Shown here: one piece after another, positions 1 to 61,530 of the stretch | How positions within the stretch are numbered: the stretch's first letter is position 1 | Layout of the letters: each line of letters begins with the position of its first letter | NCBI RefSeq assembly: GCF_001194135.2 | Contig: NC_068998.1 | Location: 27,570,180-27,631,709 of the forward strand | Length of the DNA stretch: 61,530 nucleotides | Reading direction: 5' to 3' | Origin: Octopus bimaculoides | Taxonomy: Eukaryota | The notes under the pieces: generated by a model | What the model was told of the DNA's origin: nothing | Databases searched by the model: none | What the model saw: the letters and a program-made list of their open reading frames with translations, nothing else | Made by a program: the position numbers and the translations under genes

Positions 1-1081
1 TATATATATATAAAATAAAATAAAAACAATTATCACTTTTCAACAATTAAGTCCACTTAAATCTGGTGAAAATTGAGAAGTATGTCATCCTTCAAATCAA
101 ATTCTTTAAATTCCACAAATCTGACAATCAGTTCAAAGCCATACTATTACTATTACATCATCTCTATGGTGCAACTAATCAGAAACTTTGTTGGTAAGCT
201 AAAAAAACTCAAAACTAAATCAATGTAAGACCTAAATGTATGTTCCAAAAACTACTAGAAAGAAGAATTAAGACTTTCAATAAAATATATCTCCTTGAAT
301 TATCAGATACACAAAAATGTCAAAAACATAAAAATGCAAGCCAGAATATCTAATTTAACATGAATAATTATCATCATCACAAAATGAAAGTTTTTACTGT
401 ATTTTCCAGCATACAACTTCAATTTTTTGGAACAAAATCTACAACTAAAAAAGAGATCGGCTGATTTATATACCAAGACAACTTTGGGGGACCAAAAATT
501 CCATGAGAAATGCAGCTGGATTTGTGAACATAATGACACAATATTTGAATGCTTACACTGTATATGGTGTTGGCTTGTATGCTGGAAAATATGGTACTAA
601 TGTTATCTACAGCCAACACAGTGTTCACCAAAGTGTTGTAACCCTTTGAGATAGTGTTTTTTAACCTGGGTTATCTTCAAGACTCTCCCTTCCCCTCCCA
701 CATGAGGTGACATAAGCTAACAAAGAAACAGCAAATGTCAAAATGTGTTGTATGTTTAGAAAGGACATGATTTTGCTTTAAAATCAAATATTCAAATCAA
801 ATACAATTTTTATATTTTAAACACATTTTTTAAAAACTCTGCATCAGGATTAGAATATCAGTATGACATTGGGTTAACAGTGAGGTGAAACATTAACTGA
901 TGGTATGCCTATATCCAGTATTCACAATTTGCTTCTTTCAGGTATAAATTAGGAAACAGAGCTGCTGCTGTTAATATTTCCTTCCTGATAATCATTTTAA
1001 AATGGTTCAGCACAGTAGTACAACTATTATCTAAGAAGCGAAGTAGATTATTAATATGTAAAAAGAGAAGGCTTGAAACTC

Positions 1082-2358
1082 TACGAGGGTCAGCTAAAAG
1101 GTTCATAAGCTGACCAAGATACTCTCATGAAATGTAACCAAATGAGGTTTATTTTTCAACATAGTACCCTCCTTGCAGTCCATACATTCTTCCATCAGTG
1201 TTTCAGTGTTTGGATCCCATTGATGAAGAAGCTTTCATCCTGTTGCTCAAACAAAATCATGAACAGCAGATATGACATCATCACTATGATACTAGTTTGT
1301 AGCCAAATGTTTTTGCCTGTTGAGGAATAAATGATAGTCAGATGGGGTGAAATTAGGAGAAAAGGGAAGGTGATCAAGGAGTTCAAAGCCACAGTCATTG
1401 AAACTAAGGACTTGTGTGCTGGAGCATTGTCCTGATGAAATAAGACCCTGTTTGTCAGTCTTCCTGGGCATCTGGTTTTGATAGCCTTTCGTAACTGCCT
1501 CAGCAAGTTGGCAAAGTACTCTCCATTGATGGTGTGGCCCTTTTCAAGATAGTCAATAAACATAATGCCTTTTGCATCCCCAAAAAACTGAGGCCATCAC
1601 CTTCCCTGCAAATGAAACCACCTTGGCCTTCTTTGGAATAAGTGAGGAGGGATGTTTCCACTGCATGGATTGTTCCTCGTCTCTGGCTCAAAGTGATGAA
1701 CCCAACACTTATCCTGGCTTAGGAAACATTCAGGGAAACCAGCTGGATCTGCTCAACGTCAGATTTTTCCGTGATGTCATCAACTTGGTGCGCTTTTGAT
1801 AAGGTGTCAGAAGATGTGGCACCTACTGAGCAGAAACTGTCATCATACCAAGTCCATTGTGCAGAATATTCTCAACTCTCTCATGGAATATGCTAATAGC
1901 ATCAGTTATTTTCTATTTATAGTCAATTGCCCACCATCCATCACTATGTGGCGAACATGATCAATGTTTTCTTCAGTGGTGGCAGTTACAGGATGTCCAG
2001 ACCATGGGTCATGTTCAAAACTCTCTTCTCCCCTCTTAAATGCAGCTGCCCACTTTTACACTGCTGTTAAACCTGGAGATCCCCTAATGTAGCAACCATG
2101 TCAGCATGAATATTCTTGGAGACTAAACCCTTTTTATGCAGGTAATTGATGACATCATGATACCAAATTTTATCCATTTTCAAGAGAAGTTGATACAAGT
2201 TAGATTTAAAGTGTTCTTTGAACATTCAGATTTGAGTTTACCTGGAAAGAAACAATGCAGCTATTAATAAGAAGAGTTGAAATTAATGCATGCCGGATTT
2301 CACAGCTCTAACATCACTCTTCATAGTCAGCCTATGAGCTTTTCAGCTCACCTTTGTA
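1082..2358 (-). mobile_element. Decayed full-length mariner (Tc1/mariner) transposon
   Basis: ~30-bp TIRs (tacgagggtcagctaaaaggttcataagctgac / gtcagcctatgagctttcagctcacctttgta) with TA ends; transposase fragments FIDYLEKGHTINGEYFANLLRQLR and LFHQDNAPAHKS; frameshifted. Confidence 0.92.
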
Positions 2359-2546
2359 TTTGTCAAACCTCCAAACTGCAAATTAGAAAATCTCATGAAG
2401 CTGTCACTTATTTTCTGTCATTAAACAATGTCATTGGAAAATGATTTCTTGAAAAATTTTAAAGGTAGCCAGATACTGATACATATGTTTGATTAGTTAA
2501 CGTAAGTCTAATAATTTAAAATTTTAATTGTAATGTTACTCTTTAC

Positions 2547-2574
<28 letters not shown>

Positions 2575-2577
<3 letters not shown>

Positions 2578-4029
2578 GACAGGCTGCTCCTGAGAGTTCC
2601 TGTATGCTGATGACCTTGCTCTAATAGCCAAGTCACTGCCAAAACTAGAGACGAAGTTTAGGGTGCAGAAGCAAGGTCTAGAATCGAAGGGTCTTAGGAT
2701 TAACCTAGCAAAAACCAAAGTCTTAGTAAGCAGGAAGGCTGACAAATCACCCCTCCAGGTAGATGGCCCTGCTTGATTTGTAGGTGTGGATAGAAACCCC
2801 ATATGACGTACCAGGTGTAAGCTATGGGCACATAAGAGGTGCAGCAATATCAAAGGAAGGTTAACTAGGAAGGTAGTTTTTGTATGTGGCAGATGCACAG
2901 AGGCAAAAAACACTAAAGATATACAGAAAACAGATTCCATCACATGCCAGGGGGAAAACTACAAGTAGTTGATAGCTCTTGCTACCTAGGCAACCAAATC
3001 TGTAGTGGGGATGATTATTCTGAAAGTGTAGCAGCTAGAATAAGAATAACTTCAGCAAAGTTCAAGGAGCTCCTACTGCTGCTGGAAACTAAGGGCCTCT
3101 TGCTCAAGAGATGCAGTGAAACATGGGCCATGACTGCTGAGGACATGCATAGGCTTGAAAGAAATGAAGCTAGTATGATCCGCTGGATGTGTAATGTCAG
3201 TGTGCATACACGACAGAGTGTAAGCGCATTGAGAGAAAAGTTGGACATACGAAGCATCAAATGTGGTGTGCAAGAGAGAGACAACTGGTATGGCCATGTG
3301 TTACGTATGGATGACAACAGCTGTGTGAGGAAGTGCCACACTCCAACTGTGGAAGGAACCTGTGGAAGAGGTAGACCCAGGAAGACATGGAATTAAGTGG
3401 TGAAGCATGACCTTCAAACGTTGAGCCTCACAGAGGCAATGAGAGGAGACCAAGACTTTTGGAGATATACTGTGATTGAGAAGACCCAAAAACTAAAGTG
3501 AGATCGCAGCCATGGTCAATGCCAGTGTTGCATGTCAGGCCCATTTAAAAGTACCCTTGATGTGTTGGGCGATATATGCTTGAGAAGACCTGTTGAGTCA
3601 AACCAAAACGTAGCTGTGACCAGTGCCCCCTGACTGGCTCCTGTTCCAATGGTATATAAAAAGCACCATCCGAACGTGGTTGATGCCAGGGCCACCTGAC
3701 TGGCTCCTGTGCTAGTGGCACGTAAAAAGCATCATCCGAATGTGGCCAATGCCAGTGACCCCTGACTGGCTCCCACACTGGTAGCATGTAAAAAGCACTA
3801 TCCAAACGTAATCAATGCCAGTGCCACCTGACTGTCTCCTGTGCCGGTGGCATGTAAAAAGCACCCACTACATTTTTGGAGTGATTGGCATAAGGAAGGG
3901 CATCCAGCTGCAGAAACATTACAAGATCAGATTGGAGCCCGGTGTAACTGCTGGCTTTCCAAACCTCAGTCAAACCGTCCAACACATGCCAGCATGGAAA
4001 ACGGACATTAAACAATGATGATGATGACA
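2575..4029 (+). mobile_element. 5'-truncated RTE-clade LINE: RT C-terminus, 3'UTR and (TGA)n tail
   Basis: LYADDLALIA, GLRINLAKTKVL, YLGNQI, WYGHVLRMDD, GRGRPRKTW; ends aaacaatgatgatgatga. Confidence 0.88.
3619..3865 (+). repeat. Four diverged 66-bp tandem units in the RTE 3' region
   Basis: TGACTG recurs at 3631, 3697, 3763 and 3829; each unit carries aaaaagca. Confidence 0.85.
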
Positions 4030-4044
4030 TATTGATATGTAATT

Positions 4045-4390
4045 TTAAGATCCAAGGATCTAGGTGTAGGAAGTTAGTAATCTTCAAGCAGTTCATAGTA
4101 GGTAGAAAGAAACAACTTTCAGGAACAATAATAGTTTATTGGTGTAGAAGGTTGTAGGTTTTTCTTATATCAAAGTTTGATAACCTGTAAAAAGTTATTT
4201 TACAGTTCACAGTTAGTATTTTGGGTTGCTATGAATGCAAATTAAAATCGAAAGAGAGGAAATGGGGCAGGTAAAATCCAGGCTCCATATGTTTCCTAGC
4301 TAGCAGAACCTGAGAAGTAATAATTACTCAACAAGGAGTACTCCACTAGCTACTCATCAGGTCAAGGGATTCTGAGTTAACTTGCAGGAG
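4045..4390 (-). mobile_element. Second copy of the hammerhead-containing repeat, with decayed hammerhead at 4280-4364
   Basis: Minus strand reads CTGATGA GTAGCTAG...CTAGCTAG GAAA CATATG GA GCCT; cleavage-site U mutated to G. Confidence 0.65.
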
Positions 4391-4404
4391 ATGTGATTTA
4401 AAAT

Positions 4405-4495
4405 GTTAAATCTTCATTTAACTAAGGTATCTTCAACTTGATGAGTAGCTAGGAAACATGTGTAGCCTGGATTTTACCCGCATCTCTCAATTTGG
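4405..4495 (+). mobile_element. Inverted partial third copy of the hammerhead-containing repeat
   Basis: tcttcatttaactaaggtatctt...TTGATGA gtagctag GAAA catgtg TA gcctggattttacc; stem II internally deleted. Confidence 0.6.
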
Positions 4496-4904
4496 ATATA
4501 TATACATATATACATACACACGTTTATGTAGTTGTTTTACAATATTCCTATTGTGAAATCTTGTGTTGAAACAGGTATTGTTATATTTGAGGATGGTCAT
4601 GTTTTTGCCAGTTATTCACTTCACTTCAACTTCATTACTATTATTAATATTTTAGTGTCTTTTGTCTAAGCTCTTTCATCACACATCCTGGACTAAATAG
4701 AACTGGAGGAGACACGTGAGATGAAGAGTCACTGGAAAGGTTACAAGAGGTTTGATGAAAGAGTATAGACAAAGGATATTAAAATAATAAAGCTGAAGTG
4801 AAAACCAACTTATATAATGCATGTGTTTAATTGGCAAAAATATGACCATTCCCAAATATAACAATATAGATGTATATATTATCAGCTCATCAAAGGTGAT
4901 GACA

Positions 4905-5700
4905 GCATCAATCCAAGACATTCATCCACCTCTACCTCCAGCATATTGTTTCTCATGGGAGCAGACAACATGGCCGACAAGACCAATACAAGATAGGCAG
5001 ATCCTGTGGCACTGAGGGCACCAAACAATAGGGGGACGATGATGATGATGTCTCATCCTCTCTTCATACAGTCTCTTGCATTTGGTTTCAAAGCGCTCTA
5101 CTCCAGCAACACACACAGACCCTCATACCTTCTGGTTAACAGCCAGAAGTTCCAATCAATTGGGAGGGACACTGCATAAAAATAAAACTGCTTGAGATGA
5201 TTATCAAAACGAAGTTTTGGACATCCATGAAGCCTATCTCCAGTCTCGATCTCACTGAAGAGGACTGTCCTTGGGAGCCAGTGACCTGGCATCTGAATCA
5301 CATGGCTAACCCAGCAGAGAATATGACGAAGGATACAGGCCTCAGTACTATAGCTCTCAGCCCTCAGGAGGATTTCAGTATGAGGCACCTTGTTCTTCCA
5401 CACGAGACCAAGGATATTTTGGAGTGATCTGATATGGAACATTTCCAGTTGTCTGATCTAGCACCGATAAAGGGTCCAGCACACAGACCCATACAAGAGG
5501 TTGGAGACACAGACTGCTTGATTAACAAAGATTTTTGGACTCGCTCTAAGGTTCTTGTTTTGAAAGACTAGTTCACTAAGTCTCCGTGCAGTATCTCCTC
5601 ATCAAGGAGTTCAGTGTCAGAGATTGTGCTTCTAAGATAGCAGGAGTCTGCTTGCAGTAGAGGAGCATCATCAATAAGAATGGGCTGAGTACGGGAAAGC
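4905..5700 (-). mobile_element. RTE/BovB-like LINE 3' fragment
   Basis: LCWVSHVIQMPGHWLPRTVLFSEI..G.R..GCPKLRF and CPQCHRICLSCIGLVGH. Confidence 0.75.
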
Positions 5701-6384
5701 TGAGTGGAGAACAAAATCTAAATCTTTGTAGACACAGGGAGCTCTAATTCACACGAATATCAAAATAGGAGCACATGCTGCATAGATAGTATAGAAAACA
5801 GGGACAATGCTGATTGAATTTTGCCTCATTTAAAAAAAGAAAAAAACATAAGTAAAGGGTATTTGTAAGATGTCAGCTGATGAAAAGCAGTGGGTGTTGC
5901 GATACAGAAGGTTGAGAACCACTGCCGTAGTCTATGAAAGGTTAATATAACTATCCTAATTAGTCCCCAACCAGTTAGGCTGAAGCAACATTTCAAATCT
6001 CAATAAAGGTCTGCTCCGTCAGAACAGACCCGTGGTTAAATAACAACGCAATACAATAAACATCAAATTAATATAACTTCTGTAAAAATACAATGACGAT
6101 TTGTCATTCAGAAATATAATTTTAATGTTAGTGCTCCATGAAAAGGAAAAATAATCTTAGCCTCGAACATAGGTATTCTTTTTGAAGACTCGATGACTGG
6201 TTCTATTATACATAACAACAGTAACAACAACAATAATCATCCTTTCTACTAAAGGCACAAGGCCTGTAATTTTGGGGGAAGGGACTAGTCGATTATGTAG
6301 ACCCCAGTGTTTTACTGGTATTTAATTTGTCGACCTCAGCGGAATTTGAACTCAGAACGTAAGGACGGATGAAATGCCACTAAT

Positions 6385-6590
6385 AATAATAAGGCCGGAT
6401 ATAGTAACCTTTAGAAGGGACAAACAAGAGTGTCTAATAATCGACGAGGCAGTGCCAGAAGATCAACATATCATGATGAAAGAAAAGGTCGACAGATATG
6501 GAGACCTGAGAAGTGAGATCGCCAATATGTGGCAGTTGCGAGAGTCAAACATAGAGGTTGTTCCTGTTGTCATCGGAGCCTTTTAATTGC
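6385..6590 (+). mobile_element. Restriction-like endonuclease fragment of an R2/R4/NeSL-type retrotransposon
   Basis: RPDIV..RDKQECLIIDEAVPEDQHI..KEKVDRYGDLRSEIANMW...EVVPVVIGA (PD-D/ExK RLE pattern). Confidence 0.8.
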
Positions 6591-8417
6591 ACGTTAAGGT
6601 GTTTTTATTGAACTGATTTTCGCTATAGCTGGCCATAGTCTCCGTGAATTCTAATTATATTACATCATATAAATATGCTGCTCTAAGTAATTTTATTTAT
6701 CAAACTTTGGCTGATAATGACGAGTATCTGTAAGTTTTCTTCCTTCTTAAGTTTACATGTGTTAACAAAACAACTGGTGACTAGTCTTTTTCTCATCATA
6801 GAAAAATTAAGGTATGGTTATGAATGCAAAAAAAAAACCAAAAAAAAAACGTTACGGTGTGCTACCGAATCATTGTACTTGTGCTAGATATTGAGATGAA
6901 GGATATATTTATCTTAAACACGAATTATCCATGGGAAATATGAACAGGTCACGATTGGTGAATTGGCTGGTTTAACAGTCCTGTCATAGTTGCCAAAACC
7001 TAAAATCTCTACACAATGTCTATAATAGTGGCCATCATCATCATTGATAAGGAGGTGACTTTTCAGTTAATATGGTCAAATGACATCATGAATGAGTTAA
7101 GTTAATTGATACTGGATAACAAGATGACATCTACGCTGCCATAGCTTGGTAAACGAAATATGGCCTAATGCTGCAAGATGGAATAAAATTTCAGTTCGAC
7201 TTCAAAGAGTCGAATAGTGTTTGAGTCGGTAAAAATTGTATTTAATGGTATAAAAAGTTATTTAAGTTGGCTTGTCATTATGAGGTGAAGTTCCCGGTGT
7301 TTCAAACAGACATCTTTCCGCGGAGAAAAAAAAAGAAAAGGTGCGTCCTTTCAGAATAGAACAGAAAGCGAAAAAGGAGAAATACTAGTTTCCACATAAT
7401 TTAGTTGACAATGTAAATATGACATAAAAATCAATGGTCAGCTGAGAAAGTTAAGTGTGTAACAGCTGACACTGTCAAGATTAAGTAGTCGTGTCACAAC
7501 TTTCATATCAAAATATTAAGGGATTATGAATGTATTTGATATCAGATTTTCTTCTCGAAGATAATTAAAGAATACTTCGATTCCGTCTGTCATAAAAAAA
7601 ATTAACATCTAAGCTAGATTTTATTATTATATGGAATTTGAAACAGCCAATATATTTTGCCAGATGAAAACACGGATAATAAAAAGTATTTATATATTAT
7701 ACTATTGTCTTTTTTCACAGTTATCGTCACAAGCTATTTGATAAGCATGAGGGGAAAATTAATATTACATCGTTTGGTAATAGGTCAAGTAACTGTACAT
7801 TTTTATCATTACATACGTCTGAGACAAATGTAATCTCTCTCTGATCAGTGGACATTCAGAAGAGCTATCACTACTTCACAGAGAAGAAAAAAGAAAAAGG
7901 GTTATTCCCTTCTGTGAAATAATAAGGTGTCTAAAACATTTAATTTTTACATCCTTCCCCCATTTCGTGCCCTTTTCTGACATCCTTTTACTATTACACC
8001 CGTGTCACGAGATGGATTTAATAGTTTTTTAAAAAAATACCCAAGTTTTACGCTTTAAATCATGCAACTACAGAGCCCTTGTTTTTTGTTTCTTTTTGTC
8101 CTGGGAAATTTAGAAGGGGTTGTTATGATAGTAAACACACTTTATCGTGTTAAGGGGGCGAGGTTCTTGTGCCAGCATCATGTGTACTCTCGATATACTG
8201 AACAACAATGAAATGATGTTGAGCATGAGGACAAATGCTTCAAAAAATGTTATAATTAAGAAAACTTCCTTAAACAATTTCTTTTTCATCGAAACCTAAG
8301 TGGACATTAGAGGTGGTGGTATGAATGCGTGTGACAGATGGTCAGTTGTTGAAGGTGAGAATGACGACTGTGTATATGTGTGTTTATATATACAAATATC
8401 AAAATTACATGACATAC

Positions 8418-8562
8418 CTGAACAAAACAAAGGCGCGGTTTCTGATTGAACGACAGGCATTAACACATTGGGTTGCTCTGGTGGGTTAAGAGTAAGTCCT
8501 CCATTTGCTGGCATAAGCAGTAAAGGCGGAGGAGTAGCTTCTTTGCGGCTTCGGTCCGCCAT
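8418..8562 (-). CDS. Probable first coding exon of a gene running off toward the left (MADRSRKEATPPPLLLMPANGGLTLNPPEQPNVLMPVVQSETAPLFCS-); possibly SEC23IP
   Basis: gcaATGG start context, GC-rich open frame of 145 nt, strong donor CAG|gtatgt, ETS-like motifs directly upstream. The SEC23IP identity is only an inference from loose N-terminal resemblance and human synteny. Confidence 0.6.
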
Positions 8563-8569
8563 TGCTTTT

Positions 8570-8600
8570 AACCACGTCACATAACCGGAAGCGGAATTAG
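8570..8600. promoter_or_regulatory. Core promoter motifs upstream of the 8562 ATG: tandem ETS-like CCGGAAG/GCGGAA and CRE-like CACGTCAC
   Basis: ccacgtcac at 8572-8580 and ccggaagcggaa at 8585-8596; motif resemblance only. Confidence 0.45.
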
Positions 8601-10519
8601 AAATGTTTAGTCGGGATTTCAATTGTCATTTGACGTGTTGAGTGATCATGATCTTTCCGAAATTTTGTCAATGTGCAGCTGTTATTTAATTAGAGTATGT
8701 AATTGGTTTGATAAGCAATTGTTGAAATTATAAAGTCATTTCAAGTTGAAAAATCTCTGGGATACTCAACTAAAAATCCTAAATTCGCACTATCAGTTTG
8801 TGCTTATATATCTTTTTACAACAGACTGAGGCACGTAATTGAGACAGTCCCCTAATCTTTATTGAGGTGGTAATGATGGTGAGGAGGGTGGGTCACTCTG
8901 CCCTCACGATGTGCTCCACCCCAATGAGTGATTGTTTAAATCCAAAACGGTATTGTCTAGAAAACAGCTACAATCCTTATTTAGTACACTGAGCTAAGAT
9001 CACCGTAAGTTTTATTAAAGAAATAAATAAAAGAATTCGACTGACCAAACAATTATTTTAACTGTTTAGTCAGAAGGAGGAGGAGCGGCGCCTATGACCC
9101 TTTTCCGAGCTTCTGAATACAGTGAGGAGCAAGAAGTAAGTTATTCTCAGAGAGGGAACTGGGCCGAATACCTGCAACAGCTAAAAGCTACCAACATCCA
9201 GATGGTGATGTGAAACCAGGCAACTGAACAGTCCAACCAGCCAAGAGCAGGAGGGCCTTCCGACTGGTTTGCGCTTGCTTTTAATTTTGTTTCATTATAA
9301 CTTTCTTAATAATGCATATTTTTAATGACTTTTTACGAATATAAGTTGTCAAAGGTGTAGAATACGATTATGCTGATGAAGTTACTTTTTTCATATAATA
9401 CAGAAAGAGAAGCACTCCATAACATTTTAGCCATTCAATAACTTGCATGTGATCGTTGCACAACGTAGTAACGTGAGGTGAGAGGAACAGAAAACATTGC
9501 TGTGTATCATCCAGAGCACTTTATTCGTTAGTATCTTCATAACTGAATACTGCTCTGGATAGTAGCAGGCGAAGATTTTTTTTATTGTTATACAATGGTC
9601 ATGACCAAGTTATTGAATGTTTAAAAGAGTGTTTCTCTTTCTGACAAAAAAAAAAGTAATTGATTTTTTATCATATTTCATGAATATTATTAAAAGTTAA
9701 CGTTCGAAAATGCATTATAATCAAATTTCATTAGAGATATAAAAGCATTATTAAGAAAGTTATGAGGAAACAAAATAGTACGAAAGGCACTAAACTGTAG
9801 TTATAGCAAAACAGCATGGATATGGAGTAAAAAAAGACACTGGACATATTGATCCAAACTTTCGACCATAATTGTCTGGCAATGGTTCTCTATTTGACTT
9901 GGTGACGCACTGCAGATGAAATTTTAAGAAATTACTGGCGCATTCCGCATGGAAGAAATAAAACAAAACAAAACAAAATTAAACAGGTCTTGAAGTTAAA
10001 AATTCATTAAAAAATATAGAAAGCTGTTGACTATCGTGTTTGAGTCATTATACTTGTGTGTAACATTTTTCTGACACTAATATGAGCATTAATATAAATT
10101 TTCTAAAATCATAAAAATATATTTTCAAAAATCCGCGGCAGACTTAGATTCCTCTTGCAGTGCATCGTCTAAGAATTACTAGTTTAGCATGGCACACTAA
10201 ATATTTATTATCAAAAACATCATAATGTAATACGTATGTGTGCATGCAAGCAGATTACATTCCTAATTAGTGCAACGGAGATGTTTGATCATATAACCAT
10301 TCATACTAGGGTTTGTGCCGAAAATAATTCAAAAGCGAGCATAATTATATTAATCGACTAAACATAGTTTCCGTCACAAGCAATGCCTTTGCACCATCAG
10401 TTAACACAACTCAGTAATCCTCTTAAAAAAAAAAAAATTAGGTGTTTACTACGGCGCCCATTTCTCCACAGATACTTTCACTTGGGGGTAGTGAGAGGGT
10501 GCCAAATTCGGGTTGCATA

Positions 10520-11400
10520 ATAAAAGGGGGGGACCACTGATCATCACATTTTGCTGATTGCCTGATTTGTTACTAATGATTTGTGTGGCCACGCATTGTC
10601 ATGGTCAATGTGAATTGTTTTCAGATGCTTGCTCAGGTCACTTCTGCCTGATGGATTCTCAAAGCTTTTTGAGTGACTCCATTGTACTGCCAGCTCTTCA
10701 CAGTACAACCATGATCCAGAAAAATCAAGAATGACCCCCCCCACCCCCACCCCCCCGCCAAGTAACTACCATGACTTTCTGTGCCAATCGCTGGCTCTTG
10801 AACTTCTTAGGCCTTAGAGAAAAAGCGTGATATGATTCTGTGGACCGAACCTTCGTTTCCAGATCATANNNNNNNNNNNNNNNNNNNNNNNNNNNNNNNN
10901 NNNNNNNNNNNNNNNNNNNNNNNNNNNNNNNNNNNNNNNNNNNNNNNNNNNNNNNNNNNNNNNNNNNNNNNNNNNNNNNNNNNNNNNNNNNNNNNNNNNN
11001 NNNNNNNNNNNNNNNNNNNNNNNNNNNNNNNNNNNNNNNNNNNNNNNACGTATATTCATTGGCTTCTAACGTTACCAGCAAATCAAAACAAACTTCTACT
11101 CTTCTCTCTTTTAAATGTGCCGTCTTCTGCAAGGTATCCACTTTGTACACTCATTCCGATACCCTTTTGTAATGTACTGTGACTGCAGTCCAGGCGTGCA
11201 GTAAGCGCACGGATTGTGACTCGTCGTCCGCGCGAATCAAATCATTCATTCAGTGGCGTTTCCTATTTGCGATCACAGTTGATGGTCTCCTACTGCATAG
11301 TTTGTCTTCAATGTTGGTTCCTTCTTTTTTCAACTTCATGCATGCGCTTGTCAACGGTATCTTCGTAAACATGTAGCTTTCTGTGGTTGTCGGTTAGCCT
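10520..11400 (-). mobile_element. Mariner transposase relic of a different subfamily, spanning an N-gap
   Basis: YDLETKVRSTE, PKKFKSQRLAQKVMV, HDNAWPHKSLVT; boundaries approximate. Confidence 0.75.
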
Positions 11401-11559
11401 CCTTTGTTAAGAGCCCAATGATGGCACGTTGCTCCCTCTCGGAAGCTATTATTTGCCTGCGATGAATACAATAAGAAGAAAAATGACTATAGAGGAAGAA
11501 TTACTTTACCAACATGAGCAGTTTGAACGACTAACGCCAGTTCATTTTAAAAAAATATG

Positions 11560-12060
11560 CCCACTTTTACCTTATTTTCTTGACAATCACGCATGAAAAT
11601 AGCAATTTACCAGCAGATAAACGACTAGATTTCTTTTCTTGTTAAGGAATTAACAGACCAGAGCATATGTTTGTAGACCTAATTGAACTGCCTAATCAGA
11701 AACAGCTGCTAAGCATCTATTGAAGTATTTCATCAACCATGGACTTTATGATGCGTACGTGGAACAGAACTTCGTTGCATTTGCTAGAGATGGGGCAAAC
11801 AAACTGCTTGCTATTAAATCTAGCGTTACAATAATTTTCGAGAAACTTAATCTCTACATAATAGTTTGGCAGTCTTTATCACAGATTAGAACTGCACAAG
11901 GTGATTCAGCGAGAGAAATTCTTGGAATTAATCCTTTTCAATTAAAATATGGTTAAACTGTACTCTACATCAAAAAGAACTGATTAATTTTTCCTCTCAA
12001 CTAGAATTCGCAAAATTCGTACTCGGAGCACTGAGTACTTAGCTTGTGTTAAATAGTTTC
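11560..12060 (+). mobile_element. Degenerate hAT-type (ZNF862-like) transposase fragment
   Basis: FVAFARDGANKLLAIKSSVTIIF...IIVWQSL resembles the SDGASVMLG..SGV....IWHC..HRLELA segment. Confidence 0.55.
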
Positions 12061-12692
12061 AGCAGTATGTCAAAATTAAGCATTGTATCTTAATTTTGGA
12101 AAGAAAAAAAAAAACAGTATGAAACAAAATCTACGAGATTCTTTTCAGAACAGTTCAAATCAGGCAACCCTTATGTATGGCATGTTAGTATTGACAGAAA
12201 AAAAAAATACTACTATGATTGTTTATGCAGATAAATTGATCCAACGGAACTATAGATCACTGCATGAACTTGTGGTAGAAGTTTACTTGGAGATGGATTA
12301 TTTGGTCGGGCTGTGTGCTGCTCCCAAATAAAACAATCACAATATTTAAATTTCATTAACAGATTAATGTTATTATTGTCACTTTACAAAAATCTGTTAT
12401 TCTGAATATCTGTAGCTAATGTGTGAGAATGTATGCTTCTTGAGAGGAGGAAATATTCTATTTTCGTACTTGGCGTGAGGTAGTCTTTTTATTCAAGGTC
12501 GGAGCGGCGCAGCTGCCAGCTAACCAACAAAACCTACAAATCCTCTTGCCTGTTTTTCTCGCGCATCTCGATTTATAAGCATGATTTGGTGCGAAACTAC
12601 ATGGAATTTTTCATTTATCTTAAGACCACACAAATACATCAAAACAGTTATTGGCTGAAATATGGGACAAATTCACTGGATCTATCCATCTC

Positions 12693-13365
12693 ACAGATTT
12701 TTTTATTAATTTTTTTTAACTAAACAGTTTGAAATTTCGAATACTGGTAGAATTTCTTTCTTCAGCTGAATACACGTCGTTGATTGGTTAAAATTACCTG
12801 TAGGAAGTGAGGTTGGCACTGGATGGGTGCCACACAATTCCTTACATAAACGTGGAAGGAAAATAGCGGAACAAGAATATCCGAACAAATAACAATATTT
12901 ATTTTCCGTCTGTACAAGCGTTACACCTTGGGTCAATCAGTAGCCAGGTCGTCTTGGTGTGGAAATAGCAGAGTCTGTTTAATCACAATTGTGAAGGCAT
13001 TCTTCACAGGTTAGCCAACGTCGCGTAACACCTTCAGATCTCCAGCTGCACGGAGCTGGTCAAGATTGCGTGCGTCTAGCCGGCAGCAGGGACGAAGAGA
13101 GAGAATAGCGGCTGATGATGACTGCCCATGCCCATAAGGGGCTTCCGGAAGGATCTAATCCCTGCGCATGCATGGATGAAAATCCAAAAATGGTGACTGG
13201 AACCAGACGTCACTACATACCCAAATACAACTTTAACACGAAATAACTTCTAAAATACAAAATTTGGTCAAAAACGTTCAGAGTAAACCGTGTCCTACGT
13301 GAAAAATTCTACCAGTATTCGAAGTTTCAAACTGTTTAGTTAAAAAAATAAATTTAAAAATCTGA
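12693..13365. mobile_element. MITE with ~65-bp TIRs, interrupted by the solo LTR
   Basis: 12693-12756 is the reverse complement of ~13305-13365; a related partial copy lies at 15590-15780. Confidence 0.75.
12799..13217 (-). mobile_element. Solo LTR (419 bp, TGTAG...CTACA termini, TACC 4-bp TSD) inserted in a MITE
   Basis: TACC at 12795-98 and 13218-21; flanks rejoin into the MITE seen intact at ~15590-15780; minus-strand AATAAA ~100 nt from the 3' end. Confidence 0.75.
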
Positions 13366-13784
13366 TGACATGGAATAGATCCAATTCACTTGATAAGGAC
13401 AGTAGCCGTCGCCACCAAATTTGGAAACTTGATATGATATTTTATGGCCTTTTTCCGTTACTGGACTGACAGGGTTTCGAATGCTGAGTTCTGCTACAAA
13501 ATGAAAGAACAACTTGATACAAAAACTTGAGGCTCAAGAGGCAGTGAAAAAGGGGAAATCTGGCAAAATTACCTGAACAAGCAGCAAGAAAATACCTCCA
13601 TTATTCATCTACCGTTTGTTATTGGTTTTATAAACAATTTACAGTCCTGTATGTTTACAATGACATCCTTGAAAGGTTCTCAAACAGCTGAACTTGAAAG
13701 TATATGTAAATCCTAAGTGAAATACGTTCTTGATAAAGGTTGTTGTTATGCTGAAATACAGCCTAGTTATGGAGAAGCTGCAAT

Positions 13785-13787
<3 letters not shown>

Positions 13788-13834
<47 letters not shown>
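13788..13834. repeat. (CT)n microsatellite
   Basis: Direct observation. Confidence 0.95.
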
Positions 13835-13839
<5 letters not shown>

Positions 13840-14282
13840 GGCGTTTAAGCTCCCTACCCTCTTTAATGAATGTATTCAGAGACCATGGAGGATCATGGTT
13901 GTAGCACCGTCCAAAGTTTACGCCCATTACTGACCTGTTCCCTACCCATTTCTTTTAGTGCTGTTGAATGTGAGTTGGAGGAGAGTTAGTCACATAAACT
14001 TGATAATAACAACCGCATGTTCAATAGGTTTCGTAAATTATATATCAATTCTGACGTTTGTTTAAATACACGGACCTCTTCCAGTTCAGTGAAAATTTGA
14101 ACCAGATGTGACTTTGCTGGAGAACCACAGATCACCAGATGACATCAGGACAAGACCTGCTTCAGACTCTGGAACACAAATTACGCATAACACTTCGTGG
14201 GAATTGTAGTATCCTCATTACTGGAACTTATGAAGTAGGTATTTAGTTATAAATGGTAAAATACATGATTAGTCTTTTTCTT

Positions 14283-14660
14283 TCCTTACTTACTCTTTTA
14301 CTTGTTTCATTTGACTGTGGCCATGCTGGAACACCGCCTTTAGTCGAAGAAATCGACCCCAGGACTTATTCTTTGTAAGCCTAGTACTTATTCTATCGGT
14401 CTCTTTTGCCGAACCGCTAAGTTACGGAGACGTAAACACACCAGCATCGGTTGTCAAGCGATGTTGGGGGGGGGGGACAAACACATACACACACACACAC
14501 ATATATATGGTAGTTTCCGTCTACCAAATCCACTCACAAGGCTTTGGTCGGCCCCAGGCTATAGTAGAAGACACTTGCCCAAGGTGCCACGCAGTGGGAC
14601 TGAACCCGGAACCATGTGGTTCGTAAGCAAGCTACTTACCACACAGCCACTTCTACGCCT
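14283..14660 (-). mobile_element. tRNA-derived SINE, near full length (cephalopod SINE family; exact family name not assigned)
   Basis: Head with A-box-like TGGCTGTGTGG and B-box-like GGTTCAGTCCC; more than 12 copies in the window. Confidence 0.85.
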
Positions 14661-17600
14661 GATAATTATAGTGCGTGCGAGTAACTGTGCAATACGTCGT
14701 CATAGTATACATGTTTATATCCTTAATACACTAAAACATAGTGATAGGATATAATCTCACTAACGTCTTAACTACCAGTGACAGCTGGGTGTGACTCATT
14801 CAGTTAAAAGGGAAGTAGGAAATGTAAAGCATGCTGTCGACTCCAACACCTAAAATCAGCAGCTCTGTAAATGTTGGTGATGTAGTATAACTTATTTTAT
14901 GAAACTGACTGTCATGTAAGCTTAGTGGCAAACATAGAAGATGGTTTTCACAATGACATTTCATTTCAATAATAATTTTATATATAAGTCCAAGGCCAGA
15001 AAATCTGGAGTATGGCTGGGTTTCATCGTTTAAATTGACCCCAATATTTTGGTAATTTATTTTATCAACCTTGAAAGGATAAAAGACCAAGTTGATCTCG
15101 GCAAGATTTCGACTTAGAAAAATAAGGAGCTGAAACAAATAATACTACGAAACATTTTGACCTACATTTCGATTCTGCCACTCCATCGAATAGAATGTGC
15201 TCAATACTCATTTGTCTACAAAACAATGCAAAAGAGTTCAAAATTAATTGTATTATAAATCAAGAGCTAGGGTTGGTGGTTTCGACTAACCCACCCACTC
15301 AAAACTACTGACCTTGTACCTAAATTAGAAACAAGCATAACAGCTTGTAGCTTTATATGGTATAAATCAAACATTTTTCTCACAAAGCCAATGTACATAT
15401 GACAATTGATGTGATGACAAACATAACAAGTTCCGCCAATAAACCGTAATTTAAATAATTGTCAACACATACACCAGTGGTTCTCAATCTTTTCACTACC
15501 AAGGACCCCTTTTATTTAAATGAGTTTTCCCACGGACCTCAGGATATTGAAATGTCTTTTCAATCTGACCAACAAATTTTTTAATTAATTTTTTAAGACT
15601 AAACATTTTGAAACTTCCGATACTGGTAGAATGTCTCATAGAACAGGGTTAACTCTTAACGTTTTTGACAAAATTTTGTATTTTAGAAGTTATTTCGTGT
15701 TAAAGTTGTCGTATTTGGGTAATTTGAACCAAACAAAGACGTGTATTCAACTGAAGAAAATTACTGCTGCTGTTTGCGAACAACAAATTCCGGGTCCACT
15801 CCCCTAACAAAACCCTTCTTTAATAACCAGATTTTTTTATAGCAACACAAGTTTGGTGTATCAGGGTTGATTTGAGGGTAAATAACAACAAAATTATTAC
15901 TGAGACAGACCATCGATGGAGCCTGTATGTGGTTGCATGACCTGCTAGAAAGTAGCCAAACTTTTTTTGATATACAGACTAGAAAAACCTCTATTCCGTG
16001 ATATACACGTAGACTCCATTATGTCTGGGAAGAAAGACGGAATGGTCACAGTTAGGACGTCTTTGAGCATATCTGTTCAATCAGATCCAACTCGGGACTA
16101 AACAACAAGTGACAAAGGGGACGAGACGAGGCAACGAGAGAGCCTTTACCTGGTCGCTCGAGTTACTAGAAAGAGCAACCAAATCTTCCTGACAAAAAGA
16201 AAAATTTAATTTAATTTCCGTCTTCAAGGAAAAAATAATGCAAGTTTTTATTATTTTATAATGTTCGCTTAGGAATTCATTACTTCTACAAAAGAATAAG
16301 GCAAAATGGTCATGACTGGAACGCCTTTTCTCACAGTTCCATTACAATCAGAGCTATCATGTGATTAAAGCAATATTCTTCACTGAAGCAGCTAAAGTTA
16401 AAGAAAAGTTGAAAGAGTAAAAGATAGCAAGTATCCATATTCCAAATATTGGGATTTCCTTCTGTATATTTTATGTAAATAAATGGTTTCATCGAAAACA
16501 GTAAATGGAATTGGTTTTAATAAAGGTAACAACACACAACATAATCAAATGACCAATCTGACCAGCCTCTCAAGTATCATAATTCAATCTTTATAAATTA
16601 TTACTCCGTTAGTTATGTATAAGTGATTACAGAATTGATACTATCGAAATGTAGGGATTTAAACGCTGAAACTATTGAGGAATTTACCAGGTCATCGATA
16701 GCATTGGAAAATGATACCATGCAACGAACAGTAGCTAAAAATGATTTAGGAAAGCTGGTAATTAGTGGAAGTGCAATTATCAAATTATATTGATTATATA
16801 TTTCTTCTATGATTGAAGGTATGTCATTTCTAAAGTGCATTTCATTTGTCTGAATATTTCCTGCTGGATGACGGTCTTGCCATTGAAGATTTTTAGAAGA
16901 GGTTTGAATCCAGTAGCAATAGCGAGGTTGCCGCATCTTTGGACAAAATATCTAGCTTTATTGAGGGTATCGTCTTAAAGCCAGAGCTTGTTTTATTCGT
17001 AATATATTGACTCAGCTGAATGTATAAAGCTGAGTACCGATCAGAGTTATGTATCAGCCAGTTTTATAATAGAAAGTTTCTATTAAAAGCAACTGCAATG
17101 TTTTTAGAAAAACCAGAAGTCAATTCTTTCTCCTGACCAATCCGCGAACAAACTTGTATGTTTAGCGTTATTAAATATTCGTTCATCCTTTTCAAACTCA
17201 GCATCATTTTTTTTTTGTTTCTTGAAATTGTTTTTTTAACCCATCATGCCTTTGGATAGCTGTGTCTGGTTTAAGCATTGGTTTCCGTATTGAATGCATA
17301 GGAAACATGGTTAACAAAGCCCAAACACGTGCGTATATTAGTAAGAGAGTTAGATGAAAGGAAATTCATAATTGCTTGTAAATATCTGCTACATAAAAAG
17401 GCATTGTTTAGTGTTATTTAAAAATCCGGAAACTCCACTTCGTCTGCAGTAAGTACTTAGTGTTAAGTGCTATACCACATTCGACACATGCATCAAGCTT
17501 AGAAAGAAACTTTTCACTGAGTTATCGGTTCAGATAATGGAATCGTCAAGGCATTTGTTTTTTTAGATACTTCCTAGACTACCTTACTGAAGCACCTCAA

Positions 17601-18559
17601 ATATCCATCACCAGAAACACTATAACCTTATGTTTCTCATAAGCGGTATTTATATTGCTGAGTTATCAATATAGTGAACTGTCTGTCTTCTTGAGGGAAA
17701 AGAGACATGATTCCTGTTCTGGGCATCACATACAGTTTTTTCTCCATATGGTTTATATCGTGAGGGAATGGAGATTTTAGAAAAGAAATTTTAGAAAAGA
17801 AATTCCAGGTGTGGAAGCAATTCCTAGAATCCAAATCCATCACATAGTTGATAGGAAGGGCATCAAGTTGCAGAAAAGAAGCCAAATACGAAAGATGCAT
17901 ACCAGATGTGGTCTGCCAACACATCCAGGTGAGCAATAACCCTAACTATACACTGAGCCCAACTGACATGGCCCATCCAACCAATACTGGCATGAAAAGC
18001 ACATGAGAGGAGAGAAGCTAGGATGGATGCATAGATGTGAAAAGCTGTGCCGTCATCATCAAGACTAAATAATCCTTGCAGTTATATGTTGTCTCCCTTT
18101 TGTTTGGCAATCTTTTTACAGAGCATATAACATAAACGCTGAGATCTTACATTTCGGCTTCCCAAGTTTTTCAACAAAAATGCTCTTACAATGACATCAG
18201 AATATCTGTTCACCAATAAGAATAACTTCGATTGCACCAAGCTGGATATCTTACGGTAGCCTAGCTTTTACTTCTCCGTCAGGAAAGTAAGATACGGATA
18301 TAAGTATGATAGGAAGTACGCTTGGCTTCACAGTTGATTATGATCGCTAAAGAGGAAGCATTCGTTAAGTAGAGGGGTTGGTGTTTGGAGGTGCTGGTTT
18401 TGTACAAATTTTGAAATGTTTTCTCTTTTTTGTCTATTGCTGGAAAAGACAGACATTATGATGAATGTGTACGTTTTGGGCAATAGCAGTACTGTCTATG
18501 TCTACTACTACTACTACTAGTAGTAGTAGCAGCAAAAATAATGACATCAATTTCATCCC

Positions 18560-19650
18560 TAAATGGAAGGGAAAGATGAGATTATTCCAAGATTAATAAA
18601 TGTTTTACGATGTTCTTTTTAACTTGCTGGATTTGAAGGAAGGGGAAGTGTCCATGGCCTTTGCATACCCTCTTATATCGGTGAGACTGATGCCATTAAT
18701 GTTCCTCCTGAACTTTATAAGTCGGAAAGATATGTTCTGAGAATGTAGGACTGGGCATAATGATTAATGCGAAGCCCGAGGAGGAGCGGGGTGGGGCAAT
18801 AAGGGTGAAGAAAAGAGGAAAAGCTAAGACGAGAATGGCATGAATCCCACCAGTTCCGAAGAGTATATACCATTATAACAACAACAGAAAAGCAGAGCGA
18901 GGAGAGAGCACGTCTGGGCCAGAGGCTGGAGTGTGTCTGTGATGTTAATGACGTAGTTTGGCGAGTTTTTATCCAATTACCAGTTTTGTTCTTCTAGAAA
19001 GATTTTAGCTCTGGAATCCATGATTCCATTTTGAATTGCTGCATGTATTTTTGGCTTCACGAGGATCAAATAATGTTTTAGTAAATCAAGCCGATGGAAT
19101 TAGCGTGACAAGAACTAAACAACTTTGACAGCAAGTATCAGCTATTGCTTGTTTATGTATGATGATAGTATGGAGGCTACTTTATCCGCAGCTTTTTGCG
19201 ATATCCATAATTCGAAGAAAGCATAGAAATCATCATATCGACTGCTGTTTTGTAAAGTTATGGCTTGATTTTCTGCATAGAACAACTCCAAGATTGTCTA
19301 TCCAACGAGGCGAAAAAGAATGGGAGTGCTGGATTCTAGTATAATACAATGTTGAATAAAATGTTTTAGAACCAAGAAACCAACAGCGTGAGGAATCCAA
19401 GAAAACGGGAATTTGATGTTTAGAACGAGAAGAAGCTTGGCAGGCCAAAGCACAGGAGGAACTGAAAAAAAGTAGGTGTGATTGGAAGAGCTGGTCTAAA
19501 TATATGAAGATAAGTTTGGTTGGAGTGTTAGAACCGAAGTTGTCAGCTTCATAGATCTGAAGTAGATGCTGGAAGAGTGTGGCGTGCAATGAGGTTGGTG
19601 GTTGATGTTCCAGAAACACTAGAATCAATCTTTAGTAATTTCCTCTAGGT
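18560..19650 (-). mobile_element. Heavily decayed CR1/L2-group LINE (endonuclease to RT N-terminal region)
   Basis: Broken frames resemble IYRP-, W-LGS-, ..ADKVASILSSYI.. and ISLTDI....KAMDTS segments; low identity. Confidence 0.45.
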
Positions 19651-20291
19651 TCTGGAGATAAAATTCTGCCGAGTTTAACTTTGACTTTATTGATTTCCTA
19701 CACGCAGATAATAAAATAAGCAACAATTGTTTAGCCCACGGTTAGCTCTGATTGAGTAGACCTATAATCAAACACATTCCAGTCCTGACCATTCGTTTTT
19801 TTAACCCCTCAAACATTTAGAACTTTCAGTTTTAAAACGGTAGAATACAATTTGAGGGAGCTTGGTTGCCATGTCTAGCAGTTCGAGCAACCACAAATAT
19901 GCTCTCAGTTTGAATAACTAATCAGTGAAGTACATGAATGAATTTAATCGTCGTATTCACCAATCAAAACTGGTGGTCACAATCATTGTTAGGAGTTGCT
20001 TTTATTTATTTATCTTTTTTATTTATTTATTTATGTTTCGTTACGCTTTGAGTTAAAATTCAACCGAAATTCAGGCGATTCGGTCGGCTATATTTCTCAT
20101 TTGTAAACTTATAGTTTGAAGCCAATATTGAAAATTAAGTCCTCTTACACAAGTTTGACAAATAAAAAATACGAAAGTGTGGCTGAAGAGAAAAAAACCA
20201 TATGCAACAGCATGTGTTACAGAATATTTCCCGCCATTCTAGAGCTGTAAACAAGGTGGATTTCAAAGAAAACTCGCTTTGTGCATACATC

Positions 20292-20349
20292 ATGCCTGGA
20301 TTATTTGATTACGTTAACCAACCACTTCAAATAATACAAAAATTGTTCG
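20292..20349 (+). CDS. MCMBP: MCMBP exon 1 ([19 protein letters not shown])
   Basis: ATG at 20292, 58 nt, donor G|gtaagt; resembles vertebrate N-terminus MPCGEDWLSHPLGIVQGFF. Confidence 0.88.
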
Positions 20350-23195
20350 GTAAGTAACAGCATGTCTTATTTACAGATGGTATTATGGAAAATCTGACTA
20401 AATATTTTCATAGTATGTAATATTATTTCTTATAGTAAAATTTTAAGAAAACGGAGAATTGAAGCGATGAAATATACATAGTTCATAAGTGCCAACACAC
20501 GAAACTCTCGGCCCTTCAGTCAATCTGTTACTTCTGCTAAATATTAATGATAAAAATATAGGTGGACATTGGAATTAGACACTGAGGGAAAATGGCTGTA
20601 ANNNNNNNNNNCCACCACGAAACTTGATATGCTAGAAATAACAGCTAAACGCGGACAATCCTAAATCTATTCACAAGGCATTCGTTGTCCTGAGGCGATT
20701 TGCTTGAGGTGCTGCACAGTGGGATCGAATCCCAAACTGCATGGTCATAAAGCATTCTTCTTTATCACAAAGTCATTCCGGGTCAGGCCAAAATCCATTG
20801 GTACCGATACAATTATAAAACTGAAGAATGTTTTTCTATCCTATAATAATTCAAGACTGTTCAATCAAAGAATTAAAGTGTTCTGTTGAAAAAATAGCTG
20901 AGCCTAAAGAAAGTATTATCTTCCCTGACAAAGTTAAATTCTTTGGTCTTAATGCAAAAAGCAGGGGAACCAGCTAATGAATTTCTGAAGGTTCTAATAT
21001 CCAAATATTTTACACTTGTAGTAAATGATTTGATTCTTGGAAAGTTAAATGAGCAACTCAGTAAATCAAATTAAAATTTACAGCCATTGGCCTTTTATAT
21101 CATTTAACCCATTAGCACTCAGATTATTAAATGCTTATTTATTCACATTGTTTTGAATTAATCTTGCATTATCTTGCAGTTTTGAGATTTTGATGGTGTC
21201 ATTGTTTATTTTTAGAATGACACTGTACAGTACATGTGAGAGGACAGATCTGGCTGGTTTGAACATAAAACATGCAGAATATTTGGGCCGGAATTGGCTG
21301 GTTTAAATGCCAAAGGGTTAAGTTTTGTCTTATGAACAAAAAGAAATCCTTTGCAGCAAATTGGAGCCATGTCAACATATGCACATCAAAATCATTGTAT
21401 TAAACTAAGTTTGTCTGTAATATTAATGTTAAATGCTATGAATTCTTAAAAAGTCTGCTGATGAGAAAGTAACTTTGAATATTAGTTAGACAACAAATGA
21501 TGATTTACATTGGGTTAATTGTAAGTTGAAATGCTGATTCTGGTGCAGCATGTTCCATGATTTTGGTTTCACTATTAACAAAGTTATCATTAATCATTTA
21601 AAAGCCTTTAGCATTTGAACCAGCCATATCCAGCCAAAATATTCTACCTGTCTTGTACTCAAACTGGCCAGATCTGGCCTCTCACACCTACCCTATAATT
21701 TCACTCTGCATATAAAAAAATCACATTATCAAAATTTCAAATCTATGAGATAATGCATGATTAATTTAAAACAAAGTGAAAAAAACAAGCGTTCCATTTG
21801 ACAAAGTAACCTGGATACTAAAGGGTTAACCAAATGATTAAACATTTACACATTTTATGATCATTCAAAACTAGAGGTGGTTAGTACAACTTTGCTTGAC
21901 TTTACAGTACTTCAACTTTGTTGTTAATAGCGCAAACACTCTGAAAGATACATCATATTGCTGTTTCCAATTATTTACATCTGAAAAAAGTTATAACACC
22001 AAAATTTCAGTAATCCTTTTGGTACCAGACTGCCCCTGGCTCTATCATAAAGACTTCCCATTTTAAAGTGGTCTAAATTAAAGTCTTGTGTCTAAATTTC
22101 ATACTAATTTATGTTCCCAACTTGAGTTTAATAATGACAAATTATTGTAATAAATTCTTCACTATTTGAAAATTAATTGAAACAAAATTAATGTATTTCA
22201 GATAACAAAAGAGTTAAAAATAAAATTTGCTCAGTGTATGCAGTCTCGGTATACATAAAATAGGAGACTGAAAATGAACTTCACAATCTTCAAGTTATGA
22301 GAATTATAACTGTATGAAGATGTCAACATTGCTCTGGTCCAAATGCTTACAATAGAATATATTCTGCTTTAGCATTTAGATTACTCCATCAAATATAATG
22401 CTTATTTATTTATGCTTTTGAATTAATCATGTATTGTAGCTTAAAGATTTCCTTGATGAGGTGATTGTGTGTTTTAGGATGAAAATTGTTGGATGTAAGA
22501 GGCCAGATTTGGTCAGTTTGAACAAAATACATGTAAAATATTTGGGCCAGATCTAGCCAATTTCAATGCTAAAGGGCTAACTGAGTGGTTAATCGACTTA
22601 AGTAAAGTTGTAAAGAAAGTGTTGTATAGCTATAACTTGAAGATATTTAAAAAGAATGAGTAGACAGCCATTTCATAAATATTTATCCTTCCACAAGCTA
22701 ACCACCTCTGTCTTACAAGCCATATCCAAATAATCATTGTACATTTGTCTCTTTAACTTTTGCTTGCATGAAAAGTACTTCTAAATTTTGAATGCTTTTT
22801 TTTTTTTTACCTATTATTTCCCAAAATACTTTCAGATCAACAAGGTTCATTGAAGCCAGAATCAGTTTCAGACTATTTTAGGAAAGAACTAGAAAAGCCA
22901 TCACTTGCAGCACAAGTGAGTTTTTTCTTTCATTCTTTCTTGTGTTTTATGAATTTATTTTAAAAATTTCCTCAGTCACGGAAGGATTGCTGCTGGAGAT
23001 TATAGTTTCTAATTAATCATTGAGTAGAGAAGGAAGAATATTTATGGTTGTGTGGTAAGAATTTTAGCTTTCCAACCACTTGATCCAATGTTCAGTCCCA
23101 CTGCTTGGCACCTTGGATAAGTGTCTTCTATTATAGTCACAGCCCAACTAAAGCCTTATGAGTGGATTTGGTTGGCAGAAATTGAAAAGAAGCCC

Positions 23196-23234
<39 letters not shown>

Positions 23235-26200
23235 GTCTCCTTGCCTGAGCATCATGTGTTGTAAGCAAGAGTCCCCATCATGCAAGTAGTATCCTTCCAA
23301 TCTTTCATGAAAACATGTCTGGTTATGGAGACACGCTTATTTATTCACATTGTTTTGATTTAATCATATATTATCTGATAAAGTTACTTCCCTTGAGTAA
23401 AAAATAGCCGTCCCAGTTAAAGTTGCCATTTCTTAGTAGCTATTCTTGACTTAATCTTATATTGACAACTAAAGAAATAAGAAAAATAATTTGTATGAAA
23501 AATTAGGATTGAAGCCAAAAATTATTGAAACAGTTTAAACTGTTATCTTTTATCTGTTTTGGTCATTAGACTGTGGCCTTGCTGGGGCACTGCCTTGAAG
23601 AACTTCCAGTCGAATCGACCCCAGTAATTTTTTGTGTGTAAAGCCTGGTACTTATTTTATCAGCCCAGCACTGGTCGTCAAGTGGTAGTGGGGGACAAAC
23701 ACTGATACATAGGCTCACACACACATAGTTATGGTATATTCGATTAAGAATGTAGTAGAGTTCAGTATAAAGTTCATCCACCTTCAGGTTGACCCCTGTG
23801 CTATCTAGTTGTAGTATTATACATACTTCCAGGTTTGTGTTTGGGCTTCTGTTGTGTGTGAATAGATAATTAAAAAAATTGGAGTCAACAAGGAGGATTA
23901 TGGTTGGACATTTATCTTCTAATCGCTACAATTGTTTCCACATAATGTAGTTCTCCAGGCATGCAGGTACTTGATTATGCAACCGTTTCCCCAGGTGATA
24001 TGTAAATATTGTCTCTATAAGTTCATATTCTCAGCTTCATAAACATCCTCTCTATCTGTCACTGAGTTTATCAGGGTGTGTTGTTGCTGAAGGGATGTTG
24101 GTAAATGTCCAACTGTACTCCTTATTGTTGACTCTAATTTGTTTCAATTATATATATGTACACACAATGGGTTTCTTTCAGTTTCTGTCTACCAAATCTA
24201 CTCACAAGGCTTTGGTCAGCCCAAGGTGCCATGTGGTTAGGAAGCAAGCTTCTTGCCACCTCTGCACCTATAAAATTTCTTTGTACAACAATGTGAACAT
24301 GGGATGTTTTGTTTTGTTTAGGTGAAATCTGTCAACTCCACAGCACTTCACGACCTGATTCCCAACTCTTTAGTGCGTTATCGATGTATGGTTCAAGATA
24401 TGTTTGATCCCGAATTTTACATGGGAACATACAAAATAAAGGACCCCTGCACAAAACAAACATTTGTTAAGTGTGGAATGTACCGTGATGTGGCAGAATG
24501 CAAGGTGAGTTTTAAAAAATTTTCTTTCGTTCATTCAGCAGAGACAATTTATAATGTATTGCCTAATATCATTATGTATAATTGCATGAAAGCCCCCACT
24601 TCTGAAGTTTCTGGCAATATGTTGAATAAGTTAGCACATTACATAACTTAATTTGAGTTCAAATCCTTCCAAGGTCATCTTTGTTTTTCTTTCCTCCAAG
24701 GTCAATAAAAGTACCAGTCAAATACTGAGGCTGTTGGTATCAAGTAACCCCCTCCCTTCAAAATTGCAGGCCTAGTTCATCATTATCATCATTATACATC
24801 GGTTTCCCATGCTGGTATGGGTTGGATGGTTTGATCGGACTTGGTAAGGCAGGAGCTGCACCAGGCTCTATTGTCTGTTCTGGCATGGTCCCTATAGCTG
24901 GATGCCCTTCCTAATGCCAACCACTCCACGGAGTGTACTGGGTGTTTTCATGCCAAACCAGCACTGGTATCAATTCTGCTGTGACAGACAAGTCTTCTTG
25001 AGTACAGCAAGGTGCTAGATATCTCAGTCCTTTGTCATCTCCTCTGTTAGAAACAGTTATTATGCAGCTTAAATCACTATAGAGTGTAGCGCTTACTAAA
25101 GATGTTTTGAGAAAGCCATATTGTAGATTCATGAAGCCTATATCACAAGAGAATATTTTAATGTGCCACAAAGAAACCTTTTGAGCTAAACTATTCTGCC
25201 AGTGTCATTCCTCTGTTTAAGAAAGGGTGACCGCATGTTACCTGTCAACTATAGTCCAGTCAGTCTTACTAGCTGTATTGCCAAACTAATGGAATCCTGT
25301 GTCAGAGAAACAGTCTGAAACATCTGGAATTCTCACAGAGTTACTCAGCTCTCGCAATTTGGATTTATCCCTATCTGCTGTGATCAACTTATCGAGTTTC
25401 TTGAAGACATCACCTGGGTCACTGATGGCGGCTCATGGGTGGATGTTGTTTACCTTGTCTTTACTAAAGCTTTTAATTCTGTGCCACACAAAAGACTTAT
25501 GGCAAAACTCTCTGCAATGGGTGTGAAAGATGATCTTTCTAACTGATTGGAGTCCTTCATTCTCAACTGAAAAGGACAGCATTCTTCACCCTATTAGATG
25601 TCATCTGGTGTACTGCAGGGATCTGTTCTTTGTCCCCTTTTGTTTGTTGTATACATTAATGACATAGATGCTAACTTAAAGAATGCCACAGTGCTGAAAT
25701 ATGCAGATGACATCAAGCTGTACCTTGAGATGAAAAGGACAGATCCTGAACACTATAGATCTTTCCTGCAATTTGACCTGGACACAATGTAACAATGGAT
25801 TACAGGCTGGCAACTCAAGCTGGCTGTGGACAAGTGTACCACCATGCATTTTGGGAGGAAAACCCCAGTGTCCACATACTCTCTCCACAACACTAATACC
25901 AAGAAGTCTTCTTGTGAACATGACCTGGGCATTAGTCAGCAGTGATTTGTGCTGGACAAAGCACATCTCTAAAACTGGCAAGAAGGCTGAGGGTGTTTTG
26001 GCATCACCCAGCAAGACCTTTGTCAGCTGCCCTCCAGCTATCGATTTAAGGCTGTATATGGTTATGGTGCAGCCACACTTGGAATTTGCATCACCAGTCT
26101 GGAACCCCTATTTTGCTCAGGACATTGACCTCCTGAAACTGTTCAGAGACGTGCAACCAAGCAAACACCCTCCATGCTCTGAACACCTTGCTTCCCTGGG

Positions 26201-29200
26201 CTTAGATACATTAGAATTATTAAACTTTTGTGCCAGTAACTACCTTGTGCATCTTTTTGAGCTCCATGTGTCTAACACGCGTGGGCATGCCTACAAAGCC
26301 AGAAAACAGCACAGCTCCCATGACTTTCGGAAACATTTTTTCACACTCAGAGTTGCTGAAGCATGGAACAAACTACCTGCATCAGTTGTTAGTTGCCGAG
26401 ACATTGCAGCCTTTAAAACCTCCATGCTTCCTGAAATTCGCCAACACTACGCCTGATACCCCCCCCCCCATATGCATACACACATGTATATCATGACTCA
26501 TACACTGTTCACTTTCCTGACTTTTGTACATAATTCTATGTACTATACATGCACCTTTGATGAGTTGTAGTGCACCTGAACACTATACATAATAACTTCA
26601 TTATTATTATTATATTATTATTAAAATATTTGATAGAAACTTTTATATATGTTATATTTTTGTTTTAGCCTGAAGAGATTGTGACTGATAGTAATCAAAT
26701 TGTGATGCTTGACCGACAAACCCTTTACTGTATTCCAATCCCAGCTGAGACACAATGGGTGAAAAAAATATCCTTTACCATTGATCTACAATTTTATGAC
26801 CTAAATAACTTTTTCTGATTATTCTATAAATTCTATTCTTAGTAGTAAAAGTCTTTAATAACTGTCCTACCAGAATAAAACTGAATGTTTTTTTAATCTA
26901 ATTTGGTTCTGTAAAGACAGGTTTAGCCTAATACAGGTTCTGCTATTTATTGAAATGTTTCTGTTATATAGCTAATGCTGGAGGTTTGTAAATCTATATA
27001 GTTATTCAAACAACACAAATAACAAAATATGCACTTTTGATTTCTAAATCGCAAACCAACAACTTGTTTACATTCATTTTTCTCTAACAAAGTTATTAGT
27101 CCTTAATGACCCCCCCCCCCCACTACTTTGCTATATGACATTGCTTATTTTCGTCTTTACAAATTGTCCTTAGTGCTAACCTTATGGTTGTATAGAGTTT
27201 AATGTTGACAAGGATGGCTACTGTAAGTTTAGAGATATACTTTGACTAGGACCATTTTACTATCACAGTATTTTGACTTGTGATCAGAACTATAACCTGA
27301 CATTTCTGAAAATGGTTCTAAATAAGAAAAATAAAACAAAACATTGAAAATTATGTCACAAAGCTTGAGTGATTTCTCTAATTTCCCTGTGTGAATGCTT
27401 TTAGTACTTAACTCTTTCCAAGGATATGCTGAGAAGGAAAAAACAGTGTCTTCTGAACTTAGTGCTAGTGCTAGTGGATCCCTGAAGAGACCCCATGATG
27501 ATGTGGATGATACTGAAGATATGGAATGTACAAATCCACATGACACAGAAATGAATCCAGAAGACAAACGCAGCAGACAAAATATCTTTGAAGGTTTTAA
27601 ACTTTAATTTTTTTTATAGTCAAATTAGGAAGAGCTTTGTTAAATGATTTCTTTCTGAGTTAATAACGTATTTCTTTTTGGTTTTTTTTCTCAGGTCAGA
27701 CATCAACTACTTCTCCACTTGATTTGAACTTTCCTCTTCCAGGTGAGACTGGTCCTGCATGTTTAGTTAAGGTAAAGTTAAATATAATTTAAACATATTT
27801 TCCAAAGAATCATCAAGATTAGATTAGTAGGCCATTGTGTTATTGTAGAGCAGAAATGTAACTGTTTCAAGCAAAAGGATGCTATTGGTTATTTTATAAT
27901 TATGAAGATGCTGGGATTTAAGCAATAACAAAATAAGAAATTTGTAATTGTCTTTGTATGTATGTGTGTAAGAAAAAAAACATATTAAAATAGATTATCT
28001 TTCACATACTCTTTTTAAATCACTCTGTTGCCCTAATAAAATTCCTTACACATATGCATAAACATACATACACTCAGCGTGAGCAATATATGTGTACAGA
28101 CAGTGAGAGAGAGTGGTAAATATATATAGAGAGGGGAAAGTTTACAGTGAGAAAAGTGAAAAATGAAAGAGATAGACGAGAGAGATCTTTTCTATTGTCA
28201 CAGATTTTGAAATAATTTTCAAATTTAGTATATTGATGTACTTTTTCATGCTGAATTCGATTTTGTGATTCATTTATTCCTGAACAGTTTTAGAAAAACG
28301 GTAGAGAGGTTTAAAGTTTGATCTTTTACCCAATCTGAGAACAGAATTCGGAAGCTGGCATTTTTTGTGTGATAGCTGTCAATCATAAAATGAAAGTAAA
28401 CATTATAACAAAGTTTTAAAACAAAATGAAAGCAATTATGTAATGAAAAAAGAGAGATGGGGACAGAATGTGTGAGAAATAAAGTGTACAAAAAGAGTGA
28501 TAAAGAGTGTGGTAAATATATAAAGAGAGGGGAAAGCATAAGAGAGAAAATGTGATGGTGATATATAGAGATTGGGAGATTTGTCAATCTAAAAGTGGAG
28601 TTATTTCTCATAGAAAATTATATTTTTTGATTATCATTTACAGACAACTTCTTTGGGACACAGATTTAGAAAATCAAAATTCATGTTTTTTGAGGATGTA
28701 CCATTTCAGGGCCTTTTGGGGCTAAACACATATACATAACCACATACCCTCGCATTTATATAGATGTTTTTTTGAATGTCTTCAATTACTTGGTATGTAC
28801 ATACACACACACACACACACATACATATATAATTGTGTACATAAATAAAAAATTTAGAACAAGGAACAAAATTCCTTTCAATTTTAATTGGAAAAAAGAT
28901 ATTAGTTTTACTACTAGAGTGAATGAATAAAACTAATGTTTTATTTACATAATATAAATCTAATTATAATATTATATAAGTCCTTGCCTTCTTTGGTAAA
29001 TGACATAAAAATTTAATAGAGGGCATTAGCTCATAATGATAGTTAAATAAAGACAAATATTGAATAGAATAGAATGAGACAATAATACGGATTATAAACC
29101 ACTCAGCAAAATTAACTTTGTGTAAATGTGTGTGTGTGTTGCTTTTTTTCCCCTCAAAACATGATGGATCTTGTTAAATACAGTTGGGAGAGATTTGTTT

Positions 29201-32200
29201 TTTTGGTTTTCGAATGCTAGTAGAATTTGATGCTTACAACATTTTTGGTTACTTTTTCTTTACAACCTAATAAACTAAATATTTGCATTTTTTGTAGATT
29301 TATGACAAAGTTGATAGCTTGAAAGTAAATGATATGCTTGAAGTGATAGGTATATTATCTATAGACCCTTCCATGGTAGCTGATTCACCAGACTTGTAAG
29401 TCATTTGTTTGTTGTTGTTTTTTTACTTGTTGGGTTTTTTTTTTTTCCTTGGTGTTTTCTGACAGAAATTCTTTTGCTTTTCCATATAGATCTTTTAACT
29501 TCTCCCTTGCTGTATTTTAGCTCAGATGACATTGAAGAAGGAATGAATTCTACAGCTGTTGAACATTTACCACCACCATCTCTGGTTCCACGAATACATG
29601 CAGTGATTGTCAACAAAGTGGAGCATAACAATCCGTGGCTTACTAATTCTCTTGACAAAGACAGTCAAGAAAAAAGTTTGTATTTCTGTTTACTCTGACT
29701 TTCTCAATCAAAACCACTGTTAGTGTTTGTTAATATTATTAATGTTTGGTTAATCCTATTGTTTAATATCCTTACTGACTAATATTGTTTAGTACCATGT
29801 TAATTGGATCATTGTTTAAAATAACAAAAATAGATCAAAGCAGTTAACACAGTTTGTCATGGGGAACAGAGGCCCATTATTAAGTAATCTATGGTTTACT
29901 CTACTGTCTACTGCTTCATTAATAAGAAGACTAGAGTTTGCACCCATATCGTTCTTCTTTCTTCACGATGTTGCTGGACAATTTTAAATCTGTCTTAATT
30001 ATGTCAAACACAGCAATTTGCTTGACCCCTGTCTATCTTTTCAGTCTTCACAGGCCCACCTCATATGAGTAATATTGGTTTACACCAGCCTCAACAATTG
30101 ATAGCTCTTCATTCCCTCTTATTTCTTGACAGTTGAAGAAAAATAAAACCTAAACATGCTAGCTTTCTTTTCAGAAAGAAATAGAATCTATTAATAAGCA
30201 ACTTCAGAGTTCTTCTGAAATAATTTATATAAACACTAACATAATTTGTAACTTAGTATCTTTCTTTTGAAGCTTCAGACACAGAAACACTACTAATTTG
30301 AGGAGGAAAGTCTTGTTTTTTGCAGTTTACAAAACTGCTTTCCGATTGATAAGCAGAGTTCATGAAAGTTCACATCAGTATTTTTGTTCAACTATGAACT
30401 GCAGTTTGCCAATAGCTCTGTCTTTTTTTATATATCACATTAATATGCAACTGGTTTTCTGATTTAAAAAGAAAAAAGGGATCTATTTTAAAATGGGGGC
30501 CACATTTTTCATTAATGTTTTACGTAGTGTTTTTGGTACGGAAAGACTTTCAAACTTCGTATACTTATCTATTTTGTGTTATAGAACAGAAAAATATTTT
30601 TGTGTTCGAATTTATTTCATGTAAAAAATTATCTTATTTCGATAATTTCAACCAATCACTGACAAGTATTCAGTTGTTTACATTTACTCCTTTGGCTGAT
30701 TAAGCGATGTAAAGCGTATTTAATCTCCATACCTTCGTTTTATTTGCTTTAACTCTAACCCTAGGGTTAGGGTTAGGGTTAATTGTTTCAGAATCGTTTG
30801 TTTATGTAGTCGGCACTTAATGTATATCGGCTGAATGGACGTCAGTGATTGGTTGAAATTACAGAAATACGACAACTTTCACATGGAATAACTTATGGAT
30901 TTCTTTTTTTTTAAAGAAGACTAAAAGAAAAAAGATGTTTTATATGACACATTCTACCAGTGTTCCAAGTTTCAAAGTGTTTCGTTAATGAAAAATGTGG
31001 CCCCCGTTTTAAAAAAGATCCGAAAAAAGATAAATCATCCATTTTACAGTGGTTCATGTTTAAATTAAATCCTTGTCACAATTTTATGTTGAAAACTTTA
31101 ACTTGTTTCAAACTCCATTTTAATGAGAAGTTACTTCTCCAAGTTATTATTTAAAAAATAATTAATTAAAATACTTGGTTAGTGTATTTCATGAAATATC
31201 TGATTACTAAAGCATTGAATTTGGTCTAATCTTTGGGTCAGTGTTCATGTCCACATTAAGTGGATTCATTGTTTAATATTATATATAAAACATAATAAAT
31301 GAGTATTTGCATATATACGTACAGGTATGTGAATACCTATGTCTACCTGTATATATAGGTGCATACCTGGGTACAGGACATTGCAAACAAACGTAGACAA
31401 AAAAAAAAAAAATAATAACCAGAGTACAGAACACACACAGGCCACATAGAGAACATTTTCCTTCATCAGCTACCCCCATTCTAACACAGGCGTTTCGAAG
31501 AGTATATATATATATATATATAGCTTTTTGAAATTATTCTGGTATATTTTCTATAAATGTATTTTGTGTATATTACAAACTTATCATTTCCACTCTAATT
31601 GCATACAATCTTTTTTGTTAATGTTTATGGTCATCTAATGTTACATGTATTCTATTTAATATTGCTTGTTTTTCAGTTCTTGCAGAGGTTGGAGAAGATC
31701 TGAAGACACTCCGAAGACGTCTTTTGGAACTGTTGCAACAGGTGACACTTGGAGACAGTTTGGCTGCAGAATATCTCCTCTGTCATTTAACTTCCTCAGT
31801 GTATGTATGTCTCCACATAAGTCATATTCTCACCTTTATGGAATACTACTCTATCATTTGCTCTCCACAGAGTATGCATATGACCATACGAAACTTACCG
31901 ATCTCATTTAGCTCTTCAGTGTTTGTGTCAATGGAACAGTTCTCTTTCATTTACTCTGCACATAGTACGTAACCACACTGAACGCTTCTCTCTCATTTAC
32001 TTCCTTCAGTGTATTGCACTCTCAGTTGCCAGGAGCATGGTGTGTTCTTGAGCAAAACACTTCATTTCACATTACTCTAGTGCTTTATGGGGACTGGCAT
32101 GCCAAAGAATACACCCAACATTTCCTCCACATGTCATGAAAGCAACTAAAAGAGGTTGAGGTGGGATTTGTACTCCAGCCTCATAAAAACCCTTACCAGC

Positions 32201-34579
32201 AATGACTACCCAAACAGACCCATGGGCTGGAGGGTTGTCACCGCAGTAGGGAATCACCAACAAATGGTGGATGAAGCAACAAGCTGTCATTGCACATGCC
32301 CCCATACTACTACAAATGTATGCATGTTATTTTGAATTTTTTTTCTACTCCAAACTTTAAAATATAAAAACCCTGCTAAACTTTAAATTTCAGTTACTTT
32401 TCATCTGGCCTTCTTCCAATTGGTAAACTCTCTTTAAATCTGAGCCGAGTTCCCACATCTCTTGGATATGCCAAATTGCTGCACCAGTTTATTTCTTCCC
32501 TTGTTACCAAGGTAATTAGATCACATTAATTAATTGTAATTATTATTTTATGCCTGCTTTTCCATGCTTGCATGGGTCATTATGGTCTAAAATCTCATTT
32601 GGAGTTTACAGAAAATAATTTGCCATGGTGATTTTTGGAATTCTGGCTCTGTTGTTCAGTTTTTAACTTTTTAATGGTTTGAAATACCTTTATTTGTTAG
32701 TCATTTGACTGTGACTATGCTGGGGCACTGCCTTGAAGGGTTTTAGTCAAACAAAATCAATCCCTGGACTTATTTTATTAAGACTGGTACTTATTCTAGC
32801 AGTCTCTTTTGTCAAACTGCTAAGTTACAGAGACTCAAGTGGTAGTCGGGGATAAACATATATATGACAGGCTTCTTTCGGTTTCTTCTACCAAATTCAC
32901 TCTCAAGGCTTTGAGTCAACTTGAGGCTATAGAAAACAACACTTGCCCAAGGTGCTATGCAGTGGGATCGAAACTGGAACCATGTGGTAGGGAAGCAAAC
33001 TTATTACCATATAGCAGCATGTGTATTCTAGGTTTTAAAATAATTCTTCAAATGTAATCTATTTTCCAGTGTTACATGCTGCCACTGAGCCTGAATTATC
33101 TCAACGGCAAGCTGTTCAGCCCTCAGAAAGACTATTCCAAGAATCGTTTAAAGACCGGTGTATTACAAATGAGCAAACAGACTCATCTCATACTTGATGA
33201 AACACAACTAGAAGCTGGGCAGCTCAATGTTGAAGGTAGTTTTCAAGTTACTGTATTTCATTCCATTTTTGTCTTATTCTCTGAGTATATGCTATAACTC
33301 TTTTTTATATATTTTTCAGGTCATAAAAACATCAAAGCATTAGAAAATGTTATTCGCTTTCAGAAGATAGAGTATGATTTTGGCTTCTACCAACGAGAAT
33401 ATGAATCTAATATTGAAGTCCTTTGCATTTCTGAAGGAAAGTCTATTTTACCTGTAAGTAATCTATCTATCTTTCTCTCTGTAGAGGATGCAGACATTAA
33501 TGATTTTTCTCTTTCAATCAGCTAAAACAGGCTTGGCTGTATTGTTTAAGAAGTGTCTTCAGGCTCAATTCTATTGTGCAGCACCTTGGGCTATTTTGTA
33601 ACTCTCTTTGGCTGCCCAATGCCTTATGAGTGAATTTGGTACAAGGAAATTGTAAGCAGCCTCCATATAAGCTACAGTTTTAAAAACCAGTGAAAAAAAA
33701 ATCCCTTACTTAAAATAACATGTAAAGAGTATTGACAGGAAGAGCATCTAAAGTTTCGCCTCAAAATCAATTCCAAGCCATGCTAGTAGGGGGTGGGGTC
33801 ATTAAAATGAACATATAAGTGTAAGTTGTGTACTGGCCCTGACACCTATAATTACTTAATCTTGTGTTCATTTCTTTAGGCAGATGTTCATGTTCCACTT
33901 GACATTAGCATAAGATATGAAAACCTGGACAGTTATTTTTCTCATCTGAATAATGAACTGACTCCAAACCTGGTAAAAAAATTCCAAATCTACCTTGGTT
34001 TAGTGAAAAGAATGGAATATACTCTAGAGAAGGAATTTGAACAGGTAAGAAAATGATAGTTTACTCTTTAGCATTTAAACAGACCAAATTCAGCTCAAAT
34101 ATTCTACAGCTAACCTCTCACACCTAACTTACACTAACATTCTAAAAGTAAACAATCACATCATCAAAACAATCGGAATAGAAAAAAAGCATTGCATTTG
34201 TCAGAGTAATCTGAACACTAAAAAAGTTAACTTTCTTAGACACTTGAGGATTTAAATTAAATTTTGTGTTTTTCTATTTCCCTAGTTTGTTCAGAATGAT
34301 TTCATTAGTATGCGAAAAAATGACAGTAAAAGTATTACTGAAGATGGATTACATTCTTTGCTTAATCTTACACGGTATGTATATCTTTATAGTATTCTTG
34401 AAGAAATATTGTATGAATGTTTAGACTACTAATAAGTAATTTCTTCTCTTTTCAGACTTCTCACTATGAGTTGGGGCCTTCCTGGTCCAACAGCAGAAAT
34501 GTGGCAACGTGCCAAAGTTCTAGAAACTTCATGCAGAGAACGGGTACCACAGCAAACCCAAACACTTCAACCTCATTAG
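20292..34579 (+). CDS. MCMBP: Mini-chromosome maintenance complex-binding protein, whole-gene span: join(20292-20349,22836-22915,24322-24504,26669-26767,27422-27593,27695-27771,29298-29395,29521-29675,31677-31800,32394-32511,33070-33235,33320-33453,33880-34044,34286-34374,34456-34579), 1842 nt, 613 aa
   Basis: Translated exons contain MCMBP hallmark segments: [109 protein letters not shown]. Phases of all 14 introns are mutually consistent; 13 are GT-AG and one is U12-type. Confidence 0.97.
21104..21321. mobile_element. piggyBac-like MITE (TTAA CCC...GGG TTAA)
   Basis: ttaacccattagcactcaga...aatgccaaagggttaa; further copies at ~21598-21829, ~22366-22580 and ~34061-34230. Confidence 0.75.
21598..21829. 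mobile_element. piggyBac-like MITE copy (opposite orientation)
   Basis: Reverse-complement similarity to 21104-21321; ends ctaaagggttaa. Confidence 0.7.
22366..22580. mobile_element. piggyBac-like MITE copy
   Basis: ctttagcatttagattac...aatgctaaagggctaa. Confidence 0.7.
22836..22915 (+). CDS. MCMBP: MCMBP exon 2 ([27 protein letters not shown])
   Basis: ttcag| acceptor, |gtgag donor; phase 1 to 0 fits neighbours; matches ..EYFKEKL.. region. Confidence 0.85.
23040..23200 (+). mobile_element. SINE 5' part followed by (GT)n
   Basis: ggttgtgtggtaaga...gttcagtcccactgc head; (GT)n at ~23199-23229. Confidence 0.7.
24322..24504 (+). CDS. MCMBP: MCMBP exon 3
   Basis: [35 protein letters not shown]...YRDVAECK; tttag| and |gtgagt. 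Confidence 0.96.
25060..26620 (+). mobile_element. 5'-truncated CR1-group LINE RT in MCMBP intron 3, with (TAT)n tail
   Basis: [64 protein letters not shown]; tail attattattat near 26600. Confidence 0.9.
26669..26767 (+). CDS. MCMBP: MCMBP exon 4, followed by U12-type donor ATATCCTTT
   Basis: [33 protein letters not shown]; ttttag| acceptor; no in-frame GT donor fits, ATATCCTTT begins at 26768. Confidence 0.92.
26768..27421 (+). other. U12-type (minor spliceosome) intron 4 of MCMBP, predicted AT-AA termini
   Basis: 5' ATATCCTTT; branch-site-like TACTTAAC at 27405-27412 about 10 nt before the frame-preserving junction. Confidence 0.8.
27422..27593 (+). CDS. MCMBP: MCMBP exon 5 (5' boundary 27422 preferred; 27413 alternative)
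   Basis: [35 protein letters not shown]...IFEG; acidic KR-D-rich linker as in MCMBP; donor AAG|gtttta gives the phase 1 needed by exon 6. Confidence 0.8.
27695..27771 (+). CDS. MCMBP: MCMBP exon 6
   Basis: [26 protein letters not shown]; ctcag| and |gtaaag. Confidence 0.95.
29298..29395 (+). CDS. MCMBP: MCMBP exon 7
   Basis: [32 protein letters not shown]; tgtag| and |gtaagt. Confidence 0.94.
29521..29675 (+). CDS. MCMBP: MCMBP exon 8
   Basis: [39 protein letters not shown]...; tttag| and |gtttgt. Confidence 0.93.
30479..31021. mobile_element. Palindromic MITE with 8-bp TSD (GAAAAAAG), GG...CC termini and a central telomere-like inverted repeat
   Basis: ~40-bp TIRs ggatctattttaaaatgggggccacatttttcattaa / ttaatgaaaaatgtggcccccgttttaaaaaagatcc; TSD at 30471-78 and 31022-29. 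Confidence 0.85.
31677..31800 (+). CDS. MCMBP: MCMBP exon 9
   Basis: [41 protein letters not shown]; ttcag| and |gtatgt. Confidence 0.95.
32394..32511 (+). CDS. MCMBP: MCMBP exon 10
   Basis: [39 protein letters not shown]; ttcag| and |gtaatt. Confidence 0.92.
32688..33025 (-). mobile_element. tRNA-derived SINE in MCMBP intron 10
   Basis: Same family. Confidence 0.78.
33070..33235 (+). CDS. MCMBP: MCMBP exon 11
   Basis: [56 protein letters not shown]; tccag| and |gtagtt. Confidence 0.95.
33320..33453 (+). CDS. MCMBP: MCMBP exon 12
   Basis: [44 protein letters not shown]; ttcag| and |gtaagt. Confidence 0.95.
33880..34044 (+). CDS. MCMBP: MCMBP exon 13
   Basis: [10 protein letters not shown]...[23 protein letters not shown]; tttag| and |gtaaga. 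Confidence 0.94.
34286..34374 (+). CDS. MCMBP: MCMBP exon 14
   Basis: [30 protein letters not shown]; cctag| and |gtatgt. Confidence 0.94.
34456..34579 (+). CDS. MCMBP: MCMBP exon 15 (terminal coding exon, stop TAG 34577-34579)
   Basis: [40 protein letters not shown]; ttcag| acceptor. Confidence 0.92.
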
Positions 34580-34704
34580 AAATATTCTTAATAAACACAT
34601 TATTGCAATCTATTGTTGAGCTGTTTATATTTATTACTTAAAACATGGATAGAATCTAAAAGAAGAAAAAACCCAACAAACAACCTGGATAAAATGAACT
34701 AATG

Positions 34705-34724
34705 TTTATTTTGAAATGAATAAA
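34705..34724. terminator. Opposed polyadenylation signals: TTTATT (AATAAA on -, ILF2) at 34705-34710 and AATAAA (+, MCMBP) at 34719-34724
   Basis: Hexamers visible between the two stop codons; a second + AATAAA lies near 34588; actual usage is inferred. Confidence 0.45.
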
Positions 34725-35072
34725 ATGATGGTGGAATACTGATGAGTTTCTCAACTGCTAACTAGTTTAACACCAAAATGTCTGCAAAGAGAGAGAGAAA
34801 AAGTAAATCAGCATCTTTCAAATGATGTGACTGAAAGAGTAATAAATTATTTACATGTGACAAGTATATTAAACAAAAGGAAACTTTCACCACCTCTTGA
34901 AAAAAAAAAGTTAAACACAAAATTATACATAAGCACCAAGTCTCAAAATCTCTTCTGGTGTAAGAAAGAAATTGGGTTTCTCTTTAAAATGGCTATTTTA
35001 AAGTAAGCTGTCCTTCATAATTTCATAAAATGAAATTGGATAAAGAGATGAGCAAGAAGTTATTTACCTGAG

Positions 35073-48755
<13,683 letters not shown>

Positions 48756-48799
48756 TTTGTTCAGAGGAGAATTCTCAAATCAAAGAATTAAGCAGACCA

Positions 48800-48832
48800 A
48801 CGAAGATGGCGCTCGCGGCAGACTTCCTGTTA
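48800..48832. promoter_or_regulatory. ILF2 promoter/5'UTR motifs: YY1-like AAGATGGCG and ETS-like ACTTCCTG
   Basis: AAGATGGCG 48803-48811 and ACTTCCTG 48822-48829, ~50-75 nt upstream of the ILF2 ATG in a small CpG-rich patch. Confidence 0.5.
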
Positions 48833-51329
48833 GCCGACTGATCAGAAAGAGGCTAGGTTAGCACGTTAGTATAAATGATATGTTTATATGGTTTTTCCCT
48901 CTTCATTCGAAATTTTCTTGCAATCATATGCAATTCGATTCATTAAAGAAATTGTAAAATTAGTTAGGAAATAAAAAAGAAAATATAAAAGTATAATTCA
49001 TTTTTATTTCAAGTACTGTATAACGATGATGGGTACTCGGTCTTTTAAATGAAACTTGATTACTGAGGAAAGAGTAACTGTTGATTGTACTTTGTAGAAC
49101 ATTTTAAACCATAGTTTATGGCATATATGACATACATTTGAGTGGTATTCTGGATAGTATATGAAGAGATGCATGGTAGTGTCAAATGTATGAATACACA
49201 AAAAAAAAAACGAAAAGGAAAATAACATGATATACTTTTCCAAAATCATTAATGACATATTTGAAGAAGAAAAATACACTGCTCTAGAGAAGGAATGCTA
49301 TCAATGATAAAATGATTCTTTCTTTTAAATGATCAATTAATGCCGAGATCTTCATGTGGACAAGATTTTCTTGATTATGAGAGTAGTTCTGAAAATGTAT
49401 CAAAAGTTAATTGCTCTAACATATCCTTGCTGAATATACACAATACTAGATCTCTTATTTTGCTTCCAAAAATCTGGAATTTCCAAAATCAGTACCTACA
49501 TATTTAAAGAAGAAAAATACACTGATCTGGAGAAGGAAAGGTATCAATGAAAAATGGCTTCATCATCATTTAACGTCTGTTTTCCATGCAGGCATGGGTT
49601 GGATGGTTTGATAGGAGTTGGCTAGCTGAAGAGCTGCCCAGGCTCCGCCCCACCACCACCCTGCACATAATCTATCCTTGATAACCCTGGCCCCCTCACA
49701 TTCCATCTTCTTAACACATCTCCCTTCCCCACCTATGTTTACAATCTACTGTATTTCCCTTCCTGTTATTCCAGTGGTTCTTAACCATTTTTTAAATCTA
49801 TGGATCCCTTTGATTGCTATTTTATTCTGGTGGACCCCATAGCAATTCGATGTTTAAAGACTAGTTTTATAGATACTGCTTTCAAAATTCCGTTCTATTT
49901 TTCACATTTTCACTTGCATAGAACTAACTCTCCAAAAGAACCTGTTTCAGTCGTTGGAAACATGTTAAAGCATTAGAGAAAGAAATCAAGCTGTTTCTTG
50001 CAATAAATATATCTAAAGCAAAATTTTCTATGAGCCTTTAAAATACTATTGTGGATTTCCAATTTATTGTTTTGCTTGTGTGGACTCCCAAAAATCATAT
50101 ATGGATCCCAAGGGGTCATGTGGACCAATCTCTCCTGTTGAATCTCTTCTCCACAACATATCTTCCTAACAACTTGTCCCTCTACTTCTGTCCACTCACT
50201 ACATTACCCCCTCTTTACCCTCCACTTTCCTTTCACAATCTCATGAACTTGCCTACCCATTTATCCTATCCAATCCATGGCCCCTCTTCACTTAATCATC
50301 TTTTCGCCCCTCTCTCTTCTCTCTTTTCTATTGAAGTAGAGATGTATCTCCTTTGTTACAAGATGCCTATTTTTGTCCCTCTACCCATATTCTAAACTCT
50401 CATCATCTGGCACAAAAGCAACCTCCCTCAATATTACTCCCCACCCCAATCAGGGGGTCCTATCTTGTAAATTATTTGATGACCTTACTGCTGTTGGTGC
50501 CATGCAAAAAGTACCCAGTACACTCTGTAAAGTGGTTGGCATTAAGAAAGGCATCCAGCCATATTAAGCATTAATAACCATTCTAAAACAGACAGTAGAG
50601 CTTGAAGCAGTCTTCTGACTTGCCAGTTAGTGTCGAACCATCCAATCCATGCCAGCATGGAAAATGGATGTTAAATGATGATGAGAAGGAGGAGTAGTTT
50701 TGTTCTTCAACATATCTTCGAACTCCAATAGCAATAACAGGAATAAATTTGTATAAAGTTTAAAATTGCCTGAAACAAATGTCCAGAGCAGAATATATTT
50801 GGAAGAACAGAAAACAAAACATCTCATTAATATTTTTAAAAATTCATTTGTTTTGCTCAACAGCTAATTGTATGGCTTAGGTGGAAACATCAACTGTATA
50901 ACTATTACATAATTTAGTTGACCGTGATAAGGAAGTAATTTCCTCAAGGACATGTTTTTGAAATTTGGCAATCATATACATATACGTGTGAGTACACAGA
51001 TGTGTGTGTGTATTTCATCATCACCAGTAGCAGTATCACGGGTTGGATGGTTTGACAGGATCTAATGAGACAGAATGTAGAGATTGGAGCATGGCACAGT
51101 TGTGCCATGCTCCAATCTCTACATTGGCATGATTTCTACAACCAGATGCCCTTCCTAATACCAACCACTTTACAGAATGTACTGGGTGTATTTTTTAGCA
51201 TGGGCTTGATCAACTTGCAAGTTGCAAGACTGAGGATATAACAAGGCCCCATAACTGAAGGAGACTAGAAGAGAGAGGTGAAATGATTCTGGTCAGAGAG
51301 GTGAGGGTGAGAAAAGTAAGATGAGAGGA

Positions 51330-51960
51330 GTATATTAATAGCTTTGACTGGATGATATTGGAGATGACACAATTCATGTAGAATAGTGATGAGGTGGATC
51401 GTGTAGGTATGTCCAGGGTTATCCTACATTATACAGGTGAGTATGGATGGATCTTGATCCTTATGAAAATGTTGGGCCTCTTTCAGACTCACTATCAAAA
51501 GGATGCAAACACAGGTGTCACAAACCTGATTCAGCAGTTGATCTCTGTTGTTGATGCCACGTTCTTCTCTGCAACCAGTGAGCCAAGATATTTTAACTCT
51601 CAGACCTGCTCAGTTGGAATGCCATCAAGATGCACAATGAACAGTAAGCTATCTGTTGTTAGAACTTTCATCTTGTCCATGTCGATCCTGAGACCATAAG
51701 GCTGAGCAAAGCGGGCAGTGTTGTACAAGGTATCCGAAACAAAGTGAAGAAGACCTGAAATCCCAGCACCTCAATCGAAAAGCATGGTTTAACATCATCA
51801 CCAGAGTCCATCATCCAACAGTATATTGGTTGAGAGGACAATCTCCCTCTCCCGTCTCCAACTAGGAATTGAAGAGGAAGAGTATGGATGGAAGGTAAAA
51901 AGGAAAAGGAAGAGAGAAAATAACAAGGGTTGCAAGGAATCATGGGAGAGTCATTGAAGG
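51330..51960 (-). mobile_element. RTE-like LINE RT fragment
   Basis: Minus frame ELKYLGSLV...TEINC*IR (KYLGS..EI..RI motif). Confidence 0.6.
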
Positions 51961-52794
51961 GAAGAGAAGTATGGAGTTTGTGTGGGTAAGCTAGAATTGG
52001 AGAAATGAGAGGACTTGTTGGAGTGATGAAAAATCTGTGGCAAAGTCAGTGAGAGAAAAGGAGGTAGAGGGTGTGGTCACAGTGGGTGAGTGAAGTGAAA
52101 GCAATGAAGGAAGGAGGCTGGAGATTATTATAGATGTAGGGGGAAGGAGAAAGTATAAATGCAGAGAATGCATCCCTGATGGTGAGGCTATGGAGAGAAC
52201 ACAGTGAGAGCAAGGTGTAGGGAAGCAATGAATGTAGCGAGTACAGTGAAAGAAAGAAAGACTGGAGTGCATCCTAGTGTTGCAACATCTAGTACATGTT
52301 GGGTAGTAACTGAGTTGGCCTGGGAATAGAAGTGTTGGTTGATAGTGCAACAGTATGAGTATAACACGGAGAAGCTACAGTGTATTGGTTGGTGGGTGTA
52401 AAGATGATCAAGAGCAGTCTCTTATATATGGGCCTAAGTAAAAGACAAAGGGGCCTGTGTGAAGTGCAGTTTGCTCAGCTGATGGAAAGCTGAGATGGAG
52501 GCAGCTATGAGTGATGAGTAGATAAGAGTTGTGGCAGTGATGGGAGTGAGGATAAAAAGTAAGGTGGAAGGATGCAAGACGTGGGGTCAGTAAGATGGAC
52601 TTGGTTGGGAACAAATATATATTTATATAGTTGTGTGACTAAGAAGCTTACTTCCCACCATGTGGTCTTGGGTTCGGTCGCACTGCATGGCACCTTGGGC
52701 AGGTTTTTTCTACTATGGCTCTGGGCTGACCAAAGTCTTTTGAATATATTTGTTAGATTTCCACTTATATATTTCCATGCATTTTTGATCAAAT

Positions 52795-53165
52795 CTCCTG
52801 TGAGTTAACCTGGGATCCCTTGATGACAATGTAGTCTTCATTTAACTAAGGTATCTTAGGCCTGATGAGTAGCTTGTGGAGTACTCTTCGTTTGGGTAAT
52901 TACTACTTCCAAGGTTCTGCTAGCTATGAAATGTATGTAGCCTGGATTTTATCTATCCATTACCTAAATTTGGATTTTTATTTGCATACACAGCAACCCC
53001 AGTTGCTAAACGTGAATAATAAAACTTTTATGATCAAACTTTGAAATGGCAAAAATTTACAACCTTCTATGTCAATAAACAACTATTATTCCTGAAAGTT
53101 GTTTTTTATACCTTCTATGGACTGCTCAAAGCTTACTAACTTCCTACACCTTGATCCTCAAATCT
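52795..53165 (+). mobile_element. ~350-bp hammerhead-containing repeat (Penelope pLTR or retrozyme monomer)
   Basis: Colinear similarity along its length to the reverse complement of 4045-4390; contains the hammerhead. Confidence 0.65.
52858..52943 (+). ncRNA. Type I hammerhead ribozyme (minimal stem III, Penelope/retrozyme-like), near-intact
   Basis: Stem I AGGC/GCCT, core CTGATGA (52862-68), stem II GTAGCT/AGCTAT, GAAA (52928-31), 2-bp stem III with GTAT loop, GUA cleavage triplet (52937-39). Confidence 0.75.
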
Positions 53166-53211
53166 TACCTTTACATATACATACATACATATATATATAT
53201 ATATATGTATA

Positions 53212-53613
53212 TATTTTTTTATTTGATTCAGTCATTTAACAGCAGCCATGCTGGAGCACCACCTTTAGTTGAGCAAATCGACCACAGGACTTATTTCTTG
53301 TAAGCCTAGTACTTATTCTATTGGTCTCTTTTGCTAAACTGCTAAGTTACAGGGACGTAAACACACCAGCATCGGTTGTCAAGCGATGGTGGGAGGACAA
53401 ACACAGACACATAAACATGCATATATATATATATGTATATATATATATATGATAGGCATCTTTCAGTTTCCATCTACCAAATCCACTCACAAGGCTTTGG
53501 TCGGCCCTAGGCTATAGCAGAAGACACTTGCCCAAGATGCCACGCAGTGGGACTGAACCTGGAACCGTGTGGTTGGTAAGCAAGCTACTTACCACACAGC
53601 CACTCCTGCGCCT
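53212..53613 (-). mobile_element. tRNA-derived SINE, near full length
   Basis: Near-identical to 14283-14660. Confidence 0.85.
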
Positions 53614-53621
53614 ATATATAG

Positions 53622-54198
53622 TATAGTCGTCACTAAAGTGACATAGGGTACTAGTCAGCATCAGCATTGCTAGAAATAAGAGTCAAAACAACACTTAGCC
53701 ACCGTTACAAGCACTTTTCTAATAACTGACAAGGGAGACATGATTCGTCCCTATGGCAAGTGAGATGGAGTCATATCAGCACTGATTTCAGATTTGATTA
53801 ATCTTCATCAGTGACCCATTACTCCATCGCCAAAGGTTAAAGAACTTAACTCACCCTGTCAGTCTTATAGAAGAAACACTGAATGATTCCGAAAATGGTG
53901 AAGTGAGAATTATAAATTATTAAGGTGGCTATTTGCAATTTAGGTGACTATTCGCAATAAAGTGACCGAGTATGCTAGTCAGCATCAACATTGCTAGAAA
54001 TAAGAGTCAAGACAATTTTTAGCCATGCGAGAGTACTTTTCTAACGACTGACATGTACATGGATGGTCGTAGGAAAGGAGCTTGCCTCCCTTGTTAGTCA
54101 TTAGAAAAGTGCTCTCATGTGGTTAAGTTGTTTTTGACTCTTATTACTAGCAATGCTGGTGCTAACTATCACCCTCCGTCACTTTAGTGACGACTATA
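53622..54198. mobile_element. MITE with long TIRs and TA ends, plus an internal third copy of the arm
   Basis: tatagtcgtcactaaagtgac / gtcactttagtgacgactata; the arm motif recurs at ~53960-54050. Confidence 0.8.
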
Positions 54199-54282
54199 CT
54201 TGTTGCCTTTAGGATGTGCACCTTATCAGATGCCTTTTGCAAGTTGCCTTTAGGTTGTAAATTGCAAAAAGCCATCTTAATA

Positions 54283-54318
<36 letters not shown>

Positions 54319-54627
54319 AGCCTGTATGGTCTGGCTAAGTCANNNNNNNNNNNNNNNNNNNNNNNNNNNNNNNNNNNNNNNNNNNNNNNNNNNNNNNNNN
54401 NNNNNNNNNNNNNNNNNNNNNNNNNNNNNNNNNNNNNNNNNNNNNNNNNNNNNNNNNNNNNNNNNNNNNNNNNNNNNNNNNNNNNNNNNNNNNNNNNNNN
54501 NNNNNNNNNNNNNNNNNNNNNNNNNNNNNNNNNNNNNNNNNNNNNNNNNNNNNNNNNNNNNNNNNNNNNNNNNNNNNNNNNNNNNNNNNNNNNNNNNNNN
54601 NNNNNNNNNNNNNNNNNNNNNNNNNNN

Positions 54628-54662
<35 letters not shown>

Positions 54663-55065
54663 TTTGGCTTGGCTCTATGCAACTTAAAGTTTTGTATGCT
54701 TATCAAAAGAACCTATTCCATAAGGTTTGATTGCAATTATTAATAGAACTGGACGACTACTTTTATGCTAAATTCGTTTCGGAGAAAATTTCATTAAAAA
54801 ATATCCATTTTCTGGAAGTTATGAAACAACAAAGTCGGTGTGTGTGTGTGTGTGTGTGGGAAAACACGTGTATAAATGCCAAAATTGTTTCGTTATATTA
54901 ATATATTTAGTTTGTCAATTGCATTTATAAAAGCAAACCAAACATTTTAAAAATTGATCTCATGTCAGCTGTTATTTTGAACCAAGATCAAGACTTCTAG
55001 GAGAGCAGAAAGGTGAGTGGTTATTTCAAGGGAGGTAATTCAACTTATAACCTCTTCACAGAAAC

Positions 55066-55157
55066 ATGGCGTCTGCAGCGTCAATCTCTGCAGCATCGCG
55101 ATCTGTTTCTTCTACTCGTCCATGGAACCCAAACTTTACTCACTGCGATAGAGAAAG
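55066..55157 (+). CDS. Candidate first coding exon of an unidentified + strand gene (MASAASISAASRSVSSTRPWNPNFTHCDRE-)
   Basis: aaacATGGCG Kozak context, CpG-richer than surroundings, donor AAG|gtatat; no downstream exon identified in the window. Confidence 0.35.
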
Positions 55158-55556
55158 GTATATCTGTTACAACATTTAATTTCAAATACACAATTTCTAT
55201 TAGATATCTTGCTAGATTTATATTCTTGACACCCGACGTTCACATATGTTTATCTACTCCCATACACCAAGTTTTACTATGAAACATTTTTATGTTTTTG
55301 ATTTTTTTGTGGGGGATGAACTTAATTGAAAAGTCACTTCTTAGGTCTTACTAATAATATTACTTCAAATTTTATGCATCTTTACTATTGTTTCAATTTT
55401 TAATACCCCATTTATTCAGAATTATAATAGTGATATATATGATCGTGCGTACAAACCGAAGGAAAAAAATAACTTAATTCGGTACTGAAGAAGTACCCTT
55501 AATTCAGTCAGTAGTTTTTCGAGGAGTAGCGATGGAGTAAATTATCAGCTTCAAAC

Positions 55557-55596
<40 letters not shown>

Positions 55597-55989
55597 CATC
55601 TGTTTTCTTCATTAACATATTTCGGATTAGCAGTTGTTTTCTAAGAATGACACGTGTGAGGAATTTATATCAACAGTTGCATCTTTTTAAACGTTTTGTT
55701 TGTACATTGGGATCAGTACTAAATGGTGTTTCATTCCCATCTAAACAAAAACGATTTATTTGCATTGATTCAGGGAGAGTGAAAATACTTTCACAAAATT
55801 AAACTGTAGAAAAAACGGAGAAAAAAAAACTGAAAAAAATCAGTAAATAACTACGCAAAATAGACACACTCCCTCAATCATACATTGCGCTTGAGGAAAC
55901 TGGTGTTCCTCTCTATTAATTTTTGAGACGTTCTAAAACAGCAATACTACTGGTGATTGCGAACCTGAGGTGCTGGAACATCCAGGCAC

Positions 55990-57900
55990 CCTCACGAACA
56001 TCATCTGACGCAAATGAAATTAAAATTTTACTTGTTAGCCGTTCAGTTCCCCCTCCCCGTCAAACGTCTCAAGAACCACAGATTTGAAAATTTAATTTAG
56101 CGACAGATTACAATATTTCACTCCTTTATTTTCGTCAGTTACAAATTCGATAACCCCAATCTCTGCGGCGACAGTAAGGACGTGTGATAGAGCAAACGAA
56201 TCGCAAACAATGGTGTTCCATAGAGGTTTCCTCCACTAGTCAAAAGCAAAGAGTTGAGTCCATCGGATCTCTTCCCATCGTTCTTGAACAATCATTTTGG
56301 CCCCAGAATTAACGGCATTGTTTCCCGTACAGGACTCGTTTAATGATTAAATTTATTTTGTGGTGACCTAAACGACCCTCATTTATATGGCAGTTCATAA
56401 AGACCTCCGGAACCGAGGGGATACCACCACGACATCTCATTCTCTTACATACATCACCCCCGACTCTAAGAAAAACGGAGGTGTGTGGCATAATTGGGCT
56501 AAGTAAGCTACTGATGTTTGCAACGACCAAAATGAAAACCCAATCTCCAGAATAAATGGTATTCACAGAACAGTTGGAAGCACTTTGAGTATTGATCAGT
56601 TTGATTTAAAAGAGCAGAGAATGTATTTCCAAAACTGAGTCAGTTTTTTCCACTTTGGAACTAAGAGTCCAAGTCCCTTTCACAGTTGTAGAGCTTCATT
56701 TACACATCTGTTAGGGTGTGTTGTTCATATTTGAAAGGAGAAAATGTTGTCTACCGAGGGGGAGCAAGCATGATTAGACAAAAAAGGAGATGGTAGGGAC
56801 TAGAGAGGAAAATCAGTGTAAACCAAGAATCACTTTAACCTGAAAAAAGAAAAAAAGACAAATTGATAGAGCTTGATTACATTGTTAGTTTTGTGTAAAT
56901 CGTTTTGAGATTTGACATGTTTGAAAGATAGGTGGGTTTGAAAACAAGATTGGAAATTGGAGCTCCAAGGGATACCCATGCCAGTTGGGTGGGACCATGA
57001 TGGAGAAAAATTTGGAGAATATATCTTTCATAGCCTGTAGAAAAGATGAATGGTCAAGTATACAAAGTTCACATCTGGAATTATTTACTTCAAGACCCCA
57101 ACAACTAAGTTCCTTAATTATCAAGTTCACTGTAACAATAACATATGAAGGGAAAGGGTCTTCAACAAGCATCATCAAGGCACCAGACCAGATTCAAATT
57201 AGACTCCTGTCTGGCAATATTAATGCCCAGTGCAAATAATGCAGAAGCAAGTGTGTCATTTTGTGAAACTTCTAAGCAGAAAGAATGTGCTGCTCACTAA
57301 AGGATAGAGATGACTCCCAACAAGCAAAGCGGTGAAGCTCTGGAACCCTTTCTTCCACTGAGCTGAGAATGACATCATGCCTGATTGAACTGATGGTGTT
57401 TTCTAAACTGAGTTTGAGAACTGGGGACCTTATGAATATCCTTGTGGCATGGACAACTGCTTCACATTCCATTTTATTGCCAACATCAAGCTGAACAGGT
57501 GAAAATTGCTAAGGGAGGTAATGGAAAACTAATGACAAGCATAATTTTGACATGAGTACCTCAATATACATCCACTTGCTATGAGTTGGTAATCACCATT
57601 AGTTTTAAAGAGACTGAGTAGCTTAGAAACCAGATGACAGAGGATGTATTTAGGAGAGGATACTCTCAGCAGAAAATTTGTTTACAAATTGCAGGAGACA
57701 TTCCAAAAGCTCAAGGCCAACATCACTGGTCGATAGGGAGTTGCCAAACCCCACAGAAACAACTAAACAAGGTACTCAGCATTACACTGAGCAAGAGTAG
57801 AAAGAGAAGAGAAGAGACTGCTCTTTTGATGTTATGTTTAATGAATTTGACTTTGATAGCTTTCTTCAAGTTTTGGACACCAACTGGCATTATATGGTAA
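55990..57900 (-). mobile_element. Decayed CRE-clade non-LTR retrotransposon (RT, CCHC and RLE)
   Basis: PVQLDVG..MECEAVVHATR, LKLSLENTISSIRHDVIL..V.ERVPELHRF, VWCLDDA, GLEVN.SRCE, GRLGHH.IN.IIKRVL, DGKRSDGL; many frameshifts. Confidence 0.75.
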
Positions 57901-57999
57901 TAAGAGCAAGTGTGGTGTTATTCTATATACACTTCTCTCCAGTGACATCTGGATTCTCTTTTGCACTCTACTAAGCAATGTAAAACACCTCTGATCCTT

Positions 58000-58715
58000 A
58001 CAGCATAAATCTTTTTTCTTATCCCCTTACTATATATACCTGAAATCTAACTTCTCTTTTAGTTATTTGGTATTTTTCTCTGCTGTCTCCTTCGTTCTAA
58101 TATTTCCAAGCCTGTCTTTTAGTCTTTAACACTCTATCTATAATACTATTCTTCCATCACTGCCACATCCCCTTGTATCTGGTTGGGACCTTGTTCTGTC
58201 CACAAATCTCATCCATAGGAAGTTCAGCAGGCTGTTCGGTAGAAACTCCCAGTTTTCCTTTGTTATAACTCTCTGTTTACTACTTCTTTATGTCATAAGC
58301 ATCAATCAAAATGTCCTTGAATCTAAAAAAAAAATGCTGAAAGCTCTTTCAGTATTCATATCTTTCTTCTCTAAATTGTCTTCTGTCTTTGAGTTCATTT
58401 AGCTCTTACTCTAAATTCACAGGACAAAAACCTGGCATTTACAACCATCTACTTGTCTTCTTGCCTGTTGAGGATAAAGTTTATCTGGTTGAAGTGTTCA
58501 TATTGCAAGTGGTAGGTCATTTGTTTCACAAAACTCCAGGAACCCTGATCCTATTCATTCACTGTACTATACCATGTACACCAGAGAAGCCATCATAAAG
58601 CTATCTGACATGTCCATTAAAATTGCCAGTTGTAATTATGTGGTTACTAACATTTATTATCAAGGTAGTCTCCATGAGGGTTTCATTGAAGTTGTCCTGT
58701 TTATCCTCCAGTCAT
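58000..58715 (-). mobile_element. RTE-type apurinic endonuclease fragment
   Basis: Minus frame TGNFNGHV...GFSGVHG...LEFCETNDL...QINFIL. Confidence 0.65.
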
Positions 58716-58875
58716 CTCCACACATGGTTCATAAGAAGTATTAGCAATTACTTTATTTATTTGTATTTCTTCTAACAGTATGTCAATTCCACCCAATACC
58801 ATTATGGTTGTGTGGTTGAGAAGTTTGCTTCCAAACCACATGGTTTCAGGTTCAGTTCTATTGAGGTTTTTACTA

Positions 58876-60180
58876 TATGAAGGTGAGCTGAAAAGTTCAT
58901 AGGCTGATCTTACATGCATTAATTTCAACTCTTTTCATTAATAACTGCATTGTTTCTCTCCAGGTAAACTGACACCTAACTGTTCAAAGAAGACTTAAAA
59001 AATAACTATTGTAACTGCTCTTGAAAATGGACAAAATTTGTCATCATGATGTTATCAAGTACCTGCAGAAAAAGGGTTTAGTCTCCTATGACATTCATAC
59101 CAGCTTAGTTGCTACATTAGGGAATGATGCTCCAGGTTTAACAACAGTGCAAAAGTGGGCAGCTGTATTTAGGAGGGGAAGGAAAAGTCTTGAAATGATC
59201 GAAGGTCTGGACATCCTGCAACTGCCACGACTAAGGAAAACATTGATTGTGATCACCACATGATGGATGATAGGTGGTTGACTATAAATCAAATAACCAA
59301 TGTATGGAAGATGGACGTTAAATGATGATGATTAGCATATCCTGTGAGAGAGAGTAGAGAATACTTGGCACAATGAACTTGGCATGATGAAGGTTTCTGC
59401 TTGGTGGGCGTCATGTCTTCTGACATCTGATTAAAAGCGCACCAGGCTGATTACATCACAGGCATCACAGGAAAATCTGACACTGTTTGAAGCCAATTCA
59501 GCTGGTTTCCTTGAATGTTTCCTAAGACAAGATGAGTGTTGGGTTCAACACTTTGAACAAGAGACTAAAAGACTATGCATGCAGTAGAAACTCCTCTCTT
59601 CACCTGCTTTAAAGAAGGCCAAGGTGGTCCCATCTGCAGGGAAGCTGATGGCCTCAGTTTTTTGAGATGCAAAAGGCATTGTGTTTATTGACTCATCAAA
59701 AGGGTCACAACATCAATGGAGAGTACTATGCCAATTTATTGAGGCAGTTATGAAAGGCTGTCAAGACCAGATGCCCAGGGAAACTGATGAAAGGGGTTTT
59801 GTTTCATCAGAACAATGCTCCAGCACTCAAGTCCTTGGTTTCAATGGCTGCTGTGCATGATTGTGGCTTTGAACTGGTTGATCACCTTCCTATTCTCTTG
59901 GGTTGGCTCAATTTGACTCTTATCTGCCCCCCACTCGGATTAAAAAAAACACTTAGTTGGGAACCAGTATCACAGTGATGATGACATTGTATCTGCTGTT
60001 GGTGACTATTTTTGAGTAACAGGATGAAAGGTTCTTCACCAAGGGAACCCAAGCACTGCAACACTGATGGAAAAAGTGTGTGGAGCACAAGGTGGTGGGG
60101 TCTATGTTAAAAATAAAGCTCACATGGCCTCATTCCACGAGAGTATCTTGGTCAGATTATGAACTTTTCAGCTGACCTGC
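58876..60180 (+). mobile_element. Decayed full-length mariner, same family as 1082-2358
   Basis: TIRs tatgaaggtgagctgaaaagttcataggctga / ggtcagattatgaacttttcagctgacc; MKMDKICHHDVIKYL, KGVLFHQNNAPALKS; several stops. Confidence 0.92.
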
Positions 60181-61336
60181 TTAGCCTCATGTTGACCAAA
60201 GCCTTTTGAGTTGATTTGGTAGAAGGACACTGAAGAAGTTTATTGTGTGTGTATGAGGCCCCTTCTAATTATGTCAAGGGAATTGGCCCATGCTAAGGCT
60301 GCTGGCAGGATTCATCTGTTACTATTCCACAATGACTGGTTATAAAATCAGATAACAAATCCTATTTAGAATTATGAAGAGCATCTTTTATATCTTTTAA
60401 CTTGTAATATTTTCTGTAGAAACTGATAAAATTGGCTGCTGTTAAACAGTAACTCCTCCGTTGATCAATCATATATTCTGGTACAATGAATGTGAAGTAA
60501 ACAGCCAGTGGATTCTTACTATTTCATGACAAGGATTGTGAGCCATTCACAGATCTAATACTTTTAACATATAATAATACCATCTTCACTGAAGGAAATT
60601 CTATTTGGAATTCCACTAATTTTATCATCAAATGGTTTGTTAACTAAATATGTTAATTGCTTTTCCTTTAAGCTAAATATCGTCGTTTTTATAGTTTTAT
60701 TTGGATAATATCTGATAATTCCATGTTCCACTTTAACTCATCTTTAAAAAAGTAATTCCAAATTTTTATATTCTAACAATATCATTAAGTGGTAGCTGTA
60801 CTCAGCCTTGCTTGAGTTTATTAAAACCAAATCCACTCATAAAGCTTTGGTCAGTCTGGGGCAATAATAGAAGACACTTAACCTAGGTGCTATGCAGTGG
60901 GACTGAATTCAGAACAATATGGCTTGAAAGCAGACTTCCTTCTACACTCCATCACCTGCACCTAAATAAAAATCTTTTTTTTTTTTGTATTTTCTGGGAA
61001 AACATACTCTTTTTCAAAATTTACATTACTCTATAGCCTTTTTCTGTCAGGAGCTAAAATGAACGAATTTCAGAGAAAGTTACATAACCTATGATCTTCT
61101 CTTTGTAAAAAATGTACATCCAGACAAAATGTCAGCTATGTAGGACAAAACTGTGGCTTACAATTTGGAACGTCCATACATTCACTTCTATATATTAAGA
61201 AGAAAATAAAATTACAGACGATGTAATCTGAAAGGCTCAGTTTGAATTTTGATATTCAGTAAATTCATTTTCTGTAGCATATACTATAGCAGCATCTGTT
61301 TAATTCTGCAATAGCATGATATGTCAAATTTTCTTA

Positions 61337-61482
61337 GGTGTGGCTGTGTGGTAAGAAGCTTGCTTCCCAACCACATGGTTCCAGGTTCAGTTCCACTGCA
61401 TGGTACCTAGGGCAAGTGTTTTCTACTATAGCCTCGGGCCAACCAAACCCTTGTAAGTGGATTTGGTAGATGGAAACTGAAA
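61337..61482 (+). mobile_element. SINE 5' part
   Basis: aggtgtggctgtgtggtaagaagcttgcttcccaaccacatggttccaggttcag; other partial copies at ~23545, 41795, 44826, 52625, 58800 and 60828. Confidence 0.75.
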
Positions 61483-61498
61483 AAAACCCCAAAAAAAC

Positions 61499-61530
<32 letters not shown>

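What the first reader, a model, noticed from the sequence alone, without database searches (positions are those of the whole stretch)
26768..27421. Minor-spliceosome intron in MCMBP with probable AT-AA termini
Seen: exon 4 ends ..TGG GTG AAA AAA followed by ATATCCTTT (U12 AT-AC donor consensus). TACTTAAC at 27405-12 resembles the U12 branch site, followed by tctttccaa|GGA TAT. The nearest AG (27421-22) is out of frame and gives a stop within ~20 codons. The frame-preserving options are AA|27422 (branch A ~10 nt upstream) or AC|27413 (inside the branch motif, adding SFQ). Vertebrate WVKEAY aligns gap-free with WVKK|GY, favouring AT-AA. Established: U12 introns tolerate rare non-canonical 3' dinucleotides. 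Gene predictors will probably mis-annotate this junction.
Basis: partly seen in the sequence, partly recalled or inferred. Interest (0 to 1): 0.7.

Follow-up and report, generated by a model that had tools for sequence, protein, structure and literature searches.

The report
Octopus MCMBP minor intron, AT-AA ends
Intron 4 of the octopus MCMBP gene is a genuine minor-spliceosome (U12-type) intron, at the same position as the known human one, but it ends in the rare AA instead of AC; this is a known kind of variation that the reference annotation already handles, though several other gene models get it wrong.

Summary
Exon 4 of MCMBP ends at 26767 (…TGG GTG AAA AAA). The intron starts with the full U12 donor ATATCCTTT at 26768. 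A branch-site motif TACTTAAC lies at 27405-27412. Nine bases later the intron ends in AA (27420-27421), in front of GGA TAT.

The RefSeq protein of this genome (Octopus bimaculoides XP_052830160.1) maps exactly onto the window in 15 exons. Thirteen of 14 introns have a GT-AG solution. Intron 4 has none, and only AT-AA fits the U12 donor.

The same AT-AA arrangement, with the same 9-nt spacing, occurs in O. sinensis, Argonauta, abalone and a chiton. Argonauta has no A-run, and there the AC option gives a stop. The chiton has no AG beside the AA. Limpet, oyster, gar and human have AT-AC, an annelid has GT-AG, and amphioxus has lost the intron.

All four minor-spliceosome snRNAs and a CENATAC homologue are present in the genome. 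The human orthologous intron is a documented U12 AT-AC intron.

AT-AA is the commonest non-canonical minor-intron type, so this is a solid but ordinary new member of a known kind. I found no direct RNA evidence. Three deposited octopod gene models mis-annotate the junction.

The parts
20202..34579 (+). MCMBP coding region: 15 coding exons and 14 introns. The RefSeq model starts at ATG 20202; the conserved MPGLF start is ATG 20292; the stop is TAG 34577-34579.
   Evidence: tblastn. Exact exon-by-exon mapping of P0124 = XP_052830160.1. Pfam MCM_bind, E = 1.3e-183. Single copy in the genome.
26669..26767 (+). Coding exon 4 ([33 protein letters not shown]), which ends in phase 0.
26768..27421 (+). 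Intron 4, 654 nt, U12-type, termini AT-AA.
   Evidence: It is the only intron of the gene without a canonical solution. The protein-compatible boundaries are AT-AA, AA-CA and AA-CC, which all give the same mRNA, and only AT-AA starts at the U12 donor.
26768..26776 (+). U12-type 5' splice site ATATCCTTT.
   Evidence: The identical motif sits at the orthologous junction in O. sinensis, Argonauta, Haliotis, Liolophura, Patella, Crassostrea, gar and human.
27405..27412 (+). Branch-site motif TACTTAAC (7/8 to TCCTTAAC). The candidate branch adenosines are 27410 and 27411.
   Evidence: The octopus U12 snRNA carries the consensus AGUAAGGAAAAU stretch, which established knowledge identifies as the branch-site-pairing sequence.
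27420..27421 (+). 3' terminal dinucleotide AA, 9 nt after the branch-site C.
   Evidence: O. sinensis, Argonauta, Haliotis and Liolophura have the same AA at the same 9-nt spacing.
27421..27422 (+). Neighbouring AG, one base downstream. Using it shifts the frame and gives a stop after 20 codons.
27422..27593 (+). Coding exon 5 ([11 protein letters not shown]…RQNIFE, plus the first base of the next Gly codon), followed by a canonical GT-AG intron.

Best explanation
Intron 4 of octopus MCMBP (26768-27421) is removed by the minor (U12-dependent) spliceosome and belongs to the AT-AA subtype.

Inferred mechanism, from established knowledge of this pathway:
1. U11 and later U6atac pair with the donor AUAUCCUUU.
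2. U12 pairs with UACUUAAC and bulges out one of the two adenosines (27410 or 27411).
3. The 3' cleavage site is set mainly by its short distance from the branch point, not by a strict dinucleotide. The cut therefore falls after AA at 27421, 10-11 nt from the branch A.
4. This joins …GTG AAA AAA to GGA TAT GCT… (WVKK|GYAEK).

The intron is the ortholog of the human MCMBP AT-AC minor intron. Its last base has changed between C and A several times in molluscs.

Shown here: the motifs, the spacing, the orthology, the snRNA genes, the lack of any canonical solution for the annotated protein, and cross-species conservation of the AA.

Inferred only: the actual RNA junction and its dependence on the minor spliceosome in octopus.
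For: 1. Sequence anatomy fits.
2. P0124 (RefSeq XP_052830160.1, not flagged low quality) maps exactly to the window. Thirteen of 14 introns are GT-AG. Intron 4 admits only AT-AA or its equivalent shifts.
3. The O. sinensis RefSeq protein reads the same WVKKGYAEK, and its independently assembled genome has gtgaaaaaa|ATATCCTTTACC … GTACTTAACTCTTTCCAA|GGATAT.
4. Argonauta has aaaatg|ATATCCTTTTAC … TCCTTAACTCTACCTAA|GGCTAT. There is no long A-run, the AC option gives an in-frame TAA, and the annotated protein reads WVKMGY.
5. Haliotis (…ACCTTAACACACAACAA|GGT) and the chiton Liolophura (…TCCTTAACTCTGTCCAA|TCA, with no AG beside it) are also AT-AA. All five have exactly 9 nt after the branch-site C, as in AT-AC Patella.
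6. Human MCMBP chr10:119853195-119857337 is listed as a U12 AT-AC intron, GGTAAAAGAA|ATATCCTTT … TTTCTTAAC…TTTAAC|GCCTAT. It is retained after CENATAC depletion and in RNPC3 patients.
7. U12 (129.7 bits), U6atac (98.2), U11 (94.5) and U4atac (83.3) genes are in the genome with consensus 5' regions. A CCDC84/CENATAC homologue is also present.
8. Literature: AT-AN termini support U12 splicing. AT-AA is the commonest non-canonical minor type. AT-AA/AT-AC switching between orthologs is known, e.g. MSH3.
9. All transcript-derived orthologs keep the gap-free W-V-K-x-x-Y/F/H/N pattern. Gly after the junction is common, and Arg is never seen.
Against: - No spliced read or cDNA from an octopus was reachable with these tools, so the junction rests on gene models and comparison.
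- RefSeq models can in principle be shaped by protein alignments rather than by RNA.
- The branch site has one mismatch (A for C at its second position).
- The AG one base downstream lies at an equally acceptable distance (11-12 nt) and may be used some of the time.
- O. bimaculoides and O. sinensis introns are 95% identical overall. That pair therefore argues against assembly error but says little about selection.
Confidence: 0.88

Rival explanations
1. The true acceptor is the AG at 27421-22 (AT-AG), and the frame is rescued because the A-run is really A8, that is, an assembly error. The protein would then read WVKK-R-YAEK.
For: An AG is present one base downstream at an acceptable distance from the branch site. 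Homopolymers are error-prone in assemblies.
Against: - The independent O. sinensis assembly has the same A7.
- Argonauta ends the exon in AAAATG, with no long run, and has the same frame relation.
- The chiton has no AG at all.
- Arg is never seen at this position in any ortholog, whereas Gly is common.
- Reviews call AT-AG disfavoured.
Confidence: 0.02
2. Canonical AT-AC splicing to the AC at 27411-12 inside the TACTTAAC motif, which would add Ser-Phe-Gln.
For: It is in frame in Octopus. The O. vulgaris model P0001 contains …NSFQGYAEK.
Against: - The AC is part of the branch-site motif itself, 0-1 nt from the branch A.
- I saw no other U12-like branch motif in the ~25 nt upstream (read by eye, not scanned).
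- In Argonauta the same option gives an in-frame stop, ST*.
- No ortholog has three extra residues here.
- The O. vulgaris model relies on a GT…AG pair whose AG is absent in O. bimaculoides, ATG versus AAG.
Confidence: 0.02
3. The region is spliced mainly by the major spliceosome through a cryptic GT-AG pair (GT at 26759, AG at 27435-36), as in the original JGI model. This would delete VKKGYAEK.
For: The UniProt model A0A0L8GJF8 (P0126) reads AETQW|EKTVSS. Activation of cryptic major sites around minor introns is known.
Against: - It removes the conserved W-V-K-x-x-Y block present in every ortholog, including transcript-derived ones.
- The acceptor lies in purine-rich coding sequence with no pyrimidine tract.
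- RefSeq models in two species do not use it.
- It could still exist as a minor by-product.
Confidence: 0.04
4. Both cleavage sites lie one base further 3' (a TA…AG intron), giving WVKK-R-Y.
For: It is in frame in all species, as any equal shift is, and it would use an AG in octopods and Haliotis.
Against: - From established knowledge, U12 5' cleavage falls directly before the R of RTATCCTT. As far as I know, no TA-start class has been described.
- In the chiton it would need TA-AT.
- Annotated proteins read Gly or Ser from intact GGN or TCA codons. The GGA-to-GGC difference between Octopus and Argonauta is synonymous only under the AT-AA reading.
Confidence: 0.02

Closest known systems
Human MCMBP U12-type intron (chr10:119853195-119857337, AT-AC; CENATAC-dependent A-type minor intron)
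   Same: Same gene, same position and same phase (after W-V-K-x). Same donor ATATCCTTT. A TTAAC-type branch site close to the 3' end.
   Different: The human intron ends in AC, 12 nt after the branch-site C, and is 4.1 kb long. The octopus intron ends in AA, 9 nt after it, and is 654 nt long.
Documented AT-AA U12-type introns (e.g. human and mouse RASGRP4; human MSH3, which is AT-AC in mouse)
   Same: U12 donor and branch site with a 3' terminal A instead of C. The last base switches between orthologs. AT-AA is the most common non-canonical minor termini in animals and plants.
   Different: A different gene and lineage. Here the AA state is seen in three mollusc classes, alongside AC in two other molluscs.
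Orthologous MCMBP introns in other animals found here
   Same: - AT-AA with identical spacing: O. sinensis, Argonauta, Haliotis rufescens, Liolophura sinensis.
- AT-AC: Patella vulgata, Crassostrea virginica and spotted gar.
   Different: The annelid Owenia has the GT-AG U12 subtype (GTATCCTT … TTTTCTTAACcttaaAG). Branchiostoma floridae has no intron here.

Membership tests
U12-type (minor-spliceosome) intron | Extended 5' splice site /RTATCCTTT at the exon-intron junction | tested here: met
   ATATCCTTT at 26768-26776, directly after the last in-frame codon of exon 4.
U12-type (minor-spliceosome) intron | Branch-site motif TCCTTAAC-like, complementary to U12 snRNA | tested here: met
   TACTTAAC at 27405-27412, 7/8 to the consensus. 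Argonauta and the chiton have a perfect TCCTTAAC at the same place. The octopus U12 snRNA keeps the consensus GUAAGGAAAAU.
U12-type (minor-spliceosome) intron | Short branch point to 3' splice site distance (optimum 11-13 nt according to PMC3584512) | tested here: met
   10 nt from A27411, or 11 nt from A27410, to the last intron base (literature).
U12-type (minor-spliceosome) intron | No distinct polypyrimidine tract upstream of the 3' splice site | tested here: inconclusive
   Only TCTTTCC lies between the branch site and the 3' end. The sequence upstream (…CCCTGTGTGAATGCTTTTAG) is mixed. I computed no formal score.
U12-type (minor-spliceosome) intron | The organism has the minor spliceosome | tested here: met
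   U12 129.7 bits, U6atac 98.2, U11 94.5 and U4atac 83.3, all above the Rfam cut-offs. A CCDC84/CENATAC homologue is present.
U12-type (minor-spliceosome) intron | Positional orthology with an experimentally supported U12 intron | tested here: met
   Same codon position and phase as human MCMBP U12 AT-AC. That intron is retained on CENATAC depletion and in RNPC3 patients.
U12-type (minor-spliceosome) intron | Splicing depends on U11/U12/U4atac/U6atac in vivo | not testable with these tools
   Needs snRNA knock-down or inhibition in octopus cells, or a minigene assay.
AT-AA subtype of U12 introns | The intron begins with AT and ends with AA, as defined by the mature mRNA junction | tested here: met
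   For the RefSeq protein the only boundaries that start at the U12 donor are AT-AA. The arrangement is conserved in four other species. This rests on gene models and comparison only.
AT-AA subtype of U12 introns | Direct transcript evidence for the junction 26767|27422 | not testable with these tools
   No octopus transcript contigs were found in the protein collection. The genome holds no retrocopy.

The most novel reading that the evidence does not exclude
The AA terminus with an AG one base downstream, seen in Octopus, Argonauta and Haliotis, might act as a built-in leaky switch. Occasional AT-AG use by the error-prone minor 3' site choice would give a frameshifted transcript with an early stop, presumably degraded by nonsense-mediated decay. 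That would tune the dose of MCMBP, a factor associated with the MCM replication complex, according to minor-spliceosome activity. More modestly, this single orthologous intron records at least three independent C/A switches of the last intron base within molluscs. That would make it a natural series for asking whether AT-AA is neutral.
Probability: 0.1. Interest if true: 0.5.

Novelty: new member of a known kind. Interest (0 to 1): 0.28.

Why it matters
This is a clean, well-supported example of a non-canonical AT-AA minor intron in a cephalopod. It is orthologous to a human minor intron whose retention has been reported when minor-spliceosome components are depleted or mutated.

In practice it marks a junction that three deposited octopod gene models get wrong. 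The original O. bimaculoides model drops VKKGYAEK. The O. vulgaris model inserts LLVLNSFQ. One Argonauta model runs into the intron and splits the gene. It also shows how to correct them.

In evolutionary terms, the last base of this intron has changed between C and A repeatedly in molluscs, while donor, branch site and spacing stay fixed. This fits the established view that the minor spliceosome picks its 3' site by distance. It does not change current understanding.

Tried and rejected
- **Octopus transcript contigs.** The full-length search, the cluster listing and a 177-aa fragment spanning the junction returned only genome-derived octopod proteins. The Logan transcripts found are from decapodiform cephalopods (about 58% identical) and other taxa. 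They give WVKQ|AY at the RNA level, but no matching genome was available.
- **Retrocopy as a fossil of the spliced mRNA.** The protein search of the window's own genome found only the 15 exons of this locus.
- **Failed look-ups.** Xenopus tropicalis (P0093) and Mercenaria (P0014) are not on record.
- **Papers not held.** Dietrich et al. 2005 and Levine & Durbin 2001 could not be read. Their content is cited only through Sheth 2006, Turunen 2013 and de Wolf 2021.
- **Second motif copy.** The other ATATCCTTT in the window (4771-4779, minus strand) lies in repeat-rich non-coding sequence and is taken as chance.
- **RNA genes and repeats.** Rfam on the whole window found no RNA gene. Tandem-repeat finding on 20000-35000 found nothing inside the intron.
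- **Downstream AC.** An AC at 27443-44 is 33 nt from the branch A and out of frame, so I rejected it.

Full report
**Observation.** The window carries the MCMBP gene (mini-chromosome maintenance complex-binding protein) on the + strand, from about 20.2 to 34.6 kb (tblastn; Pfam MCM_bind E = 1.3e-183).
- Exon 4 ends TGG GTG AAA AAA at 26767.
- ATATCCTTT follows at 26768-26776.
- TACTTAAC is at 27405-27412 and tctttccaa at 27413-27421.
- GGA TAT begins at 27422 and reads openly (GYAEKEKTV…).
- Starting the exon after the AG (27423) gives a stop after 20 codons.
- Starting after the AC inside the branch motif (27413) adds SFQ in frame.

The 9-mer donor alone is not rare: 2 matches in the window against 2.02 expected. 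The second copy, at 4771 on the minus strand, lies in non-coding, transposon-rich sequence. The significance comes from position, not from the motif count.

**Gene model.** The window is G000:C18:27570180-27631709 of a 2.34-Gb genome. RefSeq protein XP_052830160.1 of Octopus bimaculoides (P0124) maps onto the window without a single mismatch in 15 coding exons. For each intron I listed all donor/acceptor pairs that reproduce the protein. Thirteen of 14 introns have a GT-AG solution. Intron 4 has only AT-AA (26768-27421) and its two equivalent shifts, AA-CA and AA-CC, which give the same mRNA. So no canonical intron can produce the annotated protein here. Only AT-AA begins at the U12 donor. The gene is single copy and has no retrocopy.

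**Is the AA real or an assembly artefact?** The independently assembled O. sinensis genome has the same gtgaaaaaa|ATATCCTTTACC … GTACTTAACTCTTTCCAA|GGATAT, and its RefSeq protein reads WVKKGYAEK. The two introns are 95% identical overall. This pair therefore argues against an error in the A7 run but says little about selection.

Argonauta hians is more telling. Its exon ends AAA ATG, with no long A-run. The intron starts ATATCCTTTTAC and ends TCCTTAAC-TCTACCTAA|GGC TAT. The annotated protein reads WVKMGY. The option of using the AC inside the branch motif gives an in-frame TAA.

**Wider comparison.** The same junction, after W-V-K-x in phase 0, was recovered in other animals.

| Species | Termini | 3' end or note |
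|---|---|---|
| Haliotis rufescens (abalone) | AT-AA | ACCTTAAC-ACACAACAA\|GGT |
| Liolophura sinensis (chiton) | AT-AA | TCCTTAAC-TCTGTCCAA\|TCA; no AG beside the AA |
| Patella vulgata (limpet) | AT-AC | — |
| Crassostrea virginica (oyster) | AT-AC | — |
| Spotted gar | AT-AC | — |
| Human | AT-AC | GGTAAAAGAA\|ATATCCTTT … TTTCTTAAC…TTTAAC\|GCCTAT, in a published intron table |
| Owenia (annelid) | GT-AG (U12 subtype) | donor GTATCCTT, branch site TTTTCTTAAC |
| Branchiostoma floridae | no intron | — |

All five AT-AA species have exactly 9 nt between the branch-site C and the intron end. Patella (AT-AC) also has 9, and the oyster has 8. On any reasonable mollusc tree the sampled states need at least three C/A changes of the last intron base (inference). 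Every transcript-derived ortholog keeps the gap-free W-V-K-x-x-Y/F/H/N block. Gly after the junction is frequent, and Arg, which the AG-plus-A8 reading needs, is never seen.

**Machinery.** The genome encodes all four minor-spliceosome snRNAs above the Rfam cut-offs: U12 (129.7 bits), U6atac (98.2 bits, 35 matches), U11 (94.5) and U4atac (83.3). Their 5' regions match the Rfam consensus: U12 AGUAAGGAAAAU, U11 AAAAGGG and U6atac AAAGGAGAGA. By established knowledge these stretches pair with the branch site and the 5' splice site. A CCDC84/CENATAC homologue is also present: three exon-level matches in order on contig 20. In human cells CENATAC promotes splicing of AT-AN minor introns.

**Mechanism (inferred).**
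1. U11, then U6atac, pair with AUAUCCUUU.
2. U12 pairs with UACUUAAC, with one mismatch, and bulges out A27410 or A27411.
3. The 3' site is chosen by its short distance from the branch point, 10-11 nt here. The published optimum is 11-13 nt, and 3' site choice is described as error-prone (PMC3584512).
4. The last base need not be C. AT-AN termini support U12 splicing (Sheth 2006 citing Dietrich 2005; de Wolf 2021).

**Comparison with what is known.** Human MCMBP is a known minor-intron gene. The orthologous intron is listed as U12 AT-AC. It is retained after CENATAC depletion (PMC8280824 datasets) and in RNPC3 patients (PMC7612377). For AT-AA U12 introns, Sheth 2006 counted 3 in human, 4 in mouse and 1 in Arabidopsis, with AT-AA/AT-AC switching between orthologs such as MSH3. 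Larue et al. 2023 found AT-AA to be the most common non-canonical minor termini in animals and plants. Their study describes molluscs as relatively minor-intron rich and includes O. sinensis. The feature is therefore a new, well-supported member of a known kind.

**Annotation consequences.**
- RefSeq models for O. bimaculoides and O. sinensis, and one Argonauta model, carry the correct junction.
- The original O. bimaculoides model (UniProt A0A0L8GJF8) uses a cryptic GT(26759)…AG(27435-36) pair and drops VKKGYAEK.
- The O. vulgaris model CAI9736278.1 reads [15 protein letters not shown]. It relies on an AG (gaaAG|CTTTTA in the O. sinensis locus, used here as a stand-in for O. vulgaris) that is ATG in O. 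bimaculoides.
- A second Argonauta locus is split into a model that runs into the intron (…WVKM-ISFYLHHHH) and one that starts at MERENTK.

**Limits.** I could reach no octopus cDNA or spliced read. The mRNA junction is therefore inferred from gene models and comparative evidence. Occasional use of the neighbouring AG, which would give a frameshifted product, cannot be excluded.

**Verdict.** My confidence is about 0.97 that the intron is U12-type and about 0.88 that its termini are AT-AA. Novelty is low and interest modest.

Noticed in passing
window 20202-20291: The RefSeq model starts at an upstream in-frame ATG (MQQHVLQNISRHSRAVNKVDFKENSLCAYI), 30 codons before the MPGLF start. All other species' proteins begin at MPGLF or a similar start, so the N-terminal extension is probably an annotation artefact.
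   Followed up: partly
window 1195-1596 (-) and 2594-2776 (+): Transposon remnants lie upstream of MCMBP. One is a mariner-type Transposase_1 fragment (E = 8.4e-10). The other is a reverse-transcriptase fragment (RVT_1, E = 3.8e-6, below the Pfam cut-off).
   Followed up: partly
window 10869-11047, 20602-20611, 42726-42736, 54343-54627: Runs of N mark assembly gaps. One of them (20602-20611) lies inside MCMBP intron 1.
   Followed up: no
window 27110-27121; L002 about 9790-9815: The U12 intron contains a C12 homopolymer in this genome. O. sinensis has CCCCAACCACCAACACCACCGCC at the same place, so the C-run length may be unreliable or recently changed.
   Followed up: no
L002 about 9970-10140 (O. 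sinensis intron 4): O. sinensis has about 170 extra bases in the intron. They are flanked by a direct repeat (ATCAGAACTA) and, by eye, carry inverted-repeat ends. This looks like a MITE-like insertion, or a deletion in O. bimaculoides.
   Followed up: no
own genome: U6atac gives 35 matches above the Rfam cut-off, spread over many chromosomes. U12 and U4atac give one match each and U11 gives three. This suggests many U6atac copies or pseudogenes.
   Followed up: no
Argonauta hians, two scaffolds (P0127 versus P0002 and P0128): MCMBP is present on two Argonauta contigs with slightly different sequences. This could be a haplotig or a duplication. On one contig the gene model is broken exactly at the AT-AA intron.
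   Followed up: no
window 4771-4779 (-): A second exact ATATCCTTT has no coding context around it. I take it as a chance match.
   Followed up: partly
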